64,000 nt of DNA, taken from assembly GCA_046538755.1 (NCBI GenBank), contig JBKHIH010000008.1, forward strand, positions 15,115 through 79,114. The letters are read 5' to 3'. The notes under the pieces were generated by a model. That model was given only the letters and a program-made list of their open reading frames with translations. It made no database searches and had not been told where the DNA came from. The translations under genes were made by a program, and so were the position numbers. This document shows positions 1 to 64,000 of this stretch, one piece after another (within the stretch, counting starts at the first letter, position 1; each line of letters opens with the position of its first letter). The DNA is from Thiohalospira sp. GTDB lineage: Bacteria > Bacteroidota > Bacteroidia > Bacteroidales > UBA12077.

Positions 1-614
1 TTACAACCGTATCGAATAAAATGTCGGTGATTATTCCCATAACTTTCTCTATTATAATCGACCCAAATGATGTTTTAACCAATTTAAAAACTGCTGGCAT
101 AATTTTAGCCATTTTAGCAGTTTTTTTATCGGTATATCGCAAAAGAAAAATCGAATTCGACCCACGGAATATTTATTTACCCATAATTTTATTTCTTGGT
201 ATGGGTATTGTTGATTCAATTATAAAATATGCTCAGCAATATTACGTAAACGATCAACTGCTTCCGGTATTTACTGTAATTCTTTTTGTTATGGCAGCTA
301 TTGCAGGCCTGTTTACTAAATTATTACGCAAAACACCATTCAAAGCATTATTAAATCCGAAGGTAATGATTTGGGGGTTCCTATTAGGAATATGTAATTA
401 TGGATCAATATATTTTGTAATGAAGGCGCTGAATTATAAAGATGTAATTGGCAATAATATTGGCGGCTCGGTTGTATTTGGGATTAACAACCTGGGAGTT
501 ATTGCAGTTTCAGTAATAATTGGATTAATTGTTTTTAAAGAAAAAATACTCATAATTAACTGGATAGGAATTATTATATCATTTATAGCAATCTATATAT
601 TATCAATTACATAA
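1..614 (+). CDS. EamA/DMT-family inner-membrane transporter (5'-truncated by the window)
   Basis: Multiple hydrophobic helices and a C-terminal 'GLIVFKEK...NWIGIIIS' typical of EamA. The frame is open upstream of ATG 21 to the window edge (..TTVSNKM). Confidence 0.75.
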   Translation, partial: TTVSNKMSVIIPITFSIIIDPNDVLTNLKTAGIILAILAVFLSVYRKRKIEFDPRNIYLPIILFLGMGIVDSIIKYAQQYYVNDQLLPVFTVILFVMAAIAGLFTKLLRKTPFKALLNPKVMIWGFLLGICNYGSIYFVMKALNYKDVIGNNIGGSVVFGINNLGVIAVSVIIGLIVFKEKILIINWIGIIISFIAIYILSIT

Positions 615-615
615 G

Positions 616-1233
616 ATGGCTAATTTTAACGATGAATATTTAACCATAAACAAACCCTCCGAAGGATTATTTAAAGACCGCGGAAGCAAATTCCTGGCTT
701 TTGCATTTCCTGTATCTTCGGAAGAGGAAATAAAAGCCATACAGGAACAACTCCGAAATAAATACCATGATGCGCGGCATCATTGTTATGCTTATATGCT
801 TGGGCCTGAAAAAAAGAACTTTCGCGCCAACGACGACGGAGAGCCTTCGAGTACTGCCGGAAAACCAATTTTAGGACAAATCCGGTCGTTTAACTTAACC
901 AATATACTGATTGTGGTAATCCGCTATTTTGGTGGAACAAAGTTGGGTGTTGGAGGACTCATCAATGCATACAAAACAGCAGCAGAAGAAGCACTTAAAA
1001 ATGCTAAAATCGTAAAAAAAATATTACATGATATTTACGAATTAAGGTTTGATTACCCGCAAATGAATGAAATTATGCGAATTATGAAAGAAGAAAATAT
1101 TGAACAAATTGACCAGCATTTTGAATTATCATGCTCAATCACACTCGCTTTAAGAAAAGAGGAAGCAGATAAAGTATTAAGTAAGTTTGACAGGGTAGAA
1201 AATTTAAAAATAGAGTTTATTGAAACAAGATAA
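616..1233 (+). CDS. yigZ: YigZ/IMPACT family protein
   Basis: Motifs SKFLAFAFP, ARHHCYAY, NDDGEPSSTAGKPIL and RYFGGTKLGVGGLI. Confidence 0.93.
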   Translation: MANFNDEYLTINKPSEGLFKDRGSKFLAFAFPVSSEEEIKAIQEQLRNKYHDARHHCYAYMLGPEKKNFRANDDGEPSSTAGKPILGQIRSFNLTNILIVVIRYFGGTKLGVGGLINAYKTAAEEALKNAKIVKKILHDIYELRFDYPQMNEIMRIMKEENIEQIDQHFELSCSITLALRKEEADKVLSKFDRVENLKIEFIETR

Positions 1234-1292
1234 TTTTAACCATAACAATAAAACAAAAATAAATTATAAGTATCACTAAATAACAAGGATTA

Positions 1293-2201
1293 ATGAAAAA
1301 CAAAAACTTAGTTTCAATCACTGATTTTTCAAAAGATGAAATCTTTAAAATTCTTGATCTTGCAGAAGAATTTGAGAAAAATCCGAATCAGAACCTATTG
1401 GGAGACAAGGTTATTGCAACCCTGTTTTTTGAACCTTCTACCCGCACCCGTTTAAGTTTCGAAAGCGCCATAAGCCGCTTGGGTGGAAAATATATTGGTT
1501 TTACCGATGCAGCATCATCCAGTGTTAAAAAGGGAGAATCATTAAAGGATACCATTATGACAGTTGCCAACTACAGTGATATGATTATTATGCGCCACCC
1601 GATTGAGGGAAGCGCCCGGTGGGCAAGCGAAGTTTCTAAAGTTCCTGTTGTTAATGCTGGCGATGGAGCAAACCAGCATCCTACACAAACCTTGCTTGAT
1701 TTGTACTCTATTCGTAAAACACAGGGTACGCTCGATAACCTGAATGTTTTTTTTGTAGGTGATTTAAAATACGGACGCACGGTTCATTCTCTTCTTCAAG
1801 CCATGTCGATGTTTAATACCACTTATAATTTTATTTCGCCCGAAGAATTAAAAATTCCGGATGAATATAAAATGTTTCTGGACAAAAAAGGATTGAAATA
1901 TTACGAACACCGAGATTTTTCGGATATCATTTCACACGCGGATGTTATTTATATGACCAGGATTCAGCGAGAACGTTTCTCAGACCCAATGGAATATGAA
2001 AAAACAAAAAACTCGTATGTTTTAAAGAAAAGTATGCTCGAAAATACCAAATCTAACATGAAGGTTTTACACCCTTTGCCAAGAGTAAACGAAATAAGTA
2101 CTGATGTTGACTGTGACGATAAAGCATATTATTTCACTCAGGCACTAAACGGCGTTTATACACGCCAAGCGATTATATCTTTAATTCTTGGGTTAAAATA
2201 A
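1293..2201 (+). CDS. pyrB: Aspartate carbamoyltransferase catalytic subunit
   Basis: Motifs [36 protein letters not shown] and HPLPR. Confidence 0.98.
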
Positions 2202-2217
2202 TTTAAATCAACGTATT

Positions 2218-2673
2218 ATGACAGAAAAAAAATTACAGGTTAGCGCCATTCAAAATGGTACAGTTATCGATCATATCCCTGCCAATAAACTATTCGATGT
2301 AATTGATATTTTAGGGCTGAATAAAATAAAAAACCAAATTACTTTTGGTACAAATCTCGAAAGTAAAAAAATGGGATTAAAAGCTATTATCAAATTATCG
2401 GATGTTTTCTTTGCCAATGATGAAATTAACAAAATTGCACTCGCTGCTCCCGAAGCGAAATTAAATATTGTAAAAGACTACCAGGTGGTAGAAAAGAAAA
2501 TTGTTGAAGTTCCTGATAGCATTAAAGGAATAGCTAAATGTGGAAATCCAAAATGCATTACAAATCACGAAGGAATTAAAACCAAATTTATGGTGGTAAA
2601 TAAGAAAAAAGTGGCTATAAAATGTCACTACTGCGAAAAAATTACCGATTCGGAACACATGGAAATTTTCTAA
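2218..2673 (+). CDS. pyrI: Aspartate carbamoyltransferase regulatory subunit
   Basis: Motif VSAIQNGTVIDHI and Zn site CGNPKC...CHYC; directly follows pyrB. Confidence 0.97.
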   Translation: MTEKKLQVSAIQNGTVIDHIPANKLFDVIDILGLNKIKNQITFGTNLESKKMGLKAIIKLSDVFFANDEINKIALAAPEAKLNIVKDYQVVEKKIVEVPDSIKGIAKCGNPKCITNHEGIKTKFMVVNKKKVAIKCHYCEKITDSEHMEIF

Positions 2674-2677
2674 ATAA

Positions 2678-2713
2678 AAAACCTGACAAAGTTTAACAGC
2701 TTTGTCAGGTTTT
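2678..2713. terminator. Bidirectional intrinsic terminator between convergent pyrI and the DUF4293-like gene
   Basis: AAAACCTGACAAAG...CTTTGTCAGGTTTT is a perfect 14-bp inverted repeat with A/T tails. Confidence 0.85.
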
Positions 2714-2718
2714 AATCT

Positions 2719-3177
2719 CTATCGTATCCTGTCCATGCTCCTTATCAATGCTTCATCCTTACCAATTGCCCGTATGGCAAGATAAGTTATAATCGCTGAA
2801 ACAAAAGGAAAAACTACTGTAATTTTATAACTAACAACTCCATTCAGCTGACTCGAAAAACTTTGAATATAGTAGTAATTCAATCCAAGATAACCTATCA
2901 TTAAAAAAATATTAATCAGGTTAATTCGCATTTGGAAAATGCGTTTTTTATAAAAAAAGATGCTTGTAAATGAAATCAACACTATAATAGAAAGCAATAT
3001 TATCGGGGGAATAGTTAACGAATATATGCTATCTTCTTCAAAAAAAGCCAATCCGTTAAATTGAAAAACAAAGACTTCCCCATTCTCAGCAAGTAACTCT
3101 GCATAAGGATAGAAAAAAATAGATGCCATTAATAATGTAACAACAAACAAATAAACCGACTGAACTCTCTGAACCAT
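2719..3177 (-). CDS. DUF4293-like membrane protein
   Basis: N-terminal MVQRVQSVYL and C-terminal LAIRAIGKDEALIRSMDRIR match this Bacteroidota family as recalled; four hydrophobic segments. Confidence 0.8.
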   Translation of the reverse strand: MVQRVQSVYLFVVTLLMASIFFYPYAELLAENGEVFVFQFNGLAFFEEDSIYSLTIPPIILLSIIVLISFTSIFFYKKRIFQMRINLINIFLMIGYLGLNYYYIQSFSSQLNGVVSYKITVVFPFVSAIITYLAIRAIGKDEALIRSMDRIR

Positions 3178-3289
3178 AACTTATAATATAATAATAATTA
3201 ATAATTGCCATTTAACTAATGCAAAAATAGCTGTTTTTATTAATTTATACATTAAAATCGTTGAATTCTACTATTTTTTTAAACTCAAA

Positions 3290-3835
3290 TCACAATATTA
3301 TTTCATCAATATTTTTTCTATATCTTTCTTTTTTTTCTCGTTCTTGTAAATCTTCTGGAAACAATTCTATTTCACCTTTATAACCAATTGCCATTATAGC
3401 CATGGGTTCAAAATCATCATCTAACAAAAAATGTTTTTTTGCTTTTGTTACACTATAACCACCCATTTGATGCACATATAATCCTAACGAAGTAGCCTGT
3501 GCAAGTAAATTACCAACAGCCATACCTGTATCATGTTGTGCAAAACGATTTGTTTTTCCTGTTACCGTTGATGTTTTTTTTGCAAGGCTCATAACCAAAA
3601 CCGGTGCATATTTTGCCCAATATTGGTTTGCTTCTACCAAACAATCGAATAGTTTAGTATAATTACCACCCTCGTTTTTTATACCCACAATAAACCGCCA
3701 GGGTTGCTCATTATAGCTCGATGGTGCCCAACGAGCTGCCTCGAAAAGAGATTCAAGTTTTTCTTTTTCGATCTTTTGTGACGAAAAAATAACAGGGCTG
3801 TACCTGGATTTTATAATATCATGAATTGTGTTCAT
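3290..3835 (-). CDS. Nitroreductase family protein
   Basis: Motifs RYSP, EAARWAPSSYNEQPWRF and QATSLGLYVHQMGG. Confidence 0.92.
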   Translation of the reverse strand: MNTIHDIIKSRYSPVIFSSQKIEKEKLESLFEAARWAPSSYNEQPWRFIVGIKNEGGNYTKLFDCLVEANQYWAKYAPVLVMSLAKKTSTVTGKTNRFAQHDTGMAVGNLLAQATSLGLYVHQMGGYSVTKAKKHFLLDDDFEPMAIMAIGYKGEIELFPEDLQEREKKERYRKNIDEIIL

Positions 3836-4054
3836 AGCAGAAAAATATTTAGTTAAAATACAAACAACAATATAATAAATCTGTTTAACACAAAAAAAAA
3901 TAACTACCCTTAATAAAAAAAATATGTTTAATAATATCTTACAAAAAGCATAAAATGTTTTATCATAGCTTGAAAATCAAAAAACTAATTCGTAGAATTG
4001 TAACCTAAAATTGAAAGATTATAATTAGTATATAACCAGTTAAATAAGAAGACT

Positions 4055-5275
4055 ATGACAAAAATGACAAGTCAAGATTACATCAAAAGAGAAGATAAAT
4101 ACGGAGCGCATAACTATCATCCGCTACCAGTAGTATTAGAAAAAGGCGAAGGTGTTTTTGTATGGGATGTTGAAGGAAAAAAATATTACGATTTCCTTTC
4201 TGCATACTCTGCAGTAAACCAGGGACATTGCCATCCAAAAATCGTTAATGCATTAATCGATCAGGCTAAAAAACTTACACTAACTTCCAGAGCTTTTCAT
4301 AATGATGTTTTAGGCGAGTACGAAGAATATGTAACCAAATATTTTGGTTATGATAAGGTGTTACCCATGAATACCGGAGCCGAAGCCGACGAAACAGCGA
4401 TTAAACTTGCTCGTAAGTGGGGATATCAGAAAAAAGGAATTCCTGAAAATGAAGCAAAAATTATTTGTTGTAATGATAATTTCCATGGAAGAACCATTAC
4501 AATAATATCAATGTCAAACGACCCGGTTGCATATAATGATTATGGCCCATACACTCCTGGATTTGTAAGAATTCCTTACAACGATACTGAAGCATTAGAA
4601 AATGAATTAAAAGACCCGAATGTAGCTGCATTTCTTGTTGAGCCAATTCAGGGTGAAGCAGGAGTTTTTGTACCAGACGATGGCTATTTAAAGAAAGTAT
4701 CTGAATTATGTAAAAAATATAATGTCCTTTTTATTGCCGATGAAGTACAAACTGGTATTGCACGTACCGGTAAATTATTGGCATGCGACCACGAAGATAT
4801 TAAACCAGATATTTTGATCCTTGGAAAAGCCATTTCAGGTGGTGTTTTCCCGGTATCTGCAGTTTTAGCTGATGATGATATTATGCTAACAATTAAACCG
4901 GGTGAGCATGGTTCTACATTTGGTGGTAACCCAATTGCCGGTAAAGTTGCTATGGCTGCTTTAGATGTTATTAAAGAAGAAAATCTTGCAGAAAATGCAG
5001 AACGATTAGGTAAAATTTTCCGTGATGAATTCAAAAGTATTAAATCTGATATGATTGAGCTTGTTCGTGGTAAAGGATTACTTAACGCAGTTGTAATAAA
5101 AAATAAAGAAGGTAAAACTGCATGGGATGTTTGTGTGGCAATGGCAGAAGCTGGTGTTTTAGCAAAACCAACACACGGAAATATCATCCGTTTTGCTCCT
5201 CCTCTTGTAATTACAGAAGAGCAATTACGCGATGCCATGAATAAAATAAAGGAAGTATTCAAAAAATTCGAATAG
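4055..5275 (+). CDS. rocD: Ornithine--oxo-acid aminotransferase
   Basis: Motifs [36 protein letters not shown] and the PLP lysine in LGKAISGG. Confidence 0.96.
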
Positions 5276-5324
5276 TTTTATCCATTATCCTGCCTGTTTT
5301 AAAGGCGGGCTTTAAACCTTTAAT

Positions 5325-5361
5325 AAAAAAAGCTGACTCAAAATATTGAGCAGCTTTTTTT
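5325..5361 (+). terminator. Intrinsic terminator after rocD
   Basis: AAAAAAAGCTG(A)CTCAA...TTGAGCAGCTTTTTTT. Confidence 0.8.
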
Positions 5362-5400
5362 ATATAGAAATAATAAATTAATCATCAAATCATTACAAAA

Positions 5401-7443
5401 ATGAAATCAAAAATTATTTTAAAATTCGCTGTAATAGCATTCATAATTATGGGAATAACAACTGCATGTCAGCAAAAAGTTGACGAAAAAACTACACTCG
5501 ATGTAAGCCTTATCGATAAAAGTTACGATCCGGCTGAAGATTTTTATCATTATGCCAATAACGGATGGATGGAAAAATATCCACTTCCGGATGACGAAAG
5601 CCGCTACGGTTCTTTTGATCAACTGGCTAAGGAAACCAGTAAAAAAGTAAAAACCGTTGTTGAAGAATTGGCTTTAAAAAAGCAAGAACAAGGTACAATT
5701 GAACAGAAAATCGGAGATTTCTATGCATTAGGTATGGATACAGATAAAATTAACGAACAAGGGTTAACACCTTTACAATCAGAATTTGAGCGCATAGCAG
5801 CTATAAAGAAAATTGATGATGTTCAAAACCAGATTGCCCATTTTCATATGCATGGAATTGGTTCATTATTTGGATTTTTTGGATCTCCCGATCCCAAAAA
5901 TAGTGATATGAACATCGCCCATATTAGCCAGGGTGGCCTGGGGATGTCTGACAGAGACTACTACACTAGCGATGATGCCCGCTCAAAAGAAATTCGGGAA
6001 GCTTATGTAAAGCATGTTGAAAAAATGCTAATCCTTAGTGGAATTTCTGAAAAAGATGCCAAAAAGAAAGCTTCAACCATTTTGGATTTGGAAACCCGAT
6101 TGGCAGAAGCATCCTTTACCCGATTGGAAAACAGAGATCCTAATGCAACATATAACAAAAAATCTCAAAAAGAGATTAAAAATCTTTACCCAAACTTCGA
6201 TTGGGATAACTACATGGCAAATATGGGTTTAGCATATGATGGCGATTTTAACATTCGTCAGCCTAAGTTTTATGAAGAAATGAATGAAATGCTTACAGAT
6301 GTTAGCATTGAGGATTGGAAAACATATTTCTATTGGAACCTTTTAAACTCCACAGCTAATTATATTGGTGATAAATTTGAAGAACAAAATTTTGATTTTT
6401 TTGGTAAAACCATGCAGGGAAGTGAACAAATGCGCGAACGCTGGAGAAGAGTATTAGCTGTTACAAACAGAGCCTTAGGAGATGCCATTGGTCAAAAATT
6501 TACCGAAAAATACTTTCCTCCAGAAGCAAAGGAACGAATGGTAAATCTTGTTGAAAATTTACGCACTGCCCTCGGCCAACGCATCGATAATTTGGAATGG
6601 ATGAGCGAAGAAACCAAAGAAAAAGCACATGAAAAATTAGCAACCATGCGGGTTAAAATAGGCTATCCAGACAAATGGGAAGATTATTCTGATTTACAAA
6701 TCAATGACAAATCATATGTTCTAAATATCTTAGAAGCCAATAAATTCAGAAGAAAAGATAATCTTAAAGATATCGGCAAACCGGTTGATAAAGACGAGTG
6801 GTTTATGACTCCACAAACCGTAAATGCATATTATGCACCATCTATGAATGAAATCTGTTTCCCGGCAGGGATTTTACAACCTCCATTTTTCTATTTGGAA
6901 GGTGATGATGCCATTAACTACGGTGCTATTGGCGCGGTTATTGGCCATGAAATGACGCATGGTTTCGACGACCAGGGAAGGCTTTACGATAAAGAAGGGA
7001 ACCTTACCAACTGGTGGACTGAAGATGACTCCAAACGTTTTGACGAACGCTCACAAGTATTGGTTGACCAGTTTAATAACATCTTTGTTCTTGATACTTT
7101 ACGTGCCGATGGCAAATTATCGCTGGGCGAGAATATTGCTGACTTAGGTGGTTTAAATATTGCTTATACCGCTTTTCAGAATGCACAAAAAGAAAACCCA
7201 CAGGAAGAATTAATTGACGGATATACTCCCGATCAACGGTTTTTCTTAAGCTGGGCAAAAGTTTGGGCTCAAAATATCCGCGATAAAGAAATTGTCCGCA
7301 GAACAAAAGAAGATGTTCATTCGTTGGGAATTAACCGTGTTCACGGGCCAATTGCCAATATGCCGGAATTTCACAAAGCATTTAATGTAGAACCAGGAGA
7401 TGCTCTTTATATCCCCGAAGAAGAGAGAGCCTCGATATGGTAA
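5401..7443 (+). CDS. M13 family (PepO/neprilysin-like) metallopeptidase, lipoprotein
   Basis: Lipobox ITTAC; motifs VNAYY, HEMTHGFDDQG and GENIADLGG. Confidence 0.94.
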   Translation: MKSKIILKFAVIAFIIMGITTACQQKVDEKTTLDVSLIDKSYDPAEDFYHYANNGWMEKYPLPDDESRYGSFDQLAKETSKKVKTVVEELALKKQEQGTIEQKIGDFYALGMDTDKINEQGLTPLQSEFERIAAIKKIDDVQNQIAHFHMHGIGSLFGFFGSPDPKNSDMNIAHISQGGLGMSDRDYYTSDDARSKEIREAYVKHVEKMLILSGISEKDAKKKASTILDLETRLAEASFTRLENRDPNATYNKKSQKEIKNLYPNFDWDNYMANMGLAYDGDFNIRQPKFYEEMNEMLTDVSIEDWKTYFYWNLLNSTANYIGDKFEEQNFDFFGKTMQGSEQMRERWRRVLAVTNRALGDAIGQKFTEKYFPPEAKERMVNLVENLRTALGQRIDNLEWMSEETKEKAHEKLATMRVKIGYPDKWEDYSDLQINDKSYVLNILEANKFRRKDNLKDIGKPVDKDEWFMTPQTVNAYYAPSMNEICFPAGILQPPFFYLEGDDAINYGAIGAVIGHEMTHGFDDQGRLYDKEGNLTNWWTEDDSKRFDERSQVLVDQFNNIFVLDTLRADGKLSLGENIADLGGLNIAYTAFQNAQKENPQEELIDGYTPDQRFFLSWAKVWAQNIRDKEIVRRTKEDVHSLGINRVHGPIANMPEFHKAFNVEPGDALYIPEEERASIW

Positions 7444-7462
7444 AAAAGTTAGATTTTTAACG

Positions 7463-7500
7463 ATAAAAAAACCGTGCTTTTTAAAGTACGGTTTTTTTAT
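7463..7500 (+). terminator. Intrinsic terminator after the M13 peptidase
   Basis: ATAAAAAAACCGTGCTTT TT AAAGTACGGTTTTTTTAT. Confidence 0.85.
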
Positions 7501-7601
7501 GATTTGTGGTTATAATAAAATATCTTATTTTTATTTTATAAACAACTCATTTTAAAGATAGTTTTTAAATAAATGTACTCGAAATCAATAAATTAAAAAA
7601 A

Positions 7602-8387
7602 ATGAAAAATTTCTTTTTGTTTATTATTTTTTTGCTTAATTTTTTAATTGTTATGTCCCAGAATGATAAAAGTGTGTTGTTTGGTAAATGGGTTAATTAT
7701 TACGATACGAATAATTATTTAATATTTGATTCTGACAGTTTTAAAATTGTGAATAATAATTTTGAATATAGTCAAACATGGACTATTAAAAAGTCTGGTA
7801 CCTTTTTAACACAAACAGAATTTGATAAAACACCATCTTCATATAACTATTCTTTTTTAGATAATTTTATGGTATTACTAACAATGAAACCCAATTTAAA
7901 CCAAGTTGATGAAGTAAGTCTTTTTGTTAAAAATTATATAAGTGAACAAATCCCTACAATAAATTCAAAAATAAGAGTATTTATTAAGGATTATAGCCCT
8001 GGATTATATATGATACGTTTACCAAACTTTCAAAGATATAAATCAAACACTGATATAAAGGAATTAAGGGATATTACATTAAACAATAAGTTTATTGAAT
8101 CTTCATCATTAATTACACCCTTTGATTTTGCATTTAAAAATTTTGAATTTTATTTAAAAGATAAAAAAATACCACTTTTTTTTAGAGAAGAATTACTAAA
8201 GGCTAAAAAAATTAACACCATTCAACAAGATGAAGATATTATAGTTTGTATTTACGGTTTTAATCAGATAGGAAGAGAGACTATAAATAATGCAATGGAT
8301 AAGAATATTGTTGGAGACATCTTAATGTTTTATATTGGACCGAGTAAAAATTATGAGATTTTTCCTACTGCACTAGACTTAGAATAA
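7602..8387 (+). CDS. Hypothetical exported protein
   Basis: 261-aa ORF with a signal-peptide-like N-terminus; very AT-rich; no recognised motif. Confidence 0.6.
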   Translation: MKNFFLFIIFLLNFLIVMSQNDKSVLFGKWVNYYDTNNYLIFDSDSFKIVNNNFEYSQTWTIKKSGTFLTQTEFDKTPSSYNYSFLDNFMVLLTMKPNLNQVDEVSLFVKNYISEQIPTINSKIRVFIKDYSPGLYMIRLPNFQRYKSNTDIKELRDITLNNKFIESSSLITPFDFAFKNFEFYLKDKKIPLFFREELLKAKKINTIQQDEDIIVCIYGFNQIGRETINNAMDKNIVGDILMFYIGPSKNYEIFPTALDLE

Positions 8388-8424
8388 TCTTTATTTTTTA
8401 TTATAAAAATTATTCAATAAAATC

Positions 8425-8790
8425 TTACAAAGTTTTATTTCTTGTATAAAACCGCTCTTCGATAATTTTATCGTCTTCCCATTGCTGAATGGCTACTTCT
8501 GCTATCATGCGTTTTGTACCATCTTTTTGTTTAAGGTTAATCCAAAACTCAACCATCGAAATTTGCCGGTTTTCATCCGAAGTGATGGCGATAATTTTAC
8601 CACCATAGATTTCTTGTATGTTTTTGATAAAATCCTTATCATAAGACAAATTTTCTTCTTTCCCCTTACGGATTTTACCGTCTGCCTGTATCACAATAAC
8701 ATCATCGTGATAATATTTTTCTTTAGCTTCGGGAAGTTTTCCTTCCTCCAGCATAGTGTATAGTTCCTTGGCTTTTTCGAAACATGTCAT
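8425..8790 (-). CDS. SnoaL-like/NTF2-fold protein
   Basis: Size and the pattern KYYHDDVI...GKEEN...EVAIQQWEDDKIIEERFY. Confidence 0.8.
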   Translation of the reverse strand: MTCFEKAKELYTMLEEGKLPEAKEKYYHDDVIVIQADGKIRKGKEENLSYDKDFIKNIQEIYGGKIIAITSDENRQISMVEFWINLKQKDGTKRMIAEVAIQQWEDDKIIEERFYTRNKTL

Positions 8791-8991
8791 CTTAAAGTTG
8801 TTAATATTAGACTTTTAAATATACAAAAAAACCAGAAAAAAACATCTGTTTTTAGGATAATATTTTATTGCATCAATAAAAGAAAAATCCGGCTAAAATC
8901 ATATCATTTTTTTTGACCGTTTTAGATTGTTTTGTATGTTTACATCTTTAATATTAAAAACAAATAATAATAACATAGAATAGATTACATA

Positions 8992-10452
8992 ATGAAAACA
9001 TTAGAAAAATTAAACCCCAGGGTAGTATGGAGCTATTTCGAAGATATTTGTCAGGTTCCGCGCCCATCGAAAAAAGAAGAAAAAATAATTAAATTTCTGT
9101 TAGATTTTGCTAAAGAACATCAGCTTGAAGCAAAACGCGATGATATAGGAAATATTTTAATCAAAAAACCAGCAACGCCTGGTAAAGAAAAGGTAAAAAC
9201 AGTAGTATTACAAAGCCACATCGATATGGTATGTGAAGCCAACGAGGGCACTGATCACGATTTCGATAAAGACCCCATACAACCGGTAATTGATGGCAAC
9301 TGGGTAAAAGCCAAAGGAACTACGCTTGGAGCAGATGACGGAATTGGCATTGCTGCACAAATGGCTATATTAACCGCTAACGATATTGAACACGGCCCTA
9401 TCGAGTGTTTATTTACCGTTGATGAAGAAACCGGATTAACCGGCGCGTTTGCTTTAAAGCCGGGATTTTTTGATGGAAAAATATTAATTAACCTCGACTC
9501 CGAAGATGAAGGTGAACTATTCATTGGCTGTGCAGGCGGTATCGATACATTAGCAACATTTGAATACGACACCGAAAATGTTCCTGAAAAACATGTTGGC
9601 TTGAAAATAAGTGTTACCGGACTGAATGGCGGACATTCCGGCGACGAAATTGACAAAGGGCTTGGTAATTCAGTAAAAATCATGAACCGGTTTTTATGGA
9701 ATGCTTACAATAAATTTGATGTAAAAATAGGCACTTTCGAAGGAGGAAAAGCCAGAAATGCAATTCCTCGCGAGGCTTTTGCACACATCACCGTACACCA
9801 GGATGAAAAAGAAGAATTGCTAAACTATTTTAACGAATATGCTCCGGCGATAAAGAGTGAGCTTTCGATTACCGAACCAAAACTGGAACTTTCTATCGAA
9901 GAGGCTGACTTACCAGAACTTGTTATCGATGAAGATACTCAATTTGCTTTACTAAATGGGCTGTATGCATGCCCACATGGTGTTTATGCCATGAGCCAGG
10001 AGATTAAAGGTTTAGTAGAAACTTCAACCAACCTGGCTTCCATCAAATTTATTGAAGATAACCAGATATTTATTACAACCAGCCAGCGAAGCTCGGTTGA
10101 TACTGCCAAATCTGATATCGCAAGTAAAGTAGAGAGTGTATTCCGGTTAGCCGGAGCAAAAGTTAAACATAGCGATGGATATCCCGGCTGGAGGCCTAAT
10201 ACCAATTCCAAAATCATGAAAATAACTGAACAATCGTATGAAAAATTGTTTAAAACAAAACCTATTGTAAGAGCAATTCATGCAGGTTTGGAATGCGGCT
10301 TATTTTTAGAAAAATATCCCTATTTAGATATGATTTCCTTTGGGCCAACGATTAAAGGAGCACATACACCAGAAGAGAGAATTGATATTGAAACCACAGA
10401 AAAATTCTGGGATTTGTTATTAGATGTATTAAAAAATATCCCAACCGAATAA
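8992..10452 (+). CDS. pepD: Aminoacyl-histidine dipeptidase (M20C)
   Basis: Motifs LQSHIDMVC, GTTLGADDGIG, TVDEETG, NLDSED and HAGLECG. Confidence 0.96.
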   Translation: MKTLEKLNPRVVWSYFEDICQVPRPSKKEEKIIKFLLDFAKEHQLEAKRDDIGNILIKKPATPGKEKVKTVVLQSHIDMVCEANEGTDHDFDKDPIQPVIDGNWVKAKGTTLGADDGIGIAAQMAILTANDIEHGPIECLFTVDEETGLTGAFALKPGFFDGKILINLDSEDEGELFIGCAGGIDTLATFEYDTENVPEKHVGLKISVTGLNGGHSGDEIDKGLGNSVKIMNRFLWNAYNKFDVKIGTFEGGKARNAIPREAFAHITVHQDEKEELLNYFNEYAPAIKSELSITEPKLELSIEEADLPELVIDEDTQFALLNGLYACPHGVYAMSQEIKGLVETSTNLASIKFIEDNQIFITTSQRSSVDTAKSDIASKVESVFRLAGAKVKHSDGYPGWRPNTNSKIMKITEQSYEKLFKTKPIVRAIHAGLECGLFLEKYPYLDMISFGPTIKGAHTPEERIDIETTEKFWDLLLDVLKNIPTE

Positions 10453-10479
10453 AAAGTTTGTTATTTTCATTAATATTGT

Positions 10480-10511
10480 AATCCTGTCTGTTTAATCAGG
10501 CAGGATTTTTT
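10480..10511 (+). terminator. Intrinsic terminator after pepD
   Basis: AATCCTGTCTG...CAGGCAGGATTTTTT. Confidence 0.8.
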
Positions 10512-10513
10512 AA

Positions 10514-10544
10514 TTGTCATCCTTCGTCAAGCTCAGGATGACAA
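10514..10544. repeat. REP-like GTCATCC...GGATGAC palindromic element
   Basis: TTGTCATCCT-TCGTCAAGCTC-AGGATGACAA. Its reverse complement resembles the element at 59259-59289. Confidence 0.65.
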
Positions 10545-10558
10545 AAACATAAAAGCAA

Positions 10559-11374
10559 ATGATGTTTTTAACCATTTCCATTGATATTTTTAAAAATGCC
10601 GATATTTATTCGCCGGGAATAATAGCATTTCTAATCATTGCCGGATTTCTGGTTGGTGTAATCAATACCATTGCCGGCAGTGGCACGGTTATTACCTATT
10701 CGCTTTTTATGATGCTTGGGCTACCCATAAATTATGCCAATGGAACCATTCGCCTGGGCGTAATTATGCAAACCCTGGTTTCTACCCTAAATTTTAAAAG
10801 ACATAATATGCTGGATTGGAAAAAAGGGTTTAAACTGGCTCTGCCTGTAGTTATTGGATCGATATTGGGAGCACGAATAGCTGTAGAAATTAATGAAGCT
10901 ATATTTGAAAAAATTATGGCCGTCATATTACTTGTAATGATGTTTTTTATCTTTTACCGCCCTGAAAACTGGCTGAAAAATCAAATGCACAAAATAGAAC
11001 GCAAACCGGCCTATGTTCAGTTGCTTCTTTTTTTTGTTATTGGAGCGTACGGAGGATTTATCCATATTGGCGTAGGAATCTTTTTACTTTCGGCATTGGT
11101 GCTTAATGCAGGATATGACTTAGTAAAAGCCAATGCAATAAAAGTTATGACTGTTTTTTTGTATAGCCCTTTTGCTCTTGCAGTATTTATAATAAACGGC
11201 CAAATACATTATGGTATGGGATTAATAGCTGCTATTGGAAATGTCTTTGGAGGCTATGTAGGTTCCAGAATGGCAATTAGTTGGGGCAACAATTTTGTTC
11301 GATGGATTTTGATTGTTGTTATTGTACTATTCTCAGTTTACCTGCTAAATATCCCTGAATTATTGAAAAAATAA
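10559..11374 (+). CDS. Sulfite exporter TauE/SafE (TSUP) family membrane protein
   Basis: Motifs GFLVGVINTIAGSG, ANGT, GAYGGFIHIGVG and ANAIK. Confidence 0.9.
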   Translation: MMFLTISIDIFKNADIYSPGIIAFLIIAGFLVGVINTIAGSGTVITYSLFMMLGLPINYANGTIRLGVIMQTLVSTLNFKRHNMLDWKKGFKLALPVVIGSILGARIAVEINEAIFEKIMAVILLVMMFFIFYRPENWLKNQMHKIERKPAYVQLLLFFVIGAYGGFIHIGVGIFLLSALVLNAGYDLVKANAIKVMTVFLYSPFALAVFIINGQIHYGMGLIAAIGNVFGGYVGSRMAISWGNNFVRWILIVVIVLFSVYLLNIPELLKK

Positions 11375-12286
11375 TTAAATTTTTATGATTTTAATCTGAT
11401 AATTTTTTTCTAGTCGATCTATCTGATCCTCACTTTTTGAAAAACCCAATAAAAATCCACCACCTCCTGCCCCACATAATTTAAGGTAAAATTTGTCTGA
11501 TTCTAATCCATATTTCCATGTGGTTTTGAATTCAGGCACAATCATTTCTTCAAAATGCCGGTATTGAAACATAGAAAGTTCTTTTAGAGAAGAAAAGAAA
11601 TTCCCAATATCTTTATTTCTTAAGAACTGAATACACTGATTATTCAAATGTAAAAATTCGGTTTTAATTATATTCTCAAATTCAGAATCCATGCATTTAT
11701 TAAGGAAAATATTCACAAAATGTTCTGTTGATCTTGCTTTTTGGGTATCAATTAAAAAGGGATGATAAATAGAAAAATCAGGATTATAAATTTGAACAGA
11801 GTTTCGTTTAACATAAAACCCTTTATTTAAATAGCTTACCAAAGGATCAAAGCCGGAGCTGTTTCCATGAAAATAAGATTCAATAAAGGCTAACGTATTT
11901 CTTAATGAAAGCCATTGATCTTTTCCCAGGTTATCAATTACTTTTTCGAAATAATTCGAAAAAATGGCTGCGGTTAAAGCACCGGAACTTCCTATGCCAT
12001 ATCCTTCAGGGATTGTAGAATTGAAAAACAATCCATTTTTAATATCCGTTTTAAACTGATTGATATTAAAAGAATGAAAAAAGGCGGAATCATTTTCAGC
12101 TTTTTCTAAATATGTAAAAAGCTGGTTTAAAACTTCATTGGATCTAATCTTAGGTTTTAAATCTTTCGAATGGCTATTAATAAAATCCAATTCTCCGGAA
12201 AATTGATTAAAAGGAATAACTAAAGCATCCGATTGATACAAAACGGCATACTCACCAAACAAAAGTATTTTAGCGTTAAATCTCAT
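11375..12286 (-). CDS. mvk: Mevalonate kinase (GHMP family)
   Basis: Motifs AKILLFGEYAV, PEGYGIGSSGAL, ESYFHGNSSGFD and KLCGAGGGGF. Confidence 0.85.
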   Translation of the reverse strand: MRFNAKILLFGEYAVLYQSDALVIPFNQFSGELDFINSHSKDLKPKIRSNEVLNQLFTYLEKAENDSAFFHSFNINQFKTDIKNGLFFNSTIPEGYGIGSSGALTAAIFSNYFEKVIDNLGKDQWLSLRNTLAFIESYFHGNSSGFDPLVSYLNKGFYVKRNSVQIYNPDFSIYHPFLIDTQKARSTEHFVNIFLNKCMDSEFENIIKTEFLHLNNQCIQFLRNKDIGNFFSSLKELSMFQYRHFEEMIVPEFKTTWKYGLESDKFYLKLCGAGGGGFLLGFSKSEDQIDRLEKNYQIKIIKI

Positions 12287-13392
12287 TCAAAAATTTGTTT
12301 TGGCCCATCTGAAATTTCATCATCGATCCATTCTCCATTTTCGCAAAATTGTATTAGCTCATTTTTAATAAAATTAACCATTTTAGCTTTTATTTTGTTC
12401 GGATACAGAATATGAACGTTTGGCCCGGCATCAAGGGTAATAGCAAAGTTAAGCCGGTTCTTTTGCCTGAATTCATTCAGTTTTTCAATAACAACTAATG
12501 TATCGGGTTTTATTAAAAATACCGAAGGATTCGAAGATAACATTAAAGCATGCAAGGTCATGGCTTCGTTTTCTACAATTTCGGCAAACAACTTCTCTCC
12601 GCCTGATTTTAGTGCTAATAGAATTTTTTCCAGGTTAACATTCGCCTGAAGATACCTTGCTTTTGCAAAAGGATGATTTTCCATGAGCACATGTCCTTTG
12701 GAACTTGAAGAAGCTTTTTGGCCCGAATCAATAATTAAAACCGCATTCCGGTAAGTTTTAAATATTTGATGCACCTGTTCATCAATTGGCATGGCGTATT
12801 CATCAGATGATTCAGGTACCGTTTCGGTTTTTCCCCACAAAACAGTTTTTCCGGAAACCGAGCGGGAGGCACTTCCTGAACCCAAACGTGCTAGAAAAGA
12901 AGCTTTTCTGTTAAATTTTTCCTTGCCGGAAAGTGTTTGAAACATTTCTTGTTCAATACTGCATAAACAATGTGCCAAAGCACTGAATGATGATGCAGAA
13001 GAAGCAATTCCTGCCGAATGTGGGAATGTATTGTGGCTGTAAATCGTAAAATCCAGATTATTAAGAAAAGGTAAATACACCGAAATCTTTTCAAAATAGC
13101 TTTTCACACGCTTTTCAAAAGGATAATTTCGTTTATCTTCAAAAAAATATTGAATATTAGATTCGCTGCTTTTTCTTTTTTGATAAATGATTTTGGTTAC
13201 TGTTTTCGAATTCTTCAAATTAAAACTCAACGACGGATTCTGTGGCAATTGATCACCTTTCTTTCCCCAGTATTTAATCAAAGCAATATTTGACGGACTC
13301 TCCCAACGCACAACTTTACTGCCCTTCATATCAAAATGATGTAATTGGGCCGCATCTTTTTTGTATTGATCAGAAATATAATGTTCGTTCAT
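12283..13392 (-). CDS. mvaD: Diphosphomevalonate decarboxylase
   Basis: Motifs SPSNIALIKYWGK, FPHSAGIASSAS, ARLGSGSASRS and TLDAGPNVH. Confidence 0.93.
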   Translation of the reverse strand: MNEHYISDQYKKDAAQLHHFDMKGSKVVRWESPSNIALIKYWGKKGDQLPQNPSLSFNLKNSKTVTKIIYQKRKSSESNIQYFFEDKRNYPFEKRVKSYFEKISVYLPFLNNLDFTIYSHNTFPHSAGIASSASSFSALAHCLCSIEQEMFQTLSGKEKFNRKASFLARLGSGSASRSVSGKTVLWGKTETVPESSDEYAMPIDEQVHQIFKTYRNAVLIIDSGQKASSSSKGHVLMENHPFAKARYLQANVNLEKILLALKSGGEKLFAEIVENEAMTLHALMLSSNPSVFLIKPDTLVVIEKLNEFRQKNRLNFAITLDAGPNVHILYPNKIKAKMVNFIKNELIQFCENGEWIDDEISDGPKQIFE

Positions 13393-14303
13393 AAAACCAG
13401 TGTTTTATAAGAAAGAATTACATCCAAACCTTTTCTATTAAAATAGTTTTTCACATCGTCCGATTCACCCTTATAAGTTGCCATCACAAAATCACCACCC
13501 CACGCTCCCAGTGATTTCACAGCGCCTTTAAAATCCGGAAAATATTTTGATTTTACAGTTGATTCGTTGATGCTTTTTGAAATGATTTCTTCATGCTCAT
13601 TGATGTAATTTTCAAATTCATCCAATGTTTTCGACTCAACCACAGCGCGTGTTAATTTAGTGATTTTGTCTATCTCGCTTTTTTTAGCTTTTATTTTAGC
13701 TTTATTCGTTCGAACGCTTCTTAACGAATCCTGCTTTTTACCTAAGTACACAAAATATATTTTATTCAAAAAATCAGGTTCAAATTTCACAGAATTAATT
13801 ATTGGTTTATCTTTATATTGATACAAAATAACACTATCAGAGCGTGCACAGGCTATATCATAACCCGAGCCTTCAAATAATGAAAAAAATAACTCATATG
13901 GATTGATATCGGCCCACCACGCCAGGTTAGAAATTAAGGATGAACTACTTCCCAAACCCCATTCGGGCAAAAATTCAAGCTGTGTTTTGATTTGAATAGC
14001 CATATTTTCAGACAGAACATCGCTCTTATCTTTAATATAATTCAACAGTTTTTGAAGGTAGTTTGCAATATATAAATCGTTTGTATCGATGATATCTAAA
14101 GAATTATAATCGTAAGTAGCTAAAAACCATAATTTGTTATTAATGTAAGATTCCCACTTAATTTCGGGTTTTGCATCTTTATGTTTTTCAACAAATAGGT
14201 GTTGACCCGATTTTAAAGGCACAGCCAATGCCAGCGACCCTTCCATTACGAAGTATTCTCCGGTTAACAACAATTTACCATTTGAATAAAACGAATGACT
14301 CAT
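13389..14303 (-). CDS. GYDIA-family GHMP kinase (probable Bacteroidota-type phosphomevalonate kinase)
   Basis: Motifs SNGKLLLTGEY, WGLGSSS, GSGYDIACA and KSLGAWGGDF; lies between HMGR and mvaD. Confidence 0.85.
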   Translation of the reverse strand: MSHSFYSNGKLLLTGEYFVMEGSLALAVPLKSGQHLFVEKHKDAKPEIKWESYINNKLWFLATYDYNSLDIIDTNDLYIANYLQKLLNYIKDKSDVLSENMAIQIKTQLEFLPEWGLGSSSSLISNLAWWADINPYELFFSLFEGSGYDIACARSDSVILYQYKDKPIINSVKFEPDFLNKIYFVYLGKKQDSLRSVRTNKAKIKAKKSEIDKITKLTRAVVESKTLDEFENYINEHEEIISKSINESTVKSKYFPDFKGAVKSLGAWGGDFVMATYKGESDDVKNYFNRKGLDVILSYKTLVL

Positions 14304-15628
14304 CTTACGGAATTTACTTTTATTGATGCCAAATATTCCTGAACCGCTTTGTGCGAGACTTTCCTGTCTTTAAAATAGGCTGTGGCTTTTTCTTTCTCCG
14401 TTTCATCAGCATTGAGTGAATTAAGAATATTATTCAAGTGAAAACGCATATGTCCTTTCTGAATTCCGGATGTTGTAAGCGCTTTGATCGCAGAAAAAGT
14501 ATTGGCCAAACCTGCGGCTGCTGTTATTTCCATTAATTCGCGAGCCGATGGATTATCTAATATCTCCATGGAAAGTTTAGCCAGCGGATGCATGTTGGTT
14601 AATCCGCCAACAGTACCCAGTGCCATTGGGATTTTCAAAGTATACCTGAATTTTCCATCACTAATATCGGCACAAGTTAAACTTTTATAGTGTCCGTCAC
14701 TGGAAGCATAAGAATGGCCACATGCTTCAACTGCCCTGAAATCATTGCCTGTAGCAAGTACCACAGCATCAATACCATTGTATATGCCCTTATTGTGGGT
14801 TGTTGCCCTGTAAATATCAATATTGGCTATATCCACAGCCGTTTTAAACTTACGTGCAAATTCTTCAGGCGGTAATTCTCCGGATATTTCAGACAAATGA
14901 TCAATTGGGCATTCGACAGAACATTCCACGATACTCTCCGGCGTGTGGTTCGATAAAATAGCCATGATAATTTCACAACTTTTTCCGTTCCCGGTAAAAT
15001 GATTATCCATATACTGTTTTAAAGTATCAGACATTTGCTCCAACACCGAATTAATAATATTGGCGCCCATAGCATCAGCAGTTTCGAAAGAAACTTTTAA
15101 CTGGTAATAACCTTCTAATTGATCAGTAAAATCAATAAGTTCAATATTTGTAACTCCGCCACCGCGCTTTTTCATATTTGCAAGCAAAGATTCAGAATCT
15201 TTAATCAATTGATTTTTAAGATTATCCAATTGATTCAATAAAACTGCAAAATCGCCATTCCAATGAAAATGCACCTGTCCCACTTTGGTTGTAGATAGAA
15301 CATTGGACTTAAATCCGCCTTTATCGAACCAGAATTTGGCAGCAGCAGATGCAGCGGCAACAACCGAACTTTCTTCAATCACCATCGGCACAAAATAGTA
15401 TTTTCCGTTGATCAAAAAATTCGGAGCAATACTGAAAGGTAGAAAGTAATTGGACATTACATTTTCGCTGATTTCTTCCAGCCTTGACTGAATATGATGA
15501 TCGTTTACCTTAAACTCATCCAAAATCTTAAAATTCTCTGTTTCTTTATTTTGCTGATTAGCAATTAATTCAAGCTTTTCCTGGTTACTTAATTTCGAAA
15601 ATCCACTTATATATTTAAATTGTGTCAT
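14300..15628 (-). CDS. mvaA: Class II HMG-CoA reductase
   Basis: Motifs EESSVVAA, DAMGAN, THNKG, GNDFRAVEA and GIQKGHM. Confidence 0.94.
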   Translation of the reverse strand: MTQFKYISGFSKLSNQEKLELIANQQNKETENFKILDEFKVNDHHIQSRLEEISENVMSNYFLPFSIAPNFLINGKYYFVPMVIEESSVVAAASAAAKFWFDKGGFKSNVLSTTKVGQVHFHWNGDFAVLLNQLDNLKNQLIKDSESLLANMKKRGGGVTNIELIDFTDQLEGYYQLKVSFETADAMGANIINSVLEQMSDTLKQYMDNHFTGNGKSCEIIMAILSNHTPESIVECSVECPIDHLSEISGELPPEEFARKFKTAVDIANIDIYRATTHNKGIYNGIDAVVLATGNDFRAVEACGHSYASSDGHYKSLTCADISDGKFRYTLKIPMALGTVGGLTNMHPLAKLSMEILDNPSARELMEITAAAGLANTFSAIKALTTSGIQKGHMRFHLNNILNSLNADETEKEKATAYFKDRKVSHKAVQEYLASIKVNSVR

Positions 15629-15744
15629 GGTTTATTTCTTTGTTGTTATGTCCGTTTTTATATCCTTAGTATTTATATTAATAAAAATCAATTAGTTTAC
15701 CCCTTAACCCTGAAGGGAGCAAATTGATTTTTACACACATTTTA

Positions 15745-15764
15745 CTACCGAAAGATTTCGGTAG
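15745..15764. repeat. REP-like palindrome (TMCCGA-N6-TCGGKA family)
   Basis: CTACCGAAA-GA-TTTCGGTAG has the same 18-nt core layout as 21932-21949 and 28839-28856. Confidence 0.55.
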
Positions 15765-15783
15765 GAGTAAATAAAGAAAATCA

Positions 15784-16779
15784 TTATTCTTTTATCGTTA
15801 AATAGGCATAAGCCATTTGCAAACCTTTTATCTGATACTGAATATATTCTTTTAATTTTTCATAATCTTCGCGAGCATAGCGTAGCATCGTTGATGCCTG
15901 CCCATAAATTGAAGGTAAATTGCTTTTTTTCATCAGGTAATATCCATCTAAAAAAGATTTTATTCCGCCCGAAATAATAATCTGTTTACATTTTATGTCA
16001 TTCGAATTTTCGACAATGGTGTTGATATCATCAATCATTTGTTCTGCACTATTTCCTACTTTCGAAAAAGGTTCCAGCATTTCATTAACAATCGGTAAAC
16101 TACGTTTCAATTCCACTTTCGAAAAATTGGTTCCGCCATAAGCGCCCAGCTCTATTGCTTCCAATGGCAGTTTCAACAGTTCTTTCAAACTTTCAGGCCC
16201 AAAGCCCTGCCCTACTTCTTTTACAATGACTTTTAGCTTTGATTTTTCCAAAAATGACCGAATCGTTTCTATCGGAGATTGAACCAAAACATCACCTTCG
16301 GGTTGCAACCATTCCTGTATCGGGTTTACATGAATCACCAATCCATCAGCACGTAGTTTTGTAACCAGATCAACAATTTCCTGAACTTTATTTTGAACAA
16401 TAGCCTGTTCAATCTGACTAATCCCTAAATTGGCATAAAACGGATATTGATCGCCAATCATATCTCTTAAATCGAAATGACTCAGGTATTCGTCGCTTTC
16501 CAGCAAAGTACGGCACGATCCTAATCCCATGCCTAATCCAAACTCATTGCAGGCTCTGGCTAAATTGGTGTTAATAATTTTTGCATATTCTGTTCCGCCT
16601 GTCATACTAGAAATCCACAACGGATAATTCATTGTTTTACCCAAAAATTGAATCGACAAATCGCTCTTCTTAGGATGCGGTTTTAACATCGGTTCGTAAT
16701 TAAACCGGTTGTCGTGCTCAATTACTGATGTCTGTGAATTTAAGGCCAAATCAATATGGTCTTTTTTCCGTTTTTCCAT
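15784..16779 (-). CDS. fni: Type 2 isopentenyl-diphosphate delta-isomerase (FMN-dependent)
   Basis: Motifs RKKDHI, ISSMTGG, MGLGS, HVNPIQE..QPEGD, VKEVGQG and GGTNF. Confidence 0.93.
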   Translation of the reverse strand: MEKRKKDHIDLALNSQTSVIEHDNRFNYEPMLKPHPKKSDLSIQFLGKTMNYPLWISSMTGGTEYAKIINTNLARACNEFGLGMGLGSCRTLLESDEYLSHFDLRDMIGDQYPFYANLGISQIEQAIVQNKVQEIVDLVTKLRADGLVIHVNPIQEWLQPEGDVLVQSPIETIRSFLEKSKLKVIVKEVGQGFGPESLKELLKLPLEAIELGAYGGTNFSKVELKRSLPIVNEMLEPFSKVGNSAEQMIDDINTIVENSNDIKCKQIIISGGIKSFLDGYYLMKKSNLPSIYGQASTMLRYAREDYEKLKEYIQYQIKGLQMAYAYLTIKE

Positions 16780-16789
16780 AACTTAAGAT

Positions 16790-17950
16790 TTAAATCCCCA
16801 TCTCTTTGCCGATAACCATTTTTAAAATCTCCGACGTTCCTTCTCCTATACTTAATATTCGCTGGTCGCGATAAAACCTTTCAATATCATTATCTTTAAA
16901 TAAGCCATATCCGCCAAAAATCTGAACCGCTTCGTCGGCAATTTCCCTGGCAATTTCAGATGTATACAATTTAGCTATGGCCGCCTGTTTGGCAAATGGC
17001 TGTTCATTATCTTTTAACCAGCAGCTGGTATAAAGATAGTTTCGTGCCAGTTCGATTTTCACTTCCATATCAACCAGTTTGTGAGAAATAACCTGAAATT
17101 GATTCAGGCTGGAACCAAATTGTTTTCGTCGCATCGAATAATCTTTAGCCATATCCAAAGCGCCTTGTGCCAGGCCCAGGCCAATTGCAGCAACAGAAAG
17201 CCTTCCGGCATCGAGTGTTTCCAAAATAATTCGTAAGCCCTTACCCTGTTTGCCCAAAAGGTTTTCTTTGGGTATTTTGGTATTATTAAAGGTAAGCCGC
17301 CCTGTATCAGCAGCACGCCATACCATTTTATTTTTAATACTTTCGGCCTGATATTTTGATTTATCTCTTTCTACTAAAATAGCAGAGTATTCCTTTTTGT
17401 TTGGATCACTGCTTGTATTCGTCAATAATGTAACTCCCATAGAAACAGCTGAAGCCGAATTGGTGATAAATATTTTTTGCCCGTTTACCACCCAGTAATT
17501 GTTTTCTAACCTGGCTGTGGTTTCTATTGCTTTAGCATCGGATCCTGCATTGGGTTCGGTTAAACCAAAACCCCATATATATTGGCCGGTAGTTAATTTG
17601 CGCAACAATCGCTGTCTTTGATCATCCGTTCCGTATTTAAAAATTGGCGACAATCCTAATGAGTTATGCGCAGCAACTGTAGCTGCTTGCGAACTATCGA
17701 TCCGAGCCAGCTCTTCAACAGCAATAATATAAGATAGCATATCCATATCTTGCCCGCCATATTCTTTTGGAATAGTTATTCCGAACAATCCCAGTTGTCC
17801 CATTTTTAGGGTTATCTCCGGCGAAAATTCAGAATGCTCGTCTAATTTCTGGGCGAATGGTTTTATTTCCTGTATCGCAAATTCTCTAACTTGCGACCTT
17901 AACTTTTCGTGTTTCTCGTTTAATAATGGATGAAATATATTTTTAATCAT
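16790..17950 (-). CDS. Acyl-CoA dehydrogenase (probably branched-chain/isovaleryl-CoA, by context)
   Basis: Motifs FGLTEPNAGSD, NGQKIFITN, RKQFG, VQIFGGYG and IGEGTSE; adjacent to LiuB/LiuC-like genes. Confidence 0.88.
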   Translation of the reverse strand: MIKNIFHPLLNEKHEKLRSQVREFAIQEIKPFAQKLDEHSEFSPEITLKMGQLGLFGITIPKEYGGQDMDMLSYIIAVEELARIDSSQAATVAAHNSLGLSPIFKYGTDDQRQRLLRKLTTGQYIWGFGLTEPNAGSDAKAIETTARLENNYWVVNGQKIFITNSASAVSMGVTLLTNTSSDPNKKEYSAILVERDKSKYQAESIKNKMVWRAADTGRLTFNNTKIPKENLLGKQGKGLRIILETLDAGRLSVAAIGLGLAQGALDMAKDYSMRRKQFGSSLNQFQVISHKLVDMEVKIELARNYLYTSCWLKDNEQPFAKQAAIAKLYTSEIAREIADEAVQIFGGYGLFKDNDIERFYRDQRILSIGEGTSEILKMVIGKEMGI

Positions 17951-17980
17951 TATCCGTTTATTTTATAATAAATACTCAAA

Positions 17981-18775
17981 TCATTTACTGTTGTTCCACG
18001 CCGGTTTTCTTTTCTCTAAAAATGCCGAAATACCTTCGAATGCTTCTTCCGATATTTTCAAACCCGCAATTGAATTTGCCGTTAAATCATTCATTTGATC
18101 ATGATTCAATCCTTTTTTTAGCTCTCTGATTAAAAACTTAATTTCTTTAATCCCATTGGGAGATGCTTTTAAAAGATCGTTAATTAAAGATTCAATGGTT
18201 AACTCAATTTCTTTATCATCTACTACAAAATCCACCAGGTGATAGTTCATCGCTTCGTTGGCAGATATTCTTTTCCCTGTAATCATCAAAAATTTGGCTT
18301 TGTGCTCGTTTAAACGGGTAAGCACATAAGGCAAAATGGTTGATGGTGCAAGGCCAATTTTGACTTCAGAAAATGAAAATACAGAATCTTTTTTGGCAAG
18401 GACAATATCAGCTGCTGCTAACAATCCGTTCCCGCCGCCAAAAACATTTCCGGTTGCGACTGCAATAACTGGTTTTGAACAATGGTAAATCTTACTTAAA
18501 CAATCAGTCCAAAGCTTCCCATCTTGCAAGTTTTCATCAAACCCAGATTTGTTCTTTTCCAGCATCTTTTTTAAATCTGCTCCGGCGCTGAACGATTTGC
18601 CTTTTCCCCTTAGAATAATTACACGAACATGATGATCATTTTCCAAAAGCTGAAAAATTGATATCAACTCCCGAAGCATTTCATTGTTTACCGCATTCTG
18701 TACATCAGGCCTGTTCAGCCAAACCGTTGCGGCATAATCTTGAATGTCAACTTTTATGTTACTATAATCTCTCAT
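17981..18775 (-). CDS. Enoyl-CoA hydratase family, probable methylglutaconyl-CoA hydratase (LiuC-like)
   Basis: Motifs LNRPDVQNA, FSAGADL, GNVFGGGNGLLAAAD, FSEVKIGLAP and EGISAFLEKRKPAW. Confidence 0.85.
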   Translation of the reverse strand: MRDYSNIKVDIQDYAATVWLNRPDVQNAVNNEMLRELISIFQLLENDHHVRVIILRGKGKSFSAGADLKKMLEKNKSGFDENLQDGKLWTDCLSKIYHCSKPVIAVATGNVFGGGNGLLAAADIVLAKKDSVFSFSEVKIGLAPSTILPYVLTRLNEHKAKFLMITGKRISANEAMNYHLVDFVVDDKEIELTIESLINDLLKASPNGIKEIKFLIRELKKGLNHDQMNDLTANSIAGLKISEEAFEGISAFLEKRKPAWNNSK

Positions 18776-18780
18776 TTCAA

Positions 18781-20412
18781 CTACATCCGGTAAATTCCGG
18801 GTTTATAATCAGGTATTTCTTTATTAGCAGCTATTGAAAGTCCCAGAGCAATCATTTTGCGCGTATCCACCGGATCAATAATTCCATCGTCCCAAATCCG
18901 GGAAGTACTAAAATAAGCTGAACCTTCCTGCTCATATCTTTCAGTAATCTGCTTTTTTAACTCATCTTCGTTGTCAGAGCCATTTTTCTTAACACTCCAT
19001 AATACTTCTGCTGCCTGGCGGCCTCCCATAACAGAAATTTTAGCATTGGGCCAGGTAAACAGTAAATTCGGATGATAAGCTCTGCCTGCCATGGCATAAT
19101 TTCCTGCACCATGCGATCGCCCATAAATAATGGTAATTTTGGGAACATTGGTATTGGCTACAGCATGAACCATTTTAGCTCCATCCTTTGCAATTCCTTT
19201 ATGCTCGGCATCTTTGCCTACCATAAATCCCGAGATGTTATGTAAGAAAACCAATGGTATTTTTCGAATACTGCACATTTCAATAAAGTGTGTTCCTTTT
19301 AAAGCCGATTCGGAAAATAGCACTCCGTTATTTGCTATAATACCAATAGTTTGGCCTTTAATTTTTGCAAACCCGGTAACCAGGGTTTTTCCGTAATTCG
19401 GTTTAAATTCCTGGAATTTACTTCCGTCAACCAATCGGGCAATAATTTCGTAAGGATCCATCCAACGAGAACTTTGTGAATGAATAATACCATATAACTC
19501 CTTTGCGGGATACAATGGTTCTTCAACTTTCTCAGAGCGTTGGACTGACTTTTTAGGTTTTGGCAAATTTTCAAAAATATTCCTGCACATCTGAATGGCT
19601 TCTTCTTCAGTTTTTGCCAAATAATCCGCAACACCCGAAATGTGCGTATGTGCATAAGCACCCCCTAAATCTTCGGCCGAAATGGTTTCTCCAATTGCAG
19701 CTTTCACCAGTGGAGGCCCTGCTAAAAATATGGTTCCCTGATTTTCCACTATTATCGATTCATCGCTCATTGCCGGAATATAAGCTCCACCTGCAGTACA
19801 AGAACCCATAACCATAGCTATTTGAGGAATTCCTGCTGCCGATAAACGTGACTGATTATAAAAAATTTTTCCAAAATGCTCCCTGTCGGCAAAAACATTA
19901 GCCTGTTCAGGCAGAAAAACCCCACCCGATTCAACAATATAAACACAAGGCAGATGATGCTCATAAGCAATTTCCTGTGCCCGTAAATGCTTTTTTATTG
20001 TTTCGTTTACGTAAGTTCCACCCTTAACCGTAGGATCATTAGCAATTATTATACTCTCAATACCCTGAATGATTCCAATTCCGGTTACAATTCCGGCAGA
20101 ATAAAATTTACCTTCGTACAAATCATTGGTAGCCAAAGCAGAAAATTCATAAAACTCTGTTTCAGAATCAATTAATGCATTAATCCTTTCCCTGGCTAAC
20201 CATTTCCCTTTTGATTTGTGCTTCTGAACGTAAGGGTCATCATTCCTTTCAGTTGTTTTTTGCAACTTGTTTTTGAAATCATCTATAATCTGAAGGGTTT
20301 CGTTATAATTGCTTTTATATTCGTCAGAACCTGATTTAACTTTAGACTTTATAACTGTTAAATCATTCAACCCATTTGCTTTAAAGTAGTTAAGTGTTGC
20401 TGTTAAATTCAT
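18781..20412 (-). CDS. Methylcrotonyl-CoA carboxylase carboxyltransferase (beta) subunit (LiuB/MccB-like)
   Basis: Motifs ANDPTVKGGTY, KKHLRAQEIA, GSCTAGGAY, GIAKDGAKMV, WDDGIIDP and terminal GIYRM. Confidence 0.92.
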   Translation of the reverse strand: MNLTATLNYFKANGLNDLTVIKSKVKSGSDEYKSNYNETLQIIDDFKNKLQKTTERNDDPYVQKHKSKGKWLARERINALIDSETEFYEFSALATNDLYEGKFYSAGIVTGIGIIQGIESIIIANDPTVKGGTYVNETIKKHLRAQEIAYEHHLPCVYIVESGGVFLPEQANVFADREHFGKIFYNQSRLSAAGIPQIAMVMGSCTAGGAYIPAMSDESIIVENQGTIFLAGPPLVKAAIGETISAEDLGGAYAHTHISGVADYLAKTEEEAIQMCRNIFENLPKPKKSVQRSEKVEEPLYPAKELYGIIHSQSSRWMDPYEIIARLVDGSKFQEFKPNYGKTLVTGFAKIKGQTIGIIANNGVLFSESALKGTHFIEMCSIRKIPLVFLHNISGFMVGKDAEHKGIAKDGAKMVHAVANTNVPKITIIYGRSHGAGNYAMAGRAYHPNLLFTWPNAKISVMGGRQAAEVLWSVKKNGSDNEDELKKQITERYEQEGSAYFSTSRIWDDGIIDPVDTRKMIALGLSIAANKEIPDYKPGIYRM

Positions 20413-20438
20413 TTTATTTATCTTTTTTAAACAGGAAT

Positions 20439-20473
20439 ATGCTGAATATTACTTAGCAGGTAATACCCAGCAT
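20439..20473 (-). other. Intercistronic stem-loop between the prenyltransferase and carboxyltransferase genes
   Basis: On the minus strand ATGCTGGGTATTAC pairs with GTAATATTCAGCAT (G-U allowed). There is no clean U-tract, so it may be an mRNA stabiliser or a weak terminator. Confidence 0.5.
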
Positions 20474-20524
20474 CCCTTTTTATTCAAGTATTTGCACTAA
20501 AAAAATCATGCAAATACCATATAT

Positions 20525-21523
20525 TTAAATTAATTTATAGATTACCACATCAATGATTAATCCTAACAAAAACAGCATTCCAAATGACCGATTAAAGACA
20601 AACGCTCTGTGAACCAAATACAAAGGCCATCCACGGCCTAATTCACCTTCAGGTGCTGTTTCAGGACGTTTTTTTGCCATCACTTTTGTTTCCCTAATGA
20701 ATTTAGGAATAGATAATAAAACCAATAAAATTGCAGGGCCTAACTGAGCTGTAACCACTAAATAAATAACTAAAGCATATTGCAAAACCCACAATCCGAT
20801 TACTGAATATCGTGATGCTTTTTCACCAATAATTACAGGTAAAGTTTTAATACCTTTGGCTTTATCTTCTTCCAGTTTATCGGTATGCTTACCCAGTAAA
20901 ACGGTTGTCGGTCCAAAAGCATATACAAGACTTACCAAAGCAACCCAGTTACTCCATTCACCACCCGAAACAACAAAATAAGTTCCGCCAATCATTAGTG
21001 GTCCCCAAACTAAGACAACAGAAATTTCTCCTAATCCAAAATACTTCAAAGGCCAGGTATAAAAAAGTAAAAAAAACAAACCGGGAATCAATACCCATAG
21101 TGTTTGTAATCCTACATGGTAAGTTATCATTAATCCTGCAAACAGTGCCAGTAATCCGGTTACCACAATAAAAGCAATAAATTTACCCTTCGTCATAAAG
21201 CCGTTTTCCAATGGATGTGGCCCATATTGTGCCCGGTAGTAATTATCTTTATCCACTCCTTTTTTATAGTCTACATAATCGTTTAGCAGATTATTAGTGG
21301 CATGTGCCAACACCAAACCAAAAAAGCTTAACACAAATATTGGCCATGAAAAATTTCCATCGCGATAAGCTAATAAACCGCCAATACCGGCAGCAATAGC
21401 TGTCATAATAAATACAGCGGCACGACTGGCAATAAGCCAGCGAGAAATTAAATCGTAACTATTCCACTCTTCTTTTGTAACTCTTGGAATTACCCGTAAA
21501 GCATTTATCCATATTTTAAACAT
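20525..21523 (-). CDS. UbiA/MenA-family prenyltransferase (1,4-dihydroxy-2-naphthoate prenyltransferase-like)
   Basis: Motifs NLLNDYVDYKKGVD, PLKYFGLGE and D..EDKAKGIKTL; multiple TM helices. Confidence 0.85.
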   Translation of the reverse strand: MFKIWINALRVIPRVTKEEWNSYDLISRWLIASRAAVFIMTAIAAGIGGLLAYRDGNFSWPIFVLSFFGLVLAHATNNLLNDYVDYKKGVDKDNYYRAQYGPHPLENGFMTKGKFIAFIVVTGLLALFAGLMITYHVGLQTLWVLIPGLFFLLFYTWPLKYFGLGEISVVLVWGPLMIGGTYFVVSGGEWSNWVALVSLVYAFGPTTVLLGKHTDKLEEDKAKGIKTLPVIIGEKASRYSVIGLWVLQYALVIYLVVTAQLGPAILLVLLSIPKFIRETKVMAKKRPETAPEGELGRGWPLYLVHRAFVFNRSFGMLFLLGLIIDVVIYKLI

Positions 21524-21702
21524 ATCTGATTATTTTATATTAAACATTATTTTATCTCTTGATTTGATAAACAATGAAAACCAGAAAATGTTAAAAGAAT
21601 TTAGGATTTGTTTATCTTTAAATAAGGCTACTTTTTAATGAATTGATTTTCAATGTTTTTTTCGTATAAAATTCATAAAAAATAGAATTTCTTATAAAAA
21701 TT

Positions 21703-21733
21703 TTTGATATTAAAAATCTTGTACGTATAATTG
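21703..21733 (+). promoter_or_regulatory. Putative Bacteroidota primary-sigma promoter of the his leader
   Basis: TTTG (21703-21706), a 19-nt spacer, then TATAATTG (21726-21733), one mismatch from the TAnnTTTG consensus. Confidence 0.55.
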
Positions 21734-21754
21734 CACAATCAAAACAGACAAAAA

Positions 21755-21832
21755 ATGAGTTTACAATTTGTACATACCGTTCATCATCACCATCATCATG
21801 CTGGTAATTGCAACGTATGCAAATTTTTGTAG
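21755..21832 (+). CDS. His attenuator leader peptide 1 (MSLQFVHTVHHHHHHAGNCNVCKFL)
   Basis: Hand translation gives 25 aa with 7 His (6 consecutive) and an A-rich start context (AAAAATG). It is followed by a terminator and lies upstream of hisG. Confidence 0.9.
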   Translation: MSLQFVHTVHHHHHHAGNCNVCKFL

Positions 21833-21855
21833 ATTCCTAAAAATATTTAACACAT

Positions 21856-21887
21856 AAAAGGGCTTGCAAATTTTGCAGGCCTTTTTT
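21856..21887 (+). terminator. His attenuator terminator 1
   Basis: AAAAG-GGCTTGCAA-ATT-TTGCAGGCC-TTTTTT. Confidence 0.85.
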
Positions 21888-21909
21888 CATTTAAACCCTA
21901 TTAAACATA

Positions 21910-21969
21910 TTGATTTTTTGGCTCCCTTTAGTCCCGAAAACTTTCGGGAGGGGCAAAACAAAAAATCAA
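21910..21969. repeat. Nested inverted repeat with a REP-like core between the two His attenuators
   Basis: Outer TTGATTTTTTG (21910-21920) pairs with CAAAAAATCAA (21959-21969). The inner core is TCCCGAAA-AC-TTTCGGGA (21932-21949). Confidence 0.65.
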
Positions 21970-21983
21970 ATAAAAGAAACATC

Positions 21984-22052
21984 ATGAACCAAAAACATCA
22001 TCATATCCATCATCATTCGAGTGAAAAACACACCCGGCGGAAGATACTATGA
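21984..22052 (+). CDS. His attenuator leader peptide 2 (MNQKHHHIHHHSSEKHTRRKIL)
   Basis: 22 aa with 7 His (HHHIHHH plus one more), followed by a second terminator just upstream of hisG. Confidence 0.88.
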   Translation: MNQKHHHIHHHSSEKHTRRKIL

Positions 22053-22081
22053 CTATATTTTAAGTTCTCAATAAGAAATTT

Positions 22082-22112
22082 AAAGGTCTGCAGTTCTCTG
22101 CAGGCCTTTTTT
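22082..22112 (+). terminator. His attenuator terminator 2
   Basis: AAAGGTCTGCAG-TTCT-CTGCAGGCCTTTTTT, ending 23 nt before the hisG ATG. Confidence 0.88.
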
Positions 22113-22135
22113 ATTTAACATAAATAATAAAGAAA

Positions 22136-22993
22136 ATGGAAAAATTAAAAATTGCAGTACAAAAATCGGGACGACTTAGTGAGAAGTCCATTCAATTATT
22201 GCAGGAATGCAACATTAAATTAACCAACGGAAACAGGAAACTCATATCGGTTTCGTCAAATTTCCCAATTGAAATTCTTTATTTACGCGACGATGATATC
22301 CCCCAATACATTTATGATGGAGTTGCAGATATTGGAATTGTGGGAGAAAACGAGATGCTCGAAAAAAACTACCCGCTAAACGTTTATCAGCGGCTTGGTT
22401 TTGCCAAATGCCGATTGTCGCTGGCCATTCCAAAATCAGAAAATTACGAATCGCTCACTTACTTCCAGAACAAAAAAATTGCCACCTCCTACCCTTCAAT
22501 TCTCCAAAGCTTTCTTGAAAAAAATAATATCGATGCCGAGATTCACCAAATAAGTGGTTCTGTTGAAATTTCTCCCAGTATCGGTTTAGCTGATGCTATT
22601 TTCGATATAGTAAGCTCTGGAAGTACTTTAATCAGTAATGGTTTAAAAGAAGTTGAGCAGGTAATTGAATCTGAAGCTGTGATGATTGGTAAAGAAAAGT
22701 TGAAACCTGAAAAACAAAACATCCTGGATCAGCTTATTTTCAGAATAAAAGCGGTTCAAAAGGCTAAGTCGAATAAATACATTCTGTTGAATGCTCCAAA
22801 TGAAAAGCTGAAAGAGATTATCGAAATTATTCCCGGAATGAAAAGTCCGACCATTATGCCATTGGTTGATGATAACTGGTGCTCATTGCACTCTGTTGTG
22901 AACGAAGAAAAGTTCTGGGAAGTAATCGACCGTTTGAAGTCCGCTGGAGCGCAGGGCATTTTAGTTATACCAATTGAAAAAATGATTCTATAA
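22136..22993 (+). CDS. hisG: ATP phosphoribosyltransferase (long form)
   Basis: Motifs IAVQKSGRL, LRDDDIP, IATSYP, DIVSSGSTL and terminal ILVIPIEKM. Confidence 0.97.
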   Translation: MEKLKIAVQKSGRLSEKSIQLLQECNIKLTNGNRKLISVSSNFPIEILYLRDDDIPQYIYDGVADIGIVGENEMLEKNYPLNVYQRLGFAKCRLSLAIPKSENYESLTYFQNKKIATSYPSILQSFLEKNNIDAEIHQISGSVEISPSIGLADAIFDIVSSGSTLISNGLKEVEQVIESEAVMIGKEKLKPEKQNILDQLIFRIKAVQKAKSNKYILLNAPNEKLKEIIEIIPGMKSPTIMPLVDDNWCSLHSVVNEEKFWEVIDRLKSAGAQGILVIPIEKMIL

Positions 22994-23003
22994 ACATTAA
23001 AAA

Positions 23004-24296
23004 ATGAAGATTTTAAAATATCCTAACGAAATTGAATTATCAGAAGCCTTAAAACGGCCTGTTTTTGAAATGGACAAACTGGAGAAATCAGTAAAGCAAA
23101 TTATAAAACAGGTCAGGCTCAAAGGTGATAATGCCTTATTGGAGCTCACCAGAAAATTTGATCAGGCGATTATTAATAAACTAGCCATTTCACAAGAATC
23201 AATCGGCCAGGCTGAAAAATTACTTACTCCTGATTTAAAAAATGCCATTCGCATTGCGTCCGAAAATATTGCTAAATTCCATAACGCACAAATACCACAA
23301 GAAATTAAAGTGGAAACCACAAAAGGAGTTATATGCTGGCAGAAGCCTGTATCTATTGAGAAAGTAGGTTTGTACATTCCGGGTGGTTCGGCTCCGCTGA
23401 TTTCTACTGTTTTAATGTTAGCGATCCCGGCACAACTGGCAGGTTGTAAGCAAATTGTACTGTGCACACCACCAGATAAAGACGGTAAAATTAATCCTGC
23501 TATCCTGTATGCAGCAAAAATTTCAGGTGTAACAGAAATCTATACTTGTGGCGGAGCACAAGCTATTGCAGCTATGGCTTATGGTACCGAATCCATTCCA
23601 AAAGTAGATAAGATTTTTGGACCGGGAAACCAGTTTGTAACTATGGCAAAACAAATCGTTTCTTCGCAAGGAATAGCCATTGATATGCCTGCAGGCCCAT
23701 CGGAAGTTATGATTCTGGCAGATGAAACCGCTAATCCCGAATTTATTGCTGCCGATTTACTTTCACAGGCTGAACACGGAGCTGACAGCCAGGTTATTCT
23801 TGTTACCGACAGTAATAAAATAGCTAATCAGACTTTGATTTGTTTAAACAATCAACTGGAAGCACTTCCCAGAAAGGATATTGCAATGCAATCGTTAAAA
23901 TCGGCAGCCATTTTGATTGTAAAAAATCAACAGGAAATGATTGAAATAAGCAACCGATATGCACCGGAACATCTTATTATTTCAACAATTAAAACGGATG
24001 AACTGGCACAACAGATTACACAGGCCGGGTCTGTTTTTCTGGAAAATTACACTCCAGAAAGCCTTGGAGATTATGCTTCAGGAACCAATCACACCCTACC
24101 AACTAACGGGTTTGCGCGGAGTTACAGTGGCCTGAATATGGATGCATTTTTCAAAAAAATAACATTTCAGAAAGCCACGAAAGAAGGACTGGAGATCATT
24201 GGCCCGTTCGTAGAGCAAATTGCCGAAGCAGAAGAGTTGCAGGCACATAAAAATGCAGTTAGTATTCGACTAAAAACATTAGAAAATGAAAACTAA
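23004..24296 (+). CDS. hisD: Histidinol dehydrogenase
   Basis: Motifs GLYIPGGSAPL, IDMPAGPSE, LSQAEH, YAPEHL and GDYASGTNHTLPT. Confidence 0.97.
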   Translation: MKILKYPNEIELSEALKRPVFEMDKLEKSVKQIIKQVRLKGDNALLELTRKFDQAIINKLAISQESIGQAEKLLTPDLKNAIRIASENIAKFHNAQIPQEIKVETTKGVICWQKPVSIEKVGLYIPGGSAPLISTVLMLAIPAQLAGCKQIVLCTPPDKDGKINPAILYAAKISGVTEIYTCGGAQAIAAMAYGTESIPKVDKIFGPGNQFVTMAKQIVSSQGIAIDMPAGPSEVMILADETANPEFIAADLLSQAEHGADSQVILVTDSNKIANQTLICLNNQLEALPRKDIAMQSLKSAAILIVKNQQEMIEISNRYAPEHLIISTIKTDELAQQITQAGSVFLENYTPESLGDYASGTNHTLPTNGFARSYSGLNMDAFFKKITFQKATKEGLEIIGPFVEQIAEAEELQAHKNAVSIRLKTLENEN

Positions 24297-25368
24297 AATT
24301 GATTTTGATATCAACAGGCTGGTTAGGCCTAATATTCTAAAATTAAGGCCTTACCATTCGGCTCGTGAGCAGATAAGCGATCAAGATGCTATTTTGCTCG
24401 ATGCCAACGAAAATCCATTTCCGGTTGGATATAACAGGTATCCGGATCCATTGCAACGAGACCTAAAAAAGAAAATCGCAAAACAAAAAAGTATTCCCGT
24501 TGAAAAAATCTTTTTAGGCAATGGCAGCGACGAAATCATTGATTTGTTGATACGTGCTTTCTGTATTCCGGGTAAAGATTCGATACTAATTAATGTGCCT
24601 ACATACGGAATGTACGAATTTTGCGCCAACATGAACGATGTAGAAGTTATTAAAGTTAAGCTTGATAAAGAATTTCAGATCAATTTATCGCAGGTTTTGA
24701 AAAACAGCCGGCAGGCTAAAATAATATTCATTTGCTCGCCAAACAATCCTTCCGGAAACCTGATGAAAAAGGAAACCATTTACGAATTACTTAACCTGTT
24801 CAATGGTTTAATTGTAATAGACGAAGCTTATATTGATTTTTCTGATGATGCCGGGTTTATGTCAGAAATTAAGAATTACCCAAACCTGATTGTATTGCAA
24901 ACCTTTTCAAAAGCCAGGGCAATGGCAGGGATCCGATTAGGAATGGCTTTTATGAATGCTAAAATCGTAAATATTTTAAATAAAATTAAATATCCTTACA
25001 ACATTAGCCTTCTAAATCAAAATGCAGCGTTAAAAGCCCTAGATGATGATTCTGTGAATTCGGGAATAAAAGCAATTCTGGAACAAAGAGAATGGTTAAT
25101 CTCTGAACTACAAAAAATCTCTATCGTCGAAAAGATTTGGCCTTCGAATGCAAATTTCCTGTTGGTTCAATTTCAAAATCATCAGGTAGTTTTTGAATTT
25201 CTAAAAAAAGAAGGAATTATTTTGCGCGACAGGTCTAACGAACCCAACTGCGAAGGCTGTTTACGCATTACGGTTGGAAAATCTCTTGAAAATCTAATGC
25301 TGATAACCGTTTTAAAGCATTTGGATAAAAATATTTCTGAATATAAAATTTTTGAATTACAGAAATAG
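24286..25368 (+). CDS. hisC: Histidinol-phosphate aminotransferase
   Basis: Motifs LDANENP, NRYPDP, GNGSDE, CSPNNPSG, DEAY and TFSKA. Confidence 0.96.
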   Translation: MKTKIDFDINRLVRPNILKLRPYHSAREQISDQDAILLDANENPFPVGYNRYPDPLQRDLKKKIAKQKSIPVEKIFLGNGSDEIIDLLIRAFCIPGKDSILINVPTYGMYEFCANMNDVEVIKVKLDKEFQINLSQVLKNSRQAKIIFICSPNNPSGNLMKKETIYELLNLFNGLIVIDEAYIDFSDDAGFMSEIKNYPNLIVLQTFSKARAMAGIRLGMAFMNAKIVNILNKIKYPYNISLLNQNAALKALDDDSVNSGIKAILEQREWLISELQKISIVEKIWPSNANFLLVQFQNHQVVFEFLKKEGIILRDRSNEPNCEGCLRITVGKSLENLMLITVLKHLDKNISEYKIFELQK

Positions 25369-25393
25369 TATTAATAAAAAACCATTAATGAAG

Positions 25394-25472
25394 CTTCGTG
25401 TTCTTTATGAATTTAGTAGTAAATTATTTTAACCACTAAGGACACTAAGGATATCACAAAGTAACACAAAGA
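25394..25472. repeat. Degenerate CAC(T/A)AAG short-repeat/inverted-repeat element in the hisC-hisB spacer
   Basis: AACCACTAAGGACACTAAGGATATCACAAAGTAACACAAAG, preceded by the loosely complementary CTTCGTGTTCTTTATGAATTTAGTAGTAAA. Confidence 0.5.
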
Positions 25473-25488
25473 CTTAATAACGAAAAAT

Positions 25489-26595
25489 ATGAAAAAAATA
25501 CTGTTTTTAGATCGTGACGGAACGATTATCAAAGAACCCGAAGATGAGCAAATAGATAGCCTGGAAAAACTGGAATTTATTCCGGGAGTATTCCGGGTTT
25601 TGTATCAGCTCATCAATCAATTTGATTACGAATTGGTTATGGTTTCAAACCAGGATGGTTTGGGTACCGGCTCCTATCCTACCGAATCGTTCAATTTGGT
25701 TCAGGAAAAACTAATAACCACCTTAAAAGGCGAAGGAATTGAATTTTCAGAAATACTTATTGATAATTCTTTTCCTTTGGATAAAAGCCCGAACCGAAAA
25801 CCCAATACGGGTATGGTAAAGAAATATCTAAACCCGGAATTGGATTATGAAAAATCTTTTGTTATTGGCGATCGCTTAACAGATTTGCAATTAGCACGTA
25901 ACATGAATCTTAAAGGAATTTTACTGGGTGAAAATAGTGATATAAACATTACCAATAATAAAACACTATTTAACTGTAAAACCTGGGATGAAATATTAGA
26001 TTTGATCAAAACAAATTCCAGGTCAGCGAATGTTGTGAGAAACACCAAAGAGACTCAAATTGAAATTCAGTTATCCTTAGACGGAGATGGAAAAACCGAT
26101 ATTTTTACCGGGCTGCGATTCTTTGACCACATGTTGGAGCAACTGGGCAAACACTCCGGCATGAATCTTTCAGTAAAAGTTAATGGCGATCTGGATATCG
26201 ACGAACACCACACCATTGAAGATTCTGCTATTGCCCTGGGAGAAGCATTCCTAAAAGCATTGGGAAACAAAAAAGGCATTGAACGTTACGGATTCACTTT
26301 GCCTATGGATGATTGCTTAGCGCAGGTGGCTATAGATTTTGGTGGCAGGCCATGGTTAGTATGGGATGCTGAATTTAAAAGAGAAAAAATTGGCGAAATG
26401 CCAACGGAAATGTTTTATCACTTTTTTAAATCATTTGCTGATGCTTCAAAATGCAACCTGAATATTAAAGTGGAAGGAAATAACGAACATCATAAAATAG
26501 AAAGCATTTTTAAAGCACTGGGAAGGGCAATAAAGATGGCTGTAAAGCAAGAAGAATATGCGTATACTACCCCATCAACAAAGGGCATGCTTTAA
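25489..26595 (+). CDS. hisB: Bifunctional histidinol-phosphatase / imidazoleglycerol-phosphate dehydratase
   Basis: HAD domain motifs DRDGT, NQDGLGT, RKP and GDR; IGPD motifs [14 protein letters not shown] and NEHHKIE. Confidence 0.97.
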
Positions 26596-26651
26596 TAAGA
26601 GATTCATTTCGAGAGTCTTCCTAAAATTTTAAGCATAACACCCAAAAGAAT

Positions 26652-26727
26652 AGTCACTGCGAAAGAGCCTTGAAAGGGCGATTGAAGCAGTCTTTTTAAA
26701 GATTACATCGCTTCACTCGTAATGACT
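26652..26727. repeat. REP-like GTCA(C/T)TGCGA...TCG(C/T)AATGAC stem-loop element in the hisB-hisH spacer
   Basis: AGTCACTGCGA...GAAGCAGTCT...AGATTACATCGCTTCACTCGTAATGACT, with imperfect terminal and internal inverted repeats. Confidence 0.65.
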
Positions 26728-26770
26728 TATGTTATTATTGGGCAATGACAACAATAAAAACTAACTAATT

Positions 26771-27352
26771 ATGAAAATAGCAATCATAAAATACAATGCA
26801 GGAAATATACAGAGTGTCGCTTTTGCGTTGGAACGGCTGGGAATAAAACCGGCTATTACCGATGACCCTGAAATCATTCAGAAAGCCGACAAAGTAATAT
26901 TTCCCGGAGTTGGCGAAGCTTCGTCAACCATGAACTTCTTGCGCCAATCGAAACTCGATGTGCTTATTCCGGAATTGAAAAAACCCGTACTTGGAATCTG
27001 CCTTGGAATGCAATTGATGTGTAGTTTCTCAACAGAAGGAAACACTCCCTGCCTTGGGATTTTTGACGAAAAGGTGGAGAAATTCCCACCGGGCAATAAA
27101 GTTCCGCATGTTGGCTGGAACAGTATTAACAATCTGAAAAGCCCGTTATTTAAAGGTTTACCCGAAAACAGCTATGTATACTTTGTACACAGCTATTTCG
27201 TGAATCAGAGTTTATACGGCATTGCTGAATGCAATTATAATCAGACATTCAGTGCTGCTTTACAAAAAGATAACTTTTTCGCTACACAGTTTCACCCTGA
27301 GCGTAGTGGAAAAACAGGTGAAATTATTTTAAAAAATTTTATAGCGTTATGA
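26771..27352 (+). CDS. hisH: Imidazole glycerol phosphate synthase, glutaminase subunit
   Basis: Motifs FPGVG, GICLGMQ, VPHVGWN, YFVHSY and QFHPE. Confidence 0.97.
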   Translation: MKIAIIKYNAGNIQSVAFALERLGIKPAITDDPEIIQKADKVIFPGVGEASSTMNFLRQSKLDVLIPELKKPVLGICLGMQLMCSFSTEGNTPCLGIFDEKVEKFPPGNKVPHVGWNSINNLKSPLFKGLPENSYVYFVHSYFVNQSLYGIAECNYNQTFSAALQKDNFFATQFHPERSGKTGEIILKNFIAL

Positions 27353-28071
27353 TAGAAATAATACCAGCAATCGATTTAATAGATGGCCAGTGTGTTAGGC
27401 TGTCGCAGGGAAAATACAACCAAAAAACCGTGTATTCAAGTCAACCTGCACTTGTGGCAAAAGCATTCGAAAATCAGGGATATAAAAGATTACACCTGGT
27501 TGATCTGGATGGAGCTAAATCGTGCCAACCCGAAAACTTAAATGTTTTAAAAGAAATTTCTGCAACAACAAATTTAATTGTTGACTATAGTGGTGGAATA
27601 CGCACCAAAGAGCAGGTAAAAGATGTATTAAATGCAGGTGCTAGTTATGTTGGAATAGGAAGCTTAGCGATAAAAGAGCCGGAAACCTTTAAAAATATGA
27701 TTAAGAAATTTGGTTCTCAAATCTTCATTGTTGCATCGGATGTTTTAAACAACAAAATTTATATCAACGGATGGTTAAAAGAAACCAATATCAGAATTTT
27801 TGATCTGATTTCTGCTTATTCAGATTTGGGCATTACCAAATTCATGTGTACAGATATATCTCGCGATGGAATGCTTTCGGGCGTAAATATTGATTTATAT
27901 AAATCGCTAAAAGAATCTTTTCCGAAAAACTACATTATTGCCAGCGGCGGCGTAAGTTCTAAAAAAGACATTTACGATTTGGAAAAAGCCGGAATCGATG
28001 CCGTAATTGTGGGAAAAGCATTTTATGAAGATATTATTCCGATAGAAAATTTAACCCTAAAACAATGTTAG
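27349..28071 (+). CDS. hisA: ProFAR isomerase
   Basis: Motifs [29 protein letters not shown] and IASGGV. Confidence 0.96.
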
Positions 28072-28820
28072 CAAAAAGAATAATTCCATGTCTGGATATT
28101 AAAGACGGGCAAACCGTAAAAGGTATTGAGTTTGAAAACCTGAAATCAGTTGGTGACCCGGTAGAACTGGGCAAATATTACAGCGATAACGGAGCTGACG
28201 AGCTGGTATTTCTGGATATTACCGCATCACACGAGAAGCGTAAAACACTAAGTAAGCTGGTTACCCGAATAGCTAAGGAAATAAATATTCCGTTTACTGT
28301 AGGTGGCGGTATTTCTAGTATCGACGATGCAGATGTGATTTTGTCTGCCGGTGCCGATAAAATTTCGGTTAATTCAGCTGCCATTAATAATCCTCAGCTT
28401 ATTAGCCAAATTGCTAATAAATTTGGAAGTCAATTTATTGTACTTGCCATTGATGCAAAACTGGAAAATGAAAAGTGGTTTGTTTACAAAAACGGTGGAA
28501 GAATAAAAACAGAGCTTGAGCTTTTTGATTGGGCTAAAAAAGCCGAATCGCTGGGTTGTGGTGAAATTTTATTTACATCAATGAACCACGACGGAACCAA
28601 AAATGGTTTTGCATTAGAACCTTTAAAATGGCTTTCCGGAAATTTAAACATCCCGGTAATTGCTTCGGGTGGTGCCGGCTCTGTAAAAGATTTTGAAGTT
28701 GTTTTTAAATACGCTAACGTAGAAGCTGCATTGGCGGCCAGTGTTTTCCATTATAAGGAGATTGAAATTCCCTGCTTAAAAAGAAAATTATCTTTAAATA
28801 ATATACCAATAAGAAATTAA
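28065..28820 (+). CDS. hisF: Imidazole glycerol phosphate synthase, cyclase subunit
   Basis: Motifs [30 protein letters not shown] and ASGGAG. Confidence 0.97.
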
Positions 28821-28831
28821 TTAACTCATAC

Positions 28832-28863
28832 TTCGACATCCCGATAGCTATCGGGATGTCGAA
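28832..28863. repeat. Perfect 32-bp palindrome with a TCCCGATAGCTATCGGGA REP-like core
   Basis: TTCGACATCCCGATAG|CTATCGGGATGTCGAA is its own reverse complement. Confidence 0.85.
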
Positions 28864-28885
28864 ATGTGCAAACATATAATATTCT

Positions 28886-29473
28886 ATGAATTTAAATTTT
28901 AACAAATTAAACGGGCTTGTACCAGCCATCATTCAGAATTATAATACAAAAGAAGTATTAATGCTCGGGTTTATGAACCGGGAAGCCTACGAAAAAACTA
29001 TAGAAAAAAAACTGGTTACCTTTTACAGCCGTACTCGTAACGAATTGTGGACCAAAGGCGAAACCAGCGGCAATTATCTAAACGTAAAAGAAATTATAAC
29101 AGATTGTGATAATGATACTTTACTGATTTTAGCTGAACCTACAGGACCGGTATGCCATACTGGAAGTAAAACCTGCTTTGCAAATCAAAATGTAAGCTTT
29201 GATTTAAATTATTTGCAGCAGGTAATCGATAAGCGTAAAATGGAAATGCCCGAAGGCTCTTATACAACCAAATTATTTACCAAAGGGATTAACAAAATTG
29301 CACAAAAAGTAGGCGAAGAAGCTGTGGAATTAATCATCGAAGCAAAAGATAACAATGACGAATTATTCCTGAACGAAGCCGCAGATTTGGTTTATCATCT
29401 GTTGGTTTTATTATCAGCGAAAGGTTTTAAACTAAATGATGTAATACAAATTTTAGAAAAAAGACACAAATAA
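28886..29473 (+). CDS. hisI: Bifunctional phosphoribosyl-AMP cyclohydrolase / phosphoribosyl-ATP pyrophosphatase (HisIE)
   Basis: Motifs LWTKGETSGN, DCDND, GPVCHTG, SYT and KVGEEAVE, EAADL. Confidence 0.97.
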   Translation: MNLNFNKLNGLVPAIIQNYNTKEVLMLGFMNREAYEKTIEKKLVTFYSRTRNELWTKGETSGNYLNVKEIITDCDNDTLLILAEPTGPVCHTGSKTCFANQNVSFDLNYLQQVIDKRKMEMPEGSYTTKLFTKGINKIAQKVGEEAVELIIEAKDNNDELFLNEAADLVYHLLVLLSAKGFKLNDVIQILEKRHK

Positions 29474-29482
29474 ATATATCTT

Positions 29483-29515
29483 CTTGTCTTATTTTTAAAA
29501 ATATTTCTATATTTG
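29483..29515 (+). promoter_or_regulatory. Putative Bacteroidota primary-sigma promoter of the Phe/Tyr leader
   Basis: CTTG (29483-29486), a 21-nt spacer, then TATATTTG (29508-29515), an exact TAnnTTTG match. Confidence 0.65.
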
Positions 29516-29534
29516 TCAAATATAAAGTCAAAAA

Positions 29535-29588
29535 ATGAGCAAACAATTTTCTGCATACTATTATTTCTACTTTTATTTTTTACAATAA
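29535..29588 (+). CDS. Tyr/Phe attenuator leader peptide 1 (MSKQFSAYYYFYFYFLQ)
   Basis: 17 aa with 8 consecutive Tyr/Phe codons. GGCAGGA (29590-29596) is complementary to the terminator 5' arm TCCTGCC (29635-29641). Confidence 0.9.
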   Translation: MSKQFSAYYYFYFYFLQ

Positions 29589-29629
29589 AGGCAGGATAAT
29601 TATGTAGATTATTAAAAAAAATATTACAG

Positions 29630-29659
29630 AAAGGTCCTGCCGCAAGCAGGGCCTTTTTT
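29630..29659 (+). terminator. Tyr/Phe attenuator terminator 1
   Basis: AAAGGTCCTGC-CGCAA-GCAGGGCCTTTTTT. Confidence 0.88.
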
Positions 29660-29677
29660 ATTTAAATTGATTCAGTA

Positions 29678-29767
29678 ATGAAATTACAAAGCATCGAGAC
29701 TAACGCATATTTTTTCTTTTACTATTATTATTTCCATAATAGGCCGGGACAGCTATGTTTAAACTGA
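29678..29767 (+). CDS. Tyr/Phe attenuator leader peptide 2 (MKLQSIETNAYFFFYYYYFHNRPGQLCLN)
   Basis: 29 aa with 9 consecutive Tyr/Phe codons. CCGGGAC (29744-29750) is complementary to the terminator arm GTCCCGG (29795-29801). Confidence 0.9.
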   Translation: MKLQSIETNAYFFFYYYYFHNRPGQLCLN

Positions 29768-29790
29768 AAGTATAAAAACAATTAATAACC

Positions 29791-29823
29791 AAGCGTCCCG
29801 GGAAATTTCGAGGCGCTTTTTTT
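29791..29823 (+). terminator. Tyr/Phe attenuator terminator 2
   Basis: AAGCGTCCCGGG-AAAT-TTCGAGGCGCTTTTTTT (one C-A mismatch plus G-U pairs), ending 12 nt before the pheA ATG. Confidence 0.8.
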
Positions 29824-29835
29824 ATTTAATACGCT

Positions 29836-30705
29836 ATGAAAATTAGTATACAAGGAATAAAAGGCTCTTTTCACGAAGAAGCAGCAAGAAATTATTTTAT
29901 ACATGACATAACAATAGTCCCCAATATTACTTTCAACGATGTAATAACCTCAGTTATTAGCGGAGAATCTGATCTCGGAATTGTAGCCATTGAGAATACG
30001 CTTTCTGGAACCATCCATTCCAACCTCAATTTAATCAGACAATCCGGATTAAAAATAACAGGCGAAGAATACCTCTCCATTCATCAAAATCTCATTGCCC
30101 TTCCCGGAACCAAAATTGAGGATATTAAACAGGTTTTTTCCCATTACATGGCTATAAATCAATGCAGGAGTTTTTTTCAAAAATACCCTCAAATAAAACT
30201 TGTTGAGTCAGAAGATACTGCATTAAGTATTCGAACAATCGCTGATAAAAAGCTCAAAAACATTGCTGCCATTGGAAGTAAATTGGCTGCAGGCTACTAT
30301 AGAATGGATATTATTTCCCCAAATATAGAAACACACCAAAAAAATTATACCCGATTCTTAATTCTGGATAAAAAAATCAAAAAACAAAATTTCAACAAAG
30401 CTTCGTTAGCGTTTACCCTGCCCCACCGTAAAGGTAGTTTGGCTTATATTCTCAATATCATTGCTTTTAACGAAGTTAATCTGACAAAAATTGAATCTGT
30501 ACCCATTATTGGTGAACCATGGCATTATTTATTCTATATAGATGTTCAACTGAATGAAACGGAGCTTTACTTTCAAATGCTCCATACAATTAAAACCATA
30601 ACCGATAATCTGATAATTTTAGGCCAGTATGATTCAGGAATTCAATCGTTTAACCAAATACACAATTTACATTATGAAACCAGCAAACAGAATTGCAAAT
30701 CTTAA
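29836..30705 (+). CDS. pheA: Prephenate dehydratase with ACT domain
   Basis: Motifs QGIKGSFHE, AIENTLSG, SHYMAINQC, NYTRF and NLTKIES. Confidence 0.93.
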   Translation: MKISIQGIKGSFHEEAARNYFIHDITIVPNITFNDVITSVISGESDLGIVAIENTLSGTIHSNLNLIRQSGLKITGEEYLSIHQNLIALPGTKIEDIKQVFSHYMAINQCRSFFQKYPQIKLVESEDTALSIRTIADKKLKNIAAIGSKLAAGYYRMDIISPNIETHQKNYTRFLILDKKIKKQNFNKASLAFTLPHRKGSLAYILNIIAFNEVNLTKIESVPIIGEPWHYLFYIDVQLNETELYFQMLHTIKTITDNLIILGQYDSGIQSFNQIHNLHYETSKQNCKS

Positions 30706-31846
30706 TGCTTATTACTTTTCGAAAAAACTCGAAGAAGTAAGAAAGTTGCAAAACCAGGGAATGCATATAATTAACCTGGGAATCGGGAGTCCGGATTTGC
30801 CACCACATCCCGATGTTCTTAAAATACTGAACGAATCGGCACAATTGCCTGAAAATAATGGTTATCAACCCTATCGCGGACTAACAGAGTTGCGAAAAGC
30901 ATTTAGTGAATGGTACAAAAATATTTATCAGGTTGAGATAAATCCCGATACGCAAATTCTTCCTTTAATGGGTTCAAAAGAAGGTATCATGCATATCTCC
31001 ATGGCATTTTGTAATCCGGGAGACCGTGTTTTAATTCCAAATCCGGGCTATCCGGCATACACATCGGTATCAAAACTTTTAAATCTTGATATCCAATATT
31101 ATCAACTGACTGAAAAAAATCAGTGGTTGCCGGATTTCAACGAATTGGAAGAGCTATGCAACGATACCTGCAAAATAGTCTGGATAAACTATCCACACAT
31201 GCCAACCGGAAAAATTGCAACTACCGTTGAGCTTAAAAAGATAGCAGACTGGGCTAAATACCGAAATATAATGTTAGTAAATGATAATCCTTACAGTTTG
31301 ATATTAAATAATAAACCGGCAAGCATATTATCATTTTTAGATGACTATAATAATTTAATTGAGCTAAACTCATTGAGCAAATCGCACAATATGGCAGGCT
31401 GGCGTTTAGGCATGTTAGGCGTATCAGAAGAAAATATGAATCATATTTTAAAAGTAAAAACCAATTTCGATTCCGGCATGTACAAGCCTATCCAGTTGGC
31501 TGCAGCCAAAGCTTTAAGATTGGATAAAAAGTGGTATACAAAATTAAACAAGGAGTATTCGGAAAGGAGAAAGCTTGTATGGCAAATACTCGATAAGTTG
31601 GAATGTCAATATTCTATGGAAGGTGCCGGGTTGTTTGTATGGGCAAAAATACCTTATAGCTTTTCTAATTGCTATGAATTTGCTGATTACCTTTTATATA
31701 CAATAGGCATTTTTGCAGCTCCCGGACATATTTTTGGGGATAATGGCAGCAAATATATCCGATTTTCATTGTGTGCAAGCCAACAAACATTGGAACAGGC
31801 ACTTAATAGAGTTATTGAATTAAAACACAAAACATTATGCGAATAA
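30674..31846 (+). CDS. PLP-dependent class I/II aminotransferase (aromatic amino acid operon)
   Basis: Motifs INLGIGSPD, GSKEGIMH, NYPHMPTG, DNPY and NSLSKSHNMAGWR. Start moved from 30629 to MKPANR at 30674. Confidence 0.9.
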   Translation: MKPANRIANLNAYYFSKKLEEVRKLQNQGMHIINLGIGSPDLPPHPDVLKILNESAQLPENNGYQPYRGLTELRKAFSEWYKNIYQVEINPDTQILPLMGSKEGIMHISMAFCNPGDRVLIPNPGYPAYTSVSKLLNLDIQYYQLTEKNQWLPDFNELEELCNDTCKIVWINYPHMPTGKIATTVELKKIADWAKYRNIMLVNDNPYSLILNNKPASILSFLDDYNNLIELNSLSKSHNMAGWRLGMLGVSEENMNHILKVKTNFDSGMYKPIQLAAAKALRLDKKWYTKLNKEYSERRKLVWQILDKLECQYSMEGAGLFVWAKIPYSFSNCYEFADYLLYTIGIFAAPGHIFGDNGSKYIRFSLCASQQTLEQALNRVIELKHKTLCE

Positions 31847-32673
31847 GTATTATCGGTTTAGGCTTAATTGGTGGTTCAATGGCAATAGATTTGCGCAAAC
31901 GTGGTTTTGCAAAAAAAATCACAGGTGTTGAAACAAATCATTTGCATGCACATACAGCATTAAATATTGGACTGGTTGATGAGATTTTAGAATTAAATGA
32001 AGCGATAGAAAACTCCGATTTAATCATAATGGCTATTCCGGCCAATGAAACCATCAACTTATTACCAAAAATACTCGATCAGGTTGATTATCAGATCGTA
32101 ACTGATACCTGCTCTATTAAAGGGAATATTAGCGAGAGAATTAGATATCATAATAAAAGAGCAAACTATGTGGCATCGCATCCTATGGCAGGGACAGAGC
32201 ATTCAGGACCATGGGCTGCACAGCCAGGATTATTCGACGGAAAGGCTATCATCTTTTGTGATGCTGAAGACAGCAGTGAACATGCTTTATCAACCATAAA
32301 AAAAATGTACGAATACCTGAATATGCGCCCATTGTATATGAATGCATATAATCATGATGTACATGTCGCTTATGTTTCACATATATCTCATATCAGCTCT
32401 TTTGCTTTGGCTTTAACAGTTTTAGACAAAGAGAAGAATGAAAAAAATATTTTCAACCTTGCAAGTGGAGGCTTCGATTCAACTGTGCGCCTTGCAAAAA
32501 GCTCTGCAGATATGTGGTCTAGCATCTTTGAAAATAATGCAGAAAATGTAATTTCTGTATTAGATACCTACATTGAAAAACTGAATGATTTTAAAAAGGC
32601 TATCAATGAAAGTAATACAAACAAAATGAACGAATTGATTAATAAAGCAAACCATATAAAAAAGATTTTATGA
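31837..32673 (+). CDS. tyrA: Prephenate dehydrogenase
   Basis: Rossmann motif IIGLGLIGGS, plus HPMAGTE, HD...AYVSHISH and STVRLA. Confidence 0.94.
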   Translation: MRISIIGLGLIGGSMAIDLRKRGFAKKITGVETNHLHAHTALNIGLVDEILELNEAIENSDLIIMAIPANETINLLPKILDQVDYQIVTDTCSIKGNISERIRYHNKRANYVASHPMAGTEHSGPWAAQPGLFDGKAIIFCDAEDSSEHALSTIKKMYEYLNMRPLYMNAYNHDVHVAYVSHISHISSFALALTVLDKEKNEKNIFNLASGGFDSTVRLAKSSADMWSSIFENNAENVISVLDTYIEKLNDFKKAINESNTNKMNELINKANHIKKIL

Positions 32674-33797
32674 TTATGGAATCAACAATAAAAATTAAGA
32701 AAATAAATGAATGGGATATTCGCAACCATGAGAAACCAATCATTATCTCAGGGCCTTGCAGTGCTGAAACAGAAGAACAGGTTATGCAAACAGCAAGAAA
32801 ATTAAGAGATAATGGCGTAACAATTTTTAGAGCAGGAATATGGAAACCCAGAACCCGACCAAATTCATTCGAAGGAGTTGGATCTGCCGGACTGGAATGG
32901 CTTAAAAAGGTTAAAACAGAAACTGGAATGCTGGTTTCTACCGAAGTAGCCAATGTAAAACATGTTTATGAATCGTTAAAAACGGGAATTGATATCTTAT
33001 GGATTGGTGCAAGAACAACAGCTAACCCTTTTGCTATTCAGGAAATTGCCGATGCCCTTAAAGGATTAAATATTCCAATTCTGATAAAAAATCCTGTAAA
33101 TCCGGATGTTGAATTATGGCTTGGAGCAATTGAACGTTTTTTCAATGCAGGAATTACAAATATTGGAGCCATTCATCGCGGTTTTTCCAGTTTTGAAAAA
33201 AGCATTTACCGGAATATTCCCCAATGGCAAATTCCTATTGAATTAAAAACCAGAATTCCTGATATCCCGTTAATATGTGATCCAAGCCATATTGCAGGCA
33301 AAAGATCTTTGCTAAAAGAAATATCTCAAAAAGCGATGGACCTGAATTTTGATGGATTAATGATTGAGTCGCATATTGAGCCTTACAAAGCCTGGAGCGA
33401 TGCTAAACAACAGATTACACCCGAAGTTTTAAAGAATCTTTTAAATGATTTAATATACAAACAAGAAGCCCCCAAAGGGATATCTTATGAAACGCTTGAT
33501 GATTTGCGATTTAGAATTGATCAGTGCGATGATGAGATTCTGAAAATATTGGAAAAAAGAATGAAACTAGTGCACTCTATTGGTTTATACAAAAAAGATA
33601 ATAACATGACTATTTTGCAGCCCAACCGATGGGATAAAATTTTAAAAAGAAATGTTGATAAAGGTTTACAAAGAAAATTAAAGCCTGATTTTGTTACCAA
33701 AATCTTCAAAACAATCCATCAGGAATCAATAAATGAGCAAACCAAGATAATGAATTATAAAGTTGAGATTAAGGCTAAGGCTAAGGCTAAGAGTTAG
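32670..33797 (+). CDS. Bifunctional DAHP synthase (type I-beta) / chorismate mutase
   Basis: Motifs GPCSAE, WKPRTRP, WIGART and DPSH, followed by the AroQ-like LRFRIDQCD...KRM...IG.YKK. Confidence 0.93.
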   Translation: MIMESTIKIKKINEWDIRNHEKPIIISGPCSAETEEQVMQTARKLRDNGVTIFRAGIWKPRTRPNSFEGVGSAGLEWLKKVKTETGMLVSTEVANVKHVYESLKTGIDILWIGARTTANPFAIQEIADALKGLNIPILIKNPVNPDVELWLGAIERFFNAGITNIGAIHRGFSSFEKSIYRNIPQWQIPIELKTRIPDIPLICDPSHIAGKRSLLKEISQKAMDLNFDGLMIESHIEPYKAWSDAKQQITPEVLKNLLNDLIYKQEAPKGISYETLDDLRFRIDQCDDEILKILEKRMKLVHSIGLYKKDNNMTILQPNRWDKILKRNVDKGLQRKLKPDFVTKIFKTIHQESINEQTKIMNYKVEIKAKAKAKS

Positions 33798-33826
33798 GTT
33801 TAATTATAATTTTTTATTCCAAAAAA

Positions 33827-35347
33827 CTATTTTAATCTCAACTCATATAAATCGGTACGGCGGTCGCGCATATTTTTAACACTTCCGTAGCGGTTTAATT
33901 CAGCAATTAGGTCCAAATCTACATCAACTACCAAAATCATTTCGGTATTGGGCGTTGTTTCGGCTTTTATTCCATTGATAGGAAATGAAAAATCGCAAGG
34001 TGTAAAAACACCAGATTGAGCATATTGAATATCCATGTTATGAACTTTAGGCAAGTTTCCAACAGCTCCTGCAATAGCCACATAACACTCATTTTCGATA
34101 GCTCTTGCTTGAGCACAACTACGAACTCTGGAGTATCCATTTTGAGTATCTGTTAAGAAAGGCACAAATAAAATTTTCATCCCATCTTGTGCGAGAATTC
34201 TCGATAACTCGGGAAATTCAACATCATAACAAATTAGTACACCAACAGGGCCACAATCAGTCTTAAAAACTTCAATTTTTTTACCACCCTTTACGCCCCA
34301 ATATTTCATTTCATCAGAAGTTACATGTATCTTTTCATATTGCTCGTACGTACCATTACGACGAACTAAATAACCAATATTATATAATGTATCGTCAATT
34401 ATATAAGGCATACTTCCGGTAATGATATTCACATTATAACTAATAGCAAGTTTTAAAAAACGTTCTAACATCTCATCGGTATAAGTCGCTAGCTCACGGA
34501 TGGCCTCGGGTTCTGACAAATGATTATACTTAGCCATTAATGGAGCATTAAAAAATTCAGGGAACATTGCAAAATCGCTTTTATATCCCGAAACAGCATC
34601 AACAAAAAATTCAACTTGTTCAAAAAGCTCATCAACCGTTTTGTATTGACGCATTTGCCATTGAATCAACCCCAGCCTGACAACTGATTTTTGAGTAGAT
34701 AGTTTTTTTGTTTTCTTCGTATAATAAATATTATCCCACTCGAGTAAAACAGCATAGCTTTTTGATTCCTCATCACCAGGCATATAATCAGTAAGTATCT
34801 TTTTAACATGGAAATCGTTTGCTAATTGAAATGTTAATGTTGGATCGAATATCTCTTTTAATTTGACTTTTTGAATATATTCTTTGGGTGAAAGCTCTTT
34901 TTCATATTTATGATAAAAGGGGATTCGCCCGCCAAAAACAACTGCCTTTAAATTAAATTGCTCGCATAATTCTTTCCTGGCATCGTATAATCTTCGTCCT
35001 AATCGTAATCCACGGAACTCAGGTTTAATAAAAATTTCAATTCCATAAAGGACATCACCTTTAGGATTATGGGTATTAAATGTATAATTTCCTGTAATTT
35101 CTTTATAGGTATGTTCATCTCCAAAATGATCATACATAATAATTATGGAAAGGGCACTGCCAACAACCACTCCATTAACAACAACAGCAATTTGTCCTTC
35201 AGGAAATACTTCAAGTAATTTTTGCAAGTGAGATTCCTTCCAGTATGCCCCAGGCCAATTAGGATAAGCCTCCTTCATAGAAGATCTTAATTCCTGGTAA
35301 TCAGAAATTTTTAAGTACCTTATTTCAATAGATTCGATTTCTTGCAT
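33827..35347 (-). CDS. GNAT acetyltransferase / carbon-nitrogen hydrolase fusion
   Basis: N-terminal FRGLRLGRRLY; C-terminal FPEFF, YEKIH and ICYDVEFPE (nitrilase-fold triad). Confidence 0.92.
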   Translation of the reverse strand: MQEIESIEIRYLKISDYQELRSSMKEAYPNWPGAYWKESHLQKLLEVFPEGQIAVVVNGVVVGSALSIIIMYDHFGDEHTYKEITGNYTFNTHNPKGDVLYGIEIFIKPEFRGLRLGRRLYDARKELCEQFNLKAVVFGGRIPFYHKYEKELSPKEYIQKVKLKEIFDPTLTFQLANDFHVKKILTDYMPGDEESKSYAVLLEWDNIYYTKKTKKLSTQKSVVRLGLIQWQMRQYKTVDELFEQVEFFVDAVSGYKSDFAMFPEFFNAPLMAKYNHLSEPEAIRELATYTDEMLERFLKLAISYNVNIITGSMPYIIDDTLYNIGYLVRRNGTYEQYEKIHVTSDEMKYWGVKGGKKIEVFKTDCGPVGVLICYDVEFPELSRILAQDGMKILFVPFLTDTQNGYSRVRSCAQARAIENECYVAIAGAVGNLPKVHNMDIQYAQSGVFTPCDFSFPINGIKAETTPNTEMILVVDVDLDLIAELNRYGSVKNMRDRRTDLYELRLK

Positions 35348-35441
35348 TTACATTTTTATCTAAAAATACATAATTAAATGATAAAACAGAACGGGAAAGA
35401 AACAAATTTATTCACCCTAAAATAATAAATACAAAAATTAT

Positions 35442-36257
35442 TTATTTAGTTTTTTGTTTTACAATAAACCAGGGATTTAAAAGATCTTTTTTATTATATA
35501 TCAGAGGTGTTTTTTCATCATTCTCCATAATTTCACAACCTGCATATAAGGCAATAGCATGTCCGGCAGCTGTATCCCATTCCATCGTTGGAGCAAACCG
35601 CGGATAAATATCTGCTCTGCCTTCGGCTACCATTACAATTTTTAAAGAGCTGCCTTTCGAGATAAACTCAATATCTCCATATTGTTTTTTTAACTTATTA
35701 ATAAATTGCTCCGTGTCTTCATTCATATGCGAGCGGCTTCCAACCACTGTATATTTATCTTTTTTACTAAATACTGGGAGTTTTTGAGATAAAACAATCA
35801 ATTTATCCAATTTGATATCATCAATATCTATATTAAACACTGAAGTTTTATATGCACCAACATCTTTTAAAGCAAAATATAAATCATTAAGATACGGAGC
35901 ATAAACTACACCACCCACTGGTATTCCATGATAGATAAGTGCAATATTAACTGTAAACTCTCCATTTCTTTTAATAAATTCTTTAGTGCCATCGAGAGGG
36001 TCAACTAACCAGTAGTATTCCCACTTAGATCTTTCCTCAAAAGCAATATCTTTTCCTTCTTCGCTAAGAATTGGGATATTTGTTGGTTCAAGCATATCAA
36101 CTATTACTTCATGAGCACGTTTATCGGCAAGGGTAAGTGGAGAATCGTCTGATTTTATTTTTATCTCAAAATCATTTGAATTGTAAACCCCAAGAATTTC
36201 TTTTCCTGCTTTAAAAGCAGCTTTTACAGCGATAGTAATAAATTCATCTTTCTTCAT
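35442..36257 (-). CDS. cysQ: 3'(2'),5'-bisphosphate nucleotidase
   Basis: Motifs DDSPLTLAD, LSEE, DPLDGTKEF, SRSH, GSSLK and EWDTAAGHA. Confidence 0.95.
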   Translation of the reverse strand: MKKDEFITIAVKAAFKAGKEILGVYNSNDFEIKIKSDDSPLTLADKRAHEVIVDMLEPTNIPILSEEGKDIAFEERSKWEYYWLVDPLDGTKEFIKRNGEFTVNIALIYHGIPVGGVVYAPYLNDLYFALKDVGAYKTSVFNIDIDDIKLDKLIVLSQKLPVFSKKDKYTVVGSRSHMNEDTEQFINKLKKQYGDIEFISKGSSLKIVMVAEGRADIYPRFAPTMEWDTAAGHAIALYAGCEIMENDEKTPLIYNKKDLLNPWFIVKQKTK

Positions 36258-36269
36258 AAAATCAAATCT

Positions 36270-38048
36270 TTAAAAGTAAACCAAGTGTAAAATAAAAACC
36301 GTAACTACCATATAAATCATCGTTAATGGAAATCCAACCCTAAAAAAATCTTTAAAGGAATATCCACCAGGGCCATAAACCATTAAGTTGGTTTGATATC
36401 CGTGGGGAGTTATAAAGTTTGCAGCAGCAGCAAAAGAAACAACCAAAACAAAAGGGATAGGATTTAATTCAAGATTCGAAGCCATGGTAAGAGATATAGG
36501 AAATATTATTGCTACCGCTGCGATATTTGTAATATATGCAGCAAGAAAAGCAGTAATTATATAAATACCAAAAAGTAAACCAACCTTGCCAAGCGGAAGA
36601 AAAATATTAATAATAAAATCTGCAATTAACTCGGCTGCATTAGATTTTATCATTGCAGTGCCTAATGCAAGAGCCATCACAATAATTAATGCCAAATTAT
36701 AATCAATAGCCTTGGAAAGTTCTTTTGGATGTGCTATTTTCATGGAAAATAAAACCATAAGTAACACAATTAATCCCATAAAGAGTGAAACAATTTTAAA
36801 GGCAGCTAGAAAAATAACGGCTACTATACCTCCTAGCAAAGTCCATGTTTTATAAGCTTCAAGCTTTTTAAAGTCTTTAACTTTAGAAATAAAATAAAAA
36901 TCCTGGGTATGATTCGAACGGCTAACAAAATCGGCTCCGGTAAATAATAATAAAACATCACCAGGTTTTATAACAATATCGCCTATTTTACCCGAAATTC
37001 TTTCTCCGTTTCGATGGACAGCAATTACAGCTGCATCATATTTTGCCCTAAAACGAATTTCTTTAACCGTTTTATTAATCATAGATGAATTATGCGAAAT
37101 AACAATTTCCACTACTTCGGTTTGTTTTTTCTTATATAACATACCAACAGAAGGCAGCCTTAAACCGATATCGGAATTAATCATGTCGGCGATTGTTTCA
37201 GTATCGCCAGCAAATATTAGAAGATCATCTTGTTGTAAAATAATATTAGGTTTAACGGAGGCAATCTTAAACGACTTTCGAATGATTTCAACTAAAAACA
37301 AACCTTTTAAATTTCTTAATCCAGCTTCTTCTATGGTTTTCCCTATAAGTTTTGAGTTTTTTCGAATCTCTGCTTCAACCAAATATTCCCGGGTATTTTT
37401 AGAGAAATCATCAATAATGTCATGCTTTGAAGGGAGTAATTTTTCGCCAAAAAATAACAGATATAAAAAACCTATAATAATCATTGGCACACCAACATAA
37501 GCAAAATCAAAAATATTTAATGATTTCAGTTCAGGAATTATCTTTTGGTCAACCACCAACCCATTTACAATCAGGTTGGTTGAAGTACCGATTAATGTTG
37601 CACAACCACCCAATATTGCTGCATATGATAAAGGCATTAAAAATTTTGAAGGAGAAATATTATTTTTTTTGCACCATGAATTAACATATGGCATCATAAC
37701 TGCCACTAACGGGGTATTATTTAGAAATGCAGAAAAACTAGAAATGATAAGAGTCATTCGGCTTAAAAATCCTCTATAACTTTTAGCTGATTTAAAAATC
37801 CTATCAAATAATATTTCTACTACACCTGTTTGTCTGATAGTATCACCAATTAAAAGCAATAATATAATTACAGCAACCTGTTCATTAGCAAAACCGCTTA
37901 TAATTTCGCGAGGTGTTAGAATACCAAAAAATCCCAAAGTTACAACGGCTATCACAAAAGTAAAAGTAGCACCTAACAGTTCCTGATATAAAGAAAACAG
38001 TATAAATAAAATAACAACAAAAACTACAATTAACTCAAATGTTAACAT
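36270..38048 (-). CDS. SLC13/CitMHS-type permease with TrkA-C domains (sulfate/carboxylate transporter)
   Basis: Motifs SAFLNNTP, GGCATLIGTSTN, two TrkA-C repeats and TPHGYQTNLMVYGPGGY. Start placed at MLTFEL instead of the TTG at 38102. Confidence 0.88.
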   Translation of the reverse strand: MLTFELIVVFVVILFILFSLYQELLGATFTFVIAVVTLGFFGILTPREIISGFANEQVAVIILLLLIGDTIRQTGVVEILFDRIFKSAKSYRGFLSRMTLIISSFSAFLNNTPLVAVMMPYVNSWCKKNNISPSKFLMPLSYAAILGGCATLIGTSTNLIVNGLVVDQKIIPELKSLNIFDFAYVGVPMIIIGFLYLLFFGEKLLPSKHDIIDDFSKNTREYLVEAEIRKNSKLIGKTIEEAGLRNLKGLFLVEIIRKSFKIASVKPNIILQQDDLLIFAGDTETIADMINSDIGLRLPSVGMLYKKKQTEVVEIVISHNSSMINKTVKEIRFRAKYDAAVIAVHRNGERISGKIGDIVIKPGDVLLLFTGADFVSRSNHTQDFYFISKVKDFKKLEAYKTWTLLGGIVAVIFLAAFKIVSLFMGLIVLLMVLFSMKIAHPKELSKAIDYNLALIIVMALALGTAMIKSNAAELIADFIINIFLPLGKVGLLFGIYIITAFLAAYITNIAAVAIIFPISLTMASNLELNPIPFVLVVSFAAAANFITPHGYQTNLMVYGPGGYSFKDFFRVGFPLTMIYMVVTVFILHLVYF

Positions 38049-38135
38049 TATATCAAGTTGTTTAAATAACATGAGCTTTATCAAGCTTTTAAAACTTAAC
38101 AAAGCTCATATTTAATATATTATTTTAGAAAAAAA

Positions 38136-38181
38136 CCTTTATTCATATTTTTATAACTTAAAACAAAAATATAAATAAAGG
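38136..38181 (-). terminator. Probable terminator after the small T9SS-cargo gene
   Basis: Minus strand CCTTTATTTATATTTTT...AAAAATATGAATAAAGG followed by a T-run. Confidence 0.55.
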
Positions 38182-38211
38182 GCTATTGTACAAAGAAACG
38201 AAAAGATATTT

Positions 38212-38703
38212 CTATCGTTTCACAATTTTATAGGTTTGCAATAACGCTCCAGATTTATCAGATACCTTTAAAATGTATTGTGATGAGGCTAACCCCTCAA
38301 GGTTGATTTTAAATGGGGCTTCAATGTATTGCCATTGTTCGTTTAAAACCATTTTACCATCCAAATCATACAGTTCGATTAAGGCAGATTTAATCTCGTC
38401 GGATTCAATTGAAATGTAAATATATTCAGTAGCTGGATTAGGATAAACTTCTAATTCGACATTACTAAGCATTGGATCTTCAATAGAAGTAATTTCAAAA
38501 TATCCATGCTGAAATCCCTGATTTAGAGTAACAGAAGATGACTCAAGGGTTTCGATTGCAATTTCGCCTAAAGTCCAACTAACACCTAATTCTGAAGTTT
38601 CAGAATTTTCTCCTGCTGTTGCTATAACCTGTGAGGATATACTTTGTCCAAAAGAATTTCCAACTAGGAAACTGGCAACAAAAAATAATATTATTTTTTT
38701 CAT
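38212..38703 (-). CDS. Small secreted protein with T9SS type-A C-terminal sorting domain
   Basis: Signal peptide, SWTLGE...LNQGFQ, VYPNP...YDLDGK...YILKV and terminal KIVKR. Confidence 0.88.
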   Translation of the reverse strand: MKKIILFFVASFLVGNSFGQSISSQVIATAGENSETSELGVSWTLGEIAIETLESSSVTLNQGFQHGYFEITSIEDPMLSNVELEVYPNPATEYIYISIESDEIKSALIELYDLDGKMVLNEQWQYIEAPFKINLEGLASSQYILKVSDKSGALLQTYKIVKR

Positions 38704-38765
38704 GATTCCGGGTTTTTTATGATTGTTTAAATATACAAAATTAAAAAGTCAAATTCAATATGCTG

Positions 38766-39335
38766 TTACATACCAAGTCTCTTTTTTAATTTAACTGAAA
38801 TCTGATTAAAAAGAATTTGTGGCGATAAACTCCGCCAGTTGAAATGATCAAATTCATTGCTAAATGCGATATAATAATCAATATTATTATTAACGAACTC
38901 ATTTTTTACATGGGGTTGAAAATTAATACCTATAATCCAACCTTCGGAAATATCATCAAACCATTCTTCATAATATGAATCATCCGAGGCATGAAAATTT
39001 AAGATATTCTCACCAATTAAAATAAATTTATCAATGCCATAGTTAACTAAATGATCAATTATTTCACGCTTTAAAAACATAATGTCATTGTACAAAGTAT
39101 CATTCCACTCACCTAAAAATTCAATAATAGTAAAACCTTTTTCATAATCAGTAAACAAAATTTTAAGGTATAATGTTTCCGAACCAAAATCATCCCACTG
39201 AGGATGAATTAAATAATTATAAATGGCATGCGTAAATTCAAATTCACTATATATTCTTCCATAAAAGGGAGAACGCTCATCCTCTGATGCAATATAATAC
39301 TTACGCCATGAATAAAAGGGTTCAAGAAGATGCAT
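38766..39335 (-). CDS. Conserved hypothetical Bacteroidota protein
   Basis: 189-aa ORF (EPFYSWR..Y, IYNYLIHPQWDDFGSETLY); function unknown. Confidence 0.75.
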   Translation of the reverse strand: MHLLEPFYSWRKYYIASEDERSPFYGRIYSEFEFTHAIYNYLIHPQWDDFGSETLYLKILFTDYEKGFTIIEFLGEWNDTLYNDIMFLKREIIDHLVNYGIDKFILIGENILNFHASDDSYYEEWFDDISEGWIIGINFQPHVKNEFVNNNIDYYIAFSNEFDHFNWRSLSPQILFNQISVKLKKRLGM

Positions 39336-39420
39336 AACATTTTACCTCAAATATTTTAAAATTATTGTTAATCAATAAAAATAATCTTTATTTTTACATA
39401 AATTTAAAATCTTCATTGCT

Positions 39421-40605
39421 ATGAAAAAAACACTCATTATTTTATTTACAATGATCTTTTTTAATCTTATAACCAAGGCACAAAATAAAGAAATAATCGT
39501 AGATAATAATAATCGATTTGCCATTGATATCTATAAAGAATTAAAAAATAATCATTCCAATCTCATTTTTTCTCCATTTAGTATTTCATCTGCCATGGCA
39601 ATGACTTATGCAGGCGCTGAAAATAATACAGCCAAAGAATTTCAAAAGTCTCTTTATTTTTTAGAGGATAAAAAGATTTTTCATCAGGAGTTTAGTAATC
39701 TGTTTCGAGGAATTATTGCTGATAAAAAAAGCAGTGTTGATTTTTACAATGCTAATTCACTATGGATGCAAAAAAATTTTAAAATCAACGATGAATTTTT
39801 AAATATTAATAAAAAATATTATTCCTCAGCACTATTTCATACTGATTTTAATCAACCACCGCAGGCTGCAAAAGAAATTAATGACTGGGTTGAAAAAAAT
39901 ACCCGAAATAAAATTACAAACCTTCTTCAGCCTTCGGCTTTAAGTTCCGATACACGTTTAGTACTAGTAAATGCATTATATTTTAAGGGAGATTGGAATA
40001 AACCTTTCAGAGAAGAAAAAAATAGTGAAGAAAAGTTTACCATCTCCAAAAAGGAAGAGATAACTACAACGTTTATGAATGGACAGATAACAACCTGGTA
40101 TTACAAAGATTGTTTAAAAGAAATCATTGAAATACCTTATGCCAATAGAAATTATTCGATGATGATTATCTTACCAAAAAACTATCCGAAACTAAAATGG
40201 GTAGAGCGTTTTTTATCGGTAAAATGTATGGAAAGATATGAAGATAAAAAAGAAAAGTTTAAAGTCAATCTATCGATTCCTAAATTTAAAATGGGGAGTG
40301 AATTTAACTTAAAGGAGGTTTTTCAGGCGCTGGGTATGAAAGATGTTTTTGCTGGTTCTGCTGATTTTTCGGGGATAACCGAAGAGACCCGGCTTTATAT
40401 TGATGAAGTGATCCATAAAGCCATTATTGATGTGAATGAAACAGGCACAGAGGCTGCTGCGGCTACTGCCGTGGTTATGCGAAAAACATCAGTATTTATG
40501 GAAAGCGTTACATTTAAAGCCGACCGTCCTTTTATTTATGCTATTAAAAATACTAAAGATGGAACAATCTACTTTCTAGGTAGAGTAATGAATCCGAAAA
40601 AATAA
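39421..40605 (+). CDS. Secreted serpin (inhibitory-type hinge)
   Basis: Motifs FSPFSI, INDWVEKNT, NALYFKGDW, hinge ETGTEAAAATAV and the FKADRPF...FLGRVMNP signature. Confidence 0.95.
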   Translation: MKKTLIILFTMIFFNLITKAQNKEIIVDNNNRFAIDIYKELKNNHSNLIFSPFSISSAMAMTYAGAENNTAKEFQKSLYFLEDKKIFHQEFSNLFRGIIADKKSSVDFYNANSLWMQKNFKINDEFLNINKKYYSSALFHTDFNQPPQAAKEINDWVEKNTRNKITNLLQPSALSSDTRLVLVNALYFKGDWNKPFREEKNSEEKFTISKKEEITTTFMNGQITTWYYKDCLKEIIEIPYANRNYSMMIILPKNYPKLKWVERFLSVKCMERYEDKKEKFKVNLSIPKFKMGSEFNLKEVFQALGMKDVFAGSADFSGITEETRLYIDEVIHKAIIDVNETGTEAAAATAVVMRKTSVFMESVTFKADRPFIYAIKNTKDGTIYFLGRVMNPKK

Positions 40606-40723
40606 ATAGTTATATAAATACTAAACTTAACCAAAGGGAAACATCCATGAGAATAGAGTTCAGACATACGAGCATGAGTATTATGGATGTTCCATCTGAC
40701 AATAAAAAATAAAATATAAAAAG

Positions 40724-43717
40724 ATGAAAAAAATTTTTACACTACTAATCCTTGTTATATTATCAGTGAAACTATTTAGCCAAAAATTTGAAAAAGCTCC
40801 TTTAAATGAAGAGTTCAAAAAAGAGATTAATAAAAAGGCAAAAAAAACAGGTTACATACCTTCACCTACCTATTATGTTTTTTCAGATAAAATAAATGAA
40901 GAAATAGCAAAAATTTCATTTCCTGAAACATTTGATTTAAGAGATGAAGGTTTGGTAACATCGGTTAAAAACCAGGGAGGTGCAGGACATTGCTGGTCAT
41001 TTTCAGCATTGGGTGCTGTTGAATCCCGAAGTTTAGTTTTAGGATCAGGAAACTATGACCTATCTGAAAAAAATATGGCTACCTGCCATGGATTTGAATG
41101 GGAAGAAGGTGGCAACCAATCTATCGCCACTGCATACATGACAAGATTACAAGGGCCAATTCTTGAATCTGAAGACCCTTACGATGATAATGATTTTGAA
41201 TGTACCGCTGAAGGTATAACACCTCAATTTTATGTGTCAGAAACATATTTCTTACCCCGAAATTCAGACCTTATAAAATATATATTAATGAATTATGGTG
41301 CTATAGCTGTATCATATCATCACAACGATTCATACTATAATTCAACTGATAAAACATACTATTATCCAGGAAATGACGGCCCAAATCATGGGGTTTTACT
41401 TACAGGTTGGGATGAAACCAAAGAAACAGAAGGAGGTACTGGTGCCTGGATAATTAAAAACAGCTGGGGTTCATACTGGGGTGACAACGGATATTTTTAT
41501 ATGTCATACAATGATACGCATGCCCTTGAGAATGCAACAATTTATCCTAAACGACAAGAAATTAACGAAATCGATACGATTTTAATGTACGATTATTTTG
41601 GAGAAGTTACTTCATATGGTTTTAGCGATTTTAAGGATTATGCTCTTGTTAAATACAATGTTTCCGAAGAACATACTTTTAATAAAATAGCAACTTATGT
41701 TGGTGCTTCCAACTCATATATTGATATTGAAGTTTTTAAAACAAAAGACGGAAATTCATTAACTGATACATTAGCAAAAGCTTACAATTTTTTTGTGGAA
41801 CATCCTGGATATCACACATTTAGTGTGCCATTCACCACTTCCGGTGATATTTATATAAAAATTGGATACTACACTCCAAATGATGATTATCCAATTCCCG
41901 TAGAATATGAAATAGCAGATTATGTGTATCCTGATATTGAAGAAAATGTTGGGTGGATAAGCAACCATGGCGATGAATGGAGTCCCATAGGAAGTGAAAC
42001 TGAATATCCATTTGATTTATGTATAAGAGCCTATGGAACTAGAGAAAATATTAAAGCCGGATTTTCTTCAAATTACACAACAATATGTAATGACTCTGAA
42101 GTACTATTTACGAATCAATCGGCAGGCGATATCGAAAACTATTATTGGGATTTTGGTGAAGATGCATCACCAGCTACATCTACTTTAGAAGATTCAATTA
42201 AAGTAACCTATTCATCCGAAGGCTTTAAAACCATTAAACTGGTTGTTGAAAATGCATCGGAAGTGAAAGATTCTATTGTTAGCTACAATTACTTAAATGT
42301 TAGTAGCGAAATAAATGTTAATATTACACCTTATTCTAATTATTATTTACCCAAAGGAGATACAATAGAATTAGTTGCTAATGGTGCAGAAACATACCAG
42401 TGGACTCCAGCAGATTTAATAATTGGCAATGCAACAGATGCAACAATTAAAGTATCACCCGATTCTGATACTACATTATTCGTTGAAGGTACTATTGGTA
42501 GTTGCTCAAATACGGATTCTGTAAGAATTATTGTGATCGAAGCACCTGAAAATGACGATGTTTGTGATGCTATTGAATTAGTGTTAGACACAGAATTAGG
42601 GCCTTTTACAAATGCCAATGCAACTGTGCAGGAAAATGAACCACATCCTCCTCTTGGCGACTGTGAAGCTCCTGGTTACTGGTGCGATGAAGGAGGATTA
42701 CATAATAGTGTTTGGTTTACATTCACAGCCCCCAACTCAGGGGCCGTAAAAATTGAAACTGATGGTTTCGATAATCAAATAGCCGTATGGGAAGCCGATT
42801 CATGCGAAAATATTACCAGTGGAGTAGATAGTTTATATCAACTTATAGCTGCTAATGATGATTATGACGATCCTGATTACTCGGCAACAATAGAAGAAAT
42901 AACAGGACTGGAGCCAGGCAAAACTTATTGGCTACAAATGGATGGAAGTGCCGGCGGTGATGAAGGAGAATGCACCATATTAATAACATCCTTAGAAAAT
43001 GAATACGATTCTCCTTGCGATGCTAAAAGTTTAAATTATTTAACTTTATATAACGAAAATAATTACTATGCAACAGTTCATCCAGATGAACCCATGCCGG
43101 ATGATTCTGATTGTAACAGTCAAAATAGCTGGTGTCCGGGCGATACATTAAATGCAACGGTTTGGTTTAAATTTACAGCCACTGCTACAGAAGAGGTAAG
43201 TATAGAATCTTCAGGATTTGATAATCAAATTGCGGTTTATTCAACTAATAATTGCGAAGATCTTTTATCAGGAAATTCTGATAATTATATAATTCTTGCT
43301 GCCAATGATAATTATGAAGAAAATAATTACGCTTCTATTTATGAAATAACTAATTTAGTTGAAGGTAATGAATATTATATTCAGGTTGATGGTAAAAATG
43401 ACAATTTCTATGGTGAGTTCACTTTATATTTGAAAGAATGGCCATTATCTACTGAAGAAATGAATAAAGCATTAGAAGGATTAAAAATATATCCAAATCC
43501 TAATACCGGACAATTCAAGGTTGATTTAAGCGGCTTAAACAATCTGGGAGAAAACCCTAAAATACAAATAATTAATGCTGATGGTTCGCTTTTAAAACAA
43601 ATTGAAGGTGTTAAAAATAAAAAAGAGTATGAACTATCTATTGAACGAGAAGGATTATTTATGATTAGGGTTATTTCTAATAATAATTATTATACTCAGC
43701 CAATTATCGTTAAATAA
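40724..43717 (+). CDS. C1A papain-like cysteine protease with lectin-like, PKD and two repeated C-terminal domains plus T9SS CTD
   Basis: Catalytic motifs QGGAGHCWSF, NHGVLLTGW and IKNSWG; PKD WDFG; two NxVWF.F...GFDNQIAV repeats; IYPNP CTD. Confidence 0.92.
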   Translation: MKKIFTLLILVILSVKLFSQKFEKAPLNEEFKKEINKKAKKTGYIPSPTYYVFSDKINEEIAKISFPETFDLRDEGLVTSVKNQGGAGHCWSFSALGAVESRSLVLGSGNYDLSEKNMATCHGFEWEEGGNQSIATAYMTRLQGPILESEDPYDDNDFECTAEGITPQFYVSETYFLPRNSDLIKYILMNYGAIAVSYHHNDSYYNSTDKTYYYPGNDGPNHGVLLTGWDETKETEGGTGAWIIKNSWGSYWGDNGYFYMSYNDTHALENATIYPKRQEINEIDTILMYDYFGEVTSYGFSDFKDYALVKYNVSEEHTFNKIATYVGASNSYIDIEVFKTKDGNSLTDTLAKAYNFFVEHPGYHTFSVPFTTSGDIYIKIGYYTPNDDYPIPVEYEIADYVYPDIEENVGWISNHGDEWSPIGSETEYPFDLCIRAYGTRENIKAGFSSNYTTICNDSEVLFTNQSAGDIENYYWDFGEDASPATSTLEDSIKVTYSSEGFKTIKLVVENASEVKDSIVSYNYLNVSSEINVNITPYSNYYLPKGDTIELVANGAETYQWTPADLIIGNATDATIKVSPDSDTTLFVEGTIGSCSNTDSVRIIVIEAPENDDVCDAIELVLDTELGPFTNANATVQENEPHPPLGDCEAPGYWCDEGGLHNSVWFTFTAPNSGAVKIETDGFDNQIAVWEADSCENITSGVDSLYQLIAANDDYDDPDYSATIEEITGLEPGKTYWLQMDGSAGGDEGECTILITSLENEYDSPCDAKSLNYLTLYNENNYYATVHPDEPMPDDSDCNSQNSWCPGDTLNATVWFKFTATATEEVSIESSGFDNQIAVYSTNNCEDLLSGNSDNYIILAANDNYEENNYASIYEITNLVEGNEYYIQVDGKNDNFYGEFTLYLKEWPLSTEEMNKALEGLKIYPNPNTGQFKVDLSGLNNLGENPKIQIINADGSLLKQIEGVKNKKEYELSIEREGLFMIRVISNNNYYTQPIIVK

Positions 43718-43804
43718 AATTTATTAAGAAATTAAGTATGGGTATCTATCATTCAGATATCCTCTATTTTTTTATATTTTTGTATCATAAAAAAACCATT
43801 ATAA

Positions 43805-46800
43805 ATGATTAAATATTACATCTCAATTTTATTTCTAATTTTCTTTTATTACTCTTCTGCACAAAATTTTACAGAATATTACCTAACATTTGAAATTAAA
43901 GAAAAAAAAGAATTGAATGAAATAACACGGATTATTTCTATAGATAAAGTAACTAATAAAACAGTTTACGCCTATGCTACGGATCAAAGCCTGGAAAAAT
44001 TTAAACAGTTGGGATATGCCTTTACCCTTCTTGATCATCCCAGCGCAGGAGTAAAAGAGACCCTGGCTACCACCATGGCCGAGATGGAAAACTGGGATAA
44101 ATACCCGACCTACGATTTGTATGTAGAAATGATGGATTACTATGAAACAACTTACCCGGATATTTGCAAAGTAGTAACTATTGGCAATACAGTTAGTGGC
44201 AGGGAACTGCTGGCCCTCAAAATAACCGATAATGTAAATGTGGAAGAAGAAGAGCCTGAGTTTTTTTATACCAGCACTATGCATGGCGACGAAACTACCG
44301 GATATGTATTAATGCTCCGTTTTGCTGATTCATTATTAACTTCCTATGGGAGCGTACCCGAAATAACCAACCTGGTAAACAATATTGAAATTTATATCAA
44401 CCCCAACGCAAATCCCGACGGGACTTATGGTAGTGATAATAACACTATCTCCAACCCTACCCGTTCTAATGCAAATGGTGTTGATTTAAATCGGAATTTT
44501 AAGGATCCAGATCCAAATTATGGTGATCATCCTGATGGAAGCTCCTGGCAACCCGAAACCGTAGCGATGATGAATTTTGCCAGAGATCATCATTTTATAT
44601 TAACCGCAAATTTTCATGGAGGCATTGAGCTCGCCAATTATCCCTGGGATCACACCTCTCGCAGGCATCCTGATGATCAGTGGTTTATCCGTGTTTCCAG
44701 AGATTATGCAACATCAGCTCAAAATAATTCGCCCAGCGGATATTTTACCGGACAAAACAACGGGATAACCAATGGATACGACTGGTATGAGGTTCATGGC
44801 AGCCGACAGGATTATTATACCTATTTCCATAACAGCCGGGAGATCACCTTTGAAATTTCAGATACGAAATTTGTTTCCGGAAGTACATTACCCAACTATT
44901 GGAATTACAACCGCGAAGCGTTGTTTCAGTTTATGGAAGAGTGTTTATTTGGCATTAAAGGAACAGTTAAAAACAGCTATGGAAATCCGCTGGATGCTAT
45001 GATTTTTATCGAAGAACACGATACAGATATTGATAGTTCAATGGTATTTACAGATCCTGATATAGGAGATTATCAACGGATGATAGAAGAAGGAACATAT
45101 AATGTGATTGCCTCCAGCTATGGTTATTTTAACGATACCCTGAATGTTTATGTCCCCGAAAATTCATCAATTACCGCAAATTTTGTATTACAACCCAAAG
45201 GGTCATATAATATCTCCGGAACCATAACCGCTGCAGGTACGGGAGTACCCATAGAAAATGCCGAAATTTCTATCGATAACGACACCTACACAACCATTAC
45301 CAACAGCGAAGGCGATTATAGTATCGATAATGTTCTGGAAGGATACCACCAGGTATCGGTGATTAAAGAAGGCTACACCACAGCAAATGTAGAGATTAAT
45401 ATTACCGAACAAAATACGGTTTTCAATATACAACTGTATCCTGCAGATATCGATGACTTTGAAAGCGGTGACTTTACCCATTTAAACTGGGAATTTTCTG
45501 GAAATGCGGATTGGACCATTGATAGTACAGAAGTTTATGAAGGTTCTTATGCTGCCAAATCAGGAAATATTGGCAACAATGCCGTTACCACACTTATTAT
45601 TGACACTACCATTATTCAGGGAGGAAATGTTAGTTTCTACAAAAAAGTTTCTTCAGAAGAAAACTACGATTATTTAAAGTTTTATATTAACAACGAACTG
45701 CAGGATAAGTGGAGTGGAATTGATGATGACTGGAGCTATGAAGAGTACATGGTAGAAAGCGGTGAAAATACCTTTAAATGGGAATATTCCAAGGATTATT
45801 ATACCTCTTCAGGACAGGATTGTGCCTGGGTGGATTATATTTCCTTTCCAAAATTTAAGGTAGATTTAGATTCTATTGATTTAGCATTCGATCCCCAAAC
45901 AATTAGCGACACCTTATATTTTAATCAATCAGCTGAACATGAACTTATTATTTCAAATCTAGATTCGGCTCAACAAACTACTTATTCGATTGAAGTTGAG
46001 AATGAGGATAATCATACATGGATTGATTTAAATAAAAATTCAGGGACACTCATCGAAGATATTTCGGATACAGTTATCGTTACCTTAAATTCTTCCCAGC
46101 CAAATAATGGAAATTATTCTTGCAATATCCGAATTACTTCGGCTGATTTGGAAGAAGATATAATCCCGGTTTCATTCACTATTATGGATACCTTAACCAT
46201 GGATTACTCGCCACAAACAATATCCGATACACTTTATATGAGTGAAAATTCAAGTAAAAATCTGCTGGTTTTTAATACTGGGATCGTTGAAACAGATTAT
46301 TGGGTCGAGATTGAAGATGCCTCCAATAATCCATGGATAAGCATTGCAGAGAATTCCGGACATTTAACTATAGATGATTCAGACACCATCCCGGTGAACT
46401 TTATCACCGATTCTTATGAATTTGGACAGTATAGTACGAATATTATTATCCACGAGGAAGATGGCGATACACATTCAATCCCCGCTCAGTTAACCATTTT
46501 GGATACTGTTGGACTGGCTTATACTCCAGAAAGCATAAAAGATACCATTTATTTATCAGACAACGCCCATCATAACCTATCGGTTACCAATACCGGTGCT
46601 GTTACCCTTAATTATACCCTGAAGGTAGAAGATACCGAAGCAACTCAATGGGTTTCTATCAATTCCAACTCTGGCACCTTGTTGCTGGACGAAACCGACA
46701 TCATAACCGTTACCCTGCAAACTGCAGAACTTGACCTGGGGGATTATCAAACAAACCTTCTGTTAAGAGAACATGACGGAGATACCAGCTATATACCGAT

Positions 46801-47410
46801 AAGTTTAACATTAAAAGATCCTGTAGAATCCATCATCGATAAAGTCGAAATAATAGATTCTCTTCCTCCTGATACCACCCGATCTTATCCTTTGGTAATT
46901 ACAAATATTGGTAGGGATGCAATTAACTATGAAATTACGGAAGAAGAAAATGGGTATTCATGGTTATCGATTAGCCAGGAGAGTGGCCAAATTGCTCCTA
47001 GAGCTAAAGATACTGTAATGGTACAAATTAATACCGGAGGATTAATTTACGGCGATTACCAGGCAGAACTTATTTATTCAGAACAAGATGGAGATGAAAT
47101 CCCCTTAACGATATATTTAAATGTTGAAACTAATGTGTCCATTCACAGGCTACAAGACTTTAATTCATTGGCCCGAATCTATCCTAATCCATTTACGAAT
47201 GATATTACGGTTGAATTTAACAAAATTTTTGAAGATGAAATTGGGATATCTATTTATACACTTAACGGACAAAAGGTTTTAGAAAAAAAATATTATACAC
47301 ACAAATTTATTATTTCAGATTTAAACAAATTAACCAAAGGAACTTATATTTTAAAAGTGAAATCGAAAGAAGGAGTTATCTCACAAAAAATAATAAAAAT
47401 TAACGATTAA
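43805..47410 (+). CDS. M14 zinc carboxypeptidase with carboxypeptidase-regulatory domains, four ~105-aa Ig-like repeats and T9SS CTD
   Basis: Motifs STMHGDE, NPDG, RSNANGVDLNRNF, NFHGG and EITFEIS; IYPNPF...KIIK; a TATTTTTG box at 43775-43782. Confidence 0.92.
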   Translation: MIKYYISILFLIFFYYSSAQNFTEYYLTFEIKEKKELNEITRIISIDKVTNKTVYAYATDQSLEKFKQLGYAFTLLDHPSAGVKETLATTMAEMENWDKYPTYDLYVEMMDYYETTYPDICKVVTIGNTVSGRELLALKITDNVNVEEEEPEFFYTSTMHGDETTGYVLMLRFADSLLTSYGSVPEITNLVNNIEIYINPNANPDGTYGSDNNTISNPTRSNANGVDLNRNFKDPDPNYGDHPDGSSWQPETVAMMNFARDHHFILTANFHGGIELANYPWDHTSRRHPDDQWFIRVSRDYATSAQNNSPSGYFTGQNNGITNGYDWYEVHGSRQDYYTYFHNSREITFEISDTKFVSGSTLPNYWNYNREALFQFMEECLFGIKGTVKNSYGNPLDAMIFIEEHDTDIDSSMVFTDPDIGDYQRMIEEGTYNVIASSYGYFNDTLNVYVPENSSITANFVLQPKGSYNISGTITAAGTGVPIENAEISIDNDTYTTITNSEGDYSIDNVLEGYHQVSVIKEGYTTANVEINITEQNTVFNIQLYPADIDDFESGDFTHLNWEFSGNADWTIDSTEVYEGSYAAKSGNIGNNAVTTLIIDTTIIQGGNVSFYKKVSSEENYDYLKFYINNELQDKWSGIDDDWSYEEYMVESGENTFKWEYSKDYYTSSGQDCAWVDYISFPKFKVDLDSIDLAFDPQTISDTLYFNQSAEHELIISNLDSAQQTTYSIEVENEDNHTWIDLNKNSGTLIEDISDTVIVTLNSSQPNNGNYSCNIRITSADLEEDIIPVSFTIMDTLTMDYSPQTISDTLYMSENSSKNLLVFNTGIVETDYWVEIEDASNNPWISIAENSGHLTIDDSDTIPVNFITDSYEFGQYSTNIIIHEEDGDTHSIPAQLTILDTVGLAYTPESIKDTIYLSDNAHHNLSVTNTGAVTLNYTLKVEDTEATQWVSINSNSGTLLLDETDIITVTLQTAELDLGDYQTNLLLREHDGDTSYIPISLTLKDPVESIIDKVEIIDSLPPDTTRSYPLVITNIGRDAINYEITEEENGYSWLSISQESGQIAPRAKDTVMVQINTGGLIYGDYQAELIYSEQDGDEIPLTIYLNVETNVSIHRLQDFNSLARIYPNPFTNDITVEFNKIFEDEIGISIYTLNGQKVLEKKYYTHKFIISDLNKLTKGTYILKVKSKEGVISQKIIKIND

Positions 47411-47430
47411 ACTAGTTTATTATTTATTAT

Positions 47431-47469
47431 AAAACCACCTGCATTTAACAATAAAATACAGGTGGTTTT
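47431..47469 (+). terminator. Intrinsic terminator after the M14 gene
   Basis: AAAACCACCTGCATTT...AAATACAGGTGGTTTT. Confidence 0.75.
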
Positions 47470-47559
47470 CTTATTTTTTAAATAAAAAAATATCTCTTTT
47501 TGTTAAACCTTTTTTTAAAAAATTAGTATATTATATCAAGCGGATAATCTTAGCTAAAC

Positions 47560-48972
47560 ATGGATAAAGAACAAGAACAAAAATTAGTATTCAAAATTGC
47601 TGATTTATTAAGAGAAAACAAAGAACTCACAACCCATATAAAAGAACTAACCGAATCAAACAAAAATTTGATTAAACAAAACGAAAAACTGGATAATATA
47701 ATTGCCAGCATCCCACCAAAATATCTACCCAAAGAAGTATCTGAACATGTAAAAACCCGGACCAAACGGTTCGAAATGGCTACCGTATTGTATGCTGATA
47801 TACAAGGGCTTAAAAAAATATCTGAACAATCAGGGACATCAGATATAATTGATGAATTAGATAAGATTTTTTTCCATTTCAATACTATCGTTAAAAAATA
47901 TAAAATAGAAAAAATTAAAACAATCGGCGATGCCTATATGTGTGCCGGTGGAGTACCTGAAAAAAACATTACTAACCCAGTAGATGTTGTTCTTGCTGGG
48001 TTAGAAATGCAAAACTACCTTAACCAGTTAAAACAAGAATATGAAAACAAAAATAAAAAATTCTGGGATTTAAAACTGGGAATCCACACAGGGCCTGTTA
48101 CAGCCACTTTTTCAGGACGCAGAAAAATTAATTACGAATTAAAAGGCGATACGGTACATATTGCTACCCGAATGGCATCTGCCAGCGAAATAGGGCAAAT
48201 TAACATTTCCATTATGACCTATGAGTTGGTAAAACAATATTTCGTTTGTGAATACAATGGAAAAATTCCAGTTAAATATAAAGGTGATATGGAAATGTAT
48301 TTCCTTAAACGCATTAAACCGGCATTTTCTGAAAATAGAAAAATAGGTGACAAACCCAATCAAATCTTCTGGAACAAATATCTACTTCGTCAATTTACAG
48401 ATTTACAAGAAACCATTCTTGATAAACTGGAAAAAGAACTTCCAGCACATTTATATTATCATAATTTTAAACATACAATAGATGTAATAAACCAGGCCGA
48501 ACTTATTGGTTATGGAGAGGGTGTAGATGATGAATCGATCCTTTTACTTAAAACAGCAGCCCTTTTTCACGATGCCGGGCACATTATTGGTTATGATGAA
48601 CACGAATATAATGGAACACAGCTTGCACGAAAATATCTTCCAAAATACAAATATTCCGATGATCAGATTGAAAAAATTTGCAAACTGATTATGGCAACTA
48701 AATTACCACCAGATCCAAAAAATCTGCTTGAGAGTATTATGTGTGACTCTGACCTGGATTATTTAGGAAGAAGTGATTTTATACCTGTGTCAAATACATT
48801 ATATAAAGAGCTTAAAGAACAAAATAAAATTGGTAGTTTAAATGACTGGAATAAATTGCAAGTTAAATTTTTATCCAATCATCAGTTTTTTACTAAAACA
48901 GCTTTAAGCCTTCGTGAAGTAAACAAACAAATGCAAATTGAACGTATAAAAAAATTAATTGAAGAGGATTAA
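47560..48972 (+). CDS. Coiled-coil + class III nucleotide cyclase + HD-domain fusion protein
   Basis: Cyclase motifs YADIQG, KTIGDAYM, GIHTG and GDTV; HD motifs YHNFKHT, ALFHDAG and CDSDL. Confidence 0.88.
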   Translation: MDKEQEQKLVFKIADLLRENKELTTHIKELTESNKNLIKQNEKLDNIIASIPPKYLPKEVSEHVKTRTKRFEMATVLYADIQGLKKISEQSGTSDIIDELDKIFFHFNTIVKKYKIEKIKTIGDAYMCAGGVPEKNITNPVDVVLAGLEMQNYLNQLKQEYENKNKKFWDLKLGIHTGPVTATFSGRRKINYELKGDTVHIATRMASASEIGQINISIMTYELVKQYFVCEYNGKIPVKYKGDMEMYFLKRIKPAFSENRKIGDKPNQIFWNKYLLRQFTDLQETILDKLEKELPAHLYYHNFKHTIDVINQAELIGYGEGVDDESILLLKTAALFHDAGHIIGYDEHEYNGTQLARKYLPKYKYSDDQIEKICKLIMATKLPPDPKNLLESIMCDSDLDYLGRSDFIPVSNTLYKELKEQNKIGSLNDWNKLQVKFLSNHQFFTKTALSLREVNKQMQIERIKKLIEED

Positions 48973-48976
48973 TCTT

Positions 48977-50965
48977 TTAGTTACTTAATACTTTAATCTC
49001 TGTGCGCCTGTTATTAGCCCTTCCCTCTTCAGTATCATTGGTATCGACAGGTTGTTCTTCGCCATAACCTTTGTAAGTAAGCCTATCGCCCGAAATACCT
49101 TTTGAAGTTAAATAGTTTACAACAGATTTTGCTCTCTTTTCTGATAACTCTAAATTATAGGCATTGGTTCCCACATTATCTGTATGCCCTGAAATTTCGA
49201 TTTTTAGCGCCGGATTATTTTCTAAAAATTTAGTTAATTTATCGAGTTCAGCTATCGATTTATCCATCAGTTCATAAGAATCAGTTGCATAAAATATGTT
49301 GCGTAAAATAATTTTTTCGCCCGGTTTAATAGGGTTCAGTGCAATATCTTTAATAAACGGGTCGGTAATTTCAAAAATACCTTTTAAAGAAAAGTTATCC
49401 GAATAAAAGAGGTATCCCTCTTTAGAAACATTTAATGCATAATCGTTATCGGTAGGAATACATACTAAAAACTCACCGGTTACTTTATCCGATTTTGCTT
49501 CCATAACTATTTCATTCTTATCCAGGTTGATTAACTCAAACTGAGCTTCAAGTTTTGCGTCAGAGTCTGCATCAAACACAATACCTTTGAAATATGAAAC
49601 CGGATTTGGCCGAATCTCATCGTACAATTTAAATTCAAAAAGGTCTCTTCCTCTGTTGCTTAAACGGTCAGATGCAAAAAACGCCCTGTCGCCTGCAGCA
49701 TTTACAATTAAACCTACTTCGTGATAAACTGTATTAATTGGGTAACCCAAATTTACAGGATCAGACCAGCTACCGTCTTCATTTTTTGTAGTTTTAAACA
49801 GGTCGAATCCTCCCATTCCGATTAACCCTTCAGAAGAAAAGTATAATGTTTTGTTATCGTGATGAATAAATGGCGACTGTTCTTCACCTGGCGTATTTAT
49901 TTTTCTACCTAAATTTTCAGGTTTTGACCATCTCCCGTCGGGCAGGCGTTCACTTTTCCAAATATCTTTTTGTCCTACTCCATCGGGACGGTTACTTATA
50001 AAATATAATGTTTTCCCATCGGGCGAAATAGATGGTTGTGCTTCCCAGTGAGAAGTATTTACAGGAGCACCAATATTTACCGGAACAGACCATTCATTAC
50101 CGGTTTTTTCTGACATATAAATATCACATCTTCCTTTTCCGTCGGCACGGTTACAGGCAGTAAAATACATAGTCCGCCCATCGGCGGTAATGGTTTGAGC
50201 GCCTTCGTTTCCTGCTGTATTAATTTTTTTACCTGCATTTACAGCTTTAGTCCATTGTCCATTATCTTTATAGCTAATATAAAAATCTTCCTGAACATTA
50301 CGCATTTCGGGAGGCAACTCCTGCCCGTTGTCAAGCCGTTTATCATCTTTAATATATTCATCTTCAGAATAATCTACTAAATCTTTGGGTATTAAACGGG
50401 TAAAAATTAACATTTGCTCGTCGGCAGTTAATGTAGGCCAGTACTCATCATAAGCTGTATTAATATTCTCGCCTAAATCAACAGGATTGAATGGTACCGG
50501 GTTGTTTACCGCTTTGATAGCAAACTTACATGATTTTAAAGCCCGCTCTGCTTGTGAACGTGAGATCGGTTTAATATCATTATATGAAAGATATTTCTCT
50601 AAATGTTTTTTCGCTGATTCAAAATCTTGTTCCATCATTTCCAACTGACCAAGCGAAAAATAAATGCCCGGAAAAAAGTCAGTATCAATAGCAATAGCAT
50701 TATGATATGATTCTATGGCCTTATTAATATTTCCATTATCCATATAAATTTCGGCAAGAACAATATGTGCTTCAATAAATTTTTTATCCTTATCAATAGC
50801 TTTTTTCATTAAATCGGCCGCATTTAAATAGTCCATACGCCCAAATGCATTTAAAGCTTCTTCATAAAATTGTATTGCCTTTTTATTTTTGGTAGTATAA
50901 TCATATTGAGCAAAAAGCATATGCGAAGAAAATACAAGTAATATTAATAAGACATATTTATTCAT
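48977..50965 (-). CDS. TPR + PD40/WD40-like + OmpA_C peptidoglycan-binding protein (PorE-like architecture)
   Basis: N-terminal TPRs, repeated N(L/I)G..(I/V)NT...E..P motifs, and GHTD...LSEKRA...GYGE...NRRTE. Confidence 0.9.
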   Translation of the reverse strand: MNKYVLLILLVFSSHMLFAQYDYTTKNKKAIQFYEEALNAFGRMDYLNAADLMKKAIDKDKKFIEAHIVLAEIYMDNGNINKAIESYHNAIAIDTDFFPGIYFSLGQLEMMEQDFESAKKHLEKYLSYNDIKPISRSQAERALKSCKFAIKAVNNPVPFNPVDLGENINTAYDEYWPTLTADEQMLIFTRLIPKDLVDYSEDEYIKDDKRLDNGQELPPEMRNVQEDFYISYKDNGQWTKAVNAGKKINTAGNEGAQTITADGRTMYFTACNRADGKGRCDIYMSEKTGNEWSVPVNIGAPVNTSHWEAQPSISPDGKTLYFISNRPDGVGQKDIWKSERLPDGRWSKPENLGRKINTPGEEQSPFIHHDNKTLYFSSEGLIGMGGFDLFKTTKNEDGSWSDPVNLGYPINTVYHEVGLIVNAAGDRAFFASDRLSNRGRDLFEFKLYDEIRPNPVSYFKGIVFDADSDAKLEAQFELINLDKNEIVMEAKSDKVTGEFLVCIPTDNDYALNVSKEGYLFYSDNFSLKGIFEITDPFIKDIALNPIKPGEKIILRNIFYATDSYELMDKSIAELDKLTKFLENNPALKIEISGHTDNVGTNAYNLELSEKRAKSVVNYLTSKGISGDRLTYKGYGEEQPVDTNDTEEGRANNRRTEIKVLSN

Positions 50966-51055
50966 AACTGAAATATTGAAAATTTAAAAATTGAAATTAC
51001 AAAAATTTAATGAATTAACCTGCATTATTCATAAAATTCATGAATATATATATAA

Positions 51056-51691
51056 TTACGGAATATGCATAAATTTATGAGCCTGAAGCGATACATTCCA
51101 TTTAGGATAGGTTTTAACATAATGAACAATTGCTGGGATATTTTGCTCATATCTGCTCCACTCCGATTGCAAAAATAACTTACAATCATTTTTTACTCTT
51201 ACTGCACATTCTTCAGCCCATTTAAAATCCTCATTATCGTAAATAATTATTTTTAATTCGTTAGCCATTTGGTAATATTCATCCAATGGCGGGCTTTGCC
51301 TTTTCGGCGATAAGCATACCCAATCCCAGGTTCCGGTTAAAGTTTTTGCACCTGCAGTTTCAATAAACGTATCAATTCCATGTTCTTTCAATCTTAATGT
51401 TAACGGTTCAAGGTTATATAAACTGGGTTCTCCGCCGGTAACTACAACAGCATTAGCCGGTGTTTTTAATGCTTGGGCAACAATAGTATCTACATGTACT
51501 AAAGGATGTAATTGCGGATTCCACGACATTTTTGAATCGCACCAGCGACAACCAATATCGCAACCACCAATACGAATAAAATAAGCTGCTTTTCCAGTGT
51601 GAAAACCTTCGCCCTGCAAACTATAAAACTCCTCAACTAAAGGCAATTCAAGGCCTTTAAGTGCTATCTTTTCATCAAAATCTTCCATCAT
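51056..51691 (-). CDS. queE: 7-carboxy-7-deazaguanine synthase (radical SAM)
   Basis: Motifs FYSLQGEG, CDIGCRWCD, TGGEP and SLQAHK. Start moved to ATG 51691 because the TTG at 51709 lies inside a TACCTTTG promoter box. Confidence 0.9.
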   Translation of the reverse strand: MMEDFDEKIALKGLELPLVEEFYSLQGEGFHTGKAAYFIRIGGCDIGCRWCDSKMSWNPQLHPLVHVDTIVAQALKTPANAVVVTGGEPSLYNLEPLTLRLKEHGIDTFIETAGAKTLTGTWDWVCLSPKRQSPPLDEYYQMANELKIIIYDNEDFKWAEECAVRVKNDCKLFLQSEWSRYEQNIPAIVHYVKTYPKWNVSLQAHKFMHIP

Positions 51692-51752
51692 CAAAATTTT
51701 ATGCTGCAAAGGTAAAAGATTATTTAATTATAAAATCATATCATTAAAATTA

Positions 51753-53078
51753 TTAAATATCTTTCAGCAACATAGAACCTTTAGCATTTTGTATGGCAAC
51801 ATCAAAATCGTTAAGCATTTTTTTAATCTGATCTTTTTCTGTTAAATCAGCAGCTAAAACCTTATCAACACCATGATGGTCTAAAGCGGTAAGCACATAA
51901 CTAACTGTTAATTTATGAATATCACGCGCAGGCTGATAGGCTTTTTCTTTATATTGTAGAGTAACAACTTCGGATAAGATTTTACTTTCAACCAAAATAA
52001 AAAGAATATCTCTAACCAGCCGTATAGGTATTTCAAGCTTTAGGCTAATTTCTTTGGCGGTCATTGGGTTATCTCCCTTTTCAAATTTCTTGATGATCAA
52101 CTGTGCCACCATTAATGTTAAAACCCGCCGGCTGAACAAACTAAGGTTTTGAGTGTCTGGTTCAAATTCGTATCGCTCAACATTTTGAACAGAAAATGAT
52201 ATTTCTGCTCCAAAAAGAATAATTAACCAGCTGGTTTGTAGCCAAATTAAAAATAAAGGAAGTGCAGCAAAGCTACCATATACTGCATTATTTCTTGAAA
52301 CACCAACCTGGAAATGAATATAAGCCCACTGTACAAAAACGAAAATGGTACCTGCAATTATGCCAGCAATAAACGCCGATTTAAAATTAACTTTGGTGTT
52401 GGGCATCACCATATAAATAATAGTAAGCACTAGCCAGAATAACACATATGGTATTAATTTAACAAGAAAAAAAATGATAGGGCTGATATAACCCAAAAAA
52501 ACAACTTCAGAGGTAATTTTTTCCAATTGCGTTGATATAAAAACATTTGAACTTGTTGAAAGGATAATTAGAATGGGAGCAATAAGCATCATCGAGAGAT
52601 AATCGCTAAATTTACGAAACCATACGCGTGAAGTTCGAACTTGCCATATAGCATTAAAAGAACTTTCAATATTACCAAGCACTTTCATTACTGCCCAGAA
52701 TAAAATTACAATTCCAATACCGGCAATTATTCCGCCTTTGGTATTATCTAAAAAATTTTGAGCAAATTTTATAATCCAGTCTAAAACTTCTTGCTGACCC
52801 GAAAAATTTTCGATAAGTTGTTTTTCAAGGTGTTTATCAAATCCAAACCCTTTGGCTATTCCAAAACCCATAGCAACAACCGGAACAACTGAAAGCATAG
52901 AAAAAAAAGTTAAAGCAGAAGCCCGCAGTCCTACATTATCTTCCTGGTAACCACGAAAAGCGAGTAATAGTACCCGTAAATACTTCACTAACAGAAGTTT
53001 ATACCTGGGCATATTTTTTAAAGGCAATCGCCAGATATCCTCTTTAATAAAATCGATAATCTTTTTCAAAATGTTCAT
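51753..53078 (-). CDS. YihY/BrkB family membrane protein with C-terminal winged-helix domain
   Basis: Motifs ASALTFFSMLS, IESSFNAIW, MPNTKV and YGSFAALPLFLIW...GAE. Confidence 0.92.
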   Translation of the reverse strand: MNILKKIIDFIKEDIWRLPLKNMPRYKLLLVKYLRVLLLAFRGYQEDNVGLRASALTFFSMLSVVPVVAMGFGIAKGFGFDKHLEKQLIENFSGQQEVLDWIIKFAQNFLDNTKGGIIAGIGIVILFWAVMKVLGNIESSFNAIWQVRTSRVWFRKFSDYLSMMLIAPILIILSTSSNVFISTQLEKITSEVVFLGYISPIIFFLVKLIPYVLFWLVLTIIYMVMPNTKVNFKSAFIAGIIAGTIFVFVQWAYIHFQVGVSRNNAVYGSFAALPLFLIWLQTSWLIILFGAEISFSVQNVERYEFEPDTQNLSLFSRRVLTLMVAQLIIKKFEKGDNPMTAKEISLKLEIPIRLVRDILFILVESKILSEVVTLQYKEKAYQPARDIHKLTVSYVLTALDHHGVDKVLAADLTEKDQIKKMLNDFDVAIQNAKGSMLLKDI

Positions 53079-53178
53079 ACTTATACATCTTTATTATAAT
53101 AAGAAGATAAATTTAAGAAATTATTATAACTAATACATATTCCTATTAAAAATCTTAATTTTACAATAAACATTATTA

Positions 53179-53916
53179 TTGATGGAACAATCTTTAAATG
53201 ATATCAATCACCGGATAAAACAATGTACGCTCTGTCGACTACATAAAACCAGGATAAATGCGGTTTGTGGAGAAGGCCCTGTTCCATCTAAAATAATGAT
53301 TATTGCCCAGGCTCCGGGCAGAACCGAAGATAAAGAAGGGAAAATGCTTATTGGCCCTTCTGGTAGGGTTTTTGATAAACTCATACATTCGGTAGATTTA
53401 AAAAGAGAAAATATTTATATTACAAACTTTTTAAAATGCTTTTTACCTAACTGCCGAAAACCACGACGAGATGAAATGTACATCTGTTACCAAAAATATT
53501 TGCAGAAAGAAATAGAACTGGTAAAGCCGGAAATAATTGTTACCCTGGGATATCATGTAACCAAATTTATCTTTTCACAAAACGGGCTTAAAGTTCCCAA
53601 CAAAATTGAATTTAGAACTATTTTTGGCCAACTATTCACAGCCAAAAACCGGAGAATTATTCCTTTGCGGCATCCGGCTACCGTAGTACATAATAGCACA
53701 AACCTGAAAAAACTAAGCGATGAATATGCAATATTAAAAACGCTTCAATCTAAGTGCATCTATTTTAACCAGTGTATAATCCCTAAAAAATATAAAAACG
53801 GACTAATCCCTAAAGACCTTCTGGATAAATTTTGTCATGGAAACTGGAGAAACTGTAATCGATTTAATGCTTACAGCAAGGGTTTACTACCGAATGAAAC
53901 TGTTCTGCCTGAGTAA
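53179..53916 (+). CDS. Uracil-DNA glycosylase family 4-like Fe-S protein with C-terminal Cys-rich extension
   Basis: Motifs CTLCRL, QAPGRTED, TNFLKC and HPA; four additional Cys in the tail. Confidence 0.85.
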   Translation: MMEQSLNDINHRIKQCTLCRLHKTRINAVCGEGPVPSKIMIIAQAPGRTEDKEGKMLIGPSGRVFDKLIHSVDLKRENIYITNFLKCFLPNCRKPRRDEMYICYQKYLQKEIELVKPEIIVTLGYHVTKFIFSQNGLKVPNKIEFRTIFGQLFTAKNRRIIPLRHPATVVHNSTNLKKLSDEYAILKTLQSKCIYFNQCIIPKKYKNGLIPKDLLDKFCHGNWRNCNRFNAYSKGLLPNETVLPE

Positions 53917-53919
53917 TTT

Positions 53920-55038
53920 TTACGCTACTTTCCTGTATCTCCATACCGCCAGGCTTAACATTAAAATTCCATAAATCAGCAAACTGAAAAACTCGTACGA
54001 AATATCCCAAAATCCTGACCCTTTGAGTAAAATCATACGGATTACTTTCATAAAGTAATAATATGGATTTATGATATTTACCTGTTGTGCCCACATAGGC
54101 ATACTTTCGGTGGGAGTAAATATGCCGCCCATAAGAATAAAAACCAGCATAAAAAAGAAGGAGATAAACATTACCTGCTGCTGTGTGGAAGAAATGGTTG
54201 AAATAAATAACCCAATGCCCAAAACAACCAGTAAATAAGCCAGTGTAAATCCGAATAATAACGGAATACTGCCAACCACAGGTAAGTCAAAAAATATTTT
54301 ACCAATAAGCAATCCAAAAGCCAGCTCGAATAAGGCTATAATCATAAAAGGCACTAATTTCCCAATAATAAATTCATGTTTTCTTATGGGTGTAACATTA
54401 ATTTGTTCAATGGTTCCAATCTCTTTTTCTCTTACAATATTCATGGCAGCAAGAAACATACTTACAATGGTAACCAGAATAACAAGAATCCCAGGTAACA
54501 TATACGTTTTATAATTCAGCTCCGGATTATACCAAAAAGAAGTATTTATTTCAATGGGCTCCATCTCTTTTATATGTGGCATTTGTGTTAAATCTACCAA
54601 TATATTTTTGTTAAAATCGTTGATTACAGATGTTGAATAACCATTGATTAAACTAGCTGCAGTTCCGTTAATTCCATCGATAAGAAGCTGTATTTTAGAA
54701 GAATTTTCACGTATTAAATCGCGTTCAAAACCATAAGGAATATGCAGGATAACATCGGCATTATTTTTCAATATTTCTGCTTCGGCTTCTTGAATAGAAA
54801 AAGAGTTACCAGTTATTTTATAGAATGCAGAGCCTTCAAATTTATTAATCAATTTTGAAGACATGGATGATAAATCTTTATCTACCACAAAAAGCTCAAT
54901 CGACTTCATTTCAAGCGTAGCAGCATGTACTAATATCACCAACTGAATAATTGGAACTCCAAAAATTAGTGGCAACATGGTTTTGTTCCTGAAAATCTGG
55001 ATAAACTCTTTTTGTAATATAAATTTTATCTTTCGCAT
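53920..55038 (-). CDS. ABC-2 transporter permease (YbhR-like)
   Basis: Motifs KEFIQIFR, WYNPEL and IVREKEIGTIEQINVTP. Start likely at MRKIK. Confidence 0.92.
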   Translation of the reverse strand: MRKIKFILQKEFIQIFRNKTMLPLIFGVPIIQLVILVHAATLEMKSIELFVVDKDLSSMSSKLINKFEGSAFYKITGNSFSIQEAEAEILKNNADVILHIPYGFERDLIRENSSKIQLLIDGINGTAASLINGYSTSVINDFNKNILVDLTQMPHIKEMEPIEINTSFWYNPELNYKTYMLPGILVILVTIVSMFLAAMNIVREKEIGTIEQINVTPIRKHEFIIGKLVPFMIIALFELAFGLLIGKIFFDLPVVGSIPLLFGFTLAYLLVVLGIGLFISTISSTQQQVMFISFFFMLVFILMGGIFTPTESMPMWAQQVNIINPYYYFMKVIRMILLKGSGFWDISYEFFSLLIYGILMLSLAVWRYRKVA

Positions 55039-55072
55039 TTTAAATTCCAAATTTCATATTTCAAATTTCAAA

Positions 55073-55152
55073 TTTACCTGCCGTAGGCATGGTTTAACTG
55101 CCGAAGGCATGGTTTACCTGCCGAAGGCATGGTTTACCTGCCGAAGGCATGG
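55073..55152. repeat. Four tandem 20-bp hairpin units TTTACCTGCCGAAGGCATGG embedded in TTTCAAA heptamers
   Basis: Units start at 55073, 55093, 55113 and 55133, with only two substitutions in total and no spacers. Confidence 0.92.
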
Positions 55153-55206
55153 TTTCAAATTCTTCAACTCCATATAAAATTTTTTAATTGTTCTTATCAG
55201 ACTATT

Positions 55207-56313
55207 TCATTCTAACCTGATTTTAAAATTCCGGATACTCAATCCCAGAAAAATCAATGTCATTGCAATCAGTATCAAAGTTTCTTTCCACACAAACAGA
55301 ATTCCCGAACCTTTAATCATGATATTTTTTATGATGATAATAAAATACTTTGACGGCATAATGGTACTCAGCCATTGCAGAATTTTTGGCATATTTTCAA
55401 TTGGAAAAATAAATCCCGACAACAACATGGTAGGCAACATTAATGCAAACATGGAAATAAACATGGCTACCATTTGACTGTTACTTACCGATGAAATTAA
55501 AATTCCCAAAGAAAGGGCCATAAAAATAAACAACAAAGTTTCGAGCAGTAATAACACCAGACTACCTTGCATGGGCATTTCAAAAACAATGTAACTCAGT
55601 GCAATAATAACAATAGCATTTAAAAAAGATAAACCGATGTATGGGATAACTTTTCCGATAACAATTGGCATAGGCCGTAAGGGCGATACAAGCAACACTT
55701 CCATAGTACCCATTTCCTTTTCGCGGGCAATGGAAATGGATGTCATCATAGCTGAAACAAGCATCAAAATGAGCGCCATGGTTCCCGGAACAAACATATA
55801 AACACCTTTCAATTCTTTGTTGTAAAGAATTTGAATTTCGGGTACAATTTCGTAAGGAAAGTCTTGCTCCATCAATTTATTTTTCATGTAACTCCTGATG
55901 ATTACTGCTGTATAATTTGCGACAATATTTGCTGTATTAGCATCCGAAGCGTCGGCAATAATTTGTACACCAGCTTTTCCTTCTTTTTCTAATTTGGTGG
56001 CAAAGTTTGGCTCGAAAATAACCACTTCGCGGACATCCCCTTCTTGAAAAACTTCTTTGATTTGCTCTTCACGCTGCAGGTTTGCATCCAGAATAAAAAA
56101 GCCCGAAGAAAGAATCTTATGCGTTATTTCCTGGGTAATATTATCTTTGGATTGATCGTAAACAGCAATTTTAACATCTTTAATTTCATAGGAAACTACA
56201 TACCCGAAAATTAAAATCTGAGCAACAGGCATACCAAATAAAATCAACATCGTTCGATAATCCCTGAAAATATGCCTGAATTCTTTCTTTACAAATCCTA
56301 AAAACCGACTCAT
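55207..56313 (-). CDS. ABC-2 transporter permease (YbhS-like)
   Basis: Motifs KEFRHIFRD, REKEMGTMEVLLVSP and LSGFIFPIENMP. Confidence 0.92.
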   Translation of the reverse strand: MSRFLGFVKKEFRHIFRDYRTMLILFGMPVAQILIFGYVVSYEIKDVKIAVYDQSKDNITQEITHKILSSGFFILDANLQREEQIKEVFQEGDVREVVIFEPNFATKLEKEGKAGVQIIADASDANTANIVANYTAVIIRSYMKNKLMEQDFPYEIVPEIQILYNKELKGVYMFVPGTMALILMLVSAMMTSISIAREKEMGTMEVLLVSPLRPMPIVIGKVIPYIGLSFLNAIVIIALSYIVFEMPMQGSLVLLLLETLLFIFMALSLGILISSVSNSQMVAMFISMFALMLPTMLLSGFIFPIENMPKILQWLSTIMPSKYFIIIIKNIMIKGSGILFVWKETLILIAMTLIFLGLSIRNFKIRLE

Positions 56314-56335
56314 AGTTTTTATTGTTGATTATAGT

Positions 56336-56480
56336 TTCTTACTTCTTACTTCTTACTTCTTACTTCTTATTTCTTACTTCTTATTTCTTATTTCTTACTT
56401 GTATCTTGTATCTTGTTTCTTGTTTCTTGTTTCTTGTTTCTTGTTTCTTGTATCCTGCCTTCGTCAGGCAAGCTTGTATC
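56336..56480. repeat. Compound heptamer microsatellite with an inserted 19-nt palindrome
   Basis: 9x TTCTTAY (56336-56398), 8x TTGTWTC (56399-56454), CTGCCTTCGTCAGGCAAGC, then TTGTATC. Confidence 0.92.
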
Positions 56481-56519
56481 TTGTTAATCGTTTAAAATAT
56501 AAGCAAGCCAGATTATCAA

Positions 56520-57251
56520 CTACCGTGCTATTTTCAAAAATACTTCATCCATATTTTTGGCTTTAAACTCTTTTTTCAAAGCAGTTGGTGCTCCTATTGC
56601 TTCAATTTTTCCGCGTTCCATAATACAAACCCTGTCGCAATATTCTGCTTCGTCCATATAATGAGTTGTAACAAACACTGTAATTCCGTTATGCGATGCT
56701 TCGTAAATCATTTCCCAGAAATCGCGTCGGGTAATCGGGTCTACACCGCCAGTTGGCTCATCTAAAAAAACAATTTTAGGTTCGTGAAAAATAGCCACCG
56801 AAAAAGCAATTTTTTGTTTCCATCCCAATGGCAACGATTTTATGGATTTATCTTTAATATCTTCCATTTTTAAACGTTTAAGCAACGAGGCTGTTTTTTC
56901 TCTGATATATTTTCCTGACATACCATAAATTCCGCCATAAAACCGGATATTTTCTTTCACCGTTAAATCTTCGTATAAAGAAAACTTCTGGCTCATATAT
57001 CCAATATTTCTCTTTACCTTATCCCGTTCTTTATAAACATTAAATCCGGCTACCATTACTTTTCCGGATGTGGGTAAAGATAATCCGGAAAGTATTTTTA
57101 AAGCTGTAGTTTTACCTGCCCCATTAGCTCCTAAAAAACCAAATATTTCTCCTTTTTTTACCGCAAAAGTCAGGTTGTCATTTGCAATAAAATCACCAAA
57201 CTTTTTTACCAGGTTTTCTACTTCAATAATATTTTCAGTATGCTTTACCAT
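56520..57251 (-). CDS. ABC transporter ATP-binding protein
   Basis: Walker A GANGAGKT, signature LPLGWKQ and LDEPTGG. Confidence 0.94.
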   Translation of the reverse strand: MVKHTENIIEVENLVKKFGDFIANDNLTFAVKKGEIFGFLGANGAGKTTALKILSGLSLPTSGKVMVAGFNVYKERDKVKRNIGYMSQKFSLYEDLTVKENIRFYGGIYGMSGKYIREKTASLLKRLKMEDIKDKSIKSLPLGWKQKIAFSVAIFHEPKIVFLDEPTGGVDPITRRDFWEMIYEASHNGITVFVTTHYMDEAEYCDRVCIMERGKIEAIGAPTALKKEFKAKNMDEVFLKIAR

Positions 57252-57325
57252 TATATCTTTTCTACCGAAATCTGAAAGACTTAAACAAATTCACTATTTT
57301 ACTATTTTACGATTTTACTAATTTA

Positions 57326-58237
57326 CTAATTCATCAATTCCATAAAACAATCTTCGATATTAGCAGATATTTCATGTATCTCAATATTTTGATGATTTTT
57401 TTTACTAAGATCCGATTCCAATTTATTTTCATCAATAGTATCATTTTTGGATGTTACATGTAAATACTCACCAAAAGGGTAAACCGTATCTATATAATCA
57501 ATCCGTTTTAAATCATGAATCAATTGATAAATATGATCAGATTTTATCGCCCATAATTTTCTTCCAAAATTTTGAATTATATTTTCTGGCTTATCAATTG
57601 TCATCATTTGTCCATTTTGCATTAAAGCCACTCTGTCGCAAAGGTTAGCTTCGTCCATGTAAGGTGTGGAAACCAAAATGGTAATTCCCTTTTCTTTTAA
57701 GCGAATAAGCATTTCCCAGAACTCTTTTCTTGAAACGGCATCTACACCGGTGGTTGGTTCATCAAGAATCAAAATATCCGGGCTATGAATTAATGCACAC
57801 GAAAGTGCCAGTTTTTGTTTCATTCCGCCCGATAATCTGCCTGCCAAACGGTTTTTAAAAGGCTCAATCTGAGTATAGATATCTTTAATTAAATCGTAAT
57901 TTTCTTCGATGGTTGTTCCAAAAATAGTTGCAAAAAAGTTCAGGTTCTCTTCTACTGACAAATCCTGGTACAGCGAAAACCGCTGTGGCATATAACCCAT
58001 ATTACAACGTATTTTTCTGTAGTCGTTCACTACATCTAGGCCAAAAATTTTCGCGGCTCCACCGGTTGGGTATATTAAGGTGGTAAGAATTCTGAAAATA
58101 CTTGTTTTCCCTGCTCCATCAGGGCCAATCAATCCAAAAAGCTCGCCTTTATGTACCGAAAAACTAACGTCTTTTACAGCATCTACCTTTTCGTAATTTT
58201 TTATCAGATTTTTAACTTCTAATGCAAAATCATTCAT
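57326..58237 (-). CDS. ABC transporter ATP-binding protein
   Basis: Motifs GPDGAGKT, LSGGMKQ and LDEPTTG. Confidence 0.94.
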   Translation of the reverse strand: MNDFALEVKNLIKNYEKVDAVKDVSFSVHKGELFGLIGPDGAGKTSIFRILTTLIYPTGGAAKIFGLDVVNDYRKIRCNMGYMPQRFSLYQDLSVEENLNFFATIFGTTIEENYDLIKDIYTQIEPFKNRLAGRLSGGMKQKLALSCALIHSPDILILDEPTTGVDAVSRKEFWEMLIRLKEKGITILVSTPYMDEANLCDRVALMQNGQMMTIDKPENIIQNFGRKLWAIKSDHIYQLIHDLKRIDYIDTVYPFGEYLHVTSKNDTIDENKLESDLSKKNHQNIEIHEISANIEDCFMELMN

Positions 58238-58288
58238 AATTATTATTCTTACTTACTCATAAAATATCATTTAAAATAATTGTTTTAA

Positions 58289-58357
58289 CCTGCCTACTGT
58301 CGCCTACCTTTTGGCAGGCAAGCCATGCCATTCGGCAGGCAAGCTGGTTACTGCCTA
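58289..58357. repeat. Two tandem ...GGCAGGCAAGC elements flanked by CTGCCTA heptamers
   Basis: CCTACCTTTTGGCAGGCAAGC (58303-58323) and CATGCCATTCGGCAGGCAAGC (58324-58344). Confidence 0.8.
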
Positions 58358-59236
58358 CTTAAATCTCACCTCCCCCGGCATACCAATTTTCATCGTTCCG
58401 TCATTTTTTACTCGTACTTTAACAGCATAAACCATATTTACACGCTCTTCTTTTGTTTGAATGATTTTGGGCGTAAACTCAGCCTGGTCTGATATCCAAA
58501 CGACTTCGCCTTCAAATTGCTGATTTGTTTTTTCATCTTTATCTACCAATACGGTAACTTTTTGTCCTATTTTAACTGAAGGCAATTGAGCTCCGCTGAC
58601 ATAGACCCGTAAATCAATTTCATCGAGCCGTGCAATTTTATATAATGCTTTTCCCATGGCAGCAATTTCGCTTTCTTCCACATATTTTTCCAAAACCGTT
58701 CCGTTTACCGGATTAATAATTTTAGCTTTATTTATTTGTTCAACAACCAATTCTATTTGGCGATCCATCACTTCCATTTCTTTATGAACAGCATTTATTT
58801 GTGTTTTGGTAGCCTGTATTTGTTTTAATAAAACATCATACTTTCCGTTGATATCATCTAATTTTTGTTTTGTAGCTGCCTGATCGTTATACAATTTTTC
58901 AATTCTGTTTTTTTCAGTTAACAAATTTTGCTTTTGTTCCTGCTGAACTTCAATTTGTGCTTTAACATTTTCCAATTTAGAAGCAACAGCTTGTTTTTGA
59001 GCCTTTAATTGTTCTTTCTGAATATGCAGAGTAGATGTATCAATCCATCCTACATGCTGGTTTTTATTTAATTTTTCGCCCTCTTCGATAGTAAATTCCA
59101 GCAGTTTGCCCTGACTTTCGGCACTAACAATAACTTCTCTTGCTTCAAAATTTCCATAAGCATCTGAACCATTATCATTGCCATTGCATGCTGCAAAAAA
59201 CAGCAGAATTAGTAACAAATATATTTTTGATTTCAT
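58355..59236 (-). CDS. HlyD/YbhG-family efflux periplasmic adaptor, lipoprotein
   Basis: Lipobox FFAAC; motifs YGNFEA, AEFTPKIIQT and KIGMPG. Start moved to MKSK because the upstream ATG lies in a repeat. Confidence 0.92.
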   Translation of the reverse strand: MKSKIYLLLILLFFAACNGNDNGSDAYGNFEAREVIVSAESQGKLLEFTIEEGEKLNKNQHVGWIDTSTLHIQKEQLKAQKQAVASKLENVKAQIEVQQEQKQNLLTEKNRIEKLYNDQAATKQKLDDINGKYDVLLKQIQATKTQINAVHKEMEVMDRQIELVVEQINKAKIINPVNGTVLEKYVEESEIAAMGKALYKIARLDEIDLRVYVSGAQLPSVKIGQKVTVLVDKDEKTNQQFEGEVVWISDQAEFTPKIIQTKEERVNMVYAVKVRVKNDGTMKIGMPGEVRFK

Positions 59237-59258
59237 AACTGATAATTTTATTTTTAAA

Positions 59259-59497
59259 GTCATTCTTAGCCTGCCTGACGAAGAATGACAAGTTGTTTCA
59301 TTTATTTTTTATCTTTTATCTTTTATCTTTTGTTTTATCTCTTTATTGCTCCACGAAGGCGTTATGACAAGAAATATTTATTCTTTGTTTATTAGCATTT
59401 CGAATATCTTGTTTCTTGTAACTTTTGTCTTGTTTCTTGTTTCTCGTTTCTAGTATCTTGTATCCTGCCTTCGGCAGGCAAGCTTGTGTCTTGTATC
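59259..59497. repeat. Repeat-filled spacer: GTCATT..AATGAC hairpin, TTTTATC/TTGTWTC heptamers and CTGCCTTCGGCAGGCAAGC
   Basis: Hairpin at 59259-59289. The 19-nt element at 59465-59483 is in the same heptamer phase as 56455-56473. Confidence 0.82.
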
Positions 59498-59498
59498 A

Positions 59499-60764
59499 TC
59501 AAATCTCTCCTTTGATGTATAAATAATTTACAATTGATTGTACAAGTTTAATTTTATGGGTTTCGTAATTAATTTTTGCTTGTGTTTCTGCATTAAGCTC
59601 TGTAATAAATTCAGTTGAAGTAATTACCCCGTTGTCCAATTTTGAACGAGCACTTTTTGTCACATCTTCGCGTAATTCAATAATCTCTAAATCACTTTTT
59701 ACAGCATTCTTATAATTTCTGATATTTGATTTTTCGTTATTTAACACAACTTCCAACTGTTTATTAAATGATTCTTCTTTGGCCTGGATAATATCTTTGT
59801 TGAACTCAAATATTTCTCTTTGTCTTTTATTTTGGTTCCAGTCCCAAAATTTCCAACGAACACCAAGGCCAAGATAGTAGTAGGTATCAAATTTGTCATT
59901 AAGCATATTTAAACCGGGTTTGCCATAACCAAGTTGCGAAAATGCATAAATCATCGGTTTATTTTGCTTTGATGTGGCTTTTATCGAAAAATCTATCTTC
60001 TCTTTCTGTAAGTTAAATAGTTGATGCTCAGGCCTGCTCCAATCAGAATTTTCAACCAGTTCATATTCAGGGATTTTCAAAATTGAATTTTCATCAATTG
60101 CCATTCCGGTTATTTCAGCAAGTATATTTAAAGCAGCAATTCTTTGATGCTTTATCTGATCGATGTTTTGCCTGAGTTTTAATTTTTCTGCTTTTAAAAC
60201 ATTCAAATCAGATGGTAACAACACCCCGTTTTCTACTCCAGACTCTACCGATGATTCTTTCTTTTCAATCTCCTGCATCATAACATTCATCAATTCTTCG
60301 TTTTTTTGCAGAATTAAAATGGCAAAATAAAATTTATTGACCTGTTCTTTCAGTTGATTCAGTTCAACCTTATTATTTTGCTTATTAACTTCCAACTCAG
60401 CATTTTCAAACTGCTTAGCTGATTTTATTCTTCCCCAGTCATAAATTAACTGGTTTACTTCCAAAACAGCTCTGTACTGGTCTTTATCCGGTTGCGGAAT
60501 ATCTATTCCACCAAAAGGAATATCAATGTCAATATCCATTACTTCCGATTGGTATGTAGCCTGTGCTTTAAATTCAGATTGTGGTAACCATCCGGTTTTT
60601 ATGTTTTGCATCTTTAAATCACTTATGTTGGAATATATTTCCGACTCCCAGGCAAGTGGGTAATTATTCATCATCTGATCATAACAATCCTGAAGATGAA
60701 TCACATTTTCCTGTGCTATTAATGAATTACTAAACCAAAGAAATAATATCAAAACTCGTCTCAT
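59499..60764 (-). CDS. TolC-family outer membrane efflux protein
   Basis: Signal peptide, KAQATYQS, QLIYDWG, GYGKPGLN and NGVITSTEF; located in an efflux operon. Confidence 0.9.
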   Translation of the reverse strand: MRRVLILFLWFSNSLIAQENVIHLQDCYDQMMNNYPLAWESEIYSNISDLKMQNIKTGWLPQSEFKAQATYQSEVMDIDIDIPFGGIDIPQPDKDQYRAVLEVNQLIYDWGRIKSAKQFENAELEVNKQNNKVELNQLKEQVNKFYFAILILQKNEELMNVMMQEIEKKESSVESGVENGVLLPSDLNVLKAEKLKLRQNIDQIKHQRIAALNILAEITGMAIDENSILKIPEYELVENSDWSRPEHQLFNLQKEKIDFSIKATSKQNKPMIYAFSQLGYGKPGLNMLNDKFDTYYYLGLGVRWKFWDWNQNKRQREIFEFNKDIIQAKEESFNKQLEVVLNNEKSNIRNYKNAVKSDLEIIELREDVTKSARSKLDNGVITSTEFITELNAETQAKINYETHKIKLVQSIVNYLYIKGEI

Positions 60765-60768
60765 CTCA

Positions 60769-61392
60769 CTATTTTTTTATTGCATTGGTAATAAAATCCT
60801 TAACAAACTCTTTTCGTTGTTTCAAAAATTGATTATATGCACTTTTATCATTAACAAACATAATTCCCTGTATAATGGGCCGTGCCACAATTGGAAAAAT
60901 ACATAAAGCAATTACATTCGTTAATAAATGTCTTGCATCAATAGATCGAATCATCCCTTTATCAACTTCTGCCTGAATTTGCTTTTGAAGATTTCCAATC
61001 ATATTTTCTTCTTGAATATGAACATTTTTTTCAAAAATATTTACCAAAATCTGTGGGTTTCTATTTAACTCATTAATAACAAAACCGGGTATATAGGGAT
61101 GTTTGTAGAGCAAGTCCATATAATTGTCTACAAAAAAGTTAATTTTTTCCAGAATCGGTTTTTCAGATGCCATCATTTCTTTTACACGTGGTACAAATAA
61201 TGAAAAGGCCAATTCAAAAACTTTTTCAAAGAGTTTTTCTTTGGTTCGATAATAATAATGTAATAAAGCTTTGTTTATACCTGCTTTATCAGCAATCTCC
61301 TGCATCCGGGCACCTGTCATCCCCTTTTTCTGAAATACATCTTTTGCAGCATTTAAAATTTTCTGTTCAGTATTTAATTCATGTTCTGTCAT
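60769..61392 (-). CDS. TetR/AcrR family transcriptional regulator
   Basis: HTH sequence EQKILNAAKDVF...GARMQEIADKAGINKALLHYYYRTKE. Confidence 0.95.
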   Translation of the reverse strand: MTEHELNTEQKILNAAKDVFQKKGMTGARMQEIADKAGINKALLHYYYRTKEKLFEKVFELAFSLFVPRVKEMMASEKPILEKINFFVDNYMDLLYKHPYIPGFVINELNRNPQILVNIFEKNVHIQEENMIGNLQKQIQAEVDKGMIRSIDARHLLTNVIALCIFPIVARPIIQGIMFVNDKSAYNQFLKQRKEFVKDFITNAIKK

Positions 61393-61406
61393 AAAAACTA
61401 TAAAAA

Positions 61407-61463
61407 TTAACCAGTTAATTTAACCAAATTATTTAACTATATATTTTAACCAACTGGTCAAAA
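61407..61463. promoter_or_regulatory. Putative TetR operator array
   Basis: TTAAC(C/T)A at 61407, 61420, 61433 and 61446 (13-bp period). The last copy lies within the imperfect palindrome TTTTAACCAACTGGTCAAAA. Confidence 0.6.
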
Positions 61464-61561
61464 TTAAAAATACTATTTGATTCTACCAAATTTTTAATAT
61501 TATTTTTTAATTTATTATTACCTTTGTATTATCTTCAACCGACAATCAAATCAAATTAGCT

Positions 61562-62260
61562 ATGGTTAAAAAATATCTGATTTTATCAATATTGCTAGTT
61601 AGCTGGTATTCTATCGATGCTCAAAATCTAGCCAATAAGCAATTTTCGCTAATAAATTATAATCTTGATATATCAAAAGAAATCCGTAGCGAATTATCCG
61701 AACTCGATCCTTTGATTAACAGTATTAAAACATATAATGATCCTGGAAATGATAAAATAAAGGCTATATTAATCCACACCATTTATTTTACTTTTAAAGA
61801 GGTAATTGAAAGAGACCTTGAAATAGAAATTTTACCAATCAACACTTTTATGAGGGATGTAAAATATGATGATTATGGCTATCCAGAAACCTCAATACGG
61901 AGAGCGTTACGTAAAGGCTATTCGCAATACTATTTTAAAATTGATGTAAAAATTGAAAGTATTACAAAACAAAAAAAATCGGAAAACTCTGATAAATATC
62001 AAAATATCGATAACACAACAACCTACCCTCAAATTAAAATAAACATGGTAATATATAGCAAAGATGGAATAATTCCGGTATATAACCTTACAGGAACCGC
62101 TGTTGCAACAAATCCTTTACAGGTAAACCAATACTTATTAAATGGATTTGATAATACCATAATGGATATTTCTCCTCCCGGAAAACAACAGGCAGATAAT
62201 ATTTATACTATTTTTTATCGGGCTACCAAGAATCTAATCCAGGATTATCTGAATAAGTAA
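61562..62260 (+). CDS. Hypothetical exported protein
   Basis: Signal peptide (..SIDA|Q) and a TACCTTTG promoter box at 61519-61526. Confidence 0.7.
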   Translation: MVKKYLILSILLVSWYSIDAQNLANKQFSLINYNLDISKEIRSELSELDPLINSIKTYNDPGNDKIKAILIHTIYFTFKEVIERDLEIEILPINTFMRDVKYDDYGYPETSIRRALRKGYSQYYFKIDVKIESITKQKKSENSDKYQNIDNTTTYPQIKINMVIYSKDGIIPVYNLTGTAVATNPLQVNQYLLNGFDNTIMDISPPGKQQADNIYTIFYRATKNLIQDYLNK

Positions 62261-62263
62261 TTT

Positions 62264-63319
62264 ATGCAAAATTATTATGCTTTAGGAATAATGTCAGGGA
62301 CATCACTCGATGGGCTTGATATTGTTTTGTGTCAGTTTTCTTATACAAAAAAATGGGCTTTTGAAATAATTAAAGCCAAAACTTTTAAATATGATCAAAA
62401 CTGGAAAGATCAGTTACAAAGTGCAGAACAGTTATCGGGATTACAATTATTAAAACTTCATAAAAATTATGGCCGGTTTATTGGTAAAAAAATAAAACAG
62501 TTTTTAAAAGATATAAAAGAAAAACCCTGCTTAATTGCCTCGCACGGACATACAATTTTTCATCAGCCTAAGAACAAAATAACTTTACAAATCGGAGATG
62601 GTGCTGAAATTGCATCTGAAACAGGCATTACAACTGTTTCGGATTTTAGGTCATTGGATGTTGCGCTGGATGGACAGGGAGCTCCATTGGTACCCATAGG
62701 TGACGAATTGCTTTTTAACGAATATGATTATTGCCTCAATATTGGCGGATTTGCCAATATATCAACCACAATAGATCATAAAAGAGTAGCTTTTGATATT
62801 TGTCCTGCCAATATTATTTTAAACAAACTCGCCCATAAATTAAACAAACCTTTTGATAAAGATGGAATATTTGGTAAAACAGGAAAAATGAATTCTATTT
62901 TACTCAATCAACTTAATCAAGTGGATTTTTATCAAATGCCAAACCCAAAATCATTAGGGAGAGAATGGGTTGAAGAAGTATTTATTCCTGTTTTAGCTCA
63001 ACAAGAAATTAAAACAATAGATCAAATAAGTACCCTTTATGAGCATATATCTGATCAAATAACAAAAGTTATTTCCAGTAACCCTGAAAAAAAAGTTTTG
63101 ATTACAGGTGGGGGAGCTTACAATAAATACCTTTTAGAACGGATTCGGGCAAAAACCAATACACAAATTATTATTCCATCAAAAAATATTGTTGAATATA
63201 AAGAAGCAATTATTTTTGGATTATTGGGAGTTTTAAGGTTTAATCGTGATATTAACTGTTTATCATCTGTAACAGGAGCAAAAAAAAATTCATCTTCAGG
63301 GGTAATTCACCTCATTTAA
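62264..63319 (+). CDS. anmK: Anhydro-N-acetylmuramic acid kinase
   Basis: Motifs GIMSGTSLDGLD, SHGHTIFHQP, GQGAPLVP, NIGGFAN, KSLGRE and SVTGA. Confidence 0.95.
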   Translation: MQNYYALGIMSGTSLDGLDIVLCQFSYTKKWAFEIIKAKTFKYDQNWKDQLQSAEQLSGLQLLKLHKNYGRFIGKKIKQFLKDIKEKPCLIASHGHTIFHQPKNKITLQIGDGAEIASETGITTVSDFRSLDVALDGQGAPLVPIGDELLFNEYDYCLNIGGFANISTTIDHKRVAFDICPANIILNKLAHKLNKPFDKDGIFGKTGKMNSILLNQLNQVDFYQMPNPKSLGREWVEEVFIPVLAQQEIKTIDQISTLYEHISDQITKVISSNPEKKVLITGGGAYNKYLLERIRAKTNTQIIIPSKNIVEYKEAIIFGLLGVLRFNRDINCLSSVTGAKKNSSSGVIHLI

Positions 63320-63416
63320 ATGTATTTATTAATCATTCTAAACCATTTTATATATTTTTTGTCTTAATAACAATCCTTTTATATTTGTAATTACATAAAA
63401 ATTAACTCAACATATT

Positions 63417-64000
63417 ATGGAAAATTTTACAGCCTATAACCCAACAAAACTTCATTTTGGGAGAGATGTTGTTGAACAACTAGGAGAAGCAGCACAGGAA
63501 TATGGAAAAAAAGTATTATTAATGTATGGAAAAGGTTCTATCAAAAAAAACGGGATTTACGATCAGGTAATTAAACAACTAAAATCTTTTGATGCTGAAA
63601 TTATTGAATATTCAGGAATAAAATCCAATCCGCTGGTTGATGATGTAAACGAAGCTGCTCAACTGGGCAAACTAAGCAATATCGGCTTAATTGTGGCAGT
63701 TGGCGGAGGCAGTGTAATTGATTCGGCAAAAATTACAGCATTATCCATAGCCAATAATACCGACCCCTGGGCAATTATGAAGCTTAAAGTAAAGCCAAAA
63801 GCAACTATTCCACTAATTGCTGTATTAACATTAGCTGCTACAGGTACAGAGATGAATGGTGCTGCGGTTTTACAGAACCATGAAACGGATGAAAAAATTG
63901 GTTTTGTTTCCTCACTGAATTTCCCAAAACATTCATTCTTAGACCCAACCTTTACATTTTCAGTTCCAAAAGATTATACAGCCTATGGCATTGTAGATTT
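63417..64000 (+). CDS. Iron-containing alcohol dehydrogenase (butanol dehydrogenase/YqhD-like), 3'-truncated
   Basis: Hand translation MENFTAYNPTKLHFG...GIKSNP...AVGGGSVIDSAK...TLAATGTEMN; a TATATTTG box at 63380-63387. Confidence 0.9.
   Translation, partial: MENFTAYNPTKLHFGRDVVEQLGEAAQEYGKKVLLMYGKGSIKKNGIYDQVIKQLKSFDAEIIEYSGIKSNPLVDDVNEAAQLGKLSNIGLIVAVGGGSVIDSAKITALSIANNTDPWAIMKLKVKPKATIPLIAVLTLAATGTEMNGAAVLQNHETDEKIGFVSSLNFPKHSFLDPTFTFSVPKDYTAYGIVD

Follow-up and report, generated by a model that had tools for sequence, protein, structure and literature searches.

A probable leucine shunt into the mevalonate pathway in a Bacteroidales gene cluster

In a Bacteroidales genome from a microbial mat, a run of eight co-oriented minus-strand genes joins a leucine-catabolic set to a mevalonate-pathway set (Table 1). 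We read this cluster, with a probability of about two in three given its sequence, as a hard-wired shunt of leucine (or isovalerate) into the mevalonate pathway, which is taught as starting from acetyl-CoA via HMG-CoA synthase (HMGS). In such a shunt, the acyl-CoA dehydrogenase (ACAD) would oxidize isovaleryl-CoA to 3-methylcrotonyl-CoA, MCC-beta would catalyze its carboxylation to 3-methylglutaconyl-CoA, and the crotonase would hydrate this product to HMG-CoA. HMG-CoA would then escape cleavage by a lyase and be reduced to mevalonate by class II HMG-CoA reductase (HMGR), with Mvk, the GYDIA kinase, MvaD, and IDI-2 leading on to IPP and DMAPP. These leucine-fed isoprenoid units would form a second supply alongside the MEP pathway. 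We infer the direction of flux, the substrates, and co-transcription from gene content and gene order.

The window that we analyzed is a 64,000-nucleotide stretch of this genome, in which the cluster (positions 11375-20412) was delineated from the list of open reading frames (ORFs) and family searches. Gaps of 5, 30, and 10 nt separate the first four genes, MCC-beta to IDI-2, and HMGR, the GYDIA kinase, MvaD, and Mvk overlap their neighbors by 4 nt each. ORF coordinates and family searches thus bear out the eight-gene run, the gene identities, and the spacing described in an earlier note on this DNA. Its claim that the window holds no HMGS, thiolase, or lyase agrees with our scan, in which ORFs of at least 100 aa gave no match to these families. 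The 155-nt gap between IDI-2 and HMGR is absent from the earlier description. Purifying selection acts on all genes (dN/dS 0.04-0.25); MCC-beta has the lowest values of the eight (0.04-0.07), comparable only to those of the UbiA-family gene upstream (0.041-0.044).

Table 1. The gene cluster, its internal spacer, and the adjoining upstream gene, in window coordinates.
Feature	Position	Strand	Size and evidence
UbiA-family prenyltransferase, MenA/UBIAD1-like	20525-21523	-	PF01040 118 bits
MCC-beta (carboxyltransferase; LiuB equivalent)	18781-20412	-	543 aa; PF01039 486 bits
Crotonase-fold hydratase, likely 3-methylglutaconyl-CoA hydratase (LiuC equivalent)	17981-18775	-	264 aa; PF00378 164 bits
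Acyl-CoA dehydrogenase (ACAD), isovaleryl-CoA dehydrogenase step inferred	16790-17950	-	386 aa; all three ACAD domains
Type 2 isopentenyl-diphosphate isomerase (IDI-2)	15784-16779	-	331 aa; TIGR02151 202 bits
155-nt spacer, two hairpins	15629-15783	-	sequence reading and fold
Class II HMG-CoA reductase (HMGR)	14300-15628	-	442 aa; PF00368 287 bits
GYDIA-family GHMP kinase, presumed phosphomevalonate kinase of Bacteroidota	13389-14303	-	304 aa; NF040656 345 bits
Diphosphomevalonate decarboxylase (MvaD)	12283-13392	-	369 aa; PF22700 and PF18376 matches
Divergent mevalonate kinase (Mvk)	11375-12286	-	303 aa; GHMP N and C domains

On the mevalonate side, HMGR scores 271 bits against TIGR00532 (cut-off 259.95), placing it in class II, and the GYDIA kinase exceeds its family cut-off of 225 bits, with no solved relative found by sequence. 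IDI-2 falls below the TIGR02151 cut-off of 281 bits, and all five of its solved-structure matches at E<=1e-10 are type 2 IDIs. MvaD scores 143 bits against TIGR01240 (cut-off 171), with 17 of 17 solved matches at E<=1e-15 being diphosphomevalonate decarboxylases, while Mvk scores 84.9 bits against TIGR00549 (cut-off 163) and has two solved matches, both mevalonate kinases (E = 3e-7 and 5e-6). Together with the crotonase, IDI-2, MvaD, and Mvk make four genes below NCBIfam cut-offs, which counts against our reading. The roles of the Bacteroidetes kinases rest on Hayakawa 2017, as cited in PMC6107057.

On the leucine side, the carboxyltransferase is nearest to MCC-beta: its matches to solved chains of that subunit score 586-600 bits, against 407 bits for geranyl-CoA carboxylase beta and no more than 272 bits for PCC-beta. 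In a full Bacteroidales liu operon that ends in a lyase (genome G027), the hydratase sits where the crotonase does here, and the ACAD of that operon shares 60% identity with the one in the window. The top NCBIfam match of the crotonase is gamma-carboxygeranoyl-CoA hydratase (208.8 bits, below the cut-off of 426), and its structure matches include a solved AtuE-like hydratase. Such matches, and the AtuA genes in related clusters of two genomes (G017 and G039), would fit an Atu-like module that recycles acyclic terpenoids or prenols, in which isoprenoid-derived acids such as dimethylacrylyl-CoA, and not leucine, yield HMG-CoA for re-synthesis. We consider this the least probable reading, and a very improbable one: the transferase is far nearer to MCC-beta than to geranyl-CoA carboxylase beta, neither the window nor the remaining genome holds AtuA, and a pathway entered at isovaleryl-CoA requires the conserved ACAD, whereas one entered at dimethylacrylyl-CoA does not.

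Among solved structures, the ACAD matches Bcd/SCAD best (283-328 bits) and isovaleryl-CoA dehydrogenase (IVD) less well, at 232-237 bits. It is not a canonical IVD orthologue, and synteny alone suggests that it acts as an isovaleryl-CoA dehydrogenase; its greater similarity to the reductive Bcd/SCAD enzymes counts against our reading. Directly upstream of MCC-beta, 112 nt away on the same strand, lies the UbiA-family prenyltransferase gene. Its best NCBIfam matches are prenyltransferase/MenA models (83-97 bits, all below cut-offs), and its sole solved relative is UBIAD1. A UbiA gene with 79-94% identity adjoins the cluster in three other loci (L022, L024, and L038), and its adjacency to MCC-beta is kept only in the clade that lacks MCC-alpha.

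We searched the remainder of the genome (G000; 99.75% complete) for the enzymes that would make or consume HMG-CoA. In this genome the best TIGR01835 match for HMGS reaches 36 bits and PF08540 has none; for HMG-CoA lyase, NF004283 gave no match at E<=1e-10 and PF00682 gave two partial matches only, the one annotated being a PycB/OadA-like protein. The genome-wide absence of mvaS and of the lyase, which the earlier note had proposed to check, is thereby established at this level of completeness. The genome also has no LeuA-type HMGL match, so leucine probably comes from outside; elsewhere it encodes supporting enzymes, namely EtfAB together with an Fe-S/CCG partner, as well as a fused E1 2-oxoacid dehydrogenase. 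Since the MEP genes dxs, dxr, and ispH are present, the cluster would provide an auxiliary, second route to IPP and not the sole one, and a leucine-fed route is dispensable in principle, a point against our reading. The sequence-based checks that the earlier note named as able to refute its operon from leucine to IPP all turned out in its favor, and the idea is supported, now in the role of a second route.

We surveyed 201 genomes drawn evenly from the order, with cross-tabulations made by hand and with related genomes in the draw not being independent samples. HMGR occurs in 58 of these genomes, none of which has an HMGS-like gene. The same search finds HMGS in 10 HMGR-positive genomes of other orders of Bacteroidia, and is therefore able to detect it; outside the order, HMGS is absent from 26 of 36 HMGR-positive genomes. 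MCC-beta is present in 56 of the 58 HMGR-positive genomes versus 34 of 143 without HMGR, with no match to MCC-beta reaching E<=1e-130 in the two exceptions (G070 and G099). MCC-beta and HMGR share a contig, 4-8 kb apart, in 25 of the 58 genomes, from about 21 families, answering in the affirmative the earlier question of whether the gene order is conserved; the linkage is also seen in named strains, among them Tangfeifania diversioriginum and Carboxylicivirga mesophila. The order CT-ECH-MCCalpha-ACAD-IDI2-HMGR-GYDIA-MvaD-Mvk is found in six other loci (L028, L057, L060, L086, L100, and L108). Recurrence of the gene order of the cluster in many families puts the arrangement beyond chance.

A lyase-like gene is present in 0 of 25 genomes with linked MCC-beta and HMGR, versus 21 of 33 unlinked HMGR-positive genomes and 27 of 34 genomes with MCC-beta but no HMGR. 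This pattern supports the proposal, made in the earlier note, that HMGR takes the place of the lyase. Seven genomes with MCC-beta but no HMGR also lack a lyase, so absence of the lyase alone does not force flux into HMGR.

Two independent modules could instead lie merely side by side, with the liu genes serving leucine/isovalerate catabolism or another purpose and HMG-CoA coming from an unrecognized, non-homologous synthase. A non-homologous substitute has been proposed for Flavobacterium lacking HMGS (HMGCS; PMC12016392), and MCC-beta and HMGR are not on the same contig in 33 of the 58 HMGR-positive genomes. Moreover, 217 of 251 genomes of the class have an MCC-beta-like transferase irrespective of whether they have HMGR, a tally that includes two genomes flagged as unpublished (G404 and G320). 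In the window, the two halves are parted by the spacer between IDI-2 and HMGR, which contains two hairpins with a U-run after the second (fold -31.7 kcal/mol, z = -2.74), has no Rfam match, and is not repeated elsewhere in the genome. The corresponding gap is less than about 10 nt in the three genus mates compared (including L022 and L024), making the 155-nt hairpin spacer specific to this genome. It could act as a terminator or attenuator within the cluster, so the two halves of the cluster may not share one transcript. Even so, we regard independent modules as unlikely: IDI-2 follows the ACAD by 10 nt and sits among the liu genes, the linkage extends over those many families with the lyase missing from every linked genome, and a liu module with neither lyase nor HMGR would have no outlet. 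Candidates for a substitute synthase are also poor, since the three FabH-like matches in the genome are weak (31-36 bits) and the one examined sits in a DarB/StlD-type secondary-metabolite cluster.

MCC-alpha (biotin carboxylase and BCCP, LiuD) is found neither among the window ORFs nor in the genome. It is present in the operon of other families and has been lost in the clade of the window. The earlier note had proposed a search of the whole genome for MCC-alpha and BCCP; the single biotin carboxylase of the genome is located in another operon. Of five other genomes without the alpha subunit, two have one biotin carboxylase and three have none found (G013, 94% complete; G018, 100%; and G473). 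The lack of MCC-alpha in the genome and its clade counts against our reading, in which MCC-beta would have to obtain carboxybiotin without an alpha subunit of its own, the likeliest source being the genome's only stand-alone biotin carboxylase with BCCP.

These features could also suit a flow in the opposite direction. Myxococcus xanthus has an alternative route to isovaleryl-CoA, MvaS-LiuC-AibA/B-AibC, which likewise links HMG-CoA, 3-methylglutaconyl-CoA, and isovaleryl-CoA and has a LiuC-type hydratase in common with our cluster; it runs the opposite way, however, requires MvaS, and uses a CoA-transferase-like decarboxylase instead of a biotin enzyme. By analogy, after dehydration of HMG-CoA, MCC-beta would act as a decarboxylase with no biotin carboxylase involved, and the Bcd-like ACAD would then reduce the product to isovaleryl-CoA, a primer of iso-branched fatty acids. 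The affinity of the ACAD to Bcd/SCAD, the lack of MCC-alpha here, and the three alpha-less genomes with no biotin carboxylase found agree with this proposal, as do three HMGR-negative genomes in which an HMGS-like gene accompanies MCC-beta (G033, where it is beside a crotonase; G050, where the two are 6 kb apart; and G071). We nevertheless find reversed flow very unlikely. With HMGS missing from this genome and from every HMGR-positive genome of the order, HMG-CoA would have no source, and mevalonate, as is well established, cannot be regenerated from IPP. Furthermore, a full alpha subunit with biotin carboxylase and BCCP, as in the clusters of other families, is needless for a decarboxylase; an ATP-grasp biotin carboxylase inside the operon makes sense only for the forward, carboxylating direction.

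The proposed leucine shunt has partial precedents. The Pseudomonas liu operon, liuABCDE, serves leucine/isovalerate utilization and likewise holds MCC-beta, hydratase, and ACAD in one operon; our window, by contrast, lacks LiuD (MCC-alpha) and LiuE (lyase), has an ACAD that is no IVD orthologue, and shows the operon running on into mevalonate genes. Yamauchi in 2010 is said to have dealt with a leucine shunt into mevalonate. Tracers have proven such a shunt in Leishmania mexicana and Halobacterium salinarum (PMC8791446, section 3.1.2), with the same chemistry from leucine through isovaleryl-CoA, 3-methylcrotonyl-CoA, 3-methylglutaconyl-CoA, and HMG-CoA to mevalonate. In those organisms the shunt coexists with a normal HMGS and is not known as an operon, whereas here it is proposed from one gene cluster, in a bacterial host that has MEP genes but no HMGS or lyase. 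In the archaeon Calditenuis, which has an archaeal mevalonate variant, channeling of branched-chain amino acids into mevalonate has been proposed from the genome, with leucine entering via MCC and HMG-CoA; the relevant passages of that paper (PMC12979851) describe neither a fused operon nor a loss of HMGS. Flavobacterium and other Bacteroidota also combine class II HMGR and GYDIA-type kinase genes with a frequent absence of HMGS, and the account of the missing HMGCS in Flavobacterium leaves the source of HMG-CoA open, with no mention of leucine in the passages concerned (PMC12016392). The chemistry of the leucine shunt is thus already known, while its form as a bacterial operon without HMGS appears to be new, as we found no hard-wired bacterial operon of this kind in the literature.

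More speculatively, leucine/isovaleryl-CoA could be the regular entry into mevalonate in Bacteroidota that lack HMGS, and the sole entry in lineages without Dxr, such as many Flavobacteriales. One example is a genome of 2.1 Mb and 100% completeness (G152) with MCC-beta present and no Dxr, HMGS, or lyase; no Dxr was found in Flavobacterium faecale, and HMGR has no liu genes next to it in the Flavobacteriales loci. The same tentative proposal would have MCC-beta of the alpha-less clade charged without a dedicated biotin carboxylase. The charge would be supplied by a shared BCCP or else, by way of the PycB/OadA-like biotinyl protein, from oxaloacetate in an ATP-independent transcarboxylation.

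Overall, a large bacterial order carries mevalonate genes without the synthase. In many families these genes are physically joined to genes of leucine catabolism, and it is precisely the genomes with this fusion that lack the competing lyase. For engineering terpenoid production from leucine, which a review describes as not yet built in E. coli (PMC8791446), the cluster would be a natural template. A leucine shunt would change what is concluded from 13C-leucine and lipid-isotope measurements in mats and sediments, and offers a concrete, cheaply testable answer to the question of the missing HMGCS in Bacteroidota, as posed in 2025 (PMC12016392). A reason for organisms with the MEP pathway to retain a second route is also suggested, in that leucine from peptides would be reused, and a second advantage may lie in a path that bypasses the Fe-S enzymes IspG and IspH, whose vulnerability is raised in PMC4026382.

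The operon comprises eight ORFs, and both the ORF layout and the family assignments bear out the earlier note, which had listed the same eight genes and described a mevalonate operon without HMG-CoA synthase (HMGS), headed by leucine-catabolism (liu) genes. In gene order, gaps of 5, 30 and 10 nt are followed by a gap of 155 nt and three 4-nt overlaps. Against other solved chains, the operon's methylcrotonyl-CoA carboxylase beta subunit (MCC-beta) scores 407 bits (geranyl-CoA carboxylase beta) and at most 272 bits (propionyl-CoA carboxylase beta). Of the eight genes, MCC-beta also shows the strongest constraint, with a dN/dS of 0.04-0.07, matched only by the upstream UbiA gene. The gene immediately upstream of the operon encodes a MenA/UBIAD1-like prenyltransferase.

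Features of the window, its genome (G000) and compared loci (G, genomes; L, extracted loci; C, contigs; positions without a prefix are those of the window)
Feature	Position	Strand	Observation
Operon	11375-20412	minus	eight ORFs
MCC-beta	1st gene	minus	solved human / Pseudomonas MCC-beta chains, 600 / 586 bits
Crotonase	2nd gene	minus	top NCBIfam model the related gamma-carboxygeranoyl-CoA hydratase, below cut-off
Acyl-CoA dehydrogenase (ACAD)	3rd gene	minus	Bcd/SCAD (283-328 bits) above isovaleryl-CoA dehydrogenase (232-237 bits)
IDI-2	4th gene	minus	
Spacer	15629-15783		between IDI-2 and HMGR
Class II HMG-CoA reductase (HMGR)	5th gene	minus	above NCBIfam cut-off
GYDIA-family GHMP kinase	6th gene	minus	above NCBIfam cut-off
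Diphosphomevalonate decarboxylase	7th gene	minus	
Divergent mevalonate kinase	8th gene	minus	
PepO peptidase	5401-7443		
PepD peptidase	8992-10452		
S46 peptidase	C88		
Region upstream of hisG	21784-22114		sub-threshold Rfam matches to His/Thr leaders and STnc370
Terminator-like hairpin	22082-22109		strong; upstream of hisG
hisG	22136-22993		
Proteins with T9SS sorting domains	38212-47410		two proteins (163 aa, 1201 aa) with C-terminal sorting domains; beside them large ORFs (394 aa, 997 aa) without family match
Ketosynthase cluster	C64:68155-74624 (L122)		StlD/DarB-family ketosynthase, two crotonases, PPTase, thioesterase, 3-hydroxyacyl-CoA dehydrogenase, FlxJ-like methyltransferase
Second UbiA-family gene	C88:23994-25001 (L118 9995-11002)		best models archaeal-type prenyltransferase / geranylgeranylglycerol-phosphate geranylgeranyltransferase (245.8 and 230 bits, below cut-offs)
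accD, accA, carboxyltransferase	C108:1356-5055 (L020, L004)		third gene, at C108:3118-5055, PycB/OadA-like, 645 aa, with C-terminal biotinyl domain
AtuA-family protein (Pfam)	L030 13832-15661 (G017)		609 aa, between MCC-alpha and ACAD
Unannotated ORF	L031 6870-8687 (G039)		605 aa, where L030 has the AtuA-family protein
HMGS-like gene and MCC-beta	G050 C1:56841-65184		6 kb apart

The 155-nt spacer, missing from the earlier description, contains two predicted hairpins, with a U-run after the second (fold z = -2.74). It is single-copy in the genome, and the corresponding gap in genus mates is below about 10 nt; the insertion may be an internal terminator or an attenuator. Rfam gave no match in the operon's intergenic regions, the spacer included, and a scan for sigma-70 promoters and terminators, whose model does not cover Bacteroidota promoters, found sites no commoner than in shuffled sequence. 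Outside the operon, the region upstream of hisG may function as a histidine attenuator, here in a member of the Bacteroidota.

The window corresponds to C85:15115-79114 of an assembly of 3.73 Mb (156 contigs, 99.75% complete), which we searched for the enzymes below. No HMGS was found: the best TIGR01835 match reaches 36 bits, among FabH-like genes, and PF08540 has none. A FabH-like gene that lies with two crotonases on C64 was ruled out as a hidden HMGS, being part of a DarB/StlD-type cluster that probably makes a pigment of the dialkylresorcinol or flexirubin type. A genome-wide family search likewise found no HMG-CoA lyase. Of the MEP genes, dxs, dxr and ispH each score above their cut-offs, and judged from these three the pathway very probably works. 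The single biotin carboxylase (BC) belongs to a CT-BC-BCCP operon on C108, with BC and BCCP at C108:16848-19041, so the genome has no MCC-alpha. Elsewhere the genome encodes EtfB and EtfA, together with an Fe-S/CCG partner. It also has a second ACAD and a 2-oxoacid dehydrogenase with a fused E1; this set is plausible as an electron outlet and a source of isovaleryl-CoA. PF00682 has only two matches, both partial, of which the one annotated is the PycB/OadA-like protein; a LeuA-type isopropylmalate synthase therefore seems absent, and the organism may thus be a leucine auxotroph. The runs listed as containing the window stretch are all of DNA and none of RNA; they come from mat, marine and sediment metagenomes, microbial mat labels among them.

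Among 41 related genomes, the window's own included, HMGR occurs in nine, all of which carry an MCC-beta orthologue. HMGS above cut-off was found in none of the 41, with a weak 109-bit match in one HMGR-negative genome (G033). The gene order is repeated exactly in three genus mates and is cut at IDI-2 in a fourth. HMGR of G018 looks truncated at its N terminus, which is due to a scaffold gap of N. In a genome of another family (G034) the order is CT-ECH-MCCalpha-ACAD-IDI2-HMGR-GYDIA-MvaD-Mvk, where CT is MCC-beta and ECH the crotonase. Public genomes outside the window's genus were scanned with a GYDIA alignment; of the 80 loci returned, nine have liu genes adjoining mevalonate genes. The set is complete in six loci (L038; L057, Tangfeifania diversioriginum DSM 27063; L060; L086; L100, Carboxylicivirga mesophila JCM 18290; L108, Saccharicrinis), all except L038 including MCC-alpha, and a contig end interrupts it in the other three (L050, L059, L105). 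The three named carriers checked have Dxr and MCC-beta, and HMGS was not found in them. The liu-mevalonate order is thus conserved in genus mates and in loci of other families. The remaining GYDIA loci (Flavobacteriales, Saprospiraceae, Bacteriovoracaceae, further Bacteroidales) have mevalonate genes alone nearby. The liu-type cluster of L030 has neither mevalonate genes nor a lyase. Bacteriovoracaceae MAGs (L042, L044, L046, L099, L102) carry an IDI2-HMGR-GYDIA-MvaD-Mvk block with a GYDIA kinase 38-44% identical, a resemblance that suggests transfer between phyla. In one such genome (G045), Dxr and HMGS were not found and MCC-beta is 57% identical.

We then drew 201 genomes evenly from the order (about 148 families) and crossed the resulting tables by hand. 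HMGR was found in 58 genomes, an MCC-beta orthologue in 90, an HMGS-like gene in 3, a lyase-like gene in 50 and Dxr in 194. MCC-beta accompanies HMGR in 56 of 58 genomes (the misses being G070 and G099), against 34 of 143 HMGR-negative genomes, and all three HMGS-like genes lie in HMGR-negative genomes (0/58 with HMGR). In 25 of the 58, from about 21 families, MCC-beta and HMGR are linked, at a distance of 4-8 kb on a single contig. A lyase was seen in 0/25 linked genomes, 21/33 unlinked HMGR-positive genomes and 27/34 genomes with MCC-beta and no HMGR; like the other counts of this draw, these describe a pattern rather than test it statistically, related genomes not being independent. The outlet of the liu module is thus either lyase or HMGR, as expected from the proposal that HMGR replaces the lyase. 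None of the 25 linked genomes lacks Dxr; it is missing from seven genomes of the draw, five of them with HMGR (G123, G129, G152, G179, G191).

Across 251 genomes drawn from the whole class, HMGR occurs in 38. Among the 36 of these outside the order, HMGS-like genes were found in 10, which confirms that the HMGS search can detect the enzyme, and not found in 26. HMGS and Dxr were both not found in Flavobacterium faecale and one Bacteriovoracaceae MAG. Since an MCC-beta-like transferase (45-50% identical) is nearly universal regardless of HMGR (217/251, including G404 and G320, which are flagged as unpublished and serve no other claim), its co-occurrence with HMGR is uninformative at this level.

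A reverse, myxobacterial-type route requires HMGS, which was found in no HMGR-positive genome. The ATP-grasp biotin carboxylase embedded in the operons of other families argues for carboxylation, and hence for a forward flux in which isovaleryl-CoA is turned into HMG-CoA. HMGS-like genes (106-111 bits) and MCC-beta do occur together in three HMGR-negative genomes, G033 (L037, L034), G050 and G071, which may use the reverse route to isovaleryl-CoA; in G033 the HMGS-like gene adjoins a crotonase and an OadA-like biotinyl protein.

The forward reading of the operon raises the charging of an MCC-beta that has no alpha subunit. In the MCC-beta tree, the alpha-less sequences (the window, G022, G018, G023, L038) are monophyletic (98/100), and MCC-alpha is lost in the window's clade; the tree shows this monophyly only and does not separate a single from a multiple origin of the linked clusters. 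The alpha-less enzyme may share the housekeeping BC/BCCP, as actinobacterial carboxylases do, or its biotin may be charged in another way. A single biotin carboxylase was found in each of G022 and G023, and none in G013, G018 or the L038 genome; the PCC-like transferase next to this carboxylase is likewise missing from G013 and G018. One candidate for an alternative charging of biotin is the PycB/OadA-like biotinyl protein after accD-accA on C108; its presence, together with the single biotin carboxylase of this genome and the lack of any found in some close relatives, hints at oxaloacetate-driven transcarboxylation.

The leucine shunt into mevalonate is a named route, tracer-proven in Leishmania and Halobacterium (PMC8791446). 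For an archaeon it has been proposed on genomic grounds (PMC12979851). A 2025 paper reports that HMGCS is missing in some Flavobacterium and asks for a substitute (PMC12016392), and a term count of Hoshino and Gaucher 2018 (PMC6107057) gives no mention of leucine. A literature search without subscription papers or supplements turned up neither an account of a fused liu-mva operon nor any work that derives Bacteroidota mevalonate from leucine. Overall, comparative genomics supports the leucine-shunt interpretation of the earlier note. The shunt itself being already known, what these gene comparisons support as new is a predicted operon-encoded leucine shunt in Bacteroidales that lack HMGS and lyase and keep the MEP pathway.

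Follow-up and report, generated by a model that had tools for sequence, protein, structure and literature searches.

Leader-peptide attenuation is always drawn in textbooks as one leader and one terminator. The his operon described here raises the question whether two such switches can stand one behind the other on the same message. It lies in a window of 64,000 nucleotides, the whole stretch of DNA that was analysed, from a member of an uncultured Bacteroidales family. According to the sequence from 21400 to 22400 and the listing of open reading frames, hisG is preceded by two short His-rich ORFs, each with its own intrinsic terminator downstream. The feature is real and conserved, and a function is very likely. 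A preliminary description had read it as two leader-peptide attenuators in series. This reading is supported by the conservation, by purifying selection, by three pairings per module and by a single conserved promoter motif.

Organization of the his leader region

All parts named in the preliminary description, a promoter-like box, leader 1, terminator 1, leader 2, terminator 2 and hisG, were recovered in place by reading the sequence together with the ORF list. The features are as follows.

21703..21733, + strand: promoter, -33 TTTG at 21703-21706, -7 box TATAATTG at 21726-21733
21755..21832, + strand: leader ORF 1, ATG at 21755, 25 codons, stop UAG at 21830-21832, encoding MSLQFVHTVHHHHHHAGNCNVCKFL
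21757..21836, + strand: anti-antiterminator 1, start-codon region 21757-21765 paired with 21828-21836 in the MFE fold
21826..21870, + strand: antiterminator 1, 21826-21838 (holding the stop codon of leader 1) paired with 21859-21870, the 5' arm of terminator 1, in a constrained fold
21856..21887, + strand: intrinsic terminator 1, stem 21856-21869/21873-21886 of 14 pairs, 3-nt loop, T-run 21882-21887 (six T)
21906..21968, + strand: palindromic repeat element in the inter-module spacer, a hairpin in the fold, with dispersed copies elsewhere
21984..22052, + strand: leader ORF 2, ATG at 21984, 22 codons, stop UGA at 22050-22052, encoding MNQKHHHIHHHSSEKHTRRKIL
21986..22067, + strand: anti-antiterminator 2, His-codon region paired with 22040-22067 in the fold
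22042..22097, + strand: antiterminator 2, 22042-22069 (holding the stop codon of leader 2) paired with 22075-22097, the 5' arm and loop of terminator 2, in a constrained fold
22082..22112, + strand: intrinsic terminator 2, stem 22082-22093/22098-22109 of 12 pairs, 4-nt loop, T-run 22107-22112 (six T)
22136..29473, + strand: his operon hisG, hisD, hisC, hisB, hisH, hisA, hisF, hisIE, from the ORFs, with Pfam matches for all eight

Leader 1 has an unbroken run of six His codons at 21782-21799, preceded by a single one at 21773-21775, which makes 7 His in 25 codons. Leader 2 contains the run HHHIHHH at 21996-22016 and reaches 7 His in 22 codons. The two peptides are unlike each other outside the His run. 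The hairpin energies are -17.0 kcal/mol for terminator 1 and -19.0 kcal/mol for terminator 2, and the latter was also picked up by a simple scan. Both terminators share the end TGCAGGCCTTTTTT. The start of hisG is placed at 22136 (Pfam HisG). The -33/-7 consensus of Bacteroidota promoters, which we take to be TTTG / TAnnTTTG, fits the promoter in front of leader 1. The same promoter can be read as sigma-70-like, TTGATA-16-TATAAT at 21704-21731, with 11 of 12 positions matching in a simple scan. From these motifs, transcription likely starts near 21740.

The arrangement is not a product of chance. The whole 3.73-Mb genome was scanned on both strands for short ORFs with an ATG start and at least 4 His in 7 residues, followed by a nearby hairpin and a T-run. 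Exactly two His matches were obtained, and these were leaders 1 and 2. The scan as a whole, for short ORFs rich in one amino acid, was noisy, with 274 raw candidates, mostly Leu/ILV-type noise within genes. It returned six tandem pairs, three of them real (his, phe and trp) and three noise (C89, C92 and C124, rejected). Eleven other candidates of the scan were dropped for their positions inside or after ordinary genes. Both halves of the his leader fold better than shuffled sequences, with z values of -4.3 and -6.2, and none of 200 shuffles folded equally well.

Alternative structures and covariation

In folds with the ribosome footprint masked, both modules adopt the three classical states of an attenuator. 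Segment 21826-21838 pairs alternatively with the start of leader 1 (21757-21765) or with 21859-21870. Segment 22042-22069 has two alternative partners, 22075-22097 and the His-codon region. [quoted passage not shown] Thus both modules contain the elements of a leader-peptide attenuator: an ORF with His codons, a terminator before hisG and an antiterminator that excludes it. The antiterminators reach about -7 to -10 kcal/mol, compared with -17 to -19 kcal/mol for the terminators, and the earlier remark that the antiterminators are weak was a fair one.

Pairing was counted in 19 sequences of the genus. Antiterminator 1 is paired in 98.1% of cells compared with 28-64% when slid, antiterminator 2 in 78.9% compared with 30-57%, and anti-antiterminator 2 in 82% compared with 30-48%, the structures being derived from the window's own sequence, which favours them in this slide control. 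Antiterminator 1 lacks two-sided covariation because its segment is nearly invariant. Antiterminator 2 has two-sided changes in 7 pairs, compared with 2.0 in shuffles, and none of 500 shuffles reaches any of five measures, in a control that takes no account of relatedness among the sequences. Terminator 2 is paired in 99.1% of cells and has two compensatory pairs, values reached by at most 1 of 500 such shuffles. Terminator 1 is paired in 95.1% of cells, with no two-sided changes among the 19 sequences. A family-wide alignment was needed for it because the helices of module 1 barely vary within the genus. With the sister genera added (26 sequences), 91.4% of its cells are paired, four pairs are changed on both sides (14 cells), and the covariation score is reached by none of 500 shuffles. 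In anti-antiterminator 1, the outer helix shows pairing in 99.4% of cells, all changes being one-sided and pair-preserving in the 19 sequences, and the inner pairs are less conserved. Taken as a whole, neither anti-antiterminator 1 nor anti-antiterminator 2 exceeds the shuffle control. Covariation supports both terminators and antiterminator 2.

The modules fall outside the known family models. In the Rfam model His_leader (RF00514), module 1 obtains 27.1 bits and module 2 obtains 21.6 bits, compared with a gathering score of 49. Sub-threshold matches to STnc370, His_leader, Phe_leader and Thr_leader are due mostly to the terminator hairpins and denote resemblance, not membership.

Conservation and selection within the genus

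A hisG gene is present in 21 of 37 genomes of the genus. A DNA search with the leader region, followed by a script, found adjoining modules with both His ORFs intact in all 19 contiguous hisG leaders, the window's genome included. One genome (G010) was left out, its hisG being a fragment at a contig end. In another (G021), an IS element with a DDE transposase gene is inserted between the modules; module 1 lies 1.8 kb upstream of module 2, and module 2 and hisG are intact. Terminator 2 was detected in 19 of 19 loci. Terminator 1 was detected in 18 of 19 under a rule of at least five T, and the remaining locus (G020) has the hairpin followed by TTTT.

The leader peptides vary in detail. The His run of leader 1 is eroded in two genomes, to HHQHY in G003 and to HHLHH in G004. 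The run of leader 2 is interrupted by an Ile codon in 17 of 19 sequences (HHHIHHH or close variants), the exceptions being G046 and G051. The start codon of leader 2 is shifted in several genomes (MNQK... versus MYTTQK...) and always stays in frame with the His run. A shifting start that keeps its frame is the pattern that selection for translation would be expected to leave.

Over the 171 pairs of the 19 genomes, module 1 has a mean identity of 0.82 and module 2 one of 0.79. For the same pairs, mean identity is 0.76 for hisG overall and 0.39 for its fourfold-degenerate sites, which are saturated. In 171 of 171 pairs, each module has a higher identity than the fourfold sites. Upstream of the promoter, no alignment is obtained between genomes, and the spacer between the modules is variable. 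From this comparison with fourfold sites, upstream DNA and spacer, it follows that both modules are under strong constraint. They travel with hisG, not with the upstream neighbour.

Promoter motif and inter-module spacer

The number of promoters bears on whether both modules share a transcript. TTTG, a spacer of about 19 nt and TATAATTG or a near variant occur upstream of leader 1 in 18 of 19 loci of the genus, the segment of the 19th being truncated. Variants of the -7 box at the same place are TA[TA][AT]ATTG or TATACTTG. The same scan of the genus loci, which used the -33/-7 consensus and would miss atypical promoters, found no comparable conserved motif between the modules. A candidate in this interval, AAATTTTG, was rejected; it is the loop of terminator 1, without TA and without a -33 box.

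Between the T-run of terminator 1 and the ATG of leader 2, 14 of 19 loci have 31-52 nt, and the full range is 31 to 102 nt. The five longer spacers, the window's included, hold the inserted palindromic element; the other 14 of 19 do without it. The region of this element matches many dispersed sites in genomes of the genus, with one more site in the window's genome (G000). The palindromic element at 21906..21968 does not belong to the switch. The single promoter motif and the short spacers favour one transcript for both modules, as far as motifs can indicate. Some promoter activity near module 2 is possible.

Doubled leaders upstream of phe and trp genes

The doubled design is neither his-specific nor a one-off, for the trp and phe genes of the same genome carry it too. 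A second doubled leader in the window is located upstream of the prephenate dehydratase gene (pheA) at 29836.

29536 to 29589: phe leader 1, encoding MSKQFSAYYYFYFYFLQ, terminator near 29631-29660
29679 to 29767: phe leader 2, encoding MKLQSIETNAYFFFYYYYFHNRPGQLCLN, terminator near 29791-29824

The anthranilate synthase gene (trpE; Pfam) on contig C95 is preceded by MIEKNINWWWFIYNSKKS and a terminator, then by MNLRINTKFWWWHMLIRNKL and a terminator. Both trp leaders carry WWW, and both phe leaders carry F/Y runs (tandem Phe/Tyr). The phe pair is kept in 11 of 11 genus loci. The trp leader pair is kept in 8 of 8 full genus loci, with both terminators detected in 7 of them. All three leader-controlled operons found, his, trp and phe, are doubled.

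Alignment of the two trp modules extends over their full length (z 8.2, 0 of 500 shuffles) and indicates a tandem duplication. The phe modules align partly (z 3.7). The his modules align only at the 3' arm of the terminator and at the His codons, and a duplication origin of the his pair is not supported by so limited an alignment. The domains LeuA_dimer and ILVD_EDD_N (leuA, ilvD) were not found in the window's genome. The sole homoserine dehydrogenase gene of this genome follows a metX-like gene.

Distribution beyond the genus

The family comprises four genera, and two sister genera, g18 and g20, were sampled. Tandem his leaders occur in 2 of 2 loci of g18 and in 5 of 8 loci of g20, the other three being single-leader; three further hisG matches in g20 stand outside this count. 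Tandem trp leaders occur in 2 of 2 loci of g18 and in 7 of 10 evaluable loci of g20. Tandem phe leaders occur in 4 of 6 loci of g20, the phe locus of g18 being at a contig end and outside the count. Leader 2 of both sister genera has an uninterrupted run of 4 to 7 His. Together with the genome in which the IS element splits the leader (G021), the three single-leader loci among the eight of g20 suggest that one attenuator can suffice.

A search of hisG upstream regions across Bacteroidota for two leaders, proposed in the preliminary description, gave two modules in 4 of 80 loci. Two of these belong to the window's genus and two to Carboxylicivirga. One module was found in 46 loci and none was detected in 30, many of which have a His leader with no terminator that passes the detection rule. 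Where other Bacteroidota have a single His leader, its position is similar to that of module 2. In other families of the order, 10 loci have at most one His leader each by ORF pattern, five with one and five with none. Of 151 genomes of the order, 23 matched the Rfam model Bacteroid-trp, none of them more than once. Outside the family, leaders are as a rule single.

Carboxylicivirga has a doubled his leader, in which about 20 nt separate terminator 1 from leader 2, and single trp and phe leaders. The doubled his leader thus arose at least twice, independently in Carboxylicivirga. Carboxylicivirga linearis and C. sediminis are recorded strains, not MAGs.

Proposed mechanism and alternative explanations

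The locus probably contains two ribosome-mediated attenuators for the same signal, in series on one transcript. The proposal builds on what sequence and comparison show, namely the conserved parts with their alternative pairings, a lone promoter motif, and trp and phe leaders doubled in the same way; it presumes that both ORFs are translated. Transcription from the promoter near 21703-21733 would yield a leader RNA of about 400 nt with two complete, independent attenuators, both of which would sense the charging of tRNA-His. A ribosome that reaches the leader stop codon would cover the 5' arm of the antiterminator, so that the terminator can form and stop transcription. If instead the ribosome stalled on the His codons, this arm would be free to pair with the terminator's 5' arm and would let RNA polymerase read on. 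With no ribosome, the leader start is predicted to pair with the antiterminator arm, which would lead to termination. Each gate would require a ribosome to load separately; its stalling would mean read-through, and its completion of the leader would mean termination. As the polymerase would have to pass both gates before hisG, expression would be the product of two read-through probabilities. For a gate with leak b and open level M, the range would become (M/b) squared, with a steeper response at low induction. Plentiful His would then mean lower leak, and His running short a steeper response. This multiplicative effect is inferred from the anatomy and from reports on tandem T-boxes and riboswitches (PMC9413887, PMC2864571). 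The doubled switch probably gives tighter control than the single textbook version.

Module 2 might instead regulate hisG alone, from its own promoter, with module 1 as a separate short unit that stops at terminator 1 and encodes either a small RNA or a small peptide. The IS element between the modules of G021, with hisG and module 2 intact, would agree with this, as would the single leaders at three of eight g20 loci. There is also a precedent in Sinorhizobium, whose trpL attenuator reportedly gives small RNAs and leader peptides with trans roles (PMC7298713, PMC7968998). However, the conserved antiterminator of module 1 (98% of cells paired) would be purposeless unless read-through matters, and no conserved promoter motif is found between the modules, where spacers go down to 31-41 nt, and to about 20 nt in Carboxylicivirga. 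Module 1 also keeps its place next to module 2 and hisG despite a changing upstream neighbourhood, and the same doubling occurs on trp and phe. A separate unit is therefore unlikely, although a trans role for the short terminated RNAs remains as an addition compatible with serial attenuation.

The two modules would form a logic gate if they sensed different signals, leader 2 perhaps also reading Ile, Ser, Arg or Lys codons. Such a division is known from mgtCBR (PMC3641672), and the Ile in the His run of leader 2 in 17 of 19 genus sequences and the dissimilar peptides outside the run could be taken in this sense. But His codons dominate both leaders, leader 2 of g18 and g20 has 4 to 7 uninterrupted His, and the trp pair both carry WWW as the phe pair both carry F/Y runs; different signals are very improbable. 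Still harder to maintain is that module 1 is a neutral or decaying duplicate without regulatory effect. The eroded His runs of leader 1 in G003 and G004 and the g20 species with one leader only would be its traces, yet module 1 is 82% identical where synonymous sites are 39% identical, and three genera retain its ORF, terminator and antiterminator. Two same-signal attenuators on one transcript account best for the pair.

Implications

The conserved state here is two full copies in series, on three operons and across a bacterial family. The whole family may double its attenuators as a rule, with two same-signal serial checkpoints each for his, trp and phe, kept family-wide, and with the his doubling occurring again in Carboxylicivirga. 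This generalization is tentative and falls a little short of being probable. If true, ribosome sensing alone would have been made repressor-like in tightness and switch-like in response, by a natural route taken more than once. A trait of the lineage that makes one attenuator too leaky may also lie behind it. Candidates for such a trait would be a loose coupling of transcription and translation without Shine-Dalgarno initiation, or weak termination.

The leaders offer a natural system for asking whether serial ribosome-dependent gates multiply read-through and sharpen the dose response. A further question is whether doubled gates replace the repressor tier that E. coli adds to trp. In C. linearis and C. 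sediminis, a tandem his leader beside single trp and phe leaders forms a built-in bench comparison. For annotation, tools and Rfam models that expect a single leader call part of such regions or miss them.

Comparison with known systems

The enterobacterial hisL and trpL leaders share with each module the short ORF with regulatory codons, the terminator, the mutually exclusive antiterminator and anti-antiterminator, and the stop codon in the antiterminator arm. They differ in having one unit instead of two in series and in the promoter, which is of the Bacteroidota type here, and no sequence homology is recognisable. Attenuators, those of Bacteroidetes included, were reportedly surveyed by Vitreschak et al. 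in 2004. Single leader-peptide attenuators of Bacteroidota are represented by Bacteroid-trp (Rfam RF01692) and by leaders of Flavobacterium psychrophilum (PMC9723704). These belong to the same phylum, the same mechanism class and the same operons, and differ by their single copy. Module 2 of the trp leader from the window's genome scores 29.7 bits in RF01692, compared with 49.

In the full-text literature, mostly without subscription journals and supplements, no description of tandem leader-peptide attenuators for the same amino acid was found, and an earlier mention is possible; the only tandem leader-ORF attenuators found there were those of mgtCBR. The preliminary description had known of no characterised serial ribosome-dependent attenuators, a statement overtaken by this Salmonella leader, whose tandem attenuators with two leader ORFs are called a singular example by their authors (Lee and Groisman, 2012; PMC3641672). 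Both systems place two short ORFs in one leader RNA, each controlling transcription elongation independently, the ORFs being translated in mgtCBR and predicted here. The mgtCBR ORFs sense ATP and proline, intrinsic terminators are lacking and the effects are additive (PMC3641672). Leaders of the ermA type reportedly also have two leader peptides. Unlike mgtCBR with its different signals per ORF, both units of the his leader carry runs for the same amino acid, His, and each has a canonical terminator.

Placement in series is said to strengthen repression in the synthetic pT181 work. These tandem pT181 antisense attenuators likewise stand in series in one leader; they are engineered, controlled by antisense RNA and not ribosome-dependent (bioRxiv 10.1101/003335).

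A parallel in layout is given by tandem T-boxes and riboswitches, where two complete sensor-plus-terminator units for the same signal lie in one 5' leader. In the genome studied here, two such units lie upstream of one gene for his, phe and trp. Duplication is regarded as the origin of such tandem T-boxes and riboswitches, and a sharper response as their effect. For double T-boxes, a cooperative action that makes the response sharper has been suggested (PMC9413887), and a tandem arrangement has been linked to more digital regulation (PMC2864571). In T-boxes and riboswitches the RNA itself binds the tRNA or the ligand, whereas here the translating ribosome would be the sensor, and each gate would therefore need its own initiation event.

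Further doubled attenuators in the genome

Serial leader modules also precede aromatic amino-acid genes in the genome carrying the window. The features concerned, with those at the junction of the two his modules, are as follows.

Features of the doubled attenuators and of the his inter-module spacer
Window 21906-21968: palindromic element of about 60 nt in the spacer separating the two his modules
Window 29536-29824: doubled Phe/Tyr attenuator preceding the gene for prephenate dehydratase (29836-30705)
Window 29536-29589 and 29679-29767: its Phe/Tyr-rich leader ORFs, each followed by a terminator
Contig C95, 12279-12536 (locus L137/L159): doubled Trp attenuator upstream of trpE in the same genome
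Locus L184, 563-1909 (contig C77 of the relative G021): DDE_Tnp_1 transposase gene inserted at the junction of his modules 1 and 2

Both trpE leaders contain WWW, and two strong terminators are present. The two trp modules can be aligned from end to end, pointing to tandem duplication as the origin of the pair. The doubled Phe/Tyr leader is found in all 11 genus loci and in four of six sister-genus loci. No match to LeuA_dimer or ILVD_EDD_N was detected in this genome (99.75% complete), suggesting branched-chain amino-acid auxotrophy. Of 37 genus genomes, 21 yielded hisG and 16 did not; several of the latter are more than 95% complete.

Variation within the his modules

Variants of the palindromic element occupy the inter-module spacer in 5/19 genus genomes with contiguous hisG leaders. 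Copies are scattered through many genomes of the genus, with one further copy in the window's own genome (contig C96, 13662-13696), and the element resembles a small repeat of mobile or REP-like type. In one relative, G021, insertion of the transposase gene has placed the his modules 1.8 kb apart.

Of the 19 genus sequences, 17 have a single Ile codon within the His run of leader 2 (window 21996-22016; alignment A3), yielding HHHIHHH or near variants; the exceptions are G046 and G051. The run is uninterrupted in the sister genera.

Comparison with other Bacteroidota

Among the surveyed Bacteroidota hisG loci, eight from Cytophagales (L088, L096, L101, L102, L104, L124, L128 and L136), e.g. from Algoriphagus, Belliella and Pontibacter, encode leader peptides sharing the C-terminus ...HHFHHSS or ...HHIHHSS. 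No terminator satisfying the rule of a hairpin followed by a run of at least five T was found in these eight leaders, so a different expression platform, possibly translational, may apply. The cultured strains of Carboxylicivirga linearis and C. sediminis (L083, L115) carry a doubled His attenuator within 300 nt 5' of hisG. At trpE and pheA these strains have single leaders. Their doubled His attenuator is independent of that in the window's family.

Follow-up and report, generated by a model that had tools for sequence, protein, structure and literature searches.

Some amino acid leaders of E. coli are multivalent, such as the thr leader with its Thr and Ile codons, or the ilvGMEDA and ilvBN leaders with codons for Leu, Val and Ile, and arrangements of regulatory RNAs in series, including tandem T-boxes and tandem riboswitches, also exist. 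A comparative study of attenuators by Vitreschak and colleagues from 2004 reportedly mentions the Bacteroidetes/Chlorobi, and attenuators of pheA from this phylum may be among those it lists. The E. coli pheL leader contains Phe codons only, according to the relevant passage of PMC3082878. For the Bacteroidota, the Bacteroid-trp motif (RF01692) is listed in Table 1 of PMC2864571, and the sections of PMC9723704 that deal with amino acid genes of Flavobacterium psychrophilum describe a structured 5' element that is conserved ahead of pheA and has no Rfam match, an unclassified element at hisG, and 'strong clues' for leader-peptide attenuation. Tandem attenuators, with two ORFs sensing different signals, are described for the Salmonella mgtCBR operon in the corresponding part of PMC3641672, and synthetic tandem attenuators appear in the relevant part of a preprint (bioRxiv 10.1101/003335). 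In the literature searched, without the supplements of PMC9723704 and PMC7366714, neither Tyr/Phe leaders nor amino acid leaders in tandem turned out to be described, and the full-text searches returned tandem attenuators only for Salmonella mgtCBR, erm leaders, and synthetic circuits. Gene regulation in the Bacteroidota is poorly charted, and Rfam, in which the Bacteroid-trp motif is present, holds neither a Bacteroidota phe leader family nor a model for a Tyr/Phe leader element.

In this work, we analyzed the region 29483-29835 upstream of the pheA gene in the window, that is, the whole 64,000-nucleotide stretch of DNA under study, which comes from a genome in an uncultured genus of the order designated in public records as Bacteroidales. 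Comparative genomics and RNA folding indicate that this region very probably represents a pair of working ribosome-mediated attenuators arranged in series, in which Tyr and Phe codons alike are regulatory, as the original prediction made from the window sequence had proposed.

The region is flanked upstream by the histidine biosynthesis genes hisH, hisA, hisF, and hisIE (NCBIfam), which end at position 29473. The downstream operon (29836-33797, plus strand, as are the promoter box and the elements of both modules) includes the prephenate dehydratase gene pheA (29836-30705), an aminotransferase gene (30629-31846), the prephenate dehydrogenase gene tyrA (31837-32673), and a gene encoding fused DAHP synthase/chorismate mutase, DAHPS/CM (32670-33797); all four identities, as originally proposed, are upheld by NCBIfam. 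The elements that the original prediction listed for 29483-29835, namely a promoter box, two leaders and two terminators, with pheA following, are all present, and both leaders are indeed missing from the ORF track, being too short for a list of ORFs of 60 amino acids. The putative promoter box TATATTTG (29508-29515) matches TAnnTTTG, which we take to be the Bacteroidetes -7 consensus, and is located about 19 nt 5' of the leader 1 start codon ATG. A perfect TAnnTTTG occurs at a comparable distance in seven of the nine tandem loci of the genus that were compared, the present one counted, and with one mismatch in the remaining two. Taken alone, the box is weak evidence, since this motif has a frequency of 0.68 per kb in the window.

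The first module starts with the leader ORF encoding MSKQFSAYYYFYFYFLQ (29535-29588, including the stop codon), in which codons 8-15 constitute the regulatory run of five Tyr and three Phe codons; eight of the nine codons in its best window are aromatic, and an in-frame homologue was found in nine other loci of the genus. In minimum free energy folds, the leader codons pair with the segment of the antiterminator arm, forming a '1:2' protector hairpin at approximately 29548-29612. The antiterminator arm, which consists of GGCAGGA plus one nucleotide (29590-29597), begins 2 nt past the leader stop codon and has its partner at 29634-29641, with GGCAGGA at 29590-29596 being complementary to TCCTGCC at 29635-29641. 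The predicted intrinsic terminator 1 is a 13-bp stem (29628-29640 and 29646-29658) with the loop CGCAA and a T-run reaching 29659; it has a free energy of -19.4 kcal/mol in the extended fold and was detected by a consensus terminator scan.

The second module has a longer leader ORF encoding MKLQSIETNAYFFFYYYYFHNRPGQLCLN (29678-29767, including the stop codon), with a regulatory run of five Tyr and four Phe codons at positions 11-19 and a best window in which all nine codons are aromatic. This ORF spans the antiterminator arm, CCGGGAC followed by AGC across a bulge (29744-29754), which coincides with Pro-Gly-Gln codons. The complement of its CCGGGAC (29744-29750) is GTCCCGG at 29795-29801, so the perfect 7-bp complement claimed for each module can be located in the sequence. 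The proposed extension of the second antiterminator by the pair GCT/AGC was also seen in folds, but its columns pair in only three to five of ten sequences from the genus. The predicted intrinsic terminator 2 occupies 29793-29823, with the stem GCGTCCCGG...CGAGGCGC at 29793-29816 and seven T residues at 29817-29823.

Terminator 2 has an internal mismatch and a larger loop, folds at -8.8 (core) to -11.6 kcal/mol, and was not flagged by the consensus scan; its counterparts in nine relatives from the genus have free energies from -11.6 to -23.5 kcal/mol. The contigs assembled from three DNA runs show no differences at this locus, terminator 2 being spanned only by the contig from the probable source run. 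Because the terminator is weak, was missed by the scan, and is covered by the probable source assembly only, module 2 may be leaky in this genome, or the mismatch may represent an assembly error.

The two modules are closely spaced, with 18 nt between the end of the terminator 1 T-run (29659) and the leader 2 ATG (29678); the gap is similarly short in nine relatives, down to a few nucleotides in L010. Such a gap would leave no room for a second promoter, which makes one unlikely between the modules, and leader 2 would thus be read from transcripts that have passed terminator 1. The spacing therefore speaks for the predicted arrangement of the two attenuators in series.

We propose that a single transcript would start near 29522 and carry both attenuators, each containing a short ORF with eight or nine mixed Tyr and Phe codons. 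A shortage of charged tRNA-Tyr or tRNA-Phe would make the ribosome stall within the run, leaving free a segment about 13 nt downstream that would pair with the 5' arm of the terminator and allow RNA polymerase to read through. When both amino acids are ample, the ribosome would advance and cover the antiterminator arm, which is located just beyond the stop codon in module 1 and within the Pro-Gly codons in module 2, and the terminator would form. The pathway would in this way be switched on only upon shortage of either amino acid. Since either amino acid alone could stall the ribosome, each module would operate as an OR gate, and since a full-length operon mRNA would require read-through at both modules, their read-through probabilities would multiply. 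By analogy with tandem riboswitches and synthetic tandem attenuators, this multiplication should lower the basal expression and steepen the response. The parts, their conservation, complementarity and spacing, and the link of Tyr codons to operon content emerge from computation, while the dependence on amino acids, the OR logic, and any advantage of having two stages are what we infer for this operon, whose control might, as originally proposed, do without a protein regulator. The original prediction extended this control to the whole aromatic branch; the trp operon, however, has two Trp leaders of its own.

To evaluate the antiterminators, the segment following the codon run was tested for pairing with the 5' arm of its terminator. 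Of the 147 modules, 144 were covered (three were too short), with 100 dinucleotide shuffles for each. The best duplex beats at least 95 of the 100 shuffles in 78% of the modules and at least 99 in 53%, with a median z-score of -2.97, and it starts at a median of 13 nt past the last aromatic codon (10th-90th percentile, 9-17.7). This spacing corresponds to a ribosome footprint, as a ribosome stalled on the run would just spare the arm. For the two modules of the window, the z-scores are -2.9 and -4.06, and none of the 100 shuffles in either case was equally good.

The transcripts of the window were further folded with their ends at the terminator loop and with a 30-nt ribosome footprint, which reproduced in both modules the switch expected from the original prediction. 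Antiterminator 1 forms as long as the ribosomal A site is within codons 8-14 (YYYFYFY), and a ribosome whose A site is at codons 16-18 masks it. For antiterminator 2, the permissive A-site positions are codons 11-18 (YFFFYYYY), and the structure is lost from codon 20 onward, because the Pro-Gly codons are the arm itself; once the ribosome is at the stop codon of leader 2, however, 6 bp of this antiterminator can pair again. In the equilibrium fold of the full-length RNA, terminator 1 always beats its 7-8-bp antiterminator, and the model therefore needs kinetic, co-transcriptional folding, as in classical attenuators. The protector hairpin of module 1 has a free energy of -16.9 kcal/mol, with a duplex shuffle p-value of 0.08 in the window and of 0.00-0.02 in two relatives (L003 and L004), whereas the same test did not support a 1:2 protector in module 2 (p=0.77); of 143 modules from the order, 38% reached p<=0.05 for the 1:2 pairing. 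As judged from these folds, module 1 appears to resemble the four-segment form of an attenuator and module 2 the three-segment form, and the latter module, having no supported protector, would default to read-through when untranslated.

The terminator arms vary by lineage and the antiterminator follows, as seen in GGCAGGA/TCCTGCC of the window versus GCGGG/CCCGC in L010. In an alignment of ten sequences from the genus, changes on both sides occur in nine terminator and nine antiterminator pairs, levels that were reached in 0 of 500 and 1 of 500 shuffles, respectively. The covariation anticipated among homologous leaders thus extends beyond shuffles, but its support is modest, given the relatedness of the sequences and a MAFFT alignment that is not in register throughout. 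The RNAalifold consensus of the ten sequences retains CCGGGA:UCCCGG in module 2; for module 1, the MAFFT alignment yielded only -4.9, owing to rows in which terminator 1 is shifted out of register.

The pheA gene was found in 11 of 37 genomes from the genus; for the order, 301 genomes were sampled and 131 of them had it. We examined 140 pheA loci (L002-L018, L020, and L050-L171), leaving out a duplicate of the window's own locus (L001), a contig-end fragment (L019), and the loci of another collection that was handled apart (L021-L049). Four loci, including L016, had no upstream sequence, and among the 136 analysable ones an aromatic leader with a terminator precedes pheA in 118, with one module in 89 loci, two in 29, and none in 18; the genomes compared are related, and these counts are therefore non-independent. 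The Tyr/Phe runs are conserved in frame across these 118 loci, as would be expected if they were more than T-rich sequence. The locus of the window had been treated as singular, which does not hold, as a mixed Tyr/Phe leader is the norm at the pheA loci of this order.

Tandem modules were identified in 10 of the 11 pheA-containing genomes of the genus, and these 10 retain both leaders, both terminators, and the antiterminator complements at pheA identities down to 51%, with the leaders at nearly fixed positions of about -300 and -160 relative to pheA. Outside of the genus, tandems occur in 19 loci from 14 further families. The sequence differences among their leaders and terminators suggest that the tandem state may have arisen several times. 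Two leaders are also present in metagenome-assembled genomes labelled as Flavobacteriales (L029 and L032), Saprospiraceae (L034), and another member of the Bacteroidales (L036). Outside of the above counts, two aromatic leader ORFs are situated upstream of the N-terminal fragment of a split pheA gene at a contig end in genome G028 (L019), which may be an additional tandem case.

The codon content of the leaders varies with the genes that follow. For 10 loci, pheA is alone, without the aminotransferase, tyrA or DAHPS/CM gene in at least 4 kb examined downstream; three of them carry a module, with a Tyr fraction of 0-0.12, and the other seven have no detectable module. The 112 operon-linked loci with modules have Tyr fractions of 0.20-0.68, all above those of the pheA-alone loci (Mann-Whitney p=0.0016, uncorrected for kinship). 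The pheA-alone leaders are almost pure Phe (L110, L137, and L147, also L015 and the ORF of L149), for example MITINNSFFFFFFRSDPEKGL. Leader composition thus tracks operon content and supports the predicted sensing of Tyr and Phe, which fits the operon because it makes both amino acids. A single Trp codon is found in some leaders, at 23 loci, including leader 2 of five loci from the genus.

The C-terminal tail of leader 2 is also conserved, reading PGxxCxN in nine loci of the genus and PGSCMQ in L010. Synonymous changes occur in this tail within the genus (TGT/TGC and AAC/AAT), and all three stop codons are used. Among the leaders with long tails, 42 of 96 from various families have a Cys within the last four residues (e.g. 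L090, L099, L111, L118, and L142). The tail Cys codon lies inside a recurrent nucleotide motif, TATG/TGTATG, just 3' of the antiterminator arm (tail at 29753-29767 in the window). This motif is possibly an RNA pairing element, for which (A/G)CAUA in Thr/Ala-Tyr codons is one potential partner, or else a feature of the peptide; inspection by eye gave no partner with which the invariant TATG of this tail could pair in all members of the genus.

The window has a G+C content of 34%, which makes aromatic codons, being TTT, TAT, TTC, and TAC words, cheap. A scan of the whole 3.73-Mb genome detected 75 short ORFs with at least six F/Y/W residues in seven, only four of which have a terminator at a distance of up to 170 nt. 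Two of these four are the adjacent pheA leaders 1 and 2, and the arrangement of leader and terminator before pheA is thus more than chance. The other two are located on contigs C124 and C57; the C124 candidate was rejected as being antisense within a coding region. Applied to control upstream regions, the module detector returned none of 43 hisG regions and two of 30 trpE regions, both being Trp leaders that were picked up because the detector counts Trp as aromatic. None of the 13 pheA loci from outside the Bacteroidota had an aromatic-leader module. In Rfam, the two modules show weak but specific matches to Phe_leader (RF01859; 25.5 and 24.7 bits), below its gathering threshold of 55, and this is the only pathway-relevant match of both modules; no Rfam family reached its threshold anywhere in the window.

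These observations bear on three other explanations of the region. The ORFs could be chance products of T-rich intergenic DNA, with the hairpins serving as ordinary terminators or as parts of another riboregulator, such as a riboswitch, a T-box or a protein-binding leader. The low G+C content of the window and the 75 aromatic-rich short ORFs in the genome make this conceivable, yet the frame and the start codon are conserved in the 118 loci mentioned above, spanning many families, the control regions are devoid of Tyr/Phe modules, Rfam has no family at threshold, codon composition follows operon content, and the antiterminator is at a fixed spacing from the codon run. Such an origin is already contradicted by the comparative sequence data, and we regard it as hardly credible. 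Action in trans of the terminated leader RNAs or of the peptides, as small RNAs or small peptides, is compatible with attenuation and would explain part of the conservation, for example that of PGxxCxN. A precedent comes from Sinorhizobium, where the RNA and the peptide of a trp attenuator act in trans, and such a role agrees with the synonymous changes in the tail and with the frequent terminal Cys. The Pro-Gly codons, however, are the antiterminator arm itself, and the Cys codon is part of a motif that may be structural, which leaves a role in trans very improbable.

The remaining alternative is that only one module is the working sensor. The other would then be a duplicate that is redundant or in decay, or would chiefly shield the pheA operon against transcription arriving from the adjacent his operon. 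The consensus scan predicted no terminator between the end of hisIE and leader 1 (29474-29534), so transcripts reading through from the his genes would meet leader 1 and terminator 1 first, and this terminator may also stop his transcripts. Terminator 2 is weaker here than in relatives, and a single module suffices at most loci of the order (89 of 136). The synteny of hisIE with the leaders is shared only by L003 and L004. On the other hand, the tandem is kept in loci of the genus where the upstream sequence is unrelated to hisIE. Both modules with all their parts have been retained in 10 of 11 genomes of the genus despite the divergence of pheA, and each of the two in the window passed the shuffle test with no shuffle as good. 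A single sensor is therefore unlikely, and we favor two working attenuators in series.

Doubled leaders were also identified upstream of other amino acid operons in this genus. In the genome-wide scan, two His leaders were found in tandem upstream of hisG (22136) within the window: MSLQFVHTVHHHHHHAGNCNVCKFL (21755-21832), followed by a hairpin and T-run at about 21860-21887, and MNQKHHHIHHHSSEKHTRRKIL (21984-22052), followed by a hairpin and T-run at about 22086-22113. Two His leader ORFs are present in this genome and in all eight his loci of the genus, and in none of 35 loci from other families (31 with a single leader, four with none), which include 17 genomes with a tandem pheA leader. Similarly, the trpE-G-D-C-F-B-A operon on contig C95 of the same genome (L216) is preceded by two Trp leaders in tandem, MIEKNINWWWFIYNSKKS (...NWWWF...) and MNLRINTKFWWWHMLIRNKL (...FWWWH...), each with a terminator, at about 12280-12545. 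Two WWW leaders were found in this genome and in all four loci of the genus with enough upstream sequence, and in none of 25 loci elsewhere (14 with a single leader, 11 with none). In this genome, the simple antiterminator duplex test was non-significant for the leaders of his and trp (p 0.34-0.75), and folding gave weak alternatives only; the reading of these pairs as attenuators rests on the combination of leader, terminator, and conservation.

We tentatively suggest that this uncultured Bacteroidales genus might double its attenuators genome-wide, in all three leader-controlled operons detected (his, trp, and phe/tyr), for a cause acting at the level of the lineage, a scenario that we consider possible but less than likely. 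In these bacteria, which lack Shine-Dalgarno sequences, intrinsic terminators might leak or translation might be only loosely coupled to transcription. If this scenario is true, one attenuator would be insufficient in these bacteria, and two-stage multiplicative attenuation would be a general design solution. Other operons of this kind were searched for in the genome, which is rated 99.75% complete: leuA had only weak partial NCBIfam matches, ilvB (acetolactate synthase) had none, and thrC is located at a contig end without a classical thr operon. The failure to find leuA and ilvB in this genome, together with the detection of pheA in no more than 11 of the 37 genus genomes, suggests patchy amino acid prototrophy in the lineage.

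These leaders are widespread before pheA in the order. Their codon content may serve to label the operon product, and this label can be useful for the annotation of operons and for predicting the auxotrophy responses of Bacteroidales that are uncultured or live in the gut. The tandem arrangement, which is found before pheA in at least 15 families and, in one genus, also before the his and trp operons, provides a natural test bed for how the dose-response is affected when one RNA switch is followed by an identical second one. A further question that arises is why one lineage has doubled all its attenuators.

In comparison with known systems, the mechanism proposed here is textbook leader-peptide attenuation. 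The closest counterpart is the E. coli pheA attenuator (pheL, RF01859), which likewise has a leader ORF with regulatory codons and an antiterminator/terminator switch controlling prephenate dehydratase; in contrast to pheL, the region described here has mixed Tyr and Phe codons, two modules, and an operon that also includes tyrA and DAHPS/CM. In sensing several products of a shared pathway by mixed codon runs, it resembles the thr and ilv leaders, which respond to other amino acids in another phylum. The Bacteroid-trp motif and the F. psychrophilum elements are, in the portions of their descriptions considered here, leader-type cis-regulators before amino acid operons of Bacteroidota; these portions give no Tyr/Phe codon content or tandem arrangement, and the supplement of PMC9723704 may overlap with the present results. 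What appears to be new relative to the literature found is a near-universal class of Tyr and Phe leaders before pheA in the order, the recurrence of the tandem, and a genus with its his, trp, and phe/tyr leaders doubled. Like other tandem cis-regulators, the pheA region would place two termination switches in series on one leader, which would provide multiplicative control; whereas the two ORFs of mgtCBR sense different signals, both modules here carry the same Tyr/Phe signal, in a genus that also doubles its his and trp leaders.
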